A stretch of DNA of 64,000 nucleotides from Acutalibacteraceae bacterium (GCA_963610315.1 CAVDMV010000005.1:22659-86658); one strand, 5' to 3'; shown: positions 1-64,000, counted from the first letter of the stretch. The notes: generated from the letters alone by a model not told the origin. Translations and numbers: made by a program.

Positions 1-1764
1 TAAAGTTGAAGTCATACCACTTGATTCAAGTTGGAAGATACCTTTAGTATAGCCATTATTTAAAGTAGAGAATGTTTCTTTATCATCTAAAGGAATGGCG
101 TTTAAAGAAATGTCAATATTATCTTTACTAAGCCTATAAAGACAATCTTCAACAATGGATAAATTTCTTAATCCAAGAACGTCCATTTTTAAAAATCCTT
201 GTTCTTCTAGATAATCTTTTTCATATTGACAAACTGCTTCATTATTTTCGTTATATGAAACAGGAATAACTTCATTTAATTTTTCTTTATTTAGTAAGAT
301 ACCAGCCGCATGAAGACCACTTTGACGAGGTAAACCTTCAATTAATAAAGCGATGTCATAAAGATTTTTAAAATAATCTTCTTTTAAGAAATCACGAAAA
401 TCTTTATTAGTATTATAAACTTCTTCAAGAGTGATTTGGTAATTCTTATTTAAACGAGATTGTAAAGAGATGTAATTAGACATGATATTAATATCATTAA
501 CGTTGTAATTAAGAACTCTTCCAGCATCTCGAAGAGCTTGCTTAGCTCCGATCGTTTGGAAAGTCACAATTAAAGAAGTATTATCTTTAGAATATTTATT
601 TTCAATGTAATGAATTAATTCTTCTCTTTTATAATCAGCGACGTCAATATCAATATCAGGCATTGATGTTCTTTCTGGATTGAGGAATCTTTCAAAATAT
701 AAATCATATTCTAATGGATCAATATCAGTAATATTAAGTAAGTAAGATACTAGTGACCCGACTGCGCTACCTCTTCCTGGACCAATTGGGATATTATGAG
801 TCTTCGCGTAATTAACGTAATCAGCGACAATTAAAAAATAGTCTAGATATCCCATTTTTTCAATGACATCTAATTCATAATTTAATCTATCTAAGTAAGT
901 AGATTTATCTTTAATATTTAAATTATCTAATTTGTTTTGGCATAGTGAAAAAACGTAATCTTTTTTATTTGGAATATTAGAAAAAGAATATAATGAACCT
1001 CTTTTTTCTAAGAAAGAGAAGTTAATTTCTTTTACAAGTTCATAAGTTCCGGCTATTTCGTTTTCAGTGTATAAACTATTTATTGCTTTTTCAGATAAAA
1101 AATAATATGGGCCAGTGATATCATTTATATCTCCATTAAATTTAACGTTTTCTTTTATACATTTAAGAATTTCAATAACTTTGGCATTCTTCTTTTGATA
1201 ATATTGGTGACGAGGGAAGGATAATGTTTTATAAGAGTGTTTTTTGGAAAACTCTCTTACTTTATTAATGACGCTTAAGTCACTGGAAGAATAAATCTCT
1301 AAACCTAAATAAAAAGATGAAAAGTTTTTTTGAATATTATAGATAAATGAAGATACATTAGAATCTTCATTATTAAATTTATTTTTTATATACTTATTAC
1401 TTACACAAGGTAAAACTAATATTAAACCTTTGGAATACTTATAAAATTCTTCTAAGGATAATGAAACATTATTTTTAGAAACTAATTTACAAATATTTCG
1501 ATATCCGTCCTCATCTTTAATATAGACAACAACATAGAAATCATTTTCTTCATATTTTAAATTTATTGACATACCAAAAATAGGTTTAGTTTGGCTTTTA
1601 GAAAATAAATGGTAGAACTTTGGATAAGCATAAACATTATTAATATCGCTTATGCCTAAGGCAGGATAAGAATTTATTGAAGCAATCTTAAAAAGATCTT
1701 CTAATTTTAAAGAAGAAGATAAAAATGTATATTCAGTATAAACATGTAAAGGAATATAGTTCAT
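1..1764 (-). CDS. dnaE: DNA polymerase III alpha subunit DnaE, N-terminal ~588 aa; the gene continues beyond the window start
   Basis: The reverse-strand translation starts MNYIPLHVYTEYTFL and contains the PHP-domain and polymerase-core motifs GYLDYFLIVADYVNYAKTHNIPIGPGRGSAVGSLVSYLLNITDIDP and FLKMDVLGLRNLS. An RBS AGGAGG sits 6 nt upstream of the ATG (rc of 1762-1764). This ORF is not in the supplied track because it runs off the edge. Confidence 0.8.
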   Translation of the reverse strand, partial: MNYIPLHVYTEYTFLSSSLKLEDLFKIASINSYPALGISDINNVYAYPKFYHLFSKSQTKPIFGMSINLKYEENDFYVVVYIKDEDGYRNICKLVSKNNVSLSLEEFYKYSKGLILVLPCVSNKYIKNKFNNEDSNVSSFIYNIQKNFSSFYLGLEIYSSSDLSVINKVREFSKKHSYKTLSFPRHQYYQKKNAKVIEILKCIKENVKFNGDINDITGPYYFLSEKAINSLYTENEIAGTYELVKEINFSFLEKRGSLYSFSNIPNKKDYVFSLCQNKLDNLNIKDKSTYLDRLNYELDVIEKMGYLDYFLIVADYVNYAKTHNIPIGPGRGSAVGSLVSYLLNITDIDPLEYDLYFERFLNPERTSMPDIDIDVADYKREELIHYIENKYSKDNTSLIVTFQTIGAKQALRDAGRVLNYNVNDINIMSNYISLQSRLNKNYQITLEEVYNTNKDFRDFLKEDYFKNLYDIALLIEGLPRQSGLHAAGILLNKEKLNEVIPVSYNENNEAVCQYEKDYLEEQGFLKMDVLGLRNLSIVEDCLYRLSKDNIDISLNAIPLDDKETFSTLNNGYTKGIFQLESSGMTSTL

Positions 1765-1975
1765 TCTTGCCTCCTAGTCTTTCAATATTATATATTAAAT
1801 TTTATAAAAAGAGTATTATAAATACTCTAGTAAAAGAAAAAACTAATTTAAAAGATATGAAGTTTTACTCGAAGATAACGTGATAAAAATTAATTTTAAA
1901 AAAGTGAAAATAATTGTTGAATTATTAACTTTTAACCTTTATAATCGTTTATGGTTGAAAAAAGGGGTGAAACAA

Positions 1976-2149
1976 ATGCCAAAAACAGTCGTTAGAGAAA
2001 ACGAATCATTAGATGACGCATTACGCAGATTCAAGAGACAAGTTAACAAAGCTGGAACCCTTCAAGAAGCAAGAAAACGCGAATTCTATTTAAAGCCAGG
2101 TATGAAGAGAAAACTCAAATCAGAAATGGCTCGTAGAAATCATTATTAA
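1976..2149 (+). CDS. rpsU: 30S ribosomal protein S21
   Basis: [42 protein letters not shown] is the canonical S21 sequence. An RBS AAGGGG precedes the ATG at 1976. The track ORF 1880.. is an upstream in-frame extension that is unlikely to be translated. Confidence 0.9.
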
Positions 2150-2161
2150 TTCTATGAAGTA

Positions 2162-2195
2162 AATAAAGTGGACCTTCGGGTTCACTTTTTTTATT
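2162..2195 (+). terminator. Rho-independent terminator of rpsU
   Basis: GC-rich hairpin GTGGACCTTCGGGTTCAC followed by a T run. Confidence 0.7.
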
Positions 2196-2230
2196 GGCTG
2201 ACTAGACACCTAGTTTTTTTGTAGTTAATA

Positions 2231-2265
2231 ATTACTAAACTTTTTGTTTAAAATCTTTAAATATT
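2231..2265 (+). repeat. Copy 1 of a ~34-bp direct repeat (AATTACTAAACTT..TTGTT.AAAATCTTTAAA)
   Basis: Near-identical to 2324-2358. Each copy contains a -35-like TTGTTT / TTGTTA and an AT-rich spacer. Confidence 0.6.
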
Positions 2266-2323
2266 AATATATTTTTATTGCAACTAAAAAATCACTTGTT
2301 TATAATGCTTTCGTTAGGTTTAG

Positions 2324-2358
2324 AATTACTAAACTTATTTGTTAAAATCTTTAAACTT
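2324..2358 (+). promoter_or_regulatory. Copy 2 of the direct repeat; ends ~12 bp before the RBS (GAAGGTG) and start (2374) of the XRE-cupin regulator, so likely its promoter/operator
   Basis: Sequence identity with 2231-2265. Carries TTGTTA then a TAAACT-like -10, then the RBS. Confidence 0.45.
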
Positions 2359-2373
2359 TAAGAAGGTGATTTC

Positions 2374-2907
2374 ATGAAAATAGGTAAGAAGATTAAAGAG
2401 CTTAGAACCTTATATAACTTGACCCAAGAGGAACTCGCGGATCGTACTGATTTAACTAAAGGTTATATCTCTCAACTTGAGAATGATTTAACTGAACCAA
2501 GCATTTCAACTTTAGTTGATATAGTTAATGCGCTTGGAACTAATTTAAGTGATTTCTTTTCTGAACAATCAAGTGATCAAATCGTATTTTCAACTAATGA
2601 TTATATTGAAAAAGATTATGATGGTTATAAAATTACTTGGTTAGTTAATAACGCACAAAAGAATGAGATGGAACCAATTTTAGTTTCGATTTATCCGCAT
2701 AGTGAAACTGAAAAAGATTATCCTCATGAAGGACAAGAATTCGGCTATGTTTTAGAAGGAGAAATACTTCTTTGCATCGATAGTAAAAAAATCAAAGTAA
2801 AAAAAGGGGAGACTTTCTACTTTGATAGTTCAAAGAATCATTATCTTAAAAATGTTAAAGATAAAATCGCAAAAGTTATTTGGGTTTCAAGCCCACCAAA
2901 CTTTTAA
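2374..2907 (+). CDS. XRE-family HTH transcriptional regulator with C-terminal cupin domain (PuuR-like architecture)
   Basis: N-terminal HTH: IGKKIKELRTLYNLTQEELADRTDLTKGYISQLEN. The C-terminal ~100 aa beta-rich region with G..H..E.GYVLEGE looks like a cupin. It lies immediately upstream of potABCD. Confidence 0.7.
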   Translation: MKIGKKIKELRTLYNLTQEELADRTDLTKGYISQLENDLTEPSISTLVDIVNALGTNLSDFFSEQSSDQIVFSTNDYIEKDYDGYKITWLVNNAQKNEMEPILVSIYPHSETEKDYPHEGQEFGYVLEGEILLCIDSKKIKVKKGETFYFDSSKNHYLKNVKDKIAKVIWVSSPPNF

Positions 2908-2931
2908 ATGTAATTAATAAGGAGAAGCAAA

Positions 2932-4449
2932 ATGGCAAACAATGATATTATTTTAGAATTAAAAAATGTTAATAAAGTTTTTGATGATTCATATGCAGTT
3001 GAAAACTTTAATCTCTATGTTAAAAAGGGAGAATTTGTTACTTTCTTAGGCCCTTCTGGATGTGGCAAAACAACTACATTAAGAATGATTGGAGGATTTG
3101 AAGTTCCAACAAGTGGCCAAATCTTATTAAATGGTGAAGATATCGCCCAACTTCCACCATATAAAAGACCGTTAAATACTGTTTTCCAAAGATATGCATT
3201 ATTTCCACATTTAGATGTATACGATAATATTGCATTTGGTCTTAAACTTAAGAAAGTTCCTTATGAAGTAACTAATAAACGTGGTGAAAAAGTTACAAAA
3301 TTTAGACACTATACTCGTGATGAGATAGATACAAAAGTTATTAAAGCTTTAAAAATTGTTGATCTAGAACAATTTGAAAATCGTAATGTTACAACTTTAT
3401 CAGGTGGTCAACAACAAAGAGTCGCGATTGCCCGTGCAATTGTTAATGAACCAGAAATCTTACTTCTTGATGAACCTTTAGGCGCGCTTGATTTAAAGAT
3501 GAGAAAAGAAATGCAACTTGAATTAAAAGAAATGCATCGTAAACTCGGTATTACTTTTATTTATGTTACTCATGACCAAGAAGAAGCTTTAACAATGTCA
3601 GATACAATCGTTGTTATGAAAGATGGCCAAATTCAACAAATTGGTACACCAATGGATATTTATAATGAACCTAAAAATGCTTTCGTTGCAGACTTTATCG
3701 GTGAATCAAATATTTATTTAGGTACAATGATTGGTAAAAAGAAAGTTAGATTCTTAGGTGCATCTTGGGATTGTATTGATGATTTCCCTAAGAACGAAAA
3801 AGTTGATGTAGTAATTAGACCTGAAGATATTAAGATGAATCCAAAAGGCGAAGGTGTCATTGATGCAAAAATCGTCAATAAAATCTTTAAAGGTATTCAT
3901 TATCAATTTACTGCGATGGTCGGTAATTACGAAGTAGAAATTCAATCTACTATTGATCATCCAGTCGGCGAAGAAATCTCATTAACAATTGAACCTTCTT
4001 TAATTCAAATTATGACTAGAGAATTTGTTTCTAACGTTTATGAAGATGCTTATATTAATAAGAATAATCAAGTTGTTTTTGCTGGTGCCTCTTGGGATTG
4101 TGATGTAACAACATTATTAGAAGGATCTTCTTTAGATGAAGAAGGTTACTTAGTTTCTAAAGATGGAACAAAGAAATATGATTTAAATGACTTAGATGTT
4201 ATCGCAGAAGTCGATATGGGTGATATTGAAATTTCTGATAATTTAGACGAAGGTAACATTCAAGGTAATATTATCCAAATGGTTTGGAAAGGTGACCATT
4301 ACCAATTAATTGTAAGAACAGAAGATGAAGAAGACTTTGTAGTTGATACTCAATGGACATGGAATGAAAATGATACTGTCAGCGTTAAAATTGATTCTCC
4401 TAAGATCAAATTAAAATTAAAGGCGGATTTATCTAAGTATGAAATTTAA
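2932..4449 (+). CDS. potA: Spermidine/putrescine ABC transporter ATP-binding protein PotA, extended form (505 aa)
   Basis: Walker A GPSGCGKTT, ABC signature LSGGQQQRVAIARA, Walker B ILLLDEP, H-loop VTHDQ. There is a ~25-aa insertion at VPYEVTNKRGEKVTKFRHYTRDEIDTK. Two C-terminal regulatory-domain repeats begin VRFLGASWDC and VVFAGASWDC. Confidence 0.85.
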   Translation: MANNDIILELKNVNKVFDDSYAVENFNLYVKKGEFVTFLGPSGCGKTTTLRMIGGFEVPTSGQILLNGEDIAQLPPYKRPLNTVFQRYALFPHLDVYDNIAFGLKLKKVPYEVTNKRGEKVTKFRHYTRDEIDTKVIKALKIVDLEQFENRNVTTLSGGQQQRVAIARAIVNEPEILLLDEPLGALDLKMRKEMQLELKEMHRKLGITFIYVTHDQEEALTMSDTIVVMKDGQIQQIGTPMDIYNEPKNAFVADFIGESNIYLGTMIGKKKVRFLGASWDCIDDFPKNEKVDVVIRPEDIKMNPKGEGVIDAKIVNKIFKGIHYQFTAMVGNYEVEIQSTIDHPVGEEISLTIEPSLIQIMTREFVSNVYEDAYINKNNQVVFAGASWDCDVTTLLEGSSLDEEGYLVSKDGTKKYDLNDLDVIAEVDMGDIEISDNLDEGNIQGNIIQMVWKGDHYQLIVRTEDEEDFVVDTQWTWNENDTVSVKIDSPKIKLKLKADLSKYEI

Positions 4450-5227
4450 GAGAAAATATTTATCAATTCCATATTTTTTATTCTTAGTTCTCTTCGTTGT
4501 CGTTCCTGTTTTATTTATCGTTTATTATGCTTTCACTAATAAAGGTGGATCATTCTCTTTCGATAATTTAACTAAGTTCTTCTCTGATTCTTCTAATATC
4601 AATGTCTTATTAATTTCTTTATCATTCGCGATTATTAATACCGTTATTTGTTTAATTATTGGTTATCCTCTCGCGATGATTCTTGCGAATAAAAAATACA
4701 ATAAATCCGCGGTTATCGTTATGATGTTTATTATGCCTATGTGGATTAATTTCGTCATTAGAACATCCGCGACTAGAGATGTTTTAAACTGGATTGGTAT
4801 TTCTACTGGTTCACAATCAACATTAACAACTATTATTGGTTTAGTTTACAACTACTTACCATTTACAATTTTACCTTTATATACAACGATGTTAAAAATG
4901 GATCGTTCCCAAATTGAAGCAAGTAAAGATTTAGGCGCAAACTCATTTCAAACATTCTTTAAGGTAATTATCCCAATGACAATGCCAGGAATTGTTTCCG
5001 CGGCAACCATGGTCTTTATGCCTACTTTATCAAGTTACGTCATCTCAGATATTCTTTCTGAATATAACGTTGTTTTATTTGGTAGTTATATCGACTTATA
5101 TTTCAATCAAGCTGATTGGAACTTTGGATCATTTATGGCTTTAATCATGCTCTTATTAATTGGTTTAAGTGTCTTTATCCAAAGAAAATTCTCAAAAGAT
5201 GAAGGAGGTAGAAGATCTATATGGTAG
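4439..5227 (+). CDS. potB: Polyamine ABC transporter permease PotB
   Basis: Six predicted TM segments. The ABC permease EAA-like loop is EASKDLGANSFQTFFKVIIP. The start overlaps the potA stop. Confidence 0.8.
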   Translation: MKFKRKYLSIPYFLFLVLFVVVPVLFIVYYAFTNKGGSFSFDNLTKFFSDSSNINVLLISLSFAIINTVICLIIGYPLAMILANKKYNKSAVIVMMFIMPMWINFVIRTSATRDVLNWIGISTGSQSTLTTIIGLVYNYLPFTILPLYTTMLKMDRSQIEASKDLGANSFQTFFKVIIPMTMPGIVSAATMVFMPTLSSYVISDILSEYNVVLFGSYIDLYFNQADWNFGSFMALIMLLLIGLSVFIQRKFSKDEGGRRSIW

Positions 5228-6111
5228 AAAATGTTTCTAATAAAAAATCTAATCCATTTACTAAAATTAAAAATTTCTTCATCGATCCAAAAACTCATAA
5301 AGTATCAAAAGAGAATGTCACTAAAGTACTCGCGAAATTCTATATGTACTTTATCTTATTATTAATGTATGCACCTATTATCATCTTAATGATTTTCTCA
5401 TTTACTGAATCAAATGAATTAGGTTGGACTGGTTTTAGCTTTGGTTTATATGTTAAATTATTTCAAAATACAAAACTCATGACCGCGGTAGGAAATACTT
5501 TCTTAATTGCCGTAGTTTCGGCCGTTGTTTCAACTATCTTAGGTACATTAGGTGCGATTGGTACTTTCTACGCATCAAGAAAATATAAAAAGACCGTTGA
5601 AACAATGACTCAACTTCCTGTTGTTAACGCAGAAATTGTTATGGCGTTATCTCTTGCAGTTGTCTTTAAAACTATTAATACAAGCTATACATTCTTTACT
5701 TTATTAATTGGTCATGTCGTTTTAACTGTTGCATTTGTTTATTTAAATGTTAAACCTAAACTCGCTCAAATGGATCCAAATACATATGAAGCAGCTTTAG
5801 ATTTAGGTGCAACTCCAATGCAAGGTTTATTTAAAGTAATTCTTCCAGAAATTATTCCTGGTATTTTATCTGGTTTCTTAATTTCTATTACATTATCTTT
5901 AGATGACTTTGTCATTACTCAATATTTAAAAGAACCTTCTTTTGAAACTATTTCAACATATATTCAAAAGATTGTCGCAAAACACCCAATTCCAGCTGAA
6001 GTAAGAGCTTTAACTACTCTCATTTTCTTAGTAGTTCTTGCTTTTGTTATTGGTATTACTATTTATAATAATAAAAAAGCGAATAAAATCGCTTCAAGTA
6101 GGAGGAAGTAA
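5221..6111 (+). CDS. potC: Polyamine ABC transporter permease PotC
   Basis: Multi-TM protein with EAA loop EAALDLGATPMQGLFKVILPE. The start overlaps the potB stop, and a 40-aa N-terminal extension precedes the first TM. Confidence 0.8.
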   Translation: MVENVSNKKSNPFTKIKNFFIDPKTHKVSKENVTKVLAKFYMYFILLLMYAPIIILMIFSFTESNELGWTGFSFGLYVKLFQNTKLMTAVGNTFLIAVVSAVVSTILGTLGAIGTFYASRKYKKTVETMTQLPVVNAEIVMALSLAVVFKTINTSYTFFTLLIGHVVLTVAFVYLNVKPKLAQMDPNTYEAALDLGATPMQGLFKVILPEIIPGILSGFLISITLSLDDFVITQYLKEPSFETISTYIQKIVAKHPIPAEVRALTTLIFLVVLAFVIGITIYNNKKANKIASSRRK

Positions 6112-7925
6112 TGATGAATAAGAATTTATTAATCGCTAGTTCATTAATTTTATTATTATCATCAAGTGTTGCGATAAATTCTCGTAATGTATCTCCAGTT
6201 AAAGGTGAAGAACTAGTTAGTGATGAATTTAAAGGTCAAACTTTAACTATCTATAACTGTGAAGATTATATTTCTCAAGGTGAAGATGATTCTCGTGATT
6301 TAATTGGTGAATTTGAAGAGATGTATGGAGTTAAAGTTAATTATTATACATATGATACTAATGAAACAATGTATAACCAATTCACTTTACAAAAAGAAGG
6401 AACATACGATTTAATTTGTACTTCTGAATATATGCTTCAAAAAATGGTGAAGAATAACTTACTTGAACCATTAGTTAATAAAGAACAAAATATTCCTAAT
6501 TATTATTCTTATGTTTCACCAACATTACAAGAAAAGCTTGAAAACATGTCTGTTACTCTTAACGGTAAACAAACTAATTTAAGTGATTATGCAGTTGGTT
6601 ACATGTGGGGTACATTAGGTATTATCTATGATCCAAGCGTCAATGACGGAAAAATTCAAGATGATGTAATGAGTTGGGATATCTTATGGAATAGTGATTA
6701 TAAAGATTTAATTTCGATTAAGAATTCAATGAGAGATACTTTCGTTGTTGGCTTAATGCATTATTATTCTCAAGATGAAAACTTTAAGAAAGTAATGGAT
6801 GCTTATTTATCTTCGCCTAGCGAAGAAACTTATGAAGCTTATAATGCTTTAGTTCAAGATACATTTGATTTTAAATTAGATGGAAGCGCGACAAGTGATC
6901 AAGAAAACAAAGAAAAAATTGAAAATGTTAAAAATGAATTAATTTCTTTAAAAGATAATATCTTTGGCTTTGAAGTTGATTCAGGTAAAAATGATATTAT
7001 CACTGGTAAAATTAAATTAAATACAGCTTGGAGTGGTGACGCCGTATATTCAATGCAAACTGCTTTAGAAGAATATGGAAAAGTCTTAGAATATAAAGTT
7101 CCTAATGATGGAGGTAACATCTGGTATGATGGATGGGTTACTCCTAAAGGAGCGAATAAAGAACTCGCTTATAAGTTCTTAGATTTCTTATCTGATCCTT
7201 CTTCTGCCGCGGATAATATGGATTATATCGGTTATACACCATTTGTAGTTGGTGATGATATTTATAATTTAGCCGCGTCTAATTATGGGGTAGGTTCATA
7301 TGATCCTTATATTACTTACTATTATTATCCAGAAGAAGAATATGGCGATTACGTCTATTATGATAATAAGTTATATATGTGTATTAAAGATACAGAAGAA
7401 GGTATCTTACCAACTAATGAAGAATATTTTGAACTTGAAGAATATGATGAAGAATATGCTTATTCTGAAGGTGATATCGTTTCATTAAATGGTAAATTCT
7501 ATAACTGCTTAGAAGATGAACAATTAAATACTTTAGTAGTCGATAGTGAAGGTAATTCTTTAGTCGATAGTTGGGAAGAAAATGTTGGTTATGATTTAAG
7601 CCATTTATTTGAAGGCTCATTTGAAGACGAAAATAGAGAAGCAATCATCTATCCTTTCTTAGGTAGCGAAAACCAACTTGAAACACAATATCCAAGCGAA
7701 GAAATTATCGCTCGTTGCGCGATTATGAATGACTTTGGTGATTATAACGATGCAGTTATTATTATGTGGGGACAAGTTAAAGCTTATACTGATATGACTC
7801 CTATTTATATATTCTTATCTATCGTTGCTTTAATAGGTATTGGAGGAATTTCTTATTCGATCATTAAAAGAAATTTATCCGCGCATTATAAACGTAACGC
7901 GATGAAAAAAGAACAAGCTAAATAA
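6111..7925 (+). CDS. potD: PotD-like polyamine-binding protein, unusually large (604 aa), with N-terminal signal, acidic Tyr-rich insertion and C-terminal TM anchor
   Basis: Signal-like N-terminus MMNKNLLIASSLILLLSSSVAI, then SBP family-1-like sequence (TIYNCEDYI..., LNTAWSGDAVY). An insertion at ~7300-7620 carries two YxxGDxVxxNGKxYxC motifs. The C-terminal hydrophobic helix IYIFLSIVALIGIGGISYSII is followed by KRN. Translationally coupled to potC. Confidence 0.7.
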   Translation: MMNKNLLIASSLILLLSSSVAINSRNVSPVKGEELVSDEFKGQTLTIYNCEDYISQGEDDSRDLIGEFEEMYGVKVNYYTYDTNETMYNQFTLQKEGTYDLICTSEYMLQKMVKNNLLEPLVNKEQNIPNYYSYVSPTLQEKLENMSVTLNGKQTNLSDYAVGYMWGTLGIIYDPSVNDGKIQDDVMSWDILWNSDYKDLISIKNSMRDTFVVGLMHYYSQDENFKKVMDAYLSSPSEETYEAYNALVQDTFDFKLDGSATSDQENKEKIENVKNELISLKDNIFGFEVDSGKNDIITGKIKLNTAWSGDAVYSMQTALEEYGKVLEYKVPNDGGNIWYDGWVTPKGANKELAYKFLDFLSDPSSAADNMDYIGYTPFVVGDDIYNLAASNYGVGSYDPYITYYYYPEEEYGDYVYYDNKLYMCIKDTEEGILPTNEEYFELEEYDEEYAYSEGDIVSLNGKFYNCLEDEQLNTLVVDSEGNSLVDSWEENVGYDLSHLFEGSFEDENREAIIYPFLGSENQLETQYPSEEIIARCAIMNDFGDYNDAVIIMWGQVKAYTDMTPIYIFLSIVALIGIGGISYSIIKRNLSAHYKRNAMKKEQAK

Positions 7926-7933
7926 ATTTGTTA

Positions 7934-7966
7934 ATCTTAGGTTTGAAATATAACCTAAGATTTTTT
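7934..7966 (+). terminator. Terminator after potD
   Basis: Hairpin AATCTTAGGTT...AACCTAAGATT followed by TTTTT. Confidence 0.7.
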
Positions 7967-8151
7967 GTTAAATCGGGCATATTCTACTTCTAGTAGAGGC
8001 CTATTCTTTTATTAATAGAATAAGAAATTTATTCTCTATTTTTCAAGTTTATAAGAGTGGACTTAAAATATAACAATTTGTTTTTAATTTATTAAATTTT
8101 TCTTTATACTATTTTTGCGATTCGTTAGTAACGCAAAATAAGGAGAAAAAA

Positions 8152-9135
8152 ATGAAAAGAATTCCTTTAGTATTTACTATTGATGATAACTATGCAAAAT
8201 TTTTATCAGTCACATTAACTTCAATTTTAAAGCATGCATCAAAAGATAATTTTTATATCTTTTATATTTTTAATCCTGGATTACACCTTGATTCAATTGA
8301 ATTATTAAATAAGTTTAATACTTCTAACTCAAAAGTAAATTTTATTTCGTGTGCCCTTAAAGCCCAAACAATGGTTGAAGATTTACCAATTAGAGATTAT
8401 TATTCTCGCGCGATCTATTATCGTATCTTTACTCAAAGCTTATTACCAAATGAAGATAAAGTTCTTTATATGGATAGTGATATTGTAGTTTTAGATGATA
8501 TTGCAAAATTATATAACACTGATATTGGTGATAACTTAGTCGGTGCAGTTCCAGATTATGCTGTATCAATTATCGATGAATTTATTCTTTATGTCGAAGA
8601 AGCATTAGGTATTAAATATACTAATTATTTTAATTCTGGCGTAATGATTTTAAATTTAAAGAAATTTAGAGAAGTAAATTTAGAAGAAAAATTTATTTCG
8701 ACATTAAATAAATTTAAATTTGATGTCGCACCTGATCAAGATTGCTTAAATGTTCTTTGTAAAGATCAAGTATATTATTTAGATACCACTTGGAATAAGA
8801 TGCCATTAGGAGAAAATTATATTCCTTCTTTAGTTCATTACAATTTAACTTTTAAACCTTGGAAGTACGATAATATCATGTATGAAGAATATTTCTGGGA
8901 AAATGCGCTTAACGCGAATGTAATAGATGAAATAAAAGAAATTAAAGCTTCTTTTACTGAAGCAATGGCAAAAAGAGATTTAGAAGGTGGAGAACTTTTA
9001 AAAGTTAAATGCGTTGAAGAAGCTCATTCTTATTATAATTATCGTCGTATCACAAGAAGAGAAAATTCATTTCTTTATGATATCTATGCACGAATTAGAA
9101 TTTTAATTAGAAAATTCACTAGAAAACACGCTTAA
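8152..9135 (+). CDS. Glycosyltransferase family 8 (LPS glucosyl/galactosyltransferase / GspA-like)
   Basis: N-terminus IPLVFTIDDNYAKFLSVTLTSIL; DxD region YMDSDIVVLDDIAKLY; later NSGVMILNLKKFRE. All are typical of GT8. Confidence 0.75.
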   Translation: MKRIPLVFTIDDNYAKFLSVTLTSILKHASKDNFYIFYIFNPGLHLDSIELLNKFNTSNSKVNFISCALKAQTMVEDLPIRDYYSRAIYYRIFTQSLLPNEDKVLYMDSDIVVLDDIAKLYNTDIGDNLVGAVPDYAVSIIDEFILYVEEALGIKYTNYFNSGVMILNLKKFREVNLEEKFISTLNKFKFDVAPDQDCLNVLCKDQVYYLDTTWNKMPLGENYIPSLVHYNLTFKPWKYDNIMYEEYFWENALNANVIDEIKEIKASFTEAMAKRDLEGGELLKVKCVEEAHSYYNYRRITRRENSFLYDIYARIRILIRKFTRKHA

Positions 9136-9247
9136 TTAGTCTTAGTCGCTTAAAGGCGACTTTTTCTTTTTAAAGGGAAAATAGGATATTTTCAAAAGAA
9201 TAAATTTATTGTATAATTTACTAGTGACTCAAAAGGAGATTTATTTT

Positions 9248-10549
9248 ATGAGAATGGTCGATATTATTATTAAAAAAAGAGAAAATGAGCCTTTAACTAA
9301 AGAAGAAATTGATTTCTTTGTTCAAGGTTATACAAAAGGAGAAATTCCGGATTATCAAGCTTCCGCTTTAGCGATGGCAATTTGCTTTAATGGCATGAAT
9401 AAAAAAGAAATTGGTTATTTAACTAATGCGATGTTATATTCAGGTGATACAATCGATTTAAGTATGATTAAAGGTAAAAAAGTTGATAAACATTCGACCG
9501 GTGGTGTTGGTGATAAAACTTCTTTAGTTTTAGGTCCATTAGTAGCTTCTTGCGGCGTTAATGTCGCAAAAATGTCAGGTAGAGGACTAGGTCATACAGG
9601 TGGAACGCTAGATAAATTAGAATCTATTCCAGGCGTAACTATTGCGATTGAAAAAGATCGTTTTATTAAACAAGTTCAAGATATTGGTATCGCTATTGTT
9701 GGTCAAACTGGATCTTTAGTTCCAGCTGATAAAAAGTTATATGCATTAAGAGATGTTACAGGAACTGTTGAATCGATTCCTTTAATTGCTTCTTCTATCA
9801 TGTCAAAAAAATTAGCTTCCGGTAGTGATACTATTCTTCTTGATGTTAAATTTGGTTCAGGAGCATTTATGAAGGATATCGATTCGGCTCGTGAATTAGC
9901 GAGAACTATGGTTGATATCGGTGATGAACTTCATAGAGATACACGTGCAATTTTAACTGATATGAGCCAACCTTTAGGTAGAGCAATCGGTAATTCATTA
10001 GAAGTAATTGAAGCAATTAATACTTTAAATGGCCACGGCCCATCTGATTTAGTTGAATTATGTATTAATGCTGGGGCGATTATGCTTATGCAAGCAGGAA
10101 GAACTTCAACTCATGAAGAAGGTGTTGAACTCTTAAAAACTAAGATTGAATCTAAAGAAGCTCTCGATAAATTAGCTGCATTAGTTGAAGCTCAAGGTGG
10201 AGATAAGAGTTATATTTATCACCCTGAAAAATTTACTAAAGCAAAACATATTGTTGAACTTAAATCTTCTAGAAGTGGTTATGTAAATGAAATTAACGCA
10301 CTTGAAATCGGTGTTTCTGCAATGAAACTAGGAGCTGGTAGAGCTACTAAAGAAGATAAGATCGATTTTGCTAGCGGAATTATCTTAAATAAAAAAGTTG
10401 GTGATCACGTTGAAGTAGGCGATACTTTATGTGTCTTACATACTAACATCGATAATTTTGATGATATTATGAAAGAAGCAGAACTTGCTTTTAAATTATC
10501 AAGTGATCCTATTAAAGTTTTACCAATCATTCATGAAATAGTTCAATAA
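9248..10549 (+). CDS. pdp: Pyrimidine-nucleoside phosphorylase
   Basis: MRMVDIIIKKRENEPLTKEEIDFFVQGYTKGEIPDYQASALAMAI and HSTGGVGDKTSLVLGPLVA, the glycosyl-transferase family 3 signature. RBS GGAG before the ATG at 9248. The upstream promoter has an extended -10 TGTATAAT. Confidence 0.85.
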   Translation: MRMVDIIIKKRENEPLTKEEIDFFVQGYTKGEIPDYQASALAMAICFNGMNKKEIGYLTNAMLYSGDTIDLSMIKGKKVDKHSTGGVGDKTSLVLGPLVASCGVNVAKMSGRGLGHTGGTLDKLESIPGVTIAIEKDRFIKQVQDIGIAIVGQTGSLVPADKKLYALRDVTGTVESIPLIASSIMSKKLASGSDTILLDVKFGSGAFMKDIDSARELARTMVDIGDELHRDTRAILTDMSQPLGRAIGNSLEVIEAINTLNGHGPSDLVELCINAGAIMLMQAGRTSTHEEGVELLKTKIESKEALDKLAALVEAQGGDKSYIYHPEKFTKAKHIVELKSSRSGYVNEINALEIGVSAMKLGAGRATKEDKIDFASGIILNKKVGDHVEVGDTLCVLHTNIDNFDDIMKEAELAFKLSSDPIKVLPIIHEIVQ

Positions 10550-10550
10550 T

Positions 10551-11273
10551 ATGGATAAATATCAAGAAGTAAATAAAATTCTTAAAGAAGCAAGTAATGT
10601 TGTTTTCTTTGGTGGAGCTGGCGTTTCTACTAATTCTGGTATCAGAGATTTTCGTTCTAAAGATGGCCTTTATGAATTAAAATCCCAATATGATGAACCT
10701 TATGAAGTGATGTTATCTAGTACGTATTTTTATACTCATACAAAAACTTTTTATGATTTTTACCGCAAATTTATGATTAATAAAGACGCAAAACCTAACT
10801 TAGCTCACATCGCTTTAGCTAATTATGAAAAAGAACATAACTTAACAATAATTACGCAGAATATTGATGCACTTCATCAAAAAGCTTCTTCAAAAAATGT
10901 CATTGAACTTCATGGATCTATTGAACGAAACCATTGTTTAAAATGTCATAAATTCTATTCTTTAGATGAGATGCTTTCATTAGGGAAAGTGCCATATTGT
11001 TCATGCGGAGGTTTAGTTAAACCTGATGTTACTTTATATGAAGAAGCATTAGATGAAAACATTGTTTATAAGGCGATTAAAGCAATCTCTAATGCAGAGG
11101 TAATGGTTGTTGGAGGAACTTCTTTAGTCGTTTATCCTGCCGCGAGTTATATCGAATATTTCCATGGCAAAACATTAATTGTGATAAATAAAGAAAGCAC
11201 GTTCGCGGATAAAAACGCAGATTACGTTTTTCATGAAGACATTGGTTATGTCTTAAATAAAATTTTATCTTAG
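10551..11273 (+). CDS. NAD-dependent protein deacylase (sirtuin, CobB/SrtN family)
   Basis: GAGVSTNSGIRDFRS, QNIDALHQKA and HG..ER..C..C plus CSCGG zinc-binding cysteines. A terminator hairpin GAGCCTTTCTGGCTC with a T run follows at 11272-11294. Confidence 0.85.
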   Translation: MDKYQEVNKILKEASNVVFFGGAGVSTNSGIRDFRSKDGLYELKSQYDEPYEVMLSSTYFYTHTKTFYDFYRKFMINKDAKPNLAHIALANYEKEHNLTIITQNIDALHQKASSKNVIELHGSIERNHCLKCHKFYSLDEMLSLGKVPYCSCGGLVKPDVTLYEEALDENIVYKAIKAISNAEVMVVGGTSLVVYPAASYIEYFHGKTLIVINKESTFADKNADYVFHEDIGYVLNKILS

Positions 11274-11394
11274 AGCCTTTCTGGCTCTTTTTTAGTAAAA
11301 TATACGCTAACAAACCATAATAAAAAATGAAAATAAATAAAATCTTCTTTATTGATTATAATTTATAATTATAATATTAGAGGGAGTTTTATAT

Positions 11395-11841
11395 ATGAAA
11401 GTTGTTTTACAAGTAGTCAAAAATGCATCAGTAACTATTGATGATAAATTATATTCTTCAATTGACGAAGGTCTTTTACTTTTAGTTGGTTTCACCCAAG
11501 GTGATAATGAAGAAACAATTAAAAAAGTAATTGATAAAATCATTTCATTAAGAATATTTTTAGATGAAAATGGTAAAACAAATTTAGCGTTCTTAGATGG
11601 AAAAAGAGAAATTCTTTGTGTTTCTCAATTCACTTTATACGCGGATATAAAAAAGGGCAGAAGACCTAGCTTTGTTAAAGCGTTAGAACCAACAACCGCA
11701 TCTAGGTTATATGATTTTACTTTATCATATATTAGAAGTTTAGGAGTTTTATGTAAACAAGGTGTCTTTGGTGCCGATATGAAAGTTAATTTATTAAATG
11801 ATGGTCCTTTTACCTTAACCATCGATAGCGAGGATTTATAG
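11395..11841 (+). CDS. dtd: D-aminoacyl-tRNA deacylase
   Basis: MKVVLQVVKNASVTID...SQFTLYAD...NDGPFTL is the Dtd signature. RBS GAGGGAG. Confidence 0.85.
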   Translation: MKVVLQVVKNASVTIDDKLYSSIDEGLLLLVGFTQGDNEETIKKVIDKIISLRIFLDENGKTNLAFLDGKREILCVSQFTLYADIKKGRRPSFVKALEPTTASRLYDFTLSYIRSLGVLCKQGVFGADMKVNLLNDGPFTLTIDSEDL

Positions 11842-11842
11842 T

Positions 11843-13012
11843 ATGGAAAAAAAGAAAGTAATGGTTGGTCTTTCCGGCGGAGTCGATTCTGCCGTCGCGG
11901 CTTATTTATTAATTAAACAAGGTTATGAAGTTTCTGGAGGATTTATGAGAAACTGGGATGCCATCGCGAATGGTGATTTTTTAGGTAATCCTACTTTAAA
12001 TGATTCTCAATGTCCTCAAGAAAAAGATTATGAAGATGCTTTAAAAGTCGCGGATAAATTAGGTATTAAATTATATCGTATCGATTTTGTTAAAGAATAT
12101 TGGGACAATGTCTTTAAATATTTCTTAGATGAATATAAATTAGGTCGAACACCAAATCCAGATATCTTCTGTAATAAATATATTAAATTCGATAAATTCT
12201 TAGAGTTTGCCTTAAAAGAAGGATTTGATTTTATCGCGACAGGACATTATGCAAAAAGAGTAGATAAAGAAGATGGTCGAGTTGAAATGCATAAATGTTT
12301 TGATTCTAATAAAGATCAAACATATTTTTTATCACAAGTTAATGAATATCAATTATCAAAATGCTTATTTCCTTTAAGTGATATTGATAAGACGGAAGTT
12401 AGAAAAATTGCAAGTGAATTAGGACTTGAAGTTGCGACTAAAAAGGATTCAACCGGTGTTTGTTTTATTGGTGAAAGAAACTTTAAACAATTTTTAAATA
12501 ATTATTTACCTAGTAAAAAAGGTAATATCGTTGATATTGTTTCAAATAATATTGTCGGTCATCATGACGGCGTTTTATATTACACCTTAGGTCAAAGACG
12601 AGGCTTAGGAATTGGAGGAATTAAAGGTATTGATCCAAAATCTTGGTTTGTGGTTGGTAAAAATGTCCAAAAGAATATTCTTTATGTCGCACAAGGTGAT
12701 GAAAATGAATATTTAAATTCTGATGAAGCGATTATTAAGATGATTAACTGGACAGCAAAAGATAAACCAGTAGGAAAAATTCATGTTGGAGTTAAATTTA
12801 GATATAGACAAGCTGATCAAGGTTGCACTTTAGAATTTATTGGTAAAGACACCATAAAATTAACTTATGATGAACCTTATAAAGCAGTTACTCCAGGACA
12901 AGCGGCAGTATTTTATGATGGTACCTTATGTCTAGGTGGAGGTATCATTGATAAAATCTTCTATAAAGGTAAAGAAAAGATGGTATATAATTATGAACCA
13001 AATAAAAAATAA
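11843..13012 (+). CDS. mnmA: tRNA-specific 2-thiouridylase MnmA
   Basis: PP-loop VMVGLSGGVDSAVAAYLL; catalytic Cys region TGVCFIGE. Confidence 0.85.
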   Translation: MEKKKVMVGLSGGVDSAVAAYLLIKQGYEVSGGFMRNWDAIANGDFLGNPTLNDSQCPQEKDYEDALKVADKLGIKLYRIDFVKEYWDNVFKYFLDEYKLGRTPNPDIFCNKYIKFDKFLEFALKEGFDFIATGHYAKRVDKEDGRVEMHKCFDSNKDQTYFLSQVNEYQLSKCLFPLSDIDKTEVRKIASELGLEVATKKDSTGVCFIGERNFKQFLNNYLPSKKGNIVDIVSNNIVGHHDGVLYYTLGQRRGLGIGGIKGIDPKSWFVVGKNVQKNILYVAQGDENEYLNSDEAIIKMINWTAKDKPVGKIHVGVKFRYRQADQGCTLEFIGKDTIKLTYDEPYKAVTPGQAAVFYDGTLCLGGGIIDKIFYKGKEKMVYNYEPNKK

Positions 13013-13520
13013 TTTAGTCGATGATCAATATCCTTTTGAAGGTATTACTCATACTAGAGAAATCGCACGTGGAATTGTTTTAGATGAAAATAACAAAGTG
13101 ATCATCTTAAAAATTTATGGCGAAGATTTCTTTGGGTTAAGAGATTATATTGAAACTTCAGGTGGAGGAATCGATGAAAACGAAACTCCTGAACAAGCTC
13201 TTATAAGAGAACTAGATGAAGAAATTGGTTATAAATGTGAAATCATTACTAAAATTGGGATAGTAGATGATTATTATAATCTTTTAAAAAGACATAATGT
13301 CAATCATTATTATTTAGTAAGAACGGTTTCTAAAACACATATTCATCATGAATCAAAAGGTGATGGATATATTAACGATATCTTACATAAAGATATTGAT
13401 GAAGCTATTAAGATGTATCAAGAATTAAAAGATGAAGGAATCGCTAAATTAGTAAAAGAAAGAGAACTTCCGATTGCCATAAGAGCAAAAGAAATAATGG
13501 AAGAATTAAAGATAATTTAA
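12993..13520 (+). CDS. NUDIX hydrolase
   Basis: Nudix box GGGIDENETPEQALIRELDEEIGY. The start is the ATG at 12993 (MNQIKNNL), which overlaps the mnmA 3' end by 20 nt. The track's longer ORF from 12936 is rejected. Confidence 0.7.
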   Translation: MNQIKNNLVDDQYPFEGITHTREIARGIVLDENNKVIILKIYGEDFFGLRDYIETSGGGIDENETPEQALIRELDEEIGYKCEIITKIGIVDDYYNLLKRHNVNHYYLVRTVSKTHIHHESKGDGYINDILHKDIDEAIKMYQELKDEGIAKLVKERELPIAIRAKEIMEELKII

Positions 13521-13529
13521 AGGAGAGTT

Positions 13530-14819
13530 ATGAAAGTAAGTTTAGTATCATTAGGATGTAGCAAAAACTTAGTCGATTCAGAAATGATTTTATCATTGAT
13601 GAGAAGAAATAAGTTTGAAATTACTTTAGACGTTAATGAAGCAGATGTCATTATTGTTAATACATGTGGCTTTATTAATGCATCAAAACAAGAATCAATT
13701 AATAAAATTATTGAGATGGGAAAACTTAATAAAACATTAATTGTTACTGGTTGTTTAGTCAAACGTTATAAAGAAGAATTAGAAAAAGAATTACCAGAAG
13801 TTGATTTATTTATCGGCATTGATGAATATGATAAGATTGCTGAATTAATTGGTAATTTATTAAATAAGAAGGCATTAGAAGGTTATTTAGATTTATCTAA
13901 ACGTGTTCTTTCCACCTCCTCTTATAGCGCGTATTTAAAAATCTCCGAAGGATGTAACAACTGTTGCACTTACTGCGCGATTCCATTAATTAGAGGTAGA
14001 TTTAGAAGTGTCCCTTTAAATGATTTAATTTCTCAAGCAAATATGATTAAAGACCAAGGAGTAGAAGAATTAATCGTTATTTCTCAAGATACTACTCGTT
14101 ATGGATCAGATATTGGTGAATATGATATCGTCACCTTATTAAAAGAATTATTAAAAATTAAAGAATTTAAATATATTCGTTTATTATATCTTTATCCAGA
14201 TGAAATCTCAGATGAATTAATTGACCTCATGGGTAAAGAATCACGTTTAACTCCTTATTTTGATATACCTATTCAACATTCTTCGACTAAGATTTTAAAA
14301 GCGATGAATAGAAGAGGAGATAAAGAACTTCTCACTAATTTATTTAACAAGATTAAAGAAAAAGTTCCTAATGCGATTTTAAGAACAACTTTAATTGTTG
14401 GTTTCCCTGGTGAAACTGATGAAGATTTTAATGAACTAGTTTCCTTTGTTAAAGAAATGAAATTTGATCATTTAGGTGCATTTACTTATTCTCGTGAAGA
14501 TGGAACTAAGTCATTTAACTTCCCTAATCAAGTAGATGAAGAAGTAAAAATCGCTCGTTATAATGAAATAATGCGTATTCAAAAACATATTTCATTAATG
14601 CAAAATAAAAAACAACTTTCGTCTATTCATACAGGTATTGTTTTAAGCTATGATTATGAATCAAATACTTATTCATTAAGAAGCCATTGGAACGCACCTG
14701 ATGATATCGATGGAGAAATTATTTTTACTAGTTTTGAACCTTTACAAGAAGGCCAAATAGTAAATGTAAAGATTACATCATGTGATCATTATAATCTCTA
14801 TGGAGAATTAGTTAAGTAA
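13530..14819 (+). CDS. rimO: Ribosomal protein S12 methylthiotransferase RimO (radical SAM MTTase)
   Basis: N-terminal MTTase cysteines SLGCSKNLVDSE...NTCGFI. Radical-SAM motif CNNCCTYCAIP. C-terminal TRAM-like domain. Confidence 0.8.
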   Translation: MKVSLVSLGCSKNLVDSEMILSLMRRNKFEITLDVNEADVIIVNTCGFINASKQESINKIIEMGKLNKTLIVTGCLVKRYKEELEKELPEVDLFIGIDEYDKIAELIGNLLNKKALEGYLDLSKRVLSTSSYSAYLKISEGCNNCCTYCAIPLIRGRFRSVPLNDLISQANMIKDQGVEELIVISQDTTRYGSDIGEYDIVTLLKELLKIKEFKYIRLLYLYPDEISDELIDLMGKESRLTPYFDIPIQHSSTKILKAMNRRGDKELLTNLFNKIKEKVPNAILRTTLIVGFPGETDEDFNELVSFVKEMKFDHLGAFTYSREDGTKSFNFPNQVDEEVKIARYNEIMRIQKHISLMQNKKQLSSIHTGIVLSYDYESNTYSLRSHWNAPDDIDGEIIFTSFEPLQEGQIVNVKITSCDHYNLYGELVK

Positions 14820-14832
14820 TTACTAAAAATAA

Positions 14833-14861
14833 TTGACATATTGCTTATTTATTTATATTAT
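14833..14861 (+). promoter_or_regulatory. Sigma-A-type promoter for tRNA-Thr
   Basis: TTGACA, a 17-nt spacer, then TATTAT, placed 12 nt before the tRNA 5' end. Confidence 0.5.
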
Positions 14862-14873
14862 AAATAAGCGATT

Positions 14874-14947
14874 GCCCCCTTAGTTAAATGGTATAACAGA
14901 TCCATGGTAAGGATCCGTCGCTAGTTCGATTCTGGCAGGGGGCACCA
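14874..14947 (+). tRNA. tRNA-Thr (anticodon GGT), CCA encoded
   Basis: Hand-folded cloverleaf. Acceptor GCCCCCT/AGGGGGC; D-stem GTTA/TAAC; anticodon stem GATCC/GGATC with loop ATGGTAA; T-arm GCTAG-TTCGATT-CTGGC; 3' ACCA. Confidence 0.8.
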
Positions 14948-14956
14948 GTAAGATTA

Positions 14957-14992
14957 TAAGAGGATTGGTATTTAAATATCAGTCCTTTTTCT
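14957..14992 (+). terminator. Terminator after the tRNA
   Basis: Hairpin GGATTGGTATTTAAATATCAGTCC followed by TTTTTCTTTT. Confidence 0.5.
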
Positions 14993-15074
14993 TTTAATAA
15001 AATGAGTAATTAATTCTTTTCAAGAAGATATTTTGCATATTATAATTATTACTAATGAATACGGAGAATATTTT

Positions 15075-15533
15075 ATGGAAAAAATTAAAAGCTTTGAAGT
15101 AAATCATTTAACATTACTTCCTGGATTATATGTTTCTAGAGTTGATACAATGGATGGTTTTACTTTTACTACATATGATTTACGTTTTACTAGACCAAAT
15201 TTTGAACCAGTATTAAATACGGCGCCTCTACATACAATTGAACATTTAGGCGCGACATTTTTTAGAAATAATTATAAAGACAAAACGATGTATTTTGGTC
15301 CTATGGGCTGTAGAACTGGTTTTTATTTAATCTTTAAAGGTAAAGAAGATATTGAAGAAACTAAAAAAGCAGTTATTGCATGTATGAAATTTATTATTTC
15401 TTATGAAGGGACTATTCCTGGACAAAGTCCTGTTGAATGCGGCAATTATCTAGATTTAAATTTAGATATGGCTAAATACCATGCAAAAATTTACTTAGAA
15501 GTATTGGAGGCAAATGATGAGAACGCCATTTAG
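15075..15533 (+). CDS. luxS: S-ribosylhomocysteine lyase LuxS
   Basis: MEKIKSFEVNHLTLLPGLYVSR and the metal-binding HTIEHL motif. RBS GGAGAA before the ATG at 15075. Confidence 0.85.
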   Translation: MEKIKSFEVNHLTLLPGLYVSRVDTMDGFTFTTYDLRFTRPNFEPVLNTAPLHTIEHLGATFFRNNYKDKTMYFGPMGCRTGFYLIFKGKEDIEETKKAVIACMKFIISYEGTIPGQSPVECGNYLDLNLDMAKYHAKIYLEVLEANDENAI

Positions 15534-16629
15534 ATATGATTATGTTGGATCTTTTTTAAGACCACATAAAATTAAAGAAGCAAGAAAAAAATATGAAGCT
15601 AATGAGATAAGTTTTGATGAATTAACTCGTATTGAAGATGAAGAAATTACTCGTTTAGTTAATAAGCAAAAAGAACTTGGATTTCATTGTTTAACTGATG
15701 GTGAATTTAGAAGACAAGCTTGGCATTTAGATTTTATGTGGGGCTTTAAAGGTATTGAACATCATAAAACAAATACAGGTTTACCTTTTCACGATGAACA
15801 AGCTCTTATTGATGATACTTATTTAGTATCTAAATTAAGTTATAACGGAAATCATCCTTTCATTCGTCATTTTACTTTTTTAAAACAATTTGAAGATGAA
15901 AATCACATTGCAAAACTTACCATTCCTTCTCCAGCTCAATTCCTTGAACAATTAATTATGCCTTTTGCTAGAGAAAATACTTTTAAATATTATCAAAATG
16001 AAAAAGAAGTTATAACTGATTTAATTTCTTGCTATAAATTATTTATTCAAGATATTTATAAAGCAGGATGTAGAAATTTACAATTTGATGATTGCTCTTG
16101 GGGACTTCTTTTAGATGAATCTGCTTTAAGAGTATTTAATACCGATGAAGAAGGATTAGAAAGAATTAAACAATTATTTGTTGATGTGAATAATGAAGTC
16201 ATTTCTTCTAAACCAGGAGATATGTTTATTAATACGCATATTTGTCGTGGTAATTTCCATTCTACTTATGCTTCTAGCGGTCCTTATGATAGAGTAGCTC
16301 CATATGTTTTTAATAAAGAAAATGTCGATGCATTTTATTTAGAATATGATGATGCGAGAAGTGGAGGCTTTGAAGCTTTAAAATATATTCCAAAAGATAA
16401 ATATGTTGTCTTAGGTTTAATTACTACTAAATCACCTAAACTTGAAGATGAAGAAAACGTGATTAGAAGAATTAAAGAAGCAAGTTTCTTTCATCCATTA
16501 GAGAAATTATGCCTTTCTCCTCAATGTGGATTTGCTAGCTGTGAGATAGGTAATAAACTTACTGAAGAAGAACAATATCAAAAATTACTCTTAGTGAAGA
16601 AAATCGCGAATAAAGTTTGGCAAGATTAA
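15514..16629 (+). CDS. Cobalamin-independent methionine synthase C-terminal-domain family protein (MetE-like, YxjG/YxjH-type)
   Basis: ~370 aa with the MetE C-terminal-domain pattern (RTPFRYDYVGSFLRP...HxCxG, and IHTHICRGNFHS resembling the Zn-binding region). Overlaps the luxS 3' end; together they form an activated-methyl-cycle pair. Confidence 0.6.
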   Translation: MMRTPFRYDYVGSFLRPHKIKEARKKYEANEISFDELTRIEDEEITRLVNKQKELGFHCLTDGEFRRQAWHLDFMWGFKGIEHHKTNTGLPFHDEQALIDDTYLVSKLSYNGNHPFIRHFTFLKQFEDENHIAKLTIPSPAQFLEQLIMPFARENTFKYYQNEKEVITDLISCYKLFIQDIYKAGCRNLQFDDCSWGLLLDESALRVFNTDEEGLERIKQLFVDVNNEVISSKPGDMFINTHICRGNFHSTYASSGPYDRVAPYVFNKENVDAFYLEYDDARSGGFEALKYIPKDKYVVLGLITTKSPKLEDEENVIRRIKEASFFHPLEKLCLSPQCGFASCEIGNKLTEEEQYQKLLLVKKIANKVWQD

Positions 16630-16679
16630 TTATTTATTTTAATTTGCTAAGTAAAATATATTGTATAATAGGGTGAAAT

Positions 16680-18047
16680 ATGAATAACAAAAAAATTAAT
16701 ATTCTCTTGAGCTTATTAACATTAGTTAGTATTTGCTCATGCGGAAAAACAACTTCAAATAAATATTTTAGTTTAAAAATCTGGACTTATTATAACGGTA
16801 ATACAGAAGCAAGTTTCCAAGATCTCATTAATAATTTTAATGAAACTCGTGGTAAAGAACTTAAAATTGCAGTTTCAAGTCAATCACAAGGTAAAAATGT
16901 TAATGATTTACTTAACGCTCTTACGGATTCCGCGAGTGAAAAACTTGGTTCTGATCCAATGCCAGATATATTTTTAGCCTACCCTGATACAGCATATGAA
17001 TTAGATAAATTAGGTAAAATTGCTTCTTTAAATGATTATTTTTCTACTGAAGAATTTTCTAATTATAATGAAGAATTCTTAAATGAAGGTAAGTTACCTA
17101 ATAGTAATGAATATAAAATTCTTCCAATGTCCAAATCGACTGAAGCTTTATATATTAATAAAACTGATTTAGATAAATTTAATAAAAATTATCCTAATTA
17201 TGCGATAAGTTATGAAGAATTAAGGACTTATGAAGGCATTATTAATGCCTCAAAAAAATATTATGAACAAACCGGTAAAGCTTTCTTTGGACGTGATTCA
17301 CTTGATAATTATTTTGTGGTAGGTGCTAAACAATTAGGTATTGATATCTTAAGATATGATGAAAATAATAATTATGGCATTAACTACGATAAAGAAGTTT
17401 TTAAAAAATTATGGGAATGTTATTACGTTCCATATGTAAAAGGATATTTTTATTCTGAAAGTTCTTTTAGAAGCGGTGATATTAAATCAGGTAATATCAT
17501 TGCTTATGTAGGATCAACTTCTTCTGGAGGCTATTTTCCTTCAAATGTCGTTATTTCAGATAGTGAATCTTATGATATTGAATGTGAGGTTATTAAAGCT
17601 CCAATATTTGATGGCGGCGCGGATGTCGCGATAAGCCAAGGAGCTGGATTTTGCATTACTAAATCGAATAAAGAACAAGAATCTGCCGCGGCTAGTTTCT
17701 TAAAATGGTTATCAGAAAAAGATAATATTAGATCTTTTTCAAATGAAACTGGTTATTTTCCAGCGACTAATGATGGCTTTAGTTATGAATTTATTGCTTC
17801 TCAAAGCGATTCTAAATTTAAACAAAGCTTTACAGTGGCCAAAAATGTTATAAATAATTCTACAATGTATACTAATATTGTTGGTGAAGGTGGAACTTCT
17901 TTACGTAATAAATTAAAGACGAGTTTAGATACTATTTCTAAAGAAGCTCGCGCGAATGTAATAAAATCTTCTTCACAAGAAGAAGCGATAGAAGAATATA
18001 CTTCAGAAACAAAATTTGAAGAATGGTTCAACAGTTTAAATAAATAG
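16680..18047 (+). CDS. Extracellular solute-binding lipoprotein (ABC SBP family-1-like), orphan: no permease or ATPase adjacent
   Basis: Lipoprotein signal MNNKKINILLSLLTLVSICSCG with lipobox VSICSC. The mature part (IWTYYNGNTE..., YPDTAYELDKLGKI) resembles sugar-binding SBPs. Confidence 0.65.
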   Translation: MNNKKINILLSLLTLVSICSCGKTTSNKYFSLKIWTYYNGNTEASFQDLINNFNETRGKELKIAVSSQSQGKNVNDLLNALTDSASEKLGSDPMPDIFLAYPDTAYELDKLGKIASLNDYFSTEEFSNYNEEFLNEGKLPNSNEYKILPMSKSTEALYINKTDLDKFNKNYPNYAISYEELRTYEGIINASKKYYEQTGKAFFGRDSLDNYFVVGAKQLGIDILRYDENNNYGINYDKEVFKKLWECYYVPYVKGYFYSESSFRSGDIKSGNIIAYVGSTSSGGYFPSNVVISDSESYDIECEVIKAPIFDGGADVAISQGAGFCITKSNKEQESAAASFLKWLSEKDNIRSFSNETGYFPATNDGFSYEFIASQSDSKFKQSFTVAKNVINNSTMYTNIVGEGGTSLRNKLKTSLDTISKEARANVIKSSSQEEAIEEYTSETKFEEWFNSLNK

Positions 18048-18056
18048 GTAAGTATT

Positions 18057-20960
18057 ATGTTTTCACGTTTAAAAAAATATCGTAAAAGTATTAACGCTAG
18101 AATAATTACTCCAATTATCCTAGTAACATTAGTTCAAAGTATTGTTGTTATAAGCGTACTTTATTTTAGCGTGATTAAAAATACTATCGATGTTTCCTTA
18201 ATCTCTTCATTTAAAAACGGCGTTACTGTAAGAAAGAATTATTTAGAAACATTAATTACTTCATCTTGGACTAATTTAGAATCATTTAGTTCATCTTTAA
18301 ATTCTAAGACTAATACTTATTTAGAAGAAAAAAATAAAACAGTTGATGATATTATTTCTAATTCAGATGATGCAAAAGATTATTTATATTACACATGTAA
18401 TTTAATTCCTGAACTCATTCAAAATAACCATGTTAATGATGCTTATTTTATTTTAAATAATAATTTTGAAAATGATGATAATAATCTCTTAACATATATT
18501 AGAACAACTAAACCTGGTCGAGTAATTAATAATGAAATTGAAGTTCTTTACGCACCATATGATGTATGGAGATATTATTCAACAGAGGGCTATGTAATTG
18601 ATAAAAATATCGATTCAAATGACTATAGTTCAATAAGTAATTATGAATTTGTTGATAATGCGATTAAATATATTTCTCCTTCTAATGAAAATTCTTCAAT
18701 ACATGGATATTGGTCATCTTTAACTAGAGTCGCGCATAATAAGGTATTAACTTATTCTATTCCTTTCTATTTTAATGATAAATGTTTAGGAGTATTTGGT
18801 ATTGGTATTACAGAAACTTATTTAAGAGATTCTTTATCTAAATTAAATACGGAGGAAGAAGATATTAACTTTGCTTTTATTAAAAAAGTAAATAATAATT
18901 ATCAAGATGGTTTTAAAGCTTATGTCGATTATTCTTTACCTGATTTAGATGATGTAGAACTAGAAGATTCTCTTTATGAAGGTACTAAGCAATTCTATAA
19001 TAATGGAAATCAAACATTCTACTATGAAGAAAAAATTGATCTTTATAATGGAGAGAATATCGATGGAGAAACTTGGTATATAGTTGGAATGGTCGCGTCC
19101 GATTATCTTTTCAGCGTTTCTTATACGACTAGAATTGAAGTAGTATTAATATATGGTATTTCATTCTTTATTATTATTTTAATCTATATCTTAATTGCTT
19201 ATTTAATTTCTCGACCAATAGTACGCGTATCTAATTCGTTAAATGATTTAAATATTTTAAATCTACCTATGACTAATGTCTTAGAAGTCGATAATTTATT
19301 AACAAAGATTAATGATATATCGAGCCGTAATATTTCGTTAAATAATAAACTTAATCGTTTAGTTGAAGATTCTGATTATACTATTTCCTTCTTTGAATAT
19401 TCTAAAAAAGATGATAAAGTTACTATTTCTAACCAATTCTTTGATATGCTAAATATTCCTTCTTTCCAAGAAGAATTAAGTTCAAGAACTTTTATTGCTA
19501 AACTAATGTCATTAAAAAATGATATTATTTCTTCTACATATGATAGATTTGATGAAGAAATTTTAAAATCATCAGGAGAAATAGTTTTCTTTGTTAATCA
19601 TAAATATTATGTTCGACTTAAGATCGTTTCTCAAGATGAAGGGGTAATTGCTTCTTTAATTGATTTAACGCGTGAATATCAAGAAAAAGAAAGAATCGCA
19701 CATGAAAGAGACTATGATGTCTTAACTGGTTTATTAAATAGAAGAGGATTTAGAAATAAAGTTCAACCTCTTTTTGAAAGAGAAGGAACTGGTTCATTTT
19801 TCTCTCTTGATGTTGATAATTTAAAATTCCTCAATGACCAATATGGTCATGATTTAGGTGATACTTATTTAAAGAAGGTTGGCTCATATCTAACTCAAAT
19901 TGAATCTAAATTTAATAATGTGAAAACGTGTCATGTTTCTGGTGATGAATTTATTATTTATCTATATGATTATACTGACTTAAAGGAAGAAAAATTAATA
20001 ATTGAAGAACTAGAAAAAATTAAGAATGAATACATCGATATATTCAATAAGAAAGTTTATATTTCTTTAAGTGTCGGTGTTTGCCGTAGAGAAAAAGGAA
20101 TTTCTTATGAAGAAGTTCGTAAAAGAGCGGATTATACTTTATATTCGGCTAAAAATGATGGTAAAAATAAGATTAATATATTTAATGAAGAAATATTATC
20201 AATGTATAAGAATGAAAGCGTTATGTATGATGATTTAAATAAACTCATACTTAATGAATCAGTCGATTTTGCTTATCAACCAATTGTCGATATTAATAGT
20301 GGGGAAGTCTTAGGTTACGAAGCTTTAATGAGACCTACTTTAGAAGGACTTAATCCAACTAATGTCTTAAATGCCGCGAAAAAGTATTATCGATTATATG
20401 ATATTGAAAGAATTACTTTATTTAATGCGACACAAAAATTTATTGATAGTAAATGCGATAAAGTATTATTTATTAATTCAATTTCTTCTCAAGTTCTTTC
20501 GGATCCCGATTTAGAGGAATATAAGAAAAGATTTAAAGCTCACTTTAATCATATTATCATTGAATTAATTGAAGAAGATTTTGGACAAAATAATGTTGTT
20601 AAAAAGAAGATTGCTTACATTAATGATAATGGCTTAAGATACGCGATAGATGATTATGGAACTGGATATAATAACATTGGTATGATCTTATCTTTTAATC
20701 CAACTTTAGTAAAAATAGAAGGTTCTTTAATTAGAAATATTGATAAAGATCAAAATAAAGAACGTTTAGCTAAATCAATTATCTCTTATTGTAGAGTCAA
20801 TAATATTAAGGTTGTGGCTGAATCAGTAGAAACGATTGAAGAACTTAAATTAGTTAAAACCTTAGGAGTAGATTACGTCCAAGGATATTTCTTAGGTCGA
20901 CCAAATTTAGAAATAAAAGATATTCCATTAGATAAGAAAGAAATCTTAAAAAATTTATAA
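18057..20960 (+). CDS. Membrane sensor with Cache-like periplasmic domain, degenerate GGDEF (SGDEF) and EAL domains (c-di-GMP phosphodiesterase-type)
   Basis: TM1 IITPIILVTLVQSIVVISVLYF, a ~330-aa extracytoplasmic region, then TM2 VVLIYGISFFIIILIYILIAYLI. GGDEF-domain start DVLTGLLNRRGF, with the motif reading HVSGDEFIIY. EAL motifs QPIVD, EALMRP, DDYGTGY, KIEGSLI and QGYFLGRP. Confidence 0.8.
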   Translation: MFSRLKKYRKSINARIITPIILVTLVQSIVVISVLYFSVIKNTIDVSLISSFKNGVTVRKNYLETLITSSWTNLESFSSSLNSKTNTYLEEKNKTVDDIISNSDDAKDYLYYTCNLIPELIQNNHVNDAYFILNNNFENDDNNLLTYIRTTKPGRVINNEIEVLYAPYDVWRYYSTEGYVIDKNIDSNDYSSISNYEFVDNAIKYISPSNENSSIHGYWSSLTRVAHNKVLTYSIPFYFNDKCLGVFGIGITETYLRDSLSKLNTEEEDINFAFIKKVNNNYQDGFKAYVDYSLPDLDDVELEDSLYEGTKQFYNNGNQTFYYEEKIDLYNGENIDGETWYIVGMVASDYLFSVSYTTRIEVVLIYGISFFIIILIYILIAYLISRPIVRVSNSLNDLNILNLPMTNVLEVDNLLTKINDISSRNISLNNKLNRLVEDSDYTISFFEYSKKDDKVTISNQFFDMLNIPSFQEELSSRTFIAKLMSLKNDIISSTYDRFDEEILKSSGEIVFFVNHKYYVRLKIVSQDEGVIASLIDLTREYQEKERIAHERDYDVLTGLLNRRGFRNKVQPLFEREGTGSFFSLDVDNLKFLNDQYGHDLGDTYLKKVGSYLTQIESKFNNVKTCHVSGDEFIIYLYDYTDLKEEKLIIEELEKIKNEYIDIFNKKVYISLSVGVCRREKGISYEEVRKRADYTLYSAKNDGKNKINIFNEEILSMYKNESVMYDDLNKLILNESVDFAYQPIVDINSGEVLGYEALMRPTLEGLNPTNVLNAAKKYYRLYDIERITLFNATQKFIDSKCDKVLFINSISSQVLSDPDLEEYKKRFKAHFNHIIIELIEEDFGQNNVVKKKIAYINDNGLRYAIDDYGTGYNNIGMILSFNPTLVKIEGSLIRNIDKDQNKERLAKSIISYCRVNNIKVVAESVETIEELKLVKTLGVDYVQGYFLGRPNLEIKDIPLDKKEILKNL

Positions 20961-20965
20961 TTACT

Positions 20966-20992
20966 AACTGCCTGAAAATGGCAGCTTTTTAA
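20966..20992 (+). terminator. Terminator
   Basis: Hairpin CTGCCTGAAAATGGCAG followed by TTTTT. Confidence 0.7.
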
Positions 20993-21085
20993 TTGATAAA
21001 AAAATATTAAAAACATGTATACAAGCTATTGAAAGCGGTTACAAATTGTTGTAAGATATTAATCGTGAAAGGAAAAACAAAACAT

Positions 21086-23146
21086 ATGAAAAAAAATTTA
21101 AAAGTTTTATGTGGTTTAGCTTTACTTGGAAGTGTAGTAGGTACAACAGTTGGCTGTGGTCCTCGTGAAAATCCATCTTCTTCCTCTAGTAGTAGCGAAT
21201 CTACATCATCACAAGATAGTTCTTCTACTTCTTCAAGTTCTTCAAGTTCATCTAGTTCTTCTGAAGTTAAGAAAATGTTAGAAAAATTAATTGTTGATGC
21301 AAGTTATGCAAAAACCAAATTTAATAAAGGAGAAGATTTCTCAACCGACGGCTTAGAATTAAGAGTCGGATATTCAGATGAATCTGATGGCATTATCTAT
21401 TATGAAAAACTACCTTTAACTAGCGAAGGAGTAAGCATTGATTCATCATCTTATAATAAAGATGCAGTCGGAACATACACCATTTCAGTTTCTTATACTT
21501 ATGATAAAGCAATTAGATATGGTGAATACGTTGTTGAAGTTGTTGATGAATATGACGGCCAATTAGGTATTGATGTCGCAATCGATAGCGCTGACGCAAC
21601 ATTAGCTTTAACTAGCGAAAATAAAACTGCAGATTTAACTTCCTTAGCTTCAAAATTAACTGTTAAAGAAGTTCTCGCAGATGGGACTTTATCTAGTGCG
21701 TTAGAACAAGATAAATACGAAGTTTCTTATTATTCAGGTAATACTAAATTAGATGATGCAACTGCAGTTAGTACAGCAGGTGTTTATCAAATCTGGGTAA
21801 AAACAACATTAACTAGAGATAGTAAGACATTTGACGTTTCTAATTTCGTCTTTGTTTATGTTACAAATGAATTAGTAAGCATTACTTTAAAATCTGATGT
21901 AGGTACATTTACTCAAGAATCAGGTAAAGATGTTATTTCTTCAACATGGGAATTTGTTGCTCATTACGCGAATGAAGAAACTAAAGAATTAACTGCTGAA
22001 GATGTAACAATTGATATTGATACTAAGACTGCAGGAACTGATAAGATAGCAACAGTTACTTATGAAGAAACTGATCCATTAGGAGTGAAAGCTTCTAAGA
22101 GTGTTGGAGTTCCTTATACAATTACTGCAAGTAAAGAAGTAACTACAACTTATGTATATAGATTTAATCCTGCAACTATTACTGAAACTTCAAAATTCAC
22201 AAAAGATATTGATTTAGTAACAGTTGATAAAGAAGGCGTCGCTACTGATACAGTGATGAAATATATTCCAGGATCAAGTGGTAGCCAAATGAAAGATAAG
22301 GCTAAAACATTCACTTTAACTGATGAAACTTCAGTTACTACTTCTAAGGTTTTACAAACTGGTGGAGCATCTAGTGGCTTAACTAGTAGAGTTATAAAAC
22401 TTGATTTACTAGGCGCAAGTGTTATTGATTTATATTTCAGTAGCACTGGTTCAGGAAAAACAGTTGCTGCTTCCTTATTAGATAATACAGGAACAGCAAT
22501 TACAACAACTGATAAAGCTGCTGATGGAGTTACAAAAACTACATTTGAAGTAGATAGTGCAGGTACTTATTATATTTCATTCGATAGTAGCGCAAATATC
22601 TATTATATTGATGTAACTACAACTGTTTCTAATAAACAAGCTAGAACTCCTGAATCATATAATATTACTGAATATACACCTGCTTTCACTGCAGGTGCAG
22701 CGGTTAATAATGTTACATTTGGTGAATTTATTACTTTTGTTGGAGCGGTAGCTAAAGACAAAGATGCTTCTCCTTATAGTAAAGCATGGCAACTAGCTAA
22801 TAAATTAAGCGAAAGTAATAATGTTACTTTAGATTTCTCTACTCTTGATGAAGGAGAAAATGCTACAGTAAAAGTTAAGTTCGCTAGTGGATCTAGTACT
22901 TTAGATGCACGAGCTTTAGGTTTCTTTAAAGCTAATGTATTAAGTGATGCAAACTTAATAACTGCAGTTACAGTTGCTGAAACAACAACTACAAAAGCTG
23001 ATAAAAATATAATGACTTTAGAATATACATTTACTAAAGGAACATATTATATTGGTAGCTTTATTTATAACGCAGATGGTACAACTATTAATACTGGTTC
23101 AAACAAAGGTATTAATATCTTTGCTATTAGCGTTGATTATGAATAG
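21086..23146 (+). CDS. Ser-rich surface lipoprotein with repeated Ig-like / beta-sandwich domains
   Basis: The start is the ATG at 21086 after RBS GAAAGGA. Lipobox LALLGSVVGTTVGCG, followed by a ~45-residue poly-Ser/Thr linker (21170-21290), then ~600 aa of T/V/S-rich beta-strand repeats. Confidence 0.6.
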   Translation: MKKNLKVLCGLALLGSVVGTTVGCGPRENPSSSSSSSESTSSQDSSSTSSSSSSSSSSSEVKKMLEKLIVDASYAKTKFNKGEDFSTDGLELRVGYSDESDGIIYYEKLPLTSEGVSIDSSSYNKDAVGTYTISVSYTYDKAIRYGEYVVEVVDEYDGQLGIDVAIDSADATLALTSENKTADLTSLASKLTVKEVLADGTLSSALEQDKYEVSYYSGNTKLDDATAVSTAGVYQIWVKTTLTRDSKTFDVSNFVFVYVTNELVSITLKSDVGTFTQESGKDVISSTWEFVAHYANEETKELTAEDVTIDIDTKTAGTDKIATVTYEETDPLGVKASKSVGVPYTITASKEVTTTYVYRFNPATITETSKFTKDIDLVTVDKEGVATDTVMKYIPGSSGSQMKDKAKTFTLTDETSVTTSKVLQTGGASSGLTSRVIKLDLLGASVIDLYFSSTGSGKTVAASLLDNTGTAITTTDKAADGVTKTTFEVDSAGTYYISFDSSANIYYIDVTTTVSNKQARTPESYNITEYTPAFTAGAAVNNVTFGEFITFVGAVAKDKDASPYSKAWQLANKLSESNNVTLDFSTLDEGENATVKVKFASGSSTLDARALGFFKANVLSDANLITAVTVAETTTTKADKNIMTLEYTFTKGTYYIGSFIYNADGTTINTGSNKGINIFAISVDYE

Positions 23147-23163
23147 AAAGGGATGATAGATTT

Positions 23164-26100
23164 ATGAAGAAAAAATTATTTTTACAAGGTTCAATTTTAT
23201 TATTATCTGCATTAACTATTACTTCTTTCTCTACAGGTAATACTCCTAAAGTAACGGCAGAAAATAAAACTCCAATTACAACAAATTCTAATAAAGTAAA
23301 TGATAATGTTTCAACTACTTATTATGTTTCTCCTACTGGTAGTAAAACTGGTGATGGAACTGAAGCGAATCCATATGATGTTGTTACATTATTAACATCC
23401 GCGGATATTTTAAAACCAGGTGATACTGTTATTCTTAAACAAGGTACATATTCATTAGGTGATGAAGATAGAATTAAGATTATTTCATCAGGTTCATTTG
23501 AAAAAGTTTTAACTATTAAAGGTGAAGGAGAAGTTAAACTTGATTTCTCTAAGATGAGATTTGATTCTAATAACCGCGGCGTAACTATTGCAGGTGATCA
23601 TATCCTTTGGACAAATATTGATATCTGTGGTGCTGGTGATAACGGTATGTATATCTCTGGTAATTACAATATTGTCTCAGATTGTGAATTCTATAATAAC
23701 CGTGACTCAGGTTTACAATTAGGTCGTGATAATTCAGAACAATCAAATATTGAAGATTGGCCAAGCTACAACCTCATCCAAAACTGTACATCATATAATA
23801 ACTATGATAATGAAACATTTGGTGAAAACGCTGATGGTTTCGCGGCTAAATTAACTGTTGGTTATGGTAACGTATTCGATGGATGTATCGCTTATAGAAA
23901 CTCTGATGATGGTTGGGATTTATATGCAAAAACTGATTCAGGTGATATTGGTTGTATTACTTTATATAACTGCGTATCTTTCGAAAATGGTTATTTATTA
24001 AATACAAAAGCAGAAAATAATGCTAGATTTGAAAAATATAATTCCGCATATGATGAAACTGAAACTAATTCATACATGACTAGAGATGGTGATGGTATTG
24101 GATTTAAATTAGGTGGATCTACTATGAGAGGCGACGTTAAGATGTTTAACTGTCTTTCATTCAACAATAGATTACATGGTGTTGGTGATAACTCTAACCC
24201 AGGTGTCTTATCAGTTGAAAATGTTACTTCTTATAATAACGCAGCAATTATTGATGATGATTCAACAAGTGCAAACTTTGGTAATATTATTCTTGGTACA
24301 TTAGATGGTGATTCTAAATCATCAAATATTGATATGGCTAGAACAGAAAATAGCTATAATAACTATAAAAATATCTTATCAGTTAAAAATGGTGGTTCTT
24401 CTTTAGCGGGAGATGCTTATAGAGGTTCAGCTGAATATTGTATCTTTGATGATGCGGCAGGAAATGCTTATAAAGTAGATTCTTATACTGATGCATCAAG
24501 TTATGTAACTTCAAAGAAAGGTACTAAAGAAACTTCAGTAGTCGCAAGTGATGTATTTGAAGCTTTACCTATTACTTGGACAACTGATGAAAGTGGAGCG
24601 ACTACTTATTCTTATTCTTTAACTGGTAAAAACAATACGACAGTCCATCAAACTTATCGTAATGAAGATGGCTCTATTAATATGGGCAACTTATTAAAGA
24701 TTAAAGACCAAACTAAATTATTTGGTAATGAACATAAGATTGGTGCTTCATTAAGTGAAACTAGCTACGTAGAATATACTCATCCATATGAAGAAATCGC
24801 TAACGCAACTAGTGATAAAGATTTCTTATTAATGGCTGCTAGAAACGCTTTATATTTAAATACTGATGAAGAAGCAGTCTATCAAGACTTTAACCTTATT
24901 ACTAAGATTTTAGGATGTAACGTCGCTTGGAGTTCTTCTGATACATCAGTCATTAAGATTGGTGCTTCATATAACGATTCTCGTTCATCTTCTGAATTTG
25001 TTAGAGCGATTGTTTATAGACCTAATGAAGATAAAGATGTTACATTAACTGCAACACTTGTCTATTATGGACAAACTATTACTCAATCATTTACTGTTAA
25101 AGTAAAGGCGGCTGCTCCAGAACTTGGCGAAATGAATGTTCTTGGCTTAGAAAAATCACGTATTATCGTTGATCAATACCAAGCTTATACTTTACCAGAA
25201 GTTCAAATTGAAGATGGCTCTGACTATAATGGTAAATTATTACCAAGTAGTTCATATTCTTTAAAAACTAAAGTTGAATATGCTTCTGATAAGAACGCAA
25301 CTTATCATGAAATCGCTCAATTTACGACTTCAAAAGCTGGTGTTTATAAGATTACAAAAACAGCAACATTAGGTGAAACATCATCTTCATTAACATTCTA
25401 TGTTTATGTTGCTAGTAAAGATGCAAATGTTGATTTTGAAAAAGATGGAACAGGTGCAAGTACTGCTTCAGTAATTGTTAATAAAACTGGTTATCGAATT
25501 GAAGGTAACTTAACTAATGTTACTGGTTCAATCTATGCATTATCTTCAAAAGACGCGATTAGTGATATTACTGCTGACTACGTTAAAGAACATGGTCAAG
25601 GTTACACATTTAGAGATGACTCAGTTGCTTGTTCATTTGAAAATAATAATAATGAAGGTTATCACATCTATTACGTATTAACTAACGCAAATGGTAAAGT
25701 TACTAGTGCAGTTTATGAAAAAGAAATTTCAACTGTTTCTATTTCAACTGCAGAAGAATTTAAAGCATTCGCGGCAAGTAACGAATCAACTAAGATTTAT
25801 ACTTTAGAAGCAGATATTGACTTATCTTCAACTACTTGGACAGGTAATGATTACACATTAAAAGGCTTATTAAATGGTAAAGGTCATACTGTTAAGAACG
25901 CAAATGTTGCTTCAGCAAGTAATGGTGCTTCCTTATTTAACAAAGCTTCTGGTGGTACTTTAGAAAATGTTAGATTTGAAAACTTAACATTTACTAATGC
26001 TTCAGGAAAACAAAGAGCAGGTATTATCGCTCAAGCTGAAAGAGGCGATTTCTATAACATTCAATTAAGAAATGTTGTTGCAACTGGAGGATCAGGTAGA

Positions 26101-26772
26101 AATGGTGCTTTAATCGCTCAAATCGTTGAAAAGAATGGTTCTGAAGTTAATATTGATCAAGTTTCATTAATTAACGATGCAGATAAAGTTATCGGTGGTA
26201 CTGCAGATGTCGGCGGTATTGTTGGTATGATTCAAGCTACATCAGGCTCATACGGAACAACTAGAATCTCTAATATTTATATTGATGCTACAATTTCAGC
26301 AGGTGGATCTAACTATGCAGGTTCTGTTGTTGGTAGATATGGTGAAAGAGAAAACGAAGTTCTAGAAATTAACCATGTATATTCAAAAGCAACCGTTAAA
26401 GGTAATACTTATGTTGGAGGTATTATCGGAGCTCACCAAAATTCTGCAGGTACAATGGATGTAAGATATTGTGCATTTACAGGTGAATTATATTATGGTT
26501 CTAACTTAGAAAAAGTTGTTTCTGCTCAAAAGAATTGTTCAAATATCGTTGGTAGATATTCAGGTGTTACAACATTATCAAAAGTTATTTGTTGTTATGC
26601 TCCATTTGAAGAAGCTAACTCAAATTATGATGTTAATGTCTATGATGTCGCTGATTTACAAAATGAATACTTCTATTCTCATAACATTGAATTAGATGTT
26701 AAAGATAGATGGACATTTGATGAAGCTACAAAAACTATTTCATTAAATTTCATTGATACTTGGTCTAAGTAA
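23164..26772 (+). CDS. Large secreted right-handed beta-helix protein (DUF1565 / pectate-lyase-fold) with C-terminal GLUG-motif repeats; putative polysaccharide lyase or adhesin
   Basis: Signal peptide MKKKLFLQGSILLLSALTITSFS. N-terminal YYVSPTGSKTGDGTEANPYDVVTLL...PGDTVILKQGTY is typical of pectate-lyase-like beta-helix proteins, followed by repeated N.xGxxI.G...N coils. The C-terminal region has GLUG-like repeats (KGLLNGKGHTVKN, VGGIVGMI, AGSVVGRY, VGGIIGAH). Confidence 0.6.
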   Translation: MKKKLFLQGSILLLSALTITSFSTGNTPKVTAENKTPITTNSNKVNDNVSTTYYVSPTGSKTGDGTEANPYDVVTLLTSADILKPGDTVILKQGTYSLGDEDRIKIISSGSFEKVLTIKGEGEVKLDFSKMRFDSNNRGVTIAGDHILWTNIDICGAGDNGMYISGNYNIVSDCEFYNNRDSGLQLGRDNSEQSNIEDWPSYNLIQNCTSYNNYDNETFGENADGFAAKLTVGYGNVFDGCIAYRNSDDGWDLYAKTDSGDIGCITLYNCVSFENGYLLNTKAENNARFEKYNSAYDETETNSYMTRDGDGIGFKLGGSTMRGDVKMFNCLSFNNRLHGVGDNSNPGVLSVENVTSYNNAAIIDDDSTSANFGNIILGTLDGDSKSSNIDMARTENSYNNYKNILSVKNGGSSLAGDAYRGSAEYCIFDDAAGNAYKVDSYTDASSYVTSKKGTKETSVVASDVFEALPITWTTDESGATTYSYSLTGKNNTTVHQTYRNEDGSINMGNLLKIKDQTKLFGNEHKIGASLSETSYVEYTHPYEEIANATSDKDFLLMAARNALYLNTDEEAVYQDFNLITKILGCNVAWSSSDTSVIKIGASYNDSRSSSEFVRAIVYRPNEDKDVTLTATLVYYGQTITQSFTVKVKAAAPELGEMNVLGLEKSRIIVDQYQAYTLPEVQIEDGSDYNGKLLPSSSYSLKTKVEYASDKNATYHEIAQFTTSKAGVYKITKTATLGETSSSLTFYVYVASKDANVDFEKDGTGASTASVIVNKTGYRIEGNLTNVTGSIYALSSKDAISDITADYVKEHGQGYTFRDDSVACSFENNNNEGYHIYYVLTNANGKVTSAVYEKEISTVSISTAEEFKAFAASNESTKIYTLEADIDLSSTTWTGNDYTLKGLLNGKGHTVKNANVASASNGASLFNKASGGTLENVRFENLTFTNASGKQRAGIIAQAERGDFYNIQLRNVVATGGSGRNGALIAQIVEKNGSEVNIDQVSLINDADKVIGGTADVGGIVGMIQATSGSYGTTRISNIYIDATISAGGSNYAGSVVGRYGERENEVLEINHVYSKATVKGNTYVGGIIGAHQNSAGTMDVRYCAFTGELYYGSNLEKVVSAQKNCSNIVGRYSGVTTLSKVICCYAPFEEANSNYDVNVYDVADLQNEYFYSHNIELDVKDRWTFDEATKTISLNFIDTWSK

Positions 26773-26775
26773 GAT

Positions 26776-26806
26776 ATTAAGGCTATCGAAAGGTAGCCTT
26801 TTTAAG
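26776..26806 (+). terminator. Terminator
   Basis: Hairpin AAGGCTATCGAAAGGTAGCCTT followed by TTT. Confidence 0.65.
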
Positions 26807-26876
26807 TGGAAAAACTAATTTTCTTTTATTAAAATCGTTAAAAGAGAGTATAATTTTATTTAAAAGAGGTTTACGT

Positions 26877-27638
26877 ATGAAAAAAAGAAAATTACCTGAA
26901 TACATGTTTACTAAGAAACAAGCCGCTATTTATAGTTGCTCAATGTTACTTTATCTTGGCTTTGTTCCTTTCTTAGTTTTAACAATTTTGACTAAGCAAT
27001 CAATTTATTCAATTATAGCTATTTGTTATATTGTTTTAGCTTTAATAGTCATTTTAATTATTAATACGCTTACTAATCCTTTACATAAAATGGAAAAAGA
27101 AAGAAATATAACTGGTGATGTAAAGAAATTTATTTTAGATGTAGAATCTTTAAAGAGTGATTTAGTAAAAGAAGAAACAATTAATTATTTAAATATTCTC
27201 TTAGTTAATGCCTATTTTAATGTTGATTTAAAAAAAGGTTTAGAGATGTTCCCATCATTAAAGAAACCAACAGTTAAGAAATTTGCTTATTATTATCAAC
27301 TTGTTGAAGTATGCTACCATATTAATAAAGATGAATTTGATAAAGCTAATGAATTAATTAATGTTTATAGAGATATTAATCCATATATTAAGAAATTAAA
27401 TAAAGATATTATTAAAATATATTCTACAAAAGAATATGTTATCGATAATATTGAAATGATGTTTCCTATTAATACTAAGAAAGTATTTTTAAATGTTAAT
27501 AATGCTGAAATATTATTAACTTATTATTCTTTAAGAGAGAATGAAAAAAAGGCTAAAGAATATGCTTCTTTTATTTTAAATAGTAATACTACAATGGAGG
27601 AATGTAATATTCACGCAAGAAAGGTATTAGGTGAATAA
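26877..27638 (+). CDS. Membrane protein, 2 TM plus alpha-helical cytoplasmic domain, unknown function
   Basis: Two hydrophobic helices (LLYLGFVPFLVLTIL and IIAICYIVLALIVILII), then a K/E/N-rich helical domain. Its stop abuts the start of the following HD gene. Confidence 0.4.
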   Translation: MKKRKLPEYMFTKKQAAIYSCSMLLYLGFVPFLVLTILTKQSIYSIIAICYIVLALIVILIINTLTNPLHKMEKERNITGDVKKFILDVESLKSDLVKEETINYLNILLVNAYFNVDLKKGLEMFPSLKKPTVKKFAYYYQLVEVCYHINKDEFDKANELINVYRDINPYIKKLNKDIIKIYSTKEYVIDNIEMMFPINTKKVFLNVNNAEILLTYYSLRENEKKAKEYASFILNSNTTMEECNIHARKVLGE

Positions 27639-27639
27639 A

Positions 27640-28221
27640 ATGAATCTTGTTGATAAAGCAATTATTTTTACAACTAAAGCATTTGAAGGAAAGACTAGAA
27701 AAGTTCGTCCTGTTCCTAGTATTTTACATTCTTTAGAAGTAGGTGTTATCGTTAGTAGTTTAACTACAAACGAAGAAGTTATTGCCGCGGGCATTCTTCA
27801 CGATGTAGTTGAAGATGCTTCCGTTAGTTTTAATACTTTAAAAGATGAATTTGGTGAATACGTGGCTAATTTAGTTTCTTCTGATACTGAAGATAAAAGA
27901 GTTAATATGCCAAAAGAAGAATCATGGTATATAAGAAAAAAAGAGACTTTAGATCGTATTAGAAATTCTCAAGATATCAATGAAAAATATATTATTTTAG
28001 GTGATAAATTATCAAATATTCGTTCAATGTATAATGATAGTAGGAATTATAAAGGAGATAATTTTTTTAATTCATTTAATCAAAAAGATCCTTTGATGCA
28101 TTATTGGTATTATAATGAAATTAGTAAAATACTTGTTGAACTAAATTATTCTCAAGCTTACGAAGAATATGTAAGCTTAGTAAAAAAAGTTTTTAAGAAA
28201 TATGTAAAGGAAGTCGATTAA
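27640..28221 (+). CDS. HD-domain (p)ppGpp-hydrolase-like protein (small alarmone hydrolase / RelA-SpoT hydrolase-domain homolog)
   Basis: HSLEVGVIVSSL......AAGILHDVVEDAS matches the RelA/SpoT HD hydrolase motif H..E.....L.HDVVED. There is no synthetase domain. The ATG is at 27640; the track ORF begins at a GTG at 27631. Confidence 0.6.
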   Translation: MNLVDKAIIFTTKAFEGKTRKVRPVPSILHSLEVGVIVSSLTTNEEVIAAGILHDVVEDASVSFNTLKDEFGEYVANLVSSDTEDKRVNMPKEESWYIRKKETLDRIRNSQDINEKYIILGDKLSNIRSMYNDSRNYKGDNFFNSFNQKDPLMHYWYYNEISKILVELNYSQAYEEYVSLVKKVFKKYVKEVD

Positions 28222-28293
28222 CGCGATTTCCTTTTTTTCATTGCTAAAATGTATTAATTTCATTATAATTAGTCATGGTTAACTCATTAAAGG

Positions 28294-28731
28294 ATGGTGT
28301 TAAAAATGGAAGAAAATAAAAAAGAAGAACAAGTAAATATTTACGTAGGTAAAGAATATAAACATTGGAATCAAGAGAATAAATATATTCCTAAGATGAT
28401 TGAAATTTATTGTCACGGAAAACATAAGACTAAAGGTCATACTTTATGCCCAGAATGCCAAGAATTAAATGAATATGCATTATTTAGATTATCTAAATGT
28501 CCATTTAAAAAGAATAAGGGATTTTGCTCATTTTGTAAGATTCATTGCTATAAACCTGATATGAAGGTCAAAATTAAAGATGTAATGAAATATTCTGGTC
28601 CGAGAATGCTATTTGTTAATCCTGTATTTGCCATTTCTCATGTAACTCAAATGCTTAAATATAAAAGAGCATTAAAAAAACAAGCGAAATTAAAAGAAAA
28701 AGAACAAGCAAAAAAAGAAGGTGAAAACTAA
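28294..28731 (+). CDS. Cys-rich small protein, YgbA / nitrous-oxide-stimulated-promoter family-like
   Basis: Cysteine pattern CHGKHKTKGHTLCPECQELNEYALFRLSKCPFKKNKGFCSFCKIHCYKPDM. Confidence 0.45.
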   Translation: MVLKMEENKKEEQVNIYVGKEYKHWNQENKYIPKMIEIYCHGKHKTKGHTLCPECQELNEYALFRLSKCPFKKNKGFCSFCKIHCYKPDMKVKIKDVMKYSGPRMLFVNPVFAISHVTQMLKYKRALKKQAKLKEKEQAKKEGEN

Positions 28732-30482
28732 TGATAGATAAGGACTTATTTAGATTATTAGGTAAAAATAAGAAATATATTTTTATTGTTGTTTTCTTAA
28801 TGGTAGTTGGTTTAATCGCGAATATTACTTTTTATGGAGGAATTGCCTTAGGAGTTAATGAACTTCTTAATAACCGAACTAATGTTAGTTTTAATAACTT
28901 TATTTTACCTATCATCATGATTGTTTGTTCAATTATTGTTAGATATATATCTTCTAGAGCCAGTGGAGAAGTAAAAGATATCTTAGGAAGAAAAGTTAAA
29001 AAAGAATTAAGAGGAAAGATTTATAATAAAATTCTTTCTTTAGGCTGTAAGAATCTTGATGATATTAATATGGCTGGATTAACTCAAATATCAATGGAAG
29101 GAATTGAACAACTTGATATTTATTATTCAACATATTTACCTCAATTCTTCTATGCGATGATCGCGCCTTTTATTCTATTCGCTGTATGCGTATTCTTTGA
29201 TTGGAGAGCTTCTTTAGCCTTAATTTGCTTAGTACCTTTTATTCCTGCAAGTATTATCGCAGTAAGTAAATATGCGAAAAAGGTATTCGCGAAATACTGG
29301 GGTAAGTATATTTCAATGGGTGATTATTTCTTAGATGCGACATCAGGATTAAAAGAATTAAAAATCTTTAATTATGATAAAGAAAAGCATAAAGAAATGA
29401 ACGCGCATTCTGAAGAATTTAGAAAGATTACGATGAAAGTCTTAATTATGCAACTAGCTTCAACGACGATTATGGATACGATTGCTTATGGAGGAGCAGG
29501 TCTTGGTATAGCCTTAACATTAATCGGCTTAAATAATGGATGGGTAAATAATATTGCTATTTCATTATTTATTATCTTTATGGCTGTTGATTTCTTTTTA
29601 CCTATGAGACAATTTGGTTCAGCTTTCCACGTAGGAATGAACGGCGCTTCCGCAGGAAAAAAGATTCTTAATTTATTAAATGAAAAAGAATTAGATTTTG
29701 GTGATGATAAAGTAACTGAACCAAGCATTACTTTTAAAGATGTTACTTTCTCATATGATGGAAAAAGAAATATCTTAAATAACGTTAATATGGTATTTAA
29801 AAAGAATTCATTAACTTCGATTGTTGGTGAATCTGGAAGCGGAAAATCTACCATTGCCAATTTAATTATTGGTTCACTTAAAGTAGGGGAAGGAACTATC
29901 TTAGTTGGAGATAAACCATTATATTCTTTATCGAGAGTTAGATATTATGGTACTCTAGGCGTAGTTTCTTATAACACTTATGTTTTTAATGAATCAATTA
30001 GAGAAAATTTCCGTCTTGCGAAAGTTGATATTACAGATGAAGAAATTTATCATTATTTAAAACTTGTTAACCTCGATGAATTTGTAAGAAATAACGGGGG
30101 TTTAGATAAAGTAATTCTTGAAGAAGGAAACAATATTTCAGGAGGACAAAAACAACGTTTAGTTCTTGCGATTAATTTATCAAGTAATAAAGATATTTAT
30201 ATCTTTGATGAAGCGACTTCAAATATTGATGTTGACTCCGAAACAATTATTATGAATAACATTAAAGAGATGAGTAAAACACATACGATTATCTTAATCT
30301 CTCATCGTTTAGAAAATGTTGTTACTAGTGATAATATTTATTATTTAGAAAATGGTGAAATTAAAGAAAGTGGAACGCACGAAGAATTAATGTCACTAAA
30401 TAAGGAATATGCTGCCCTATATAATAAACAAAAATCATTAGAATGTGGATATAAGGAGGAACTAGGATATGGAAAAAACTAG
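28731..30482 (+). CDS. ABC exporter, fused permease-ATPase half-transporter (CydD-like)
   Basis: Six N-terminal TM segments, then an NBD with Walker A GESGSGKST, signature ISGGQKQRLVLA and Walker B IYIFDEATS. The start overlaps the stop of the preceding gene. Confidence 0.7.
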   Translation: MIDKDLFRLLGKNKKYIFIVVFLMVVGLIANITFYGGIALGVNELLNNRTNVSFNNFILPIIMIVCSIIVRYISSRASGEVKDILGRKVKKELRGKIYNKILSLGCKNLDDINMAGLTQISMEGIEQLDIYYSTYLPQFFYAMIAPFILFAVCVFFDWRASLALICLVPFIPASIIAVSKYAKKVFAKYWGKYISMGDYFLDATSGLKELKIFNYDKEKHKEMNAHSEEFRKITMKVLIMQLASTTIMDTIAYGGAGLGIALTLIGLNNGWVNNIAISLFIIFMAVDFFLPMRQFGSAFHVGMNGASAGKKILNLLNEKELDFGDDKVTEPSITFKDVTFSYDGKRNILNNVNMVFKKNSLTSIVGESGSGKSTIANLIIGSLKVGEGTILVGDKPLYSLSRVRYYGTLGVVSYNTYVFNESIRENFRLAKVDITDEEIYHYLKLVNLDEFVRNNGGLDKVILEEGNNISGGQKQRLVLAINLSSNKDIYIFDEATSNIDVDSETIIMNNIKEMSKTHTIILISHRLENVVTSDNIYYLENGEIKESGTHEELMSLNKEYAALYNKQKSLECGYKEELGYGKN

Positions 30483-32136
30483 AAGAAGTGGTCTTAAGAT
30501 CATGGCAAGTTTAATTACTATCTTAGGTAGCTTTGCTTATATCTTAATTCTAGCCGTTATAAATGGTAGTTTTGGTTATCTTCTTGCAATGGGAGTAACA
30601 GTATTTGGTTCAATCGGTTTAGGTTTATTTATTGAAACTGGTAGTATTCCTTTATGGGTAATTTTAGTAACTATTGGATGTGGTGTTCTTAGAGGTGGAG
30701 TTAGATATATCGAACAATATTCTAATCATTATATCGCTTTTAAATTACTCGCGGTGCTTAGAGATAAGATTTTCGCTCATTTAAGAGTTCTTGCTCCTAG
30801 TAAACTCGATACGAAAAAGAAAGGATCTCTTGTTAGCTTAATTACTTCTGATATTGAAACTTTAGAAGTATTTTACGCACATACTATTTCACCAATTTGT
30901 ATCGCGTTAGTTACTTGTACTTTTATTGCTGTTTTTGTTGGTATTTATGCTTCGTTCTATTTTAGTATTATCGCAGTAATTGCTTATATAATTATCGGTA
31001 TTATTATGCCTTTAATCACTTCAAAAGCATTAAAAAATTCTGGAGTAAAATACCGTGAAGAATTCGCTTTATTTAATGCTTATTACTTAGATTCAATTAA
31101 AGGTGTAAAAGAAATTGTTATTAATAATGCAATAGAAAGAAGAGAAGAACAAGTTAATAAAAAATCTGATGAATTATTATTAGAAACAAAAAAGATTAAA
31201 CATCTTTCTTCAATTGCTTCTTCTATCTGCGAATTAGTCGTCTTTATTATCATTTGTATCTCTTTAACGATTGGTATTCTTTTATTCACTAATGAAGTGA
31301 TTTCTTTAGATAAAATGATAGTTGCGTTAGTTTCTATTTTTTCATCATTTGGACCAGTTATTGCTTTAAGTGCTTTACCTTCTAACTTAACTCAAACATT
31401 CGCGTCTGGTGAAAGAGTTTTATCATTACTAGAAGAAAAGCCTCAAGTAGAAGAAATTAAAAACAAATTCGACTTTGATTTTAAATCTTTAAAAGTAAGA
31501 GATGTTAAATTTGGCTATGATGAAAAAGTAATTCTTAAAGATATTAATTTAGATTTATCGATAGGAGAAATAGTAGGCATTCAAGGTGAATCAGGATCTG
31601 GTAAATCAACTTTATTAAAACTATTATTAAGATTTTATAAAAAGAATGAAGGACAAATTCTTTATAACGATATCGATATTGAAGAGATTAATTCTTTATC
31701 GCTTTTAGATAATGTTACAATGGTTTCTCAATCGACATATCTATTTGATGATACAATCTTAAATAATATTAAAATTGCAAAAAAAGACGCGACTAAAGAA
31801 GAAATTATTGAAGCGTGTAAAAAGGCTTCAATTCATGATTTTATTCTCACGTTAGAAAATGGTTATGATACCTTAGTTGGAGGAACTAGAGACAATATCT
31901 CGGCAGGAGAAACGCAGCGAATCGGTTTAGCGCGTGCCTTCTTAAAAGGTAGTAAAGTAATCTTATTAGATGAACCAACTTCTAATGTTGACGCGATTAA
32001 TGAAGGTATTATTTTAAAAGCATTAGTTGATCAAAAAGCTCATCATGCGATAATTATTGTTTCTCATCGAGAATCAACTCTTGCTATCTCTGACCGCATT
32101 TATTATATGAATGAAGGAAGTTTATCAACAAAATAA
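30469..32136 (+). CDS. ABC exporter, fused permease-ATPase half-transporter (CydC-like partner)
   Basis: TM domain plus an NBD with Walker A GESGSGKST, signature ISAGETQRIGLARA and Walker B ILLDEPTS. Overlaps the previous gene, so a heterodimeric exporter is likely. Confidence 0.7.
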   Translation: MEKTRRSGLKIMASLITILGSFAYILILAVINGSFGYLLAMGVTVFGSIGLGLFIETGSIPLWVILVTIGCGVLRGGVRYIEQYSNHYIAFKLLAVLRDKIFAHLRVLAPSKLDTKKKGSLVSLITSDIETLEVFYAHTISPICIALVTCTFIAVFVGIYASFYFSIIAVIAYIIIGIIMPLITSKALKNSGVKYREEFALFNAYYLDSIKGVKEIVINNAIERREEQVNKKSDELLLETKKIKHLSSIASSICELVVFIIICISLTIGILLFTNEVISLDKMIVALVSIFSSFGPVIALSALPSNLTQTFASGERVLSLLEEKPQVEEIKNKFDFDFKSLKVRDVKFGYDEKVILKDINLDLSIGEIVGIQGESGSGKSTLLKLLLRFYKKNEGQILYNDIDIEEINSLSLLDNVTMVSQSTYLFDDTILNNIKIAKKDATKEEIIEACKKASIHDFILTLENGYDTLVGGTRDNISAGETQRIGLARAFLKGSKVILLDEPTSNVDAINEGIILKALVDQKAHHAIIIVSHRESTLAISDRIYYMNEGSLSTK

Positions 32137-32227
32137 ATTTTTGAGCATAAGGACTTATTCTTTATGCTTTTTTATTGCTTGTAGAAATTTAAATGATATA
32201 CTTAAAGAAAGTTTAGGAGGAACGAAT

Positions 32228-32623
32228 ATGAAATATTGTAAAAAATGTGGAAATGAATTAGATGACAACGCAAATTTTTGTACTAAATGTGGCTCAAAAC
32301 AAGTTGAAACAATCGAAGCAGAAGTAGTTAATAATAATTATGCTTCAGGTTTTGAACAAAATATTTCTCAAGATTTAAAGAATGCGGCGAAATTTACTAG
32401 TGATAATATCTCACCTTGCTCAAGAACTGTCGCGGCTGTTTTAGCTTTCTTTTTAGGAGGATTTGGTATTCATCGTTTCTATGTAGGAAAAATTACTTCC
32501 GGCGTATTTATGTTATTATTCTGTTGGACATTTATTCCTTCAATCATCGCTTTTATTGATTTTATTATTATTTTATGTGGATCATTTAAAGATGGTGAAG
32601 GTAGAGATATTAAAGCTCTTTAA
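32228..32623 (+). CDS. Zinc-ribbon plus TM2-domain membrane protein
   Basis: N-terminal CKKCGNEL....CTKCG zinc ribbon. C-terminal FFLGGFGIHRFYVGK TM2-domain motif with two TM segments. RBS GGAGGA. Confidence 0.6.
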   Translation: MKYCKKCGNELDDNANFCTKCGSKQVETIEAEVVNNNYASGFEQNISQDLKNAAKFTSDNISPCSRTVAAVLAFFLGGFGIHRFYVGKITSGVFMLLFCWTFIPSIIAFIDFIIILCGSFKDGEGRDIKAL

Positions 32624-32628
32624 GAAAA

Positions 32629-32668
32629 AAGAAAAAGGAAACTTGTAACAAAGTTTCCTTTTTTTTGC
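32629..32668. terminator. Bidirectional terminator between convergent genes
   Basis: Hairpin GGAAACTTGTAACAAAGTTTCC flanked by A runs upstream and T runs downstream. Confidence 0.65.
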
Positions 32669-32679
32669 CCTTTTAAGAC

Positions 32680-35600
32680 TTATTTTTGCTCGAATTTAAC
32701 TTCTCGATATGTTTTATCGATTAATGAATATAAGTAGGCTCTAACTAGTTTATAAGGCAACTTTTTCGCGATGAAATTATAATAAACTTCTAATTGCTTA
32801 TCATAGTTTTCATCATCAATATGCTTTGTCTTGTAATCTATTATATCGACGTGATCTTTATATATGACAAGTAAATCGATAATGCCGTGAACATCATTAT
32901 CAATGAATTCATATTCTTTATAAATACCTTCGGCATTTAAGATATCTTTATTCAACGGATTTTCTAAGAAACTTTTTGCTAGGTTTACGATCTTTTCATC
33001 TTTAATAAATGAATAATCAGGATTTTTAAAATCAAGAATTTCCATTACTTCATGTAAATGTGTACCTAGTTCTAAAAGTTCAGTATTAGTTTCAAGAACT
33101 AATTGTTTTGAAGCATGTTTTAATATTATTTTTTCTTCATTAAAAGAAATAGGAGTAAAATTAAATTTTTCTTTCTTAATTTCTGTTGGAGGTAATGTTA
33201 ATTTAATGTTTTCATTTTCTATATAAGAAATAGTTTCATATTTAGAAGAATTAACTATTGGAGAAATAAAATCGACAAAAGAATTTGCATCTTCAATATT
33301 TTTAATTTTATATTCATCATTTAAGACGAAGATCATTTTTTCTTTCGCACGAGTTAAGGCAACATAGAATAATCTAATTCTTTCTGATAACGCTTCTTTT
33401 TTTCTTTTGTTATCAATGACTAAACGCATAGGATGTTCTTTTTTTTCATCTTTTACTGGTAAGGATATACCAATTTCATCGATATCATATTCATTACAAG
33501 TTGCTTTTTTTAAGAAATTTGATTCAAGCATTGGAAAATAGATTATAGGGAATTCTAATCCTTTTGATTTATGAATATTCATAATTTTTACTGAATCTAA
33601 AGAGGTAGATGTACTTGGTAATTCAATTTTAAGTTTATATTCTTCGATATTATCTAAATAAGAAATAAAATCATCTAATGAATAATCTAGTTTTGACATA
33701 TCTTTGAAATAAGATAAGAATTTATCTAAATATGCTTCATTTTTTTCAATATCTCCAATACGAATTAATTTAACGTAGAAATCTAATTTTTCAATGACTT
33801 TTTCAATAATTAAATAAATAGGTAGAGATGAATTAGTATCAAGAACATCTTTTAAATTCTTGATGATGTAATCATTTTTAAATGAAGACGAATTAATAAC
33901 TTCATAAATTTTTTCGTCGCTATATTGAAATAAGAAACTACGGGCTAAAGAAATATAGGCTGATTTAAAATCGATATTAGTTTCATAAGATTCTTCTTTA
34001 ATTGTATTTAAAACAATGAATAAATTCTTTAATAAGAGAATGATGATATTTTTCGATATATCTTCATTTTCTTCAACGTAAAGTGGGATTTGATATTCGT
34101 TAAAAACCTTTTTAAATAAGCCAAAATTAGTTCCTTGATCAATAAGAATACAGAAATCTTTAAAAGAAGCTTTTCGCGCGGACGTATCTTTAAAAGGAAT
34201 AAAGACTTTATAACCATTATTAATTTTCGTAATAATATCTTCTGCGATAATTCTTATTTCTTTTTCGCTTGCTTCATTAGAACGCATTTCGCCTTTTGAA
34301 TAAGTAATAAATGTTGTATGGTAATTATTATCAGGATCTTTACAACCACTATCTTCATATTTAGTATTTCCAAATTCGATGATATGATCTTTTTTATAAT
34401 CAGCATCACCATAATCTAAAGTCATAAAGGAAGAAAAGAAATCATTAATATCACTTAAAACTTCATCTCTTGAACGAAAATTTTTATTCATATCGATAGC
34501 TTTACCATCTTCTAATTTTTTATATTTAAGATATTTCTTTTTAAAGATGTCGCTTCTTGCGTTTCTAAATGCATAGATTGATTGTTTTATATCACCAACC
34601 ATATAGACGTTATTATTCGCGATAAGAGAAATTAATTCTTCTTGAATTTCTGAAGTATCTTGATATTCATCAATAAGAATCATCTTATATTGATTTTTGA
34701 GTGCGTTACGAACACTTTCGTTAGACTTAACAAGATTTAATGCCATTTTCGCGATATCATTAAATTCAAACGCTTGTTTTTCTTCTTTAAATGCGTATTG
34801 GCGTTTATCTAATTCTTTAACGATTTTTATTAAAGTTTCTGCGTCTTCTTTATTATCTAAAATTAAGTCAAAGAATTCTTTTTCAGTAGATGGTAAAACT
34901 TTAATTTCTTCACCGATCTTTGCCCAAATAGCTTTTGAAGCATCAAAACTGGTGCGATCGGCACAAGAATCTTTGGTGCATGTTGGATATTTGAAATTAA
35001 AGGTACTTATGTAAGAATCATAATTAGAGGAAGAAAGAAAATTATTTGCTACATCTAACATATGGTCAGTTAGATAACGTTTTTCTGCTTTTATATAGAA
35101 ATCTTCAGGTAAATCATAAAAAGAATTTTGTAAATCTTCTTTTAATGATTCTAGTTTTTTATAAAGAGGATTAAAGACATTATTTCTAATATATTCTTCA
35201 TTATAACGAGTTTCGACAAATGTATCTAAAAAGTTTTGTTTATCTAATTGTAATTCAGCTTTTGCATGAATTTTTAAAACCATTTTTTGTATTGCTTCAT
35301 CATCTTTAAAACAATATTTATCGATTAAATGTAAAAAGTCGTTATCGTGTGAAAGATATAATTCATTAAAGATATCTTGAATAATGGATCTTCTTTTAAC
35401 GTCCATAATTGTTTTATCGATGTTAATAAAAGAAGGAGATACATTTAATAAGAAGTGATATTTTTTAACTAGTTTATTCGCGTATCCATCAAAAGTAGAG
35501 ATATCAGAAGTATCAACTTTACTCGCTTCGATATTAGTTTTAGGATCTTGCGCAAGTCTTTTTCTAATACGATCTTTCATTTCTCCGGCGGCTAAATTAG

Positions 35601-35772
35601 TAAATGTAAGAAGGAGAAAATTTTCGATAGAATAGTTTTCTTCTGCGATAAAATGATAGACTCTTTCGCTTAAAACGGCAGTTTTTCCGCTTCCGGCGCC
35701 GGCAGAAACGATGATATTACCTGTTTCTTCAATGGCTCTAAGTTGAGCTTTAGTCCAAGTTCTTTCGGCCAT
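32680..35772 (-). CDS. addA: ATP-dependent helicase/nuclease subunit A (AddA/RexA), compact 1030-aa form
   Basis: UvrD-like N-terminus MAERTWTKAQLRAIE...SAGAGSGKTAVLSERV. C-terminal RecB-type nuclease motif GIIDLLVIYKDHVDIIDYKT. Confidence 0.85.
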   Translation of the reverse strand: MAERTWTKAQLRAIEETGNIIVSAGAGSGKTAVLSERVYHFIAEENYSIENFLLLTFTNLAAGEMKDRIRKRLAQDPKTNIEASKVDTSDISTFDGYANKLVKKYHFLLNVSPSFINIDKTIMDVKRRSIIQDIFNELYLSHDNDFLHLIDKYCFKDDEAIQKMVLKIHAKAELQLDKQNFLDTFVETRYNEEYIRNNVFNPLYKKLESLKEDLQNSFYDLPEDFYIKAEKRYLTDHMLDVANNFLSSSNYDSYISTFNFKYPTCTKDSCADRTSFDASKAIWAKIGEEIKVLPSTEKEFFDLILDNKEDAETLIKIVKELDKRQYAFKEEKQAFEFNDIAKMALNLVKSNESVRNALKNQYKMILIDEYQDTSEIQEELISLIANNNVYMVGDIKQSIYAFRNARSDIFKKKYLKYKKLEDGKAIDMNKNFRSRDEVLSDINDFFSSFMTLDYGDADYKKDHIIEFGNTKYEDSGCKDPDNNYHTTFITYSKGEMRSNEASEKEIRIIAEDIITKINNGYKVFIPFKDTSARKASFKDFCILIDQGTNFGLFKKVFNEYQIPLYVEENEDISKNIIILLLKNLFIVLNTIKEESYETNIDFKSAYISLARSFLFQYSDEKIYEVINSSSFKNDYIIKNLKDVLDTNSSLPIYLIIEKVIEKLDFYVKLIRIGDIEKNEAYLDKFLSYFKDMSKLDYSLDDFISYLDNIEEYKLKIELPSTSTSLDSVKIMNIHKSKGLEFPIIYFPMLESNFLKKATCNEYDIDEIGISLPVKDEKKEHPMRLVIDNKRKKEALSERIRLFYVALTRAKEKMIFVLNDEYKIKNIEDANSFVDFISPIVNSSKYETISYIENENIKLTLPPTEIKKEKFNFTPISFNEEKIILKHASKQLVLETNTELLELGTHLHEVMEILDFKNPDYSFIKDEKIVNLAKSFLENPLNKDILNAEGIYKEYEFIDNDVHGIIDLLVIYKDHVDIIDYKTKHIDDENYDKQLEVYYNFIAKKLPYKLVRAYLYSLIDKTYREVKFEQK

Positions 35773-35773
35773 A

Positions 35774-38068
35774 TTATTCTTCCTCCTTATTTAAATTAAT
35801 ATATCTAATATCTTCATCTTTTTTAAAACAGATGGCTTTGAAATTACATTTTGCACATGAATGTTCATCACTTTTATTTACATAAAGAGGTGAAATATCA
35901 AACTTACCTTGATGAATAAGAGATGAACTTTCGGCGATTTTCTCTTTACTTAGTAAAATAATTTCGTCTAGTTCTTCTTGAGTAATATATGAAGAAGAAT
36001 CAAAACGAGAAATTGCTCCTTTTTTTGTTAATTCTAGACTACCAACATATTTAGATTTACCATCAAGATTTTGATCGAGATGAGAAATAATTTCTTCATC
36101 TTTTAACGTGATCCCTTTTAATAAATAACTTTGATCGATATCTTCATTATCAGTTAAGATATTTTGAATATATAAACCAGTTATTAAATAATCTTTATAA
36201 TTATCTTGAATAAATATCGCGTACGTCGGTAATTGTAAAGATAAACCTAATGGAACGAGTTTCTTATTGAAATTTAAACTTGTTGAAGATTTATAATCAA
36301 TAATAATTACTTCTTTATCCATTTCATTAAAGATTGATTTATCAATTTTTCCAGTTAATAAAGTATTATCATTAATTTTATAATTATAACTTACTTCTCC
36401 AAGAGACTTTTTATATCGAGAAGTTAACGTAAAGTTCTTATTTTTAGTAATTACATCATTAATACGAGGAAGAATTTTATTAATAAAATGAATTTCGCTT
36501 GGAGTAATGAAATTATTTTTAATCTCATCTTTATAGTCATCTAAAGAAATTTCTTTTTTTAAAGAATCTTCAAGGATTTTATGAAATAAGTTACCTACTT
36601 TTATTTCAAAAGTTTCTTCAAAAGAATTATTCTTTAAAAGAATGCGATTGACGAAATATTTAAAAGGACAGGAATTATATTCATTAATCGATGTGTAAGA
36701 TACTTTAATATTGTTATCATTTATAAATTTATCAGAAAATTTAAAAGAATGATTATAACTTAAATAAGCGATGTCTTCTTTTGAATAAGCGTCTAAATAT
36801 GAGGAATTAATATTATAATTTCTTTTTAAATCATATGCTTTCGCGGTTATTATTTTACCTATTGTTTCACTATATAATGAATTATTAATTGAAGCATCAA
36901 CTCTTTTCATTTTTAATTTATCAATTAATAATGAATCAAAGAAGGTTGTTCCTAAGTCTTTACCTTCATTTTTAATTTTTGAAATGTGAATATGAGGATT
37001 TTTCTTAATAAAAGAGATTAAGTTTTCCTCTTCAATTAAGTTTAATTCTCTTGAAGAATTCATTGAACACATTTTCTTTTCTTCGTCAGTTAATAAGGAA
37101 GTATCTTTATGAATGATAGGATAACTTCCTAATGAAAAGCCAAGAACAAATACGTCGTCATCTCCACGATATTCATGATTAACAATACTTATTCCTTCTT
37201 GATAAATAGAAGTTTTAATCTTTTTCTTTTTTGAAGCACTGATTAATAAATTTAGTTTTAAATTATTATCTTCTTCTATCGCTATTATTTCATTTAAAAT
37301 AGTGATAATTTCATTTTTTATACCTAGATCATCTACTCGATTATCAATCATGTTAAGACCTTCTTTAAGACCTTTTTCCTTCGCAAGTACTAGGTATTTT
37401 TGAAATAAAGGAGTGTGATATAAAGTGATTTCACTATGGAAATTAACTGGTAATTTATAAAATGATGCATATTTTTTTACGGTATTTAAATAAACATCAG
37501 GAATAGTGAAAAAATGAATGTTCTTTAAAGAAACACCTTTTAAATTAAGCGCACAGATTTCTTTAAAAGCGTCATTAACTTCTTCTTCAATTTTATTATA
37601 TGATTTAACAATTATTTCTTTTTCTTCGACATTTTCTTCTTCTAAATACTTATAATTTAGATTAAGTGAAGTAAGTGTGTTTTTTAATTCTAAGTCATTT
37701 TTAGAATAATTAATGACGTAGATTTGTTTCTTTAAAAGAAGAAGGAAATTTTTATTTGTTTTTAATAAATTATTCTTTAATAATTCTTCTTTTAAAGAAG
37801 ATAATTCATTTAATTTATTATTTCCACGTGTAATGAAATTAAGATTTTCTAATATCTCTAAACTAGATTCATAAGAATAATTCTTCTTCATTAAATATAG
37901 GATAGCTTTTTTATCATAACTAAAATAGACATTATTAAATAGTTCTTCTTTAGTGATGAATTTATAATTATAGGTAAAATCATCATTAATAATTTGTAAA
38001 ATTTGTTCTTTAGTAGAATTAGGACAAATAATTACACCAGTTTTATTTAGCTTAGTTAAATCGTACAT
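35774..38068 (-). CDS. addB: ATP-dependent helicase/nuclease subunit B (AddB/RexB), compact form
   Basis: Position immediately upstream of addA and co-oriented. C-terminal nuclease / Fe-S cysteines (SCPFKYF, HSCAKCNFKAIC). The N-terminal Walker A is degenerate. Confidence 0.7.
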   Translation of the reverse strand: MYDLTKLNKTGVIICPNSTKEQILQIINDDFTYNYKFITKEELFNNVYFSYDKKAILYLMKKNYSYESSLEILENLNFITRGNNKLNELSSLKEELLKNNLLKTNKNFLLLLKKQIYVINYSKNDLELKNTLTSLNLNYKYLEEENVEEKEIIVKSYNKIEEEVNDAFKEICALNLKGVSLKNIHFFTIPDVYLNTVKKYASFYKLPVNFHSEITLYHTPLFQKYLVLAKEKGLKEGLNMIDNRVDDLGIKNEIITILNEIIAIEEDNNLKLNLLISASKKKKIKTSIYQEGISIVNHEYRGDDDVFVLGFSLGSYPIIHKDTSLLTDEEKKMCSMNSSRELNLIEEENLISFIKKNPHIHISKIKNEGKDLGTTFFDSLLIDKLKMKRVDASINNSLYSETIGKIITAKAYDLKRNYNINSSYLDAYSKEDIAYLSYNHSFKFSDKFINDNNIKVSYTSINEYNSCPFKYFVNRILLKNNSFEETFEIKVGNLFHKILEDSLKKEISLDDYKDEIKNNFITPSEIHFINKILPRINDVITKNKNFTLTSRYKKSLGEVSYNYKINDNTLLTGKIDKSIFNEMDKEVIIIDYKSSTSLNFNKKLVPLGLSLQLPTYAIFIQDNYKDYLITGLYIQNILTDNEDIDQSYLLKGITLKDEEIISHLDQNLDGKSKYVGSLELTKKGAISRFDSSSYITQEELDEIILLSKEKIAESSSLIHQGKFDISPLYVNKSDEHSCAKCNFKAICFKKDEDIRYINLNKEEE

Positions 38069-38194
38069 AGTTTTATCTCCTTACCTAACTATAATTATAC
38101 ATTTTTTATGCGACTTTTTTGTCACATGAGTAATTTTTTATAAAATTTTAATAAAAAAGACGTCAATTATGACGTCTACAAATAATTTTATTAA

Positions 38195-39181
38195 TTACAT
38201 TCTAGTTGATGAACGTTGTGAGAATGTCGCGGTTAATTCGTGATCTCTAGTATTTAGTTCACCTTTTAATAATTTAGTTAACATTCTCATCGCGATTGAA
38301 CCAACTTCATACATATCTAATTCTAATGAAGAAATAGTTGGGCGAGTAATAATTGAATATTTAGTTCCAATAACAGAAAGAACTTCAATATCTTCTGGAA
38401 TTTTTAATCCTACATCAATCGCAGCATTTTGAACTGCGCAGGCAAGAGAAGATCTAGGACAAATGAAATAGCCTGTTTTAATTGATTTAAAATAATCGAC
38501 AAAATAAGAATATACTTCATGATAACTATCAGAACAAGAAATGACTTGTAAATGATCACTTGGAACAGTTTTTGAAGCGACTTCTTGAAGAGAGTCAATT
38601 AATTTTCCTTGTGTAGGAACATGTAATAAAGTAATATTTTTATCTTTTGCATAAGTATTTAATACTTCTTTAAATGCATCAGTTAAATTTAAAGTGATAG
38701 AACCTAATTTTTCACCTTTAATCTTATTACCAATAATGATTGTTGGAACATTATATGATTCAATTGAATGAATATCTGCTTCATCTAATTGATCGTCAAA
38801 TATAATCGCTCCATCGACGTGAGAAGTAATTAATTTAGAAATGACATCTTTAGCTTCTTCTTTAGAATATTTAGTGACGAATAATGTTGTTTGATAACCG
38901 TAAATTTTACCAATATCAATCATACCTGAAAGTAAATTTGTAATATGAACATAATTAGTGTCTGGAATAACAATACCTACATTAGTAGTTCTTGAAGTGG
39001 CTAAACCTTGAGCGAGTGCATTAGGACGATAACCTAATTTTTTAATTGTTTCTTCGACTCTTCTTTTTGTTTCTGGAGTGACATTTGATTGATTATTAAT
39101 AACTCTTGAAACAGTCGCGAGAGAAACGCCGGCATTTTTAGCGACTTCGTAAATAGTAACTCGATCTTTATATACTCCCAT
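38195..39181 (-). CDS. LacI-family transcriptional regulator (CcpA-like)
   Basis: HTH VTIYEVAKNAGVSLATVSRVINN, then a periplasmic-binding-fold sugar-binding domain. A terminator hairpin lies downstream at 38155-38180. Confidence 0.75.
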   Translation of the reverse strand: MGVYKDRVTIYEVAKNAGVSLATVSRVINNQSNVTPETKRRVEETIKKLGYRPNALAQGLATSRTTNVGIVIPDTNYVHITNLLSGMIDIGKIYGYQTTLFVTKYSKEEAKDVISKLITSHVDGAIIFDDQLDEADIHSIESYNVPTIIIGNKIKGEKLGSITLNLTDAFKEVLNTYAKDKNITLLHVPTQGKLIDSLQEVASKTVPSDHLQVISCSDSYHEVYSYFVDYFKSIKTGYFICPRSSLACAVQNAAIDVGLKIPEDIEVLSVIGTKYSIITRPTISSLELDMYEVGSIAMRMLTKLLKGELNTRDHELTATFSQRSSTRM

Positions 39182-39240
39182 AAATATACCTCCGATTAAA
39201 AATCGATTGATTTCACATCTGTGAAAATCAGTTACATTAT

Positions 39241-39258
39241 ATATGAAAATATTTTCAT
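39241..39258. promoter_or_regulatory. Perfect 16-bp palindrome ATGAAAATATTTTCAT, ~60 bp upstream of the LacI-family gene; candidate operator
   Basis: Palindrome read directly from the sequence. It is cre-like in arm sequence (TGAAA..TTTCA) but has AT rather than CG at the centre. Confidence 0.4.
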
Positions 39259-39362
39259 AGTCAATAAATCTTAAAAAGTTAAAAAGAGTGAAAAAGGGTC
39301 ATTTAAGACCATTTATTATTAAAATAGTGTTTTTTTTAATACAAAATAAGCGAAATTAATAT

Positions 39363-39378
39363 TATGAAAATTTTCATG
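39363..39378. promoter_or_regulatory. Second palindrome ATGAAAATTTTCAT in the same intergenic region
   Basis: Same TGAAAAT..ATTTTCA arms as the first site, with a spacer 2 nt shorter. Confidence 0.35.
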
Positions 39379-39434
39379 ACAATAAAAAAGGTTATTTCAC
39401 AAGAAGTGAAAATAACCTATATTTTTGAAAAAAA

Positions 39435-40085
39435 TTAGTCTTCTAAACCTTTCATGATAGCGACTCCGCTAGAAGCACCAATTCTAGTTGCTCCTGCTTC
39501 AATCATCGCAAGGAATTCTTCTTTATTATGAACGCCGCCAGAAGCTTTTACGCCCATTACTTTACCGACTGCTTTTCTCATTAATTTAACATCTTTAACT
39601 GTCGCTCCTCCGGTAGAGAAACCAGTAGAAGTTTTAACAAAGTCTGCTTTTGCTTTTTTAGATAATTTGCAAGCTCTTACTTTTTCTTCATCAGTTAATA
39701 AACAAGTTTCAATAATGACTTTTAAAACATGACCTTTAGAAGCACGACGAATCGCTCTTATTTCGTTTAATACGTATTCATCATCATTTGCTTTTAATCT
39801 TGAAATGTTAATGACCATATCAACTTCATCTGCGCCGTCTTTAATTGCTTGTTTTGTTTCTTGAACTTTACTAAAAGTACTTGTAGCACCTAGAGGGAAA
39901 CCGATAACTGTACAAACTTTAACATCTGTTCCTTCTAATTCTTTTTTACATAGAGGAATGTAGCTAGGATTAATACATACAGAAGCGAAATTATAAATTT
40001 TAGCTTCTTGGCATAATTTTACGATACCTTCATCAGTTGCATCAGCTTTTAATAGAGTGTGATCAATATATTTTGAATATTCCAT
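39435..40085 (-). CDS. deoC: Deoxyribose-phosphate aldolase
   Basis: [11 protein letters not shown]....[11 protein letters not shown]...[11 protein letters not shown] and the Schiff-base lysine region DFVKTSTGF are typical of DeoC. Confidence 0.85.
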
Positions 40086-40193
40086 TTTAAAAAAATCTCC
40101 TTGTCTATTAGTCTATACTATTTAGCTAAAATAGTCAATTTATAGTTATTTTAGGCATAAAAAAAGACTCATTACGAGTCTAACATTCGTTAA

Positions 40194-40376
40194 TTAATCT
40201 TTTTTTGATTCGACAACTTGCTTACCATCGTAGTAACCACATGATGGGCAAACGCGGTGTGAAACGATTGTTGCACCACAATTAGCGCATTTAACTAAAC
40301 CAGTGATTTTTAAGTTAAAATTTGCTCTACGCATTCTTTTTGCTGTCTTTGATGTTCTTCTTGCTGGAACTGCCAT
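40194..40376 (-). CDS. rpmF: 50S ribosomal protein L32
   Basis: [20 protein letters not shown] plus a C..C....C..C zinc ribbon. A terminator hairpin GACTCGTAATGAGTC lies downstream at ~40160-40185. Confidence 0.85.
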
Positions 40377-40421
40377 ACTTACACACCTCCTAGGTCATCC
40401 CTAATAATTGACACGTCCTTT

Positions 40422-40450
40422 ATTCTACATAATAATAAGGGAGGTGTCAA
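40422..40450 (-). promoter_or_regulatory. Consensus sigma-A promoter for rpmF (TTGACA-17-TAGAAT on the minus strand)
   Basis: The reverse complement reads TTGACACCTCCCTTATTATTATGTAGAAT, ~45 nt upstream of the rpmF start. Confidence 0.55.
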
Positions 40451-40503
40451 CAATAATTTTTAATTTTATGAATTTTTAAGAAAAATAAGTCTTAATAAAT
40501 ATC

Positions 40504-41775
40504 TTATTTATTATAGATAATTGTTTTATATTGTCCTAAGAGGTTTTCTTCTGAAGCAATTGATACTTCGATATAGTTAGAAGAATGACCTTGGTATTTT
40601 TTTGTCTTAGGATTATATGTTTCAAATATGACGTCTAATTCTTGACCGATAAATTTATTTTCATATTCTTCTTTTAGTTCATTACCTAATTCGATTAGTT
40701 CATGAACTCTTTGTTTTTTAATTTTTGGATCTATTTGGTTATCCATCTTCGCGGCTAGTGTGCCTGGTCTAATTGAATAAGGGAAGACATGAAGATAATT
40801 AAAACCACATTCTTTAATGAAGTTTTTACATTCATTAAATTCTTCATCAGTTTCTCCTGGGAAACCGACGATTACGTCACAAGCTAACGCGATATTAGGA
40901 CAAGCCGATCTAATTCTTTTTATTGTATTTAAGAATTGTTCTTTATTATATTTACGGTGCATTCTTTTTAGTACCCCGTCACTACCTGATTGAAGAGGGA
41001 TATGTAAATGTTGAGCGATTCTTTCATTATTCTTAACTATCGAAATAAATTCATCATTAAGTTCAGATTCTTCCATCGAAGAAATTCTAATTCTTTTAAT
41101 ACGTGGCTCTTTTATTAAGATATCTTTTAATAAATCGTTAAAGAAATATTTTTCTTCTTTATGGTCTTCTCCATAAGAAGCTGTATCAATACCAGTTAGA
41201 ACAATTTCTAAGAATCCATTGTCCGCGAGGTGCTTAATTTCATCAAATATTTCTTCTCTTGGGCGAGATCTAGTATTTCCTCTAGTATAAGGAATAATAC
41301 AATAAGAACAGAAATTATTACATCCATCTTGAATTTTAACAAAAGCACGAGTGTTTTCTGAATAAGAAGTGATTTTTAAACATTCATATGCTTCTTTTCT
41401 ATTATCTTTAGTATAAGCGACAATTTGTTCGTTAGAAGAACAATTATCAATAATGTAATCTACTAATTTCTCACGGTTAGTTGTTCCAACTACGACATCG
41501 ACTCCATCAATTTTAGAGACAATTTCAGGATGAAGTTGTGAATAACATCCCATGACGGCAATTTTAGCTTCGGGATAAGAAGCGATAGCTTTTCTAATCA
41601 TTTGACGAGATTTTTGTTCACCTACTTGAGTAACCGCACAGGTGTTAATAACAAAAATATCACACTTATCATCAATTGATTCAGTGTAACCTTGTTTATT
41701 TAATAATTCTTTGATAGCTTCGGTTTCATAAGTATTAACCTTACAACCGAGGGAGAGAGTTTTATAATATTTCAT
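40504..41775 (-). CDS. mtaB: tRNA methylthiotransferase MtaB/YqeV-type (radical SAM MTTase)
   Basis: MTTase N-terminal cysteines LSLGCKVNTYE...NTCAVT. Radical-SAM motif CNNFCSYCIIP. No C-terminal TRAM extension. Confidence 0.75.
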   Translation of the reverse strand: MKYYKTLSLGCKVNTYETEAIKELLNKQGYTESIDDKCDIFVINTCAVTQVGEQKSRQMIRKAIASYPEAKIAVMGCYSQLHPEIVSKIDGVDVVVGTTNREKLVDYIIDNCSSNEQIVAYTKDNRKEAYECLKITSYSENTRAFVKIQDGCNNFCSYCIIPYTRGNTRSRPREEIFDEIKHLADNGFLEIVLTGIDTASYGEDHKEEKYFFNDLLKDILIKEPRIKRIRISSMEESELNDEFISIVKNNERIAQHLHIPLQSGSDGVLKRMHRKYNKEQFLNTIKRIRSACPNIALACDVIVGFPGETDEEFNECKNFIKECGFNYLHVFPYSIRPGTLAAKMDNQIDPKIKKQRVHELIELGNELKEEYENKFIGQELDVIFETYNPKTKKYQGHSSNYIEVSIASEENLLGQYKTIIYNK

Positions 41776-42595
41776 CTGGTGATTTTCCTTTGTCTACTTT
41801 ATAAAATTTTTTAAGTGATCTTAAATTGATCTTACGAGAACATTTCTTATATAATTTTCGCGAAATGAATTCGTTATCGAGTAATGAACGTAAAAATTTA
41901 TTACGATTATTGCTGTAAAAATTTTCAACGACGTTTTCTACTCTTTTTATGAGATTTTCTTTATTAGGATTTTTAATATATTTATCAAATAAGGGAATGG
42001 ATACATCAAGTCGACCTTGATTATTAATAATAAAAATTGTTTCTAGATCGGCATGAAAATAAGCGCATGTCGTTGCATCTTCTTTTATTTTGATTAAAGA
42101 AGTGAATGGACTTTGAAATAAAGCAAAGTTATAAACGTCAAAACAATCAATACAAGTTGATATTGGCTTTGTTTTTAATTCATTATAAGGATAAGAAGCA
42201 AGTTTTGAACATTCATCATTATAAATTAAATTTAAGCCAATCGAATAAAATGGGATATAGATTCTTACTTTATCAACCATAAAATAAGGTGCATTAACTT
42301 CATCTAAATCTTTCCAAATATGTTCTTTAATATATTGATCTTTTTCTTTTTGAGGTAGATCACTTGCTTCAATAAGGTATTTTTCTAAACCATCTTCAAA
42401 AATTTTTTTATTTTGCATACCACGAATTAAAACATTGGCTTCGATTAATTTAAATGGAGAAGTTTCACTTATTGAGATTTTATATTTAGAAAGAATTTTA
42501 CTAACTAATTTATTATTTTCCACAAAAAAATGATATTCCCCACTGCGAGAAGGGAAATTTCTTTTATTTTTGTTTAAATAATAAAATAATTTCAT
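41762..42595 (-). CDS. Hypothetical protein (277 aa) embedded between rsmE and mtaB; weak kinase-like H.DL....N motif
   Basis: No recognisable family by eye. Contains YFHADLETIFIINNQGRLD. Overlaps the mtaB start by 14 nt and sits 2 nt after rsmE, so it is operonic. Confidence 0.3.
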   Translation of the reverse strand: MKLFYYLNKNKRNFPSRSGEYHFFVENNKLVSKILSKYKISISETSPFKLIEANVLIRGMQNKKIFEDGLEKYLIEASDLPQKEKDQYIKEHIWKDLDEVNAPYFMVDKVRIYIPFYSIGLNLIYNDECSKLASYPYNELKTKPISTCIDCFDVYNFALFQSPFTSLIKIKEDATTCAYFHADLETIFIINNQGRLDVSIPLFDKYIKNPNKENLIKRVENVVENFYSNNRNKFLRSLLDNEFISRKLYKKCSRKINLRSLKKFYKVDKGKSPDEIL

Positions 42596-42597
42596 AA

Positions 42598-43314
42598 TTA
42601 ATCCTTTTCTAGTATTAAGGCTAAGGCGCTTAATGCGTAAAACACTGCCGTTTCACTGCGAAGTATTCTTTTTCCTAGCGATATAGAAGTATACTTATTT
42701 TTCTTTGCATATTCAACTTCTTCTAATGAAAATCCTCCTTCTGAACCGATGAGAATAGAGATAGTTTCATTTTCTTTGATTTTATTTATATGCTCTAAAA
42801 AAGAGATTTCTCCTTCATTTTCATAAGCGATAAATTGATGATCAAAATGATATTTATCAATGTCTTTATAGTTAATAACGTCTTTAATTACTGGAACGAT
42901 ATTTCTTTTTGATTGTTCACTTGCTTCAAGTGCGATTTTATTAAAGCGAAGAAGTTTCTTTTCTTTATTTTCTGAAGTGATTTTCGCGATACATCGAGAA
43001 GATTGAACTAAAATAATTTCACTTACTCCTAGTTCAGTAGCTTTTTGAATGACGAGGTCTAATTTTTCACCTTTAGGTAAACAATACATCAAGGTAATTT
43101 TATTTTTTAATTCATGATTTTCATCGAGTTCTTCTTTTATTTTGATTTCAAAAGGTGAAACGTTAGAGACATAACATAAATATACTTTTGAATTATATAC
43201 GCAGGTAATTTCATCATTTTCTTTCATACGCATGACGTTTTTAATGTGATGAAGTTGCTCTTTATCAAGATGAACAACATCATTTTTAATTTCAGAAACA
43301 AAATATCTTTGCAT
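42598..43314 (-). CDS. rsmE: 16S rRNA (uracil1498-N3)-methyltransferase RsmE
   Basis: MQRYFVSEIKND...HHIKNVMRMKENDEI at the N-terminus and ISILIGSEGGFSLEEV at the C-terminus give the RsmE pattern. Confidence 0.75.
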   Translation of the reverse strand: MQRYFVSEIKNDVVHLDKEQLHHIKNVMRMKENDEITCVYNSKVYLCYVSNVSPFEIKIKEELDENHELKNKITLMYCLPKGEKLDLVIQKATELGVSEIILVQSSRCIAKITSENKEKKLLRFNKIALEASEQSKRNIVPVIKDVINYKDIDKYHFDHQFIAYENEGEISFLEHINKIKENETISILIGSEGGFSLEEVEYAKKNKYTSISLGKRILRSETAVFYALSALALILEKD

Positions 43315-43315
43315 A

Positions 43316-44158
43316 TTAATCTTCCTTTCTTAAACTCTTTAATAATGCGATTTCTTCTTTATAACCATCTAATTCATTTGGTGTTTCTAAATAGAATGGT
43401 AAATCTTTAAGTAATGGATGATTGATGATATTGGTGATGGCTTCAATTGGTATTGTGCCTAACAAAAGACATTCATGACGGTCTTTATGAGAAGCAAAAG
43501 GATTTTTAGAATTATTTAAATGAATCGCTTTTAAATATTGAAGTCCAATAACTTCATCAAATTCTTTTAAAACGCCGTCTAAATTATTAACAATATCGTA
43601 GCCTGCATCATAGACGTGACAAGTATCGAGTGTTACACCGAGATGATCTTTTAATCTAACTCCATCAATTATTTTTCTAATTTCTTCAAAAGAAGAACCG
43701 ATTTCGCTACCTTTACCAGCCATTGTTTCTAATAAAATTAAGGTGTGTTGATTTTCACTTAGAACTTCGTTTAAAGTATCGATAATATATTTAATTCCAA
43801 CTTCAACTCCTTGAGAAACATGACTTCCAGGATGAAAATTATACATACTTGAAGGAATATTTTCTAAGATGTTTAAATCGTCTTTAAAAACTTCTTTAGC
43901 GAAACTTCTAACTTCTTCTTTTGAAGAACAACAATTTAAAGTATATGGAGCATGGGCTAAAAAAGGACCATAATTAAGCTCTTTGGCTAAAGAAAGAAAT
44001 TCTTCAAAGTCTTTTTGATCTATTTCTTTTTTTTGACAACCGCGAGGATTTCTTGTAAACCATTGAAAAACATTACCTCCGATAAAGGAAGTATCTAATA
44101 ACATTTGTTTATATCCTTTTGAAGAAGAAACATGACAACCAATTTTAAACATAAGCAC
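43316..44158 (-). CDS. nfo: Endonuclease IV
   Basis: [22 protein letters not shown] and [13 protein letters not shown] are AP-endonuclease family 2 signatures. Confidence 0.8.
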
Positions 44159-44250
44159 CTCACTATCTTATAAATAAGAAAACTTAATTAATTATATAAT
44201 AATTAAAGTGTTTTATGATACAATATTTTATATTATTTGAAGGTGATATT

Positions 44251-45276
44251 ATGTTTGAAACTATAAAAACTTATTCTTCTTCCTATAAAATTGTTTATGG
44301 AAGAAATATTTTATCTACTCTAGGATCTTATTATGATTTTAAAAATAAGAAAGTTTTAATCGTGAGTGATGATAATATTCCTCATAGTTATATTGATGAA
44401 GTTAAAAAAGTTTCTTCTTTAAGTTATGAACTTATTCTTCCTCATGGCGAAGAAACTAAATCCATTAATTATTTTCTTAAGATTACAGATGAATTAATTA
44501 AACTTAATTTTTCTAGAAAAGATGTTTTAATTGCTTTAGGCGGAGGAGTAATCGGTGATTTAGTAGGACTAGTTAGTTCTACTTATAAAAGAGGAATTGA
44601 TTTTATTAATGTTCCTACTTCAACTTTATCGATGATTGATTCTTCTATCGGAGGTAAAACGGCAATCGATTATCAAACAATAAAAAATATTATTGGTACT
44701 TTTTATCAACCTAAATTAGTTTTAATCGATTTTGATACATTAAAATCATTACCTGTTAGACAAATTAATAATGGTCTAATTGAAGCGTTAAAAGCAGGTT
44801 ATATCTATGATGAAAGTATCTTAGAACTATTTAACGAAAATGTTTATGACCATTTAGAAGAAATTATTATTAAGGCGATTAAAGTTAAAAAATATTTTGT
44901 CGAAAATGATGAATTAGAGACTTCAATTCGTAAGATTCTTAATTTTGGTCATACCTTTGGTCACGCTTTTGAAGCATTAGGTGGGTTTTCTTCATCTTTA
45001 TATCATGGTGAAGCAGTTGGCTTAGGTATGCTTTTACTTGTCGATGATAAAGAGAAGATGATGTCGTATTTAAAATTATTAGATGTTAAATATGATTTTG
45101 ATATTGATGAAACTAAGATTATTCCTTTGATCTTAAATGATAAAAAAGCTCATGGTGATGAAATTGATTTAATCTTAATTAAAGATCATAAAGGAATCAT
45201 TCGAAAAACAAAAATAGATGATTTAAATCCGTATTTAGAAGGAGGAATGAAATATGTCAGATTGTTTAGGAAATAA
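44251..45276 (+). CDS. aroB: 3-dehydroquinate synthase
   Basis: GGGVIGDLVGLVSSTYKRGIDFINVPTSTLSMIDSSIGGK and the metal-binding HTFGHAFE. The start is the ATG at 44251. Confidence 0.8.
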   Translation: MFETIKTYSSSYKIVYGRNILSTLGSYYDFKNKKVLIVSDDNIPHSYIDEVKKVSSLSYELILPHGEETKSINYFLKITDELIKLNFSRKDVLIALGGGVIGDLVGLVSSTYKRGIDFINVPTSTLSMIDSSIGGKTAIDYQTIKNIIGTFYQPKLVLIDFDTLKSLPVRQINNGLIEALKAGYIYDESILELFNENVYDHLEEIIIKAIKVKKYFVENDELETSIRKILNFGHTFGHAFEALGGFSSSLYHGEAVGLGMLLLVDDKEKMMSYLKLLDVKYDFDIDETKIIPLILNDKKAHGDEIDLILIKDHKGIIRKTKIDDLNPYLEGGMKYVRLFRK

Positions 45277-46318
45277 ATTAAAACTAATGATATTTGGTGA
45301 AAGTCATGGCGATTATATCGGTGCGACAATTTCTTCTTTACCTCCAGGAATTAAGATTGATGAAGAACTTATTGAACAAGAATTAGAAAAAAGAAAAGCT
45401 AATGATTCTTTATCAACCGCGCGTCAAGAAAGTGACGATTATAAAATTATTTCTGGTGTTTATAATGGTTTTACTACTGGAACTTCTTTAACTGTTATTA
45501 TTCCAAATACCAAACAACATTCAGGAGATTACGAAAAAGTCTTTAGACCAGGGCACGCCGATTATACTGGTTATGTTAAATATAAAGGTTTTAATGATCC
45601 TCGTGGAGGAGGTCATTTTTCAGGGAGATTAACCGCGCCGATAGTTGTTATTGGAGCGATTATTAAAACTTATCTACTTTCAAAAAATATCTATGTTGTT
45701 TCTCGTATTAAAAAGATTCATAACGTTGAAGATAATTCTTCTTATAATGATATTTATGAATTACTTTCTTTAGATGAAAAAATATTTCCAGTTTTAGATC
45801 AAAATAAAATTTCTTTAATGAAAGAAGAAATTTCTCTCGCTAAAGATGAACTTGATTCTGTCGGAGGAGTTATTGAAACTTATGTTATTAATGTGCCTAG
45901 AGGACTAGGAGAACCTTTCTTTGATTCAGTTGAATCTAGTTTATCTCATGCAATATTTTCAATTCCTGCGGTAAAAGGCGTCGAATTTGGTGAAGGATTT
46001 AATTTTGCTTCTTTAAGAGGAAGTGAGGCCAACGACCAAATGACTTTAATTAATGATGAAGTGCATTTTTTAACTAATCATAATGGAGGGATTAATGGAG
46101 GAATCACTAATGGAGAAATTATTGATTTTAAAACAGTCATTAAACCTACTCCATCAATTTATAAAGCTCAACAAAGTGTATCTTATTCACTAATGGAAAA
46201 TATCACCTTAGAAATTAAAGGCCGTCATGATCCTTGTATTGTGCGTCGTGCTTTACCAGTTATAAATGCTTTAACCTCATTTACAATCTTAGATTTATTA
46301 TTAGAAGCAGGTGAGTAA
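45254..46318 (+). CDS. aroC: Chorismate synthase
   Basis: LKLMIFGESHGDYIGATISSLPPGI and GRHDPCIVRRALPV are chorismate synthase signatures. Confidence 0.85.
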   Translation: MSDCLGNKLKLMIFGESHGDYIGATISSLPPGIKIDEELIEQELEKRKANDSLSTARQESDDYKIISGVYNGFTTGTSLTVIIPNTKQHSGDYEKVFRPGHADYTGYVKYKGFNDPRGGGHFSGRLTAPIVVIGAIIKTYLLSKNIYVVSRIKKIHNVEDNSSYNDIYELLSLDEKIFPVLDQNKISLMKEEISLAKDELDSVGGVIETYVINVPRGLGEPFFDSVESSLSHAIFSIPAVKGVEFGEGFNFASLRGSEANDQMTLINDEVHFLTNHNGGINGGITNGEIIDFKTVIKPTPSIYKAQQSVSYSLMENITLEIKGRHDPCIVRRALPVINALTSFTILDLLLEAGE

Positions 46319-46319
46319 T

Positions 46320-47576
46320 ATGAAATATGGATTAATTGGTAAAACGTTAAAACATTCGTTTTCAAAAGTAGTTCATTCTTATTTAGATTCAAAAGATTAT
46401 GAACTAGTTTCTTTAAATGAAGATGAACTTGAAGATTTTTTTAAAAGAAGGGACTTTTTAGGAATAAACGTCACTATTCCTTATAAAACTAGTGTTATAC
46501 AATATCTTGATTATGTTTCTCCTGAAGTAAAAGAAATTGGTGCATGCAATACCATTGTTAATAAAGACGGCAAATTATATGGTTATAATTCGGATTATCT
46601 TGGTTTAGAAGAATTGATCCATCATTATAATTATCAAATTGAAAATAAAGTATGCGCGATTTTAGGTACCGGCGGAACAAAAAATACTGCTTATTATCTC
46701 TTAGAAAAATTAAATGCAAAAAAGATTTATGTAGTTAGTAGATCACCTAAAGAAAACGAAATTAGTTATGAAAAACTAAATTCTATAAAGAACGATATTC
46801 AAATTATTATTAATACTACGCCGGTTGGAATGTATCCTCATAATGATGGACAAATTATTTCAATAAAAGGATATAATCATCTAGAAGGAATTATTGATGT
46901 AATCTATAATCCTTTAAATACTAATTTAGTTTTAGAAGGTAAAAGCTATAATATTAATTCACATGGTGGCTTATATATGTTAGTTGGTCAAGCTGTGAAA
47001 GCTAGTGAATTATTTTTAGATAAAAAATATAATAAAAATCTAATAGAAAAAATATATCAAGATGTTCTTAGAAAAAAAGAAAATATCGTCATTATCGGTA
47101 TGCCTATGAGCGGGAAAACTCGTATTGGAAATATTCTTTCTTCTTACATTAAAAAAGAATTTATCGATATGGATACTGAAATTGAAAAAAGAGAAAATAG
47201 ATCGATTAGTTCGATTTTTGAAACCGAAGGAGAAACTTATTTTAGAGAAGTAGAATCTAGTTTAACTAAAGAACTCGGAACTTCATTTAACAAAGTTATT
47301 TCTACCGGCGGAGGAACGATTTTAAAAGAAGAAAATATGCGATATTTAAAACAAAATGGTATTGTTATTTTATTAACAAGAGATTTTGATAAATTAATTT
47401 ATTCTTCATCTCGCCCTTTAACTAAAACACGCGAAGAATATTTATTTTTAGAAGGAAAAAGAAAACATTTATATAATAGATATAAAGATATTCATATTGA
47501 TAATTCCATCGATGATATCGATGCTTTAATCAATTTGATTAAGAGGAAATTATATGCAAAAAATTCTCATTATTAA
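46320..47576 (+). CDS. aroE/aroK: Bifunctional shikimate dehydrogenase / shikimate kinase (AroE-AroK fusion)
   Basis: The N-terminal ~255 aa are AroE-like (YGLIGKTLKHSFS, NVTIPYK, Rossmann GTGGTKNTAYYL). The C-terminal ~165 aa are shikimate kinase (P-loop IGMPMSGKTRIGNIL, FIDMDTEIE, FRE.E). The ATG is at 46320 after a GTG at 46311. Confidence 0.75.
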   Translation: MKYGLIGKTLKHSFSKVVHSYLDSKDYELVSLNEDELEDFFKRRDFLGINVTIPYKTSVIQYLDYVSPEVKEIGACNTIVNKDGKLYGYNSDYLGLEELIHHYNYQIENKVCAILGTGGTKNTAYYLLEKLNAKKIYVVSRSPKENEISYEKLNSIKNDIQIIINTTPVGMYPHNDGQIISIKGYNHLEGIIDVIYNPLNTNLVLEGKSYNINSHGGLYMLVGQAVKASELFLDKKYNKNLIEKIYQDVLRKKENIVIIGMPMSGKTRIGNILSSYIKKEFIDMDTEIEKRENRSISSIFETEGETYFREVESSLTKELGTSFNKVISTGGGTILKEENMRYLKQNGIVILLTRDFDKLIYSSSRPLTKTREEYLFLEGKRKHLYNRYKDIHIDNSIDDIDALINLIKRKLYAKNSHY

Positions 47577-47997
47577 TGGACCAAATATTAATTTTCTTGG
47601 CATTAGACAAAAAGAAATTTATGGTAATAGAACTTATGAAGATTTAGTTAATATGTGTAAAGAACACGCTTTAAAAGTAGGAGTAGATATTGAAATATTT
47701 CAATCTAATCATGAAGGAAGTATCATTGATAAAATTCAAGAAGCTTATTTTAATAAAGTAGATGGAATTATTATTAATGGAGGAGGTTATACTCATACTT
47801 CTATCGCGATTATGGATGCGCTTAAAGGAAGTGCTATTCCAACAATTGAAGTGCATTTATCTAATATTTATGAACGCGAAAGTTATCGCCATATTTCCTA
47901 TATTAAAGAAGCTTCAATTCATTCTATTTTAGGTAAAGGAATGGATGGCTATTTAGAAGCAATCGATTGTTTAAAGGAGTATTTAAGTAAGAAATGA
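47554..47997 (+). CDS. aroQ: Type II 3-dehydroquinate dehydratase
   Basis: MQKILIINGPNINFLGIRQKEIYG and HLSNIY.RE.YRH are type II DHQase signatures. Confidence 0.85.
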   Translation: MQKILIINGPNINFLGIRQKEIYGNRTYEDLVNMCKEHALKVGVDIEIFQSNHEGSIIDKIQEAYFNKVDGIIINGGGYTHTSIAIMDALKGSAIPTIEVHLSNIYERESYRHISYIKEASIHSILGKGMDGYLEAIDCLKEYLSKK

Positions 47998-49241
47998 TTA
48001 AATTATTAGGACATTCTTATAAAGGGACTTATGAAGTAATCGCTTCAAAAAGTGATGCCCATCGCGCGCTTATTTTAGCTTCTTTTTGTAAACATGAAGT
48101 TAAAATTTCTAATGTTTATTTTTCTAATGATGTAAAAGCAACAATTAACTCCTTAACCTCTTTAGGAGCGAAAATTGATCTTAATGAAACTGAACATATT
48201 GTTTATGTTAAAGAAGGAATTAAATTTAAAGAAGAAGCGACCTTAAATGTACTTGAATCAGGATCTACATTTCGTTTTTTAATTCCAATATGTTCTATTT
48301 TTTCTAAAAAAACAACATTTATAACACAAGGTCGCTTAAGTAAACGACCTATAGAAGTCTATCAAAAAATCTTTAATGAACAAAATATAAAATTTATTCA
48401 AGATGATAATAAATTTATTTTAGAAGGTAGTTTAAAAGCAGGAATTTATGAAGTAGATGGAAATATCTCAAGCCAATTTATTACTGGTTTATTACTTTCA
48501 TTAGTTACTTTAGATAAAACTTCAACTATTAAAATTAATAATAAAATATCTTCACTTGATTATATCTTAATGAGTATTAATACGATTAATAAATTTGGTG
48601 GTAAGATTATATTTAATATAGATGAAAAAATTATTTATATTAATCCATGCAATAATTTTAATTTAACTCATTATGAAGTTGAACCTGACTTTTCTCAAGC
48701 AGCTTTCTTTATGGGGTTAGGTATTTTAAATGGGGGAATAAAAATAAAAAATATTAAAAGAGAATCGTTTCAACCAGATAGACAAATGATTGATATTTTA
48801 CTTCGTTTAGGCGGTAATTTACATTTTGAAAATGATGATTTAGTAATTGAAAAATCACTTCTAAAAGGTGGAGTAGTTTCTTTAGATTCTTGTCCAGATT
48901 TAGGACCAATTCTTTTTGGCCTATCCTCTTTTAGCGAATCACCTATTACCTTTAAAGATATTGAAAGATTAAGACTAAAAGAATCTGACCGCGTTGAAGC
49001 AATGCTTTATAATTTAAATTTATTAGGTGTTAAATATGATTTAAAAAATAATGAAGTAACAATCTATCCTTCAAAAATTGTTTATAAAGGTGATGAATTA
49101 AAATCATTTAATGATCATCGTATCTTTATGGCTTTAAAAATTATTTTATTCAATATAGATTTTTATATTGATGACGACAAATGTTTAGATAAATCATATC
49201 CAACTTTCTTATTAGATTTAGCTAAACTAGAAAGAGATTAA
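47994..49241 (+). CDS. aroA: 3-phosphoshikimate 1-carboxyvinyltransferase (EPSP synthase)
   Basis: KSDAHRALILASF, LESGSTFRFL, DHRIFMAL; length 415 aa. Confidence 0.8.
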   Translation: MIKLLGHSYKGTYEVIASKSDAHRALILASFCKHEVKISNVYFSNDVKATINSLTSLGAKIDLNETEHIVYVKEGIKFKEEATLNVLESGSTFRFLIPICSIFSKKTTFITQGRLSKRPIEVYQKIFNEQNIKFIQDDNKFILEGSLKAGIYEVDGNISSQFITGLLLSLVTLDKTSTIKINNKISSLDYILMSINTINKFGGKIIFNIDEKIIYINPCNNFNLTHYEVEPDFSQAAFFMGLGILNGGIKIKNIKRESFQPDRQMIDILLRLGGNLHFENDDLVIEKSLLKGGVVSLDSCPDLGPILFGLSSFSESPITFKDIERLRLKESDRVEAMLYNLNLLGVKYDLKNNEVTIYPSKIVYKGDELKSFNDHRIFMALKIILFNIDFYIDDDKCLDKSYPTFLLDLAKLERD

Positions 49242-49244
49242 TTT

Positions 49245-64000: not shown

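Follow-up and report, generated by a model that had tools for sequence, protein, structure and literature searches.

A tail-anchored PotD-like binding protein with two CBM5/12-fold modules inserted in a surface loop

Within a window of 64,000 nucleotides (the whole stretch of DNA that was analysed), the ORF at 6111-7925 on the + strand encodes a potD-like substrate-binding subunit of 604 aa. Taking all lines of evidence together, the product is probably a tail-anchored PotABCD polyamine receptor with repurposed CBM5/12 modules. An earlier note on this DNA had described the protein as nearly twice the normal PotD length, which agrees with the 348 aa of E. coli PotD. The combination of a polyamine receptor with CBM5/12 modules is not rare and constitutes a large conserved family that is common in metagenomes, with 2,689 matches in sequence databases, many of them carrying PF02839 and PF13416 as precomputed assignments. 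In the literature searched, nothing relevant was found on a polyamine- or solute-binding protein bearing a CBM. The statement of the earlier note that this is not a described architecture thus holds for that literature, but not for the databases. Tail-anchored binding proteins are already known, and it is the CBM5/12-bearing PotD that is undescribed in the literature searched.

The potD-like gene (6111..7925, + strand) is the last one of a regulator-potA-potB-potC-potD operon, encoded entirely on the + strand. The conserved cluster is headed by a PuuR-like regulator with an HTH (XRE) and a cupin domain (2374..2907; Pfam HTH_3 and Cupin_2), which matches the NCBIfam PuuR model over its full length (E 2.8e-29), under the equivalog cutoff, and is found 5' of potA in most of 47 related loci. 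It is followed by potA (2932..4449) and by the permease genes potB (4439..5227; NCBIfam PotB, E 1e-46) and potC (5221..6111; NCBIfam PotC, E 5e-53). The potA product is an ABC ATPase of 505 aa, matched by NCBIfam PotA models at E 1e-120 to 5e-152, in which Pfam recognises ABC_tran as well as TOBE_2, the latter in two stretches; it carries an additional TOBE-like domain at the C-terminus and keeps its full length across related loci. The TAA stop of potC and the ATG of the potD-like gene overlap in the junction TAATG, and a Shine-Dalgarno-like AGGAGGA lies at 6100..6106 (+ strand), 4 nt 5' of the ATG; the gene is translationally coupled to potC. The order potA-potB-potC-potD is conserved in related loci, usually with the PuuR-like regulator at the head, and the potD-like gene comes after potABC in every related locus reaching far enough upstream. 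The exact 604-aa protein was not found in the contig collection, and a relative at 99% carries the same operon. Among the 50 ORFs of the window, the potD-like product is the most acidic. Elsewhere in the window, a GGDEF-EAL membrane protein is encoded at 18057-20960, with a binding-protein gene of its own next to it, 10 kb from the potD-like gene.

The first part of the PotD-type core (aa 40-396, 6228..7298, + strand) was recognised by Pfam as SBP_bac_8 (aa 64-378, E 4e-19), with SBP_bac_6 also matched, and by PDB sequence matches to the PotD proteins of S. pneumoniae, Listeria and E. coli, which cover aa 42-216 and 265-376 (E 1e-25 to 3e-29). The best 30 Foldseek matches of the full model are polyamine-binding proteins without exception (30/30; E ~1e-21, TM ~0.7). 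The core is a PotD/PotF type II periplasmic-binding-protein fold, in line with the PotD-like core that had been proposed earlier. The two-lobe fold is shared with PotD of E. coli (1POT, 8Y5H/8Y5I), S. pneumoniae (4EQB) and Listeria (4GL0), at Foldseek E 1e-18 to 1e-21, as are the operon partners and most pocket residues, at ~26-28% identity. Relative to these proteins, the 604-aa protein has two insertions, of which that at aa 217-265 is helical and that at aa 397-511 holds the CBM5/12 modules. The best NCBIfam model is PotD, but with 99 bits versus an equivalog cutoff of 582 (PotF: 71 versus 636); the protein is a PotD/PotF homologue and not an equivalog. The first insertion (6759..6905, + strand) corresponds to a gap in the PotD alignments, and AF2 places helices in or near it at aa 223-234, 238-252 and 260-280. 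After the second insertion, the PotD fold resumes at aa 512-560 (7644..7790, + strand) with its last strands and C-terminal helix (AF2 elements E512-515 and H543-558), and this part can be aligned to the C-terminus of E. coli PotD (ETQYPSEEIIARCAIMNDFG versus KTLYPDAETIKNGEWQNDVG).

For the pocket, the comparison was based on a set of 13 residues with a ligand role in E. coli PotD (PMC11414716). Seven of these are identical (Y37, S83, Y85, W229, W255, D257, Y293), two are changed conservatively (E36D, E171D) and the remaining four are altered (W34C/V, T35E, D168S, Q327M). At the level of the alignment, the aromatic-acidic polyamine pocket is largely kept. Given the seven identical and two conservative positions, a polyamine-like ligand is expected as a class, rather than as a compound that can be named, and, since four of the 13 differ, a different polyamine or some other amine is possible as the substrate. 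By analogy with E. coli PotD, the receptor would bind spermidine or putrescine for uptake, the ligand being caught in the inter-lobe cleft and passed to PotBC. The E. coli protein docks on PotBC through Y56/T58 and D212-E222 (PMC11414716); the insertion site is not among these surfaces, and within the family hardly any variation is seen in the loop matching D212-E222 (E288, D290, G292, K293, D295, G299).

At the N-terminus, a signal peptide-like segment (aa 1-22, 6111..6176, + strand) was identified by hydropathy, with a possible SVA/IN signal-peptidase I site. The hydrophobic stretch at aa 4-24 contains no Cys and hence no lipobox, confirming what had been noted before, and AF2 predicts, at low pLDDT, a helix at aa 2-22 and, after it, a linker (aa 23-34) that is also of low confidence. 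A lipobox-like N-terminus is present instead in 21 out of 168 relatives. At the other end, a transmembrane helix (aa 562-585, 7794..7865, + strand; hydropathy up to 2.26, hydrophobic stretch about aa 559-586) is spanned by an AF2 helix at aa 563-603 and is separated from the last helix of the binding domain by only ~4 residues. It is followed by KRN and the Lys/Arg-rich tail KRNLSAHYKRNAMKKEQAK (7866..7922, + strand), which is predicted to be cytoplasmic by the positive-inside rule. The protein would be exported through its N-terminal signal peptide, and cleavage of the latter, as the sequence suggests, would give a type I topology. With hardly any linker between the last helix of the binding domain and the transmembrane helix, the receptor, as a type I membrane protein, would remain at the cell surface and be held next to PotBC. 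A C-terminal transmembrane segment was found in 46 of 47 related proteins, the exception (L043) being truncated at the end of its locus.

The earlier note had considered such a tail anchor unusual for a binding protein; the helix and the KRN that follows it are indeed there, yet the arrangement has precedents in phytoplasma PotD, in archaea and in CBM-less clostridial homologues. While E. coli-type PotD is soluble or lipid-anchored, phytoplasma PotD proteins have been reported with a C-terminal transmembrane domain (PMC8026896) and thus share this anchor with the 604-aa protein. In archaea (Sulfolobus, Aeropyrum), oligopeptide-binding proteins combine a signal-peptidase I signal peptide with a C-terminal transmembrane segment (PMC3387779), but these belong to another binding-protein class and another domain of life, and have a Ser/Thr-rich glycosylated stalk before the anchor where the 604-aa protein has almost no linker. 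The Mycoplasma PotC-PotD fusion (NCBIfam NF043073, MMSYN1_0195) solves the same problem, that of keeping the receptor at the permease, by fusing the two, whereas here the receptor is equipped with a tail anchor. One uninterrupted match of the fusion model covers aa 61-318 and so spans the helical first insertion; beyond the matched part, the model has only ~150 positions left versus 286 residues in the 604-aa protein, which, as we read it, would give no space for a CBM insert. Tethering at PotBC would accordingly be achieved by the tail helix, a task performed elsewhere by a lipid anchor or a permease fusion, and a receptor could in this way stay at its permease through a tail anchor instead of a lipid.

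The second insertion comprises 115 residues (aa 397-511, 7299..7643, + strand), is acidic, Tyr-rich and folded, and takes the place of a short loop near residues ~303-311 of E. coli PotD. This placement is based on a local alignment, which is weak (score 34 versus 23 +/- 4 for shuffles), and on a second alignment including the CBM-less homologues; a first MAFFT alignment, which set the E. coli PotD C-terminus inside the insert, was discarded in favour of these two. Both motifs quoted in the earlier note are present in an acidic, Tyr-rich context, as it had stated, EEYGDYVYYDNKLYMCIKD at aa 409-427 (nt 7335-7391) and YSEGDIVSLNGKFYNCLED at aa 451-469 (nt 7461-7517), and aa 396-530 consist of 18.5% Glu, 14% Tyr and 8% Asp. 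The checks proposed there were a Pfam search for PF02839 and a structure prediction, with the lack of an HMM match together with a disordered insert named as evidence against the idea. What was obtained is a match of Pfam CBM_5_12 (PF02839) to aa 444-467 (module 2) at the gathering score (26.2 bits, E 8e-6; 27.4 bits if the insert is scanned alone), and an insert predicted to fold as beta-hairpin units with a pLDDT of 90-97 within the full model (pTM 0.84 for the whole protein) and of 90.0 when modelled alone.

Two modules of CBM5/12 fold, homologous to each other and built as beta-hairpin units, make up the insert. Module 2 (aa 447-497, 7449..7601, + strand) is the one called by Pfam; module 1 (aa 401-446, 7311..7448, + strand) is not called by the Pfam scan on its own and is linked to module 2 by hhalign (profile-to-profile probability 97.4%, E 1.3e-11). 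In poly-CBM proteins, the repeats that Pfam calls CBM_5_12 are retrieved by the HMM of module 1, and a CBM_5_12 match at E <= 0.01 is present in 53 of 67 family members (best E 6e-11). HMM alignment to the ChiA1 chitin-binding domain gives 16 bits for module 1 and 22 bits for module 2, and the same domain (1ed7) is the best PDB sequence match of the insert. Its Foldseek list is formed mostly by CBM5/12-bearing chitin enzymes (Vibrio deacetylase, ChiA1, ChiC and ChiB), with a TM of 0.71 on the target for ChiA1 1ED7 and with E-values that, owing to the small size of the domains, are weak (3e-3 to 1). Several phage tail fibres are also among these matches. The claim of the earlier note that the motifs fit the CBM5/12 core stands, but the motif Y..GD.V.Y.GK.Y.C covers just the first 24 of the 44 Pfam CBM_5_12 profile positions and the fit does not imply carbohydrate binding. 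A simple tandem duplication of the modules was considered and is not claimed, since module 2 is nearer to canonical CBM5/12 than module 1 and a second acquisition would also fit.

The beta-hairpin fold is the same as in ChiA1 of Bacillus circulans (1ED7), S. griseus ChiC (2D49) and Serratia ChiB (1E15), the core motif Y..G..V.Y.GK.Y.C is common to CBM12/CBM5 domains and the insert modules, and a tandem CBM12 pair, as in the insert, occurs in the Vibrio chitin oligosaccharide deacetylase (3WX7, 4NYU). In the chitin enzymes, though, the CBM5/12 is appended by a linker to a chitin-active enzyme, while here it lies within the domain of a polyamine receptor.

The family was found in Anaeroplasma, Acholeplasmatales and RF39-like gut Bacilli, and the nearest relatives come from metagenome bins of low-GC gut Bacilli labelled Anaeroplasma, Acholeplasmatales and 'Coprobacillus CAG:698/826'. 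In the tree, phytoplasmas are placed in this same broad, Acholeplasma-related region. The architecture appears to be that of the standard PotD of these gut Bacilli. RF39, RFN20, ML615J-28 and Anaeroplasma have been described as gut Bacilli with reduced genomes and minimal metabolic capabilities (PMC10868615), for which polyamine uptake likely matters. Across relatives, a single loop site holds 0, 1, 2 or perhaps 3 modules, a graded series (0 to ~3) indicating that a surface loop of a binding protein can take whole extra modules. The tail anchor is older than the insert: it is present in all module-bearing relatives and also in homologues, clostridial ones among them, in which the modules are absent (L045 and L046). 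Pfam CBM_5_12 was missing in seven of the eight one-module relatives scanned, the other one (L020) being weak (E 0.01). Since the one-module relatives are linked only through family HMMs, their CBM5/12 label is a transitive inference. Similar modules are found as 5-14 tandem repeats in very large, adhesin-like metagenome proteins.

Two properties of the module surface bear on the function, the aromatic residues and the charge. In the ChiA1 domain, the stretch that corresponds to Y..GD.V.Y.GK.Y.C forms the structural core and not the sugar-binding surface. In CBM5/12, chitin is contacted by solvent-exposed Trp/Tyr of the type of ChiA1 W687 and ChiB W479/Y481. Among 121 sequences, Trp occurs in more than five at three insert columns only (445, 463 and 488, the last being the module-closing aromatic), and from the first hairpin up to the module-closing aromatic every column in between has it in five sequences at most. 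The position mapped to ChiA1 W687 is Ile or Val in module 1, a mapping made by eye in the divergent second half of the modules. The canonical chitin-binding surface Trp therefore appears to be missing from the modules, and, with a motif that represents the fold core only and no Trp column, carbohydrate binding cannot be assumed. Aromatic residues are nevertheless frequent, as 14 insert columns are at least 70% aromatic and rich in Tyr in the same 121 sequences, and these conserved Tyr could form a sugar-binding face. The net charge of the insert is -19 per 100 aa on average (n=121) and -25 in the 604-aa protein, compared with -8 for the core, -3 for E. coli PotD and +2 for ChiA1; set against the latter, the ~-20 of the insert modules makes them, by our reading, about ten times more negative than canonical modules. 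The module-free loop of the clostridial homologues is already at -40 to -46 per 100 aa. Acidic and aromatic residues are conserved in a position-specific manner (PTNEEYFE, EYD, YDL).

The apparent absence of a surface Trp, the strong negative charge, the seemingly rigid packing and the acidic loop already present in module-free relatives led us to regard the modules as probably repurposed, and we do not think of them as a classical chitin anchor. According to pLDDT and pTM, they appear rigidly packed on the core and not tethered. Our preferred reading is that they would provide a fixed acidic, Tyr-rich surface serving either to attract or pre-concentrate the polycationic substrate or to give the tethered receptor its orientation; as to the role of the modules we hold this tentatively, and we know of no precedent for a substrate-attracting function. 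A module annotated as 'carbohydrate-binding' may thus do another job in this receptor. If the acidic modules do help to capture polycations, this would amount to a new principle in the design of high-affinity scavenging, as well as a reason for caution in CBM-based annotation.

It is doubtful, although not much more so than the preferred reading, that the modules are working CBMs which bind chitin, another GlcNAc polymer, the cell's own surface glycan or host mucin, and so keep the receptor, or the cell itself, attached to a polysaccharide surface. Their homology to CBM5/12 and the match in fold are genuine, and such modules, regarded as chitin binders, also occur on surface proteins that are not glycosidases (PMC3267712). 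Conserved Tyr residues are numerous, a copy number from 0 to 3 is typical for modules acting by avidity, and the tandem repeats of the huge metagenome proteins are adhesin-like. On the other hand, a Trp-rich column is missing at the canonical surface site, the extreme acidity is unlike that of canonical modules, and the modules sit inside the fold, confidently predicted together with the core and with no flexible linker. No further CBM or chitin-related gene was found outside the potD-like gene, either in the window or in the 47 loci. Peptidoglycan was considered as the ligand and rated unlikely, given that the module family occurs in lineages predicted to be walled and in others predicted to lack a wall: family members L015 and L042 are labelled CAG:698 and CAG:826, respectively, and most CAG:698 species are predicted to be walled while CAG:826 is predicted to be peptidoglycan-deficient (PMC10868615). 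If the modules do bind a glycan, polyamine uptake would be physically coupled to surface attachment.

We consider it unlikely that the CBM5/12 fold has been turned from a sugar binder into an acidic, Tyr-rich surface for capturing polycations, an antenna or a second low-affinity site that concentrates spermidine or putrescine beside the cleft, in which case the binding protein would carry its own substrate-concentrating domain, a neofunctionalised CBM. Just as unlikely is an insert that is purely architectural and binds nothing itself, acting as a rigid brace or spacer to set the height and orientation of the tightly tethered receptor over the membrane, or adding a contact with PotB/PotC loops. 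The ~4 residues before the transmembrane helix, the exit of the insert from the fold just before the last elements running to the anchor, the high predicted confidence in the whole-protein context and the presence of the anchor in every module-bearing relative are all consistent with such a brace, and an acidic surface would presumably be repelled by the anionic membrane. However, the anchored homologues L045 and L046 work without modules, a precise spacer would not be expected to vary in copy number among close lineages, as the modules do, and the position-specific conservation of acidic and aromatic residues suggests more than bulk.

Finally, it is very improbable that the protein is a polyamine sensor or adhesin with another membrane protein as its signalling partner, on the model of NspS and MbaA: signalling receptors can occur among PotD-like proteins (PMC9993111), and a GGDEF-EAL membrane protein is encoded in the window (18057-20960), but the potD-like gene overlaps potC in TAATG and follows potABC in related loci, the counterpart of the PotBC-docking loop is nearly invariant in the family, and the GGDEF-EAL gene, 10 kb away, has its own adjacent binding protein.

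The ORF at 6111-7925 (+) is genuine, and its 604-aa product is PotD-like, as the earlier note had proposed. It matches the Pfam families SBP_bac_8 and SBP_bac_6, its best PDB sequence matches are PotD from S. pneumoniae, Listeria and E. coli (E 3e-29 to 1e-24), and the best 30 Foldseek matches in the PDB for the full AlphaFold2 model (input of 67 family sequences; mean pLDDT 90.1, pTM 0.84) are all polyamine receptors (PotD, PotF, SpuD/E, TpPotD; E 9e-22 to 1e-16, TM ~0.7 on the target). The best NCBIfam model is also PotD, at 99 bits and thus far below the equivalog cutoff of 582; on sequence grounds, we regard the protein as a PotD homologue that should work like PotD, but not as an NCBI equivalog. 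E. coli PotD was aligned with the protein and family members for ligand-residue mapping. Of its 13 ligand contacts, Y37, S83, Y85, W229, W255, D257 and Y293 are identical, E36 and E171 are Asp, and the changed ones are W34 (C/V), T35 (E), D168 (S) and Q327 (M); ligand-contact roles are described for E36, D168, E171, D257, W34, Y37, W229, W255 and Y293 (PMC11414716). These residues are what would be expected of a polyamine-type receptor, the exact ligand preference of which is not readable from sequence.

The PDB PotD alignments are split in two (aa 42-216 and 265-376), and relative to E. coli PotD the protein carries two insertions. The first, helical (aa 217-265, at 6759-6905), is conserved in the PotD-like family and is spanned by the single match (aa 61-318) of the NCBIfam model for the Mycoplasma PotC-PotD fusion, a functional parallel to our protein. 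The second, at aa 397-511, is the one to which the earlier note had drawn attention. Since the PotD fold resumes past it (ETQYPSEEIIARCAIMNDFG...WGQVKA aligned to KTLYPDAETIKNGEWQNDVG...YQKLKA, in an alignment including CBM-less homologues), it is a true surface-loop insertion and not a C-terminal appendage. Its site lies outside the surfaces through which E. coli PotD docks on PotBC, namely Y56/T58 and D212-E222 (PMC11414716), and the loop equivalent to D212-E222 hardly varies within the family.

Within this insertion, the two motifs that the earlier note had likened to CBM5/12 lie at aa 409-427 and 451-469, one in each of two modules (aa 401-446 and 447-497). Pfam CBM_5_12 matches module 2 (aa 444-467; E 8e-6) with 26.2 bits, a value that just equals the gathering score, and the insert alone with 27.4 bits; 53 of the 67 family members match at E <= 0.01, the best at 6e-11. 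Module 1 by itself receives no Pfam call. When profiles of the two modules, built from 121 sequences, were compared, they matched each other with 97.4% probability (E 1.3e-11), and both find repeats in large multi-repeat proteins that Pfam independently calls CBM_5_12. The chitin-binding domain of the Bacillus circulans chitinase ChiA1 scores 16 bits against the module 1 profile and 22 bits against that of module 2, using a ChiA1 sequence that agrees with the PDB 1ED7 match in length and over residues 6-26; a PDB sequence search with the insert likewise has this domain, 1ED7, at the top, though not significantly (E 0.24). As to structure, the insert is not disordered but forms beta-hairpins (aa 414-424 and 456-466), with a pLDDT of 90-97 as part of the full model and 90.0 in a model of the insert by itself. 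Its Foldseek matches are mostly CBM5/12-bearing chitin enzymes, including a Vibrio chitin oligosaccharide deacetylase with two CBM12 domains, ChiC, ChiB and ChiA1 (TM 0.71 on the target), plus several phage tail fibres; the E-values are weak (3e-3 to 1) because the domains have only ~45 residues. Taken together, profile, Pfam and fold evidence identify both modules as CBM5/12 homologues. The nearest non-PotD relatives of the insert are four metagenome representatives (P0122, P0124, P0130 and P0137) of 800-3,400 aa, built of 5-14 CBM_5_12 repeats; a smaller match, P0143 (454 aa), has a CBM together with a collagen repeat.

A word-indexed protein search retrieved 2,689 homologues. The best 120 of these are all 567-604 aa long, about half carry a precomputed PF02839 beside the SBP families, and the few with names are called "extracellular solute-binding protein" or "spermidine/putrescine-binding"; an identical protein is present in NCBI without a name. 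No paper in the literature searched reports a polyamine- or solute-binding protein that carries a CBM. The claim that the architecture is not a described one therefore stands for that literature and fails for the databases, where it is abundant; to a transporter or CAZyme specialist it should be moderately surprising.

Species-representative genomes contain 47 related loci, in gut metagenome bins with the labels Anaeroplasma, Acholeplasmatales, Coprobacillus sp. CAG:698 and CAG:826, Erysipelotrichaceae and Bacilli. Some names are implausible and untrustworthy: L001 (94% identical) is labelled Azospirillum sp. CAG:239 and L003 (83%) Lachnospiraceae, and L010 is labelled Prevotella sp., yet its PotD gene coordinates and identity match those of L009, labelled Anaeroplasma. 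Across homologues the modules form a graded series. E. coli PotD lacks both insert and anchor; the clostridial homologues L045 and L046 (31-36% identity) have a C-terminal TM helix and only a 20-24-residue loop at the insertion site; at 44-51% identity, relatives carry one module along with the anchor; and our protein and relatives of at least 53% identity have two. An apparent third, degenerate CBM-like module (YDSLLIDGDNLYWC) is found in the 642-aa protein of L018 (L018:6001-7914). The one-module forms are matched by the family profiles (E down to 5e-11), whereas a Pfam scan of eight of them left seven unrecognised and gave only a weak match for the eighth, from locus L020 (E 0.01). The series, with its anchored, module-free clostridial members, indicates that the tail anchor is older than the modules and that the same loop has taken up modules more than once. 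In L045, a long poly-acidic tail, predicted to be cytoplasmic, follows the TM helix.

The terminal features described in the earlier note are present: a hydrophobic N-terminal segment free of Cys (aa 4-24) and a strongly hydrophobic C-terminal one (aa 562-585), after which comes KRN. The tail beyond is rich in Lys and Arg. In the AlphaFold2 model, the binding domain ends in helix H543-558 and the TM helix (H563-603) starts only ~4 residues later, so that, with the basic tail and the positive-inside rule, the outside domain is predicted to be tightly held at the membrane. Such tail anchoring had been called unusual, but C-terminal TM anchoring of binding proteins is already known elsewhere: similar arrangements are the C-terminal TM domain reported for phytoplasma PotD (PMC8026896) and the cleaved signal peptide plus C-terminal TM segment of archaeal oligopeptide-binding proteins (PMC3387779). 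Judging by the lipobox-like N-terminus of the binding protein at 16680-18047, the source organism makes lipoproteins. Among 168 PotD-like relatives, 21 have a lipobox-like N-terminus besides the C-terminal TM helix and may be anchored at both ends; LTGCSS and LSGCQN are examples, and the carriers include P0004, P0012, P0049, L029 and L042.

The role of the modules is an inference from several facts. The homology to CBM5/12 that the earlier note read from its motif is real, but of the 44 positions in the Pfam profile the motif covers just the first 24, and the ChiA1 stretch matching it is structural core, not binding face. W687 of ChiA1 is critical for chitin binding; the column aligned to it by eye holds Ile or Val in module 1, in its divergent second half. 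More than 5 of the 121 sequences carry Trp at just three positions of the insert, aa 445 (6), 463 (9) and 488 (62), the last being the module-closing aromatic, counterpart of the core W696 of ChiA1. While belonging to CBM5/12 by sequence and fold, the modules appear to fail the single functional hallmark examined, the chitin-contacting aromatic as mapped by eye. Two alternatives compete with the reading preferred below: a working glycan binder, which is only slightly less probable than that reading, and a purely architectural brace, which is somewhat less probable again. Peptidoglycan is argued against as ligand, since the family spans a lineage with a predicted thin wall (CAG:698, the label of L015) and one in which peptidoglycan is predicted to be absent (CAG:826, that of L042; PMC10868615). 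The insert is predicted with high confidence jointly with the core (pTM 0.84); classical CBMs are attached through flexible linkers.

The reading that we tentatively prefer is that the CBM fold was co-opted as a scaffold for a surface rich in acidic residues and Tyr, which might attract or pre-concentrate the polyamine substrate or orient the tethered receptor. It is preferred because the substrate is polycationic and polyamine pockets are lined by acidic residues together with aromatic ones. The insert is extremely acidic, with a net charge per 100 aa that averages -19 over 121 sequences (-25 in our protein). By the same measure, the family core has -8, E. coli PotD -3 and ChiA1 +2, and most multi-CBM proteins fall between -1 and -8; in the module-free clostridial homologues, the short loop at the insertion site reaches -40 to -46. 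Taken over its full length, the protein is more acidic than the product of any other among 50 ORFs in the window (-9.9 versus a mean of -1.3, SD 3.3), the other binding protein being at -2.9.

The potD-like gene follows, in order, genes for a PuuR-like HTH-cupin regulator (2374-2907, +; Pfam, and NCBIfam PuuR at E 2.8e-29), which lies directly upstream of potA, and then potA (2932-4449, +), potB (4439-5227, +) and potC (5221-6111, +). Its start codon is overlapped by the potC stop in a TAATG junction, and AGGAGGA lies 4 nt before the ATG; the G+C content of the window is ~28%. The related loci, which come from public genome bins, keep the order potA-potB-potC-potD. In most of them the PuuR-like regulator also stands upstream of potA, a conservation that suggests a polyamine-responsive operon. 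PotA itself, at 505 aa, is longer than the NCBIfam model of E. coli PotA (378 positions). Its TOBE-like domain is duplicated, the second copy being C-terminal (FLGASWDC... then FAGASWDC...), and the long form is conserved across the related loci.

Further downstream, the gene for the lipobox-bearing, sugar-type binding protein (16680-18047, +; PDB 7bvt, E 3e-8) is followed after 9 nt by a 967-aa ORF, the product of which is laid out as TM, ~315-aa outside domain, TM, GGDEF and EAL. The pair (16680-20960, +) recalls the NspS-MbaA type, in which a c-di-GMP enzyme receives its signal from a binding protein. Two large probable surface proteins are then encoded at 21029-26772 (+). One (705 aa) is lipoprotein-like, contains a long poly-Ser linker and matches no Pfam family; the other (1,202 aa) has a single aBig_2 domain besides its signal peptide.

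Follow-up and report, generated by a model that had tools for sequence, protein, structure and literature searches.

A conserved lipoprotein-lyase gene pair of uncultured gut bacteria as a probable surface module for pectin capture and cleavage

Two large adjacent genes in the genome of an Acutalibacteraceae bacterium raise the question of what their secreted products do at the cell surface. A sequence-only reading of the window (the whole stretch of 64,000 nucleotides that was analysed) had placed both open reading frames at positions 21086-26772, with the second one encoding 1202 aa, and these coordinates proved exact. It had also proposed a surface module for either polysaccharide degradation or host adhesion; the former is borne out by intact residues of a family PL9 polysaccharide lyase, while no evidence was found for the latter. 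Our analysis makes it probable that the pair constitutes a two-gene surface module, in which the product of the first gene (A) would capture pectin and that of the second (B) would cut it. The value of this proposal lies in the annotation of "hypothetical" proteins, and not in a new kind of biology.

Gene A (21086..23146) encodes a surface lipoprotein of 686 aa, the putative pectin-binding subunit, whereas gene B (23164..26772) encodes a 1202-aa secreted protein predicted to be a multidomain PL9 lyase from its ORF and its PDB, Pfam and Foldseek matches; both genes, as well as all oriented features described below, lie on the + strand. Direct searches retrieved more than 3,800 homologues of gene B and 19 close homologues of gene A, which indicates that both are real genes and not chance ORFs. 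The mechanical ORF of gene A opens at a TTG (21029), and the ATG at 21086 was preferred as its start because all full-length homologues begin with MKKNLKVLCG. An AAAGGA ribosome-binding site is found ~11 nt before this ATG, downstream of a promoter-like site (TTGAAA-17-TAAGAT, 21029..21057), which is a consensus match only and weakly supported, as promoter-like sites in this region show no enrichment over shuffles. Just 17 nt separate the stop of gene A from the start of gene B, which has its own GGGATGA-type ribosome-binding site, so that both genes are probably co-transcribed. Hairpins are present on both flanks of the pair: a terminator-like one (CTGCC-loop-GGCAG followed by CTTTTT, 20968..20984; found by scanning, with a fold of -8.1 kcal/mol and z -2.9) directly after the stop codon of an upstream GGDEF-EAL gene, marking the upstream boundary, and an intrinsic terminator with a 9-bp stem (AAGGCUAUC/GGUAGCCUU) followed by a U-run (26779..26803; -13.5 kcal/mol, z -3.8), marking the downstream one. 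The two large genes probably form a self-contained two-gene operon. Each product carries an N-terminal signal sequence and no other hydrophobic segment, in agreement with the secretion previously proposed for both proteins.

The signal sequence of the gene B protein (MKKK and a hydrophobic core, 23164..23259) would possibly be cleaved between VTA and EN. No lipobox is found in this protein in the lineage of the window; many lineages have a lyase that is a lipoprotein in its own right, so that anchoring does not everywhere depend on the partner. The pectate-lyase-fold beta-helix that had been read from the sequence is well supported: aa 50-420 (23311..24423) form a right-handed parallel beta-helix of the PL9 type, as indicated by matches to the PDB entries 1RU4 (Pel9A, E 1.3e-23) and 5OLQ (a PL9 rhamnogalacturonan lyase, E 1.2e-9), to the Pfam family Pel9A-like_beta_helix (PF22842) and, partially, to the PelX model. 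The PF22842 match escaped the scan of the entire protein and was found with the N-terminal part alone (aa 39-420; 43.6 bits versus a cut-off of 25.2). The AlphaFold model (pLDDT 89.7) gave 1RU4 (TM 0.75) and 5OLR (TM 0.68) as top Foldseek matches in the PDB, so that both sequence and structure searches point to Pel9A as the nearest solved structure of the catalytic domain. The Ca2+ ligands and the catalytic base of Pel9A have been described (PMC10992409). Alignment places Asp224 (23833..23835) at the ligand Asp209, Asp248, Asp249 and Asp252 (SDDGWD, 23905..23919) at the ligands Asp233, Asp234 and Asp237, and Lys315 (GFKLGG, 24106..24108) at the base Lys273. The four Ca2+-binding aspartates and the lysine are invariant in 66 homologues of 41-83% overall identity. 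Family profile, fold and residues therefore identify the N-terminal beta-helix, by homology, as that of a PL9 lyase whose catalytic residues are intact. Orthology with the exo-pectate disaccharide-lyase PelX was rejected on score, since the equivalog NF041903 reached 87 bits versus a cut-off of 1490 and matched through profile positions 381-591 alone; fold and family are shared.

The remainder of the gene B protein holds the Ig-like spacers previously recognized in it: an atrophied bacterial Ig domain (aBig_2, aa 561-649, 24844..25110; 29-31 bits versus a cut-off of 27) and two further Ig-like beta-sandwich spacers (aa 650-855, 25111..25728), seen from secondary structure with pLDDT ~90 and generic tandem-Ig Foldseek matches. 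These are followed by a second beta-helix (aa 856-1160, 25729..26643) of Peptidase_M26_N/GLUG type, as suggested by its profile, by the Pfam matches of relatives and by beta-solenoid strands in the model. The motifs quoted in the sequence-only reading were all located in this protein, namely PGDTVILKQGTY at aa 85-96, KGLLNGKGHTV at aa 900-910, VGGIVGMI at aa 1016-1023 and VGGIIGAH at aa 1084-1091. Its claim of C-terminal GLUG coils holds in part: the score of the protein with Pfam Glug (PF07581) is below threshold (12.6 bits versus a cut-off of 20.5, E 0.19), but a family-level M26_N/GLUG-type match and the GGIVG/GGIIG turns speak for it. The profile of the C-terminal beta-helix family matched PDB 3N6Z, a 'putative IgA1 protease', with E 3.4e-12, and the domain in 80 relatives matched Peptidase_M26_N (PF05342) in 26 cases, Pectate_lyase_5 in 9 and Glug in 4 (E <0.01), whereas the window sequence alone gave no Peptidase_M26_N match at E <0.01. 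Homology of this beta-helix with the M26_N type is thus supported by sequence comparison at the family level. The protein as an M26 IgA1-specific metalloprotease was discarded, as it contains neither an HExxH motif at any position nor a Pfam match to a peptidase domain; an LPxTG motif was likewise not found in it. As far as can be seen, the C-terminal beta-helix is non-catalytic, and it may serve in docking or binding. A small alpha/beta cap (aa 1161-1202, 26644..26769) closes the AlphaFold model, and its similarity to protein G B1 was not significant (E 0.41).

The first protein had been described as an Ig-repeat lipoprotein with a serine-rich linker, and this architecture was recovered. Its N-terminus, MKKNLKVLCGLALLGSVVGTTVG-C24, is a lipoprotein signal peptide (21086..21157) with the lipobox VGTTVG-C, whose Cys24 is kept in at least 90% of homologues, and the partner proteins of other lineages show similar A/G/S-C lipoboxes. 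A Ser/Thr-rich linker follows (aa 30-59, 21173..21262), with 26 of its 30 residues being S or T, which makes it shorter than the ~45 residues first estimated; it is predicted to be disordered, and aa 1-60 have a pLDDT <50 in the AlphaFold model. The repeated beta-sandwich modules are seen in the same model as three Ig-like modules (aa 60-350, 21263..22135), which would form a stalk and are the best-conserved portion of the protein. The window lipoprotein has no Pfam match to Big_3 (PF07523), but two homologues that align to its aa 55-514 do (L046 with 64 bits and L041 with 42 bits).

Beyond this stalk, gene A encodes two putative carbohydrate-binding modules. C1 (aa 352-516, 22139..22633) is a homologue of a carbohydrate-binding domain whose structure has been solved from PL9 pectate lyases (PDB 8WC1, 8X8H). 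Profile A2 matched 8WC1 over aa 389-516 (E 4.1e-8), and the module profile A4 retrieved two entries over the full length, with E 2.8e-29 for 8WC1 ('Pectate lyase family 9') and E 9.8e-27 for 8X8H ('Pectate disaccharide-lyase'); together with Foldseek TM values of 0.88 and 0.76 and a module HMM E of 1.7e-32, the gene A module is seen to belong to this domain type by full-length sequence and fold similarity. C2 (aa 550-686, 22733..23143) is a divergent second copy of the C1-type module (module HMM E 3.8e-8), a beta-sandwich with pLDDT ~90. Since this is the module type of PL9, PL1 and CE8 pectin enzymes, C1 and C2 most likely bind homogalacturonan. The support for pectic binding is by association: 5 of the 12 other carriers scanned combine the module in one protein with a PL9-like or unassigned right-handed beta-helix (2), a pectinesterase (2) or a PL1 pectate lyase (1). 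A literature search by PDB code found no papers describing 8WC1 or 8X8H, its single result being an unrelated article on methods of structure prediction. A strain-variable tract (22086..22900, no strand assigned) covers C1 and the start of C2; compared with the conspecific strain L081, DNA identity drops there from 92-98% to 60-67% (80% at the 3′ edge), and protein identities by region support this tract. The first binding module is swapped between conspecific strains.

The pairing itself is widely conserved. In 71 of 80 related loci, from Clostridia and Bacilli-type metagenome-assembled genomes of 27-53% GC, the lyase is directly preceded by a same-strand lipoprotein homologue, whose end and the PL9 start are offset by a median of -16 nt; in 6 of the 9 other loci, a contig end cuts the locus. 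The lipoprotein-lyase pair is a cassette conserved across classes, present in hundreds of uncultured gut bacteria, with the lipoprotein as the obligate genomic companion of the lyase. The homologues derive essentially from metagenome-assembled genomes of the gut and rumen. GH28 genes occur nearby in 19 of the 80 loci and GH88/105-type genes in 13, and the nearest catalytic-domain relatives in cultured bacteria, in Clostridium butyricum (44% identity) and Butyrivibrio, are fused to or adjoin pectinesterases. What is new here is this conserved cassette, the homology of its binding module to 8WC1/8X8H, the GH28 and GH88/GH105-type neighbours and the exchange of C1 between strains.

The most probable functioning of the pair would start with the anchoring of the gene A lipoprotein in the membrane through its N-terminal lipid-modified cysteine, from which the flexible Ser/Thr linker and the three Ig-like modules would hold the two carbohydrate-binding modules off the cell. 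The C-terminal modules would then, most likely, bind homogalacturonan, and the secreted PL9 lyase would cleave alpha-1,4-galacturonosyl linkages by Ca2+-assisted beta-elimination, with Asp224, 248, 249 and 252 holding Ca2+ and Lys315 abstracting the C5 proton. The products, 4,5-unsaturated oligogalacturonides, would be taken up. The Ig-like spacers and the M26_N/GLUG-type beta-helix may dock on either the lipoprotein or the substrate and so retain the enzyme at the surface; the first case would imply a physical contact between both proteins. The substrate is likely dietary pectin and not a surface polysaccharide of the cell itself, presumably homogalacturonan as opposed to the rhamnogalacturonan-I backbone.

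Family PL9 also holds enzymes that cleave rhamnogalacturonan or a bacterial sheath polysaccharide, and a substrate range that includes non-pectin polymers means that sequence alone does not settle the substrate. From this general CAZy knowledge it could be argued that the lyase cleaves a uronic-acid polymer of non-plant origin, such as an exopolysaccharide or capsule of the cell or its neighbours or a host glycan, and that the cassette serves to remodel or disperse biofilms, possibly with c-di-GMP control via the GGDEF-EAL protein. In this species and in one close relative, the cassette directly follows a pair of genes for an SBP and a GGDEF-EAL protein; no other pectin genes (GH28, GH105, CE8, KduI/D) were found in the 64-kb window, where the neighbours are housekeeping genes. 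We regard this alternative as unlikely, because the binding module of the partner is of the type carried by PL9, PL1 and CE8 pectin enzymes, GH28 and GH88/105-type genes neighbour the cassette in other lineages, and Pel9A is the solved structure nearest to the catalytic domain. As for c-di-GMP, adjacency to a GGDEF-EAL gene is limited to the conspecific strain and one close relative among the 80 related loci, and the terminator-like hairpin at 20968-20984, together with the promoter-like site, separates that gene from gene A; the regulatory link suggested in the sequence-only reading is consequently not supported, and the conserved linkage to the GGDEF-EAL gene that a c-di-GMP-controlled surface operon would show was not seen in these loci.

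It is still more doubtful that the pair works mainly as an adhesin system, in which the lyase fold would be a binding scaffold instead of an enzyme, and the Ig-like repeats and the M26_N/GLUG-type beta-helix would fix the cell to host mucus, IgA or plant particles. Such a role would fit the Pectate_lyase_5 matches ('putative pectate lyase-like adhesive domain') in 9 of 80 relatives, the IgA1-protease N-terminal region matched by 26 of 80, the S-layer and cadherin-like Ig arrays retrieved by Foldseek, and a strain-variable surface tip typical of host- or phage-exposed adhesins. However, the invariance of the five catalytic and Ca2+-binding residues among homologues as distant as 41% identity argues for retained catalysis, the HExxH peptidase and LPxTG motifs are lacking, and the variable module is itself a carbohydrate-binding one akin to those of pectin enzymes. 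Finally, the contrast between 19 close lipoprotein homologues and more than 3,800 lyases in direct searches might suggest unrelated neighbours, an ordinary secreted pectate lyase beside a lineage-specific lipoprotein; this explanation is hardly tenable, as it is contradicted by remote lipoprotein homologues that precede the lyase in the same way in 71 of 80 loci from different classes and by the match of the lipoprotein module to 8WC1/8X8H, the type fused to PL9 enzymes elsewhere. Pectin capture and cleavage thus stays as the preferred reading.

Among known systems, gene B is close to Pel9A of Dickeya dadantii (Erwinia chrysanthemi), with which it shares the beta-helix fold, the Asp ligands and the Lys base, at 21% identity over the Foldseek alignment with 1RU4, and a Ca2+-assisted beta-elimination would be expected for both. 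However, Pel9A is a single-domain enzyme of ~400 residues, whereas the 1202-aa gene B protein adds three or four Ig-like modules, a second, M26_N/GLUG-type beta-helix, an additional loop (aa 276-308) ahead of the catalytic Lys and an obligate lipoprotein partner encoded alongside. BT4170 of Bacteroides thetaiotaomicron (5OLQ/5OLR), a lyase of the rhamnogalacturonan-I backbone, is, like the gene B product, a gut-bacterial PL9 beta-helix enzyme, but a weaker match than Pel9A, and it belongs to a SusC/D-type polysaccharide utilisation locus of a Gram-negative bacterium, while no SusC/D genes are found among the window genes scanned. The region aa 856-1160, with its GGIVG/GGIIG GLUG-like turns, is homologous at the profile level to the N-terminal region of M26 IgA1 metalloproteases and to 3N6Z of Bacteroides ovatus; unlike those proteases, gene B has no M26 peptidase domain or HExxH, and its own sequence falls below Pfam thresholds.

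The closest cultured relative of the catalytic domain that was found, a beta-helix protein from a Clostridium butyricum megaplasmid (WP_064062227.1, 43.7% identity over aa 36-359), adjoins a pectinesterase and shares the catalytic domain alone, with no 8WC1-type module, M26_N-type domain or partner lipoprotein. The gene A protein resembles the surface glycan-binding lipoproteins (SGBPs) of Bacteroides polysaccharide utilisation loci (PULs), such as BoSGBP-B (6E57, Foldseek E ~1e-5), in its N-terminal lipid anchor, Ig-like stalk, distal glycan-binding domain and location beside the cognate enzyme, but the sequences are unrelated, a SusC/D transporter is lacking, and the bacteria concerned are monoderm or wall-less, of Bacillota type. 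This resemblance is a functional analogy and not a membership; a Bacteroidota-type PUL was rejected, as no SusC or SusD was detected in the scanned genes of the window or in the neighbour clusters that recur at related loci. A further parallel for the lipoprotein is found in the PL9 pectate lyase and pectate disaccharide-lyase with the 8WC1/8X8H domain, to which its C-terminal modules are homologous over the full domain length: there, one polypeptide unites the PL9 enzyme with the binding domain, whereas here the latter is carried by a separate lipoprotein encoded just upstream of the lyase.

The stretch 21086-26772, in which the sequence-only reading had placed two giant secreted proteins, corresponds exactly to two consecutive plus-strand open reading frames in a window of about 28% G+C, and this pair probably constitutes a surface module for the capture and cleavage of pectin. 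The start of the first one, gene A (21086-23146, 686 aa), was read as the ATG at 21086 instead of the mechanical TTG at 21029, because an AAAGGA ribosome-binding site lies 5′ of this ATG and all full-length homologues begin with MKKNLKVLCG. The gene A stop is followed after 17 nt by gene B (23164-26772, 1202 aa), which has its own ribosome-binding site. A terminator-like hairpin (20968-20984) separates gene A from an upstream GGDEF-EAL gene, and a stronger hairpin with a U-run (26779-26803; -13.5 kcal/mol, z -3.8) lies 3′ of gene B, so that the pair looks like a transcription unit of its own. No regulatory RNA was detected at the operon by Rfam, whose only matches at the gathering threshold across the window were two tRNA genes (14874-14944 and 58301-58373).

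Some other features of the window can be mentioned here. Directly past the operon terminator, an ORF of 253 aa without any Pfam match (26877-27638) is shared by the conspecific strains and by the closest genome record, L001 (CAVJWU010000009.1), which has a lyase 92% identical to gene B and the same downstream genes. This record is titled 'Azospirillum sp. CAG:239', yet it shows 27.9% G+C and Bacillota-type genes, and its taxonomic label looks wrong. A 98-aa antisense ORF inside gene A (22150-22446, minus strand) is probably not a gene; antisense ORFs cluster across loci only because they overlap conserved genes. Finally, an HTH-cupin regulator in the region 2374-7925 precedes the genes of an ABC transporter, which comprises a TOBE-domain ATPase, two permeases and a solute-binding protein of 604 aa that matches CBM_5_12 at a borderline level.

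Pfam and NCBIfam scans of the whole proteins encoded by genes A and B gave almost no matches. The Pel9A-like_beta_helix model of Pfam, which the whole-protein scan of gene B did not pick up, reached 43.6 bits (cut-off 25.2) when the N-terminal part was scanned alone. This region (aa 50-360) matched Pel9A, the pectate lyase of polysaccharide lyase family 9 (PL9) from Dickeya dadantii (PDB 1RU4, E 1.3e-23), as well as a Bacteroides PL9 rhamnogalacturonan lyase (5OLQ, E 1.2e-9), and the AlphaFold model of gene B, built on 66 homologues (mean pLDDT 89.7), found 1RU4 (TM 0.75) and 5OLR (TM 0.68) as its best Foldseek matches in the PDB. In the HMMER alignment, Asp224, Asp248, Asp249, Asp252 and Lys315 correspond to Pel9A chain positions 184, 208, 209, 212 and 248, which, with the 25-residue precursor offset added, are Asp209, Asp233, Asp234, Asp237 and Lys273 of Pel9A. 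According to a published review (PMC10992409), Ca2+ is bound by Asp209, Asp233 and Asp237, and Lys273 acts as catalytic base. None of the five residues varies among the 66 homologues, whose overall identity is only 41-83%. With its catalytic residues intact, gene B is a PL9 lyase whose catalytic domain adds a new member to this family; pectin is its presumed substrate. The NCBIfam PelX equivalog was also hit, but only in part (87 bits against a cut-off of 1490), so gene B is not a PelX orthologue.

The N-terminus of gene A is a lipoprotein signal peptide (...VGTTVG-C24). The Ser/Thr linker proposed for this protein is indeed present, with Ser or Thr at 26 of its 30 positions, which makes it shorter than the ~45 residues first estimated. 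Gene A has no Pfam match, no direct PDB match and only 19 close homologues. Its AlphaFold model (pLDDT 78.6, about 90 in the C-terminal half) shows three Ig-like sandwiches (Ig1-3) followed by two larger beta-sandwiches (C1 and C2), for which Foldseek returned 8X8H and 8WC1 (TM 0.88 and 0.76), described as 'a carbohydrate binding domain of a putative pectate lyase', and further CBM22 and CBM51 modules and a Bacteroides SGBP. A profile of the close homologues matched 8WC1 ('Pectate lyase family 9') over aa 389-516 (E 4.1e-8), and a module profile from 35 partner lipoproteins matched 8WC1 (E 2.8e-29) and 8X8H ('Pectate disaccharide-lyase', E 9.8e-27) in full length. The module HMM found two copies in gene A, C1 at aa 352-516 (E 1.7e-32) and C2 at aa 550-686 (E 3.8e-8). 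An exhaustive phmmer search with C1 over 1.84 billion representatives yielded 26 matches, and a word-indexed search with the binding-module profile only three fragments. Among 12 carriers of C1-type modules with other architectures, scanned with Pfam, two end in a right-handed beta-helix (one with a Pel9A-like score just under the cut-off, 23.6 against 25.2 bits, the other with the generic Beta_helix model only), two contain a pectinesterase domain and one a PL1 pectate lyase domain, fusions which indicate that the module travels with pectin enzymes. Gene A is thus predicted, from profiles and models alike, to be a carbohydrate-binding lipoprotein.

The pairing of both genes extends well beyond this genome. 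The gene B family comprises more than 3,800 proteins of 1,200-1,300 aa, nearly all unnamed, 'hypothetical' or labelled 'beta-helix repeat protein', and relatives occur in at least 494 species-level genomes. The best 80 relatives are all uncultured, and their source, where a record title reveals it, is gut, faeces or rumen; their labels read Clostridia, Coproplasma, Borkfalkiaceae, Anaeroplasma(taceae), Acholeplasmatales, Mollicutes or Bacilli, and the G+C content of their loci spans 27-53%. Neighbour clustering placed a lipoprotein homologue immediately upstream and on the same strand in 71 of these 80 loci, the median distance from partner end to lyase start being -16 nt (IQR -21 to -12), and in six of the remaining nine the contig ends less than 300 nt from the lyase start. 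The partners almost all have a lipobox, as judged by eye, and end in one, two or three binding modules, the conserved core being Ig1-3 plus C1. The lyase N-terminus varies: many lineages have a lipobox there, and others show a signal anchor or a plain signal peptide. Both proteins are thus destined for the cell surface, but the partner does not serve as the anchor everywhere. Across the 80 loci, no further gene accompanies the cassette in all cases. A GH28 gene lies nearby in 19 of them and a GH88/105-type hydrolase in 13; these enzymes act on pectin or on lyase products.

Several peculiarities were seen among these loci. Many Clostridia-type partner lipoproteins (L003-L009, L028, L029, L034, L042, L048, L050 and L056) and the N-termini of two lyases (L010 and L059) contain, just past the lipobox, repeated His/Cys motifs (H-x-Y-…-W-…-HWH-x-x-TC-x-H) that may form a metal-binding mini-domain and that the window protein lacks. 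The lyases of L028, L029 and L047 have an extra N-terminal Big_2-like module. Locus L065 (9875-13426) has a split lyase gene in which a separate ORF of 104 aa encodes the N-terminus with its lipobox, which suggests a frameshift or an assembly error.

The closest cultured relatives of the catalytic domain are found on Clostridium butyricum megaplasmids (44% identity) and in Butyrivibrio, with pectinesterases fused or adjacent to them. Unlike the gene A/gene B pair, the C. butyricum relative has neither binding module nor C-terminal domain. Phage and plasmid collections contain relatives of the catalytic domain only, none covering 80% or more of the gene B protein. A PL9-like catalytic domain with 35% identity to aa 51-361 is encoded by two 'Listeria phage' records that lack annotation (OR847321.1 and OR848143.1); it could belong to a phage depolymerase, or the records could be bacterial contigs binned by mistake.

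Gene B has an N-terminal signal sequence and lacks a lipobox, an LPxTG motif or any further hydrophobic segment. Its catalytic domain is followed by a beta-sandwich/helical region, an aBig_2 domain (aa 561-649), two Ig-like modules and, in the AlphaFold model, another beta-solenoid spanning aa 856-1160 that bears a small cap. The GLUG-type coils attributed to this C-terminus proved right as to the kind of domain: a profile from the 80 relatives matched 3N6Z, a 'putative immunoglobulin A1 protease' (E 3.4e-12), and individual relatives matched Peptidase_M26_N (26 of 80), Pectate_lyase_5 (9 of 80) or Glug (4 of 80). Strict GLUG membership was rejected, as gene B itself scores 12.6 bits against the Pfam cut-off of 20.5. 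An IgA-protease function was discarded given the absence of HExxH, and no peptidase domain accompanies the C-terminal beta-helix. This domain is poorly conserved, its mean column identity being 24% and the conserved positions mostly Gly and Asn, so nothing points to a second active site; presumably it helps to hold the enzyme at the surface by docking on the lipoprotein or the substrate.

With regard to the proposed c-di-GMP control of this surface module, the upstream gene encodes a membrane protein of 967 aa that contains SGDEF and EAL motifs and weakly matches a PDC sensor, and 9 nt before it lies a gene for an SBP_bac_8 solute-binding lipoprotein of 455 aa; together (16680-20960) they look like a ligand-sensing c-di-GMP pair. 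Co-transcription or conserved linkage with the cassette was discarded given the intervening hairpin and the rarity of the adjacency, shared only by L081, a strain of the same species, and by the close relative L002, in both of which the pair itself is conserved. For the same two reasons the proposed regulation is not supported, and nothing observed here points to control in trans.

Strain comparison revealed a further trait of the lipoprotein. In close homologues with an Ig region 95-96% identical to that of gene A, C1 is only 38-64% identical, and in one case C2 is only 25% identical; within that population, each region of gene B keeps 96-97% identity. C1 falls into at least five allele classes among the close homologues. 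Strain L081 shows identical synteny, from LuxS to the ABC transporter, and 92-98% DNA identity over 14 kb except for a sharp-edged tract at about 22086-22900 (60-67%), confined to the first binding module. Such an abrupt drop indicates replacement of the module by recombination, not gradual divergence.

The architecture described here, a PL9 domain with Ig spacers and an M26_N-type beta-helix whose binding module is split onto an obligate lipoprotein partner, was not found in literature searches on 8WC1/8X8H or on PL9 in Christensenellales or Anaeroplasma. The domain identities, the catalytic residues, the gene pairing and the association with pectin enzymes are shown by the data; which exact substrate is cut, whether the two proteins touch and what the C-terminal beta-helix does are matters of inference. 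The cassette leaves the view of pectin degradation unchanged. It occurs in uncultured gut and rumen lineages with small genomes and poorly known nutrition, such as Coproplasma, Borkfalkiaceae, Anaeroplasmataceae and Acholeplasmatales, about whose diet it offers a testable statement; the solved but unpublished binding domain 8WC1/8X8H gains both a partner and a probable ligand class, and the swapped alleles provide a natural series for strain-level glycan specificity. A more speculative reading, which we consider rather unlikely, is that in these monoderm or wall-less gut bacteria both proteins would form a non-covalent surface complex, the conserved Ig stalk of the lipoprotein docking the M26_N/GLUG beta-helix of the lyase, while strains swap the distal module cassette and keep the enzyme constant. 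Module swapping would then retune the pectic structure captured, or evade phage or IgA, and such a complex would be the functional equivalent of the SGBP-plus-enzyme assemblies of Bacteroides.
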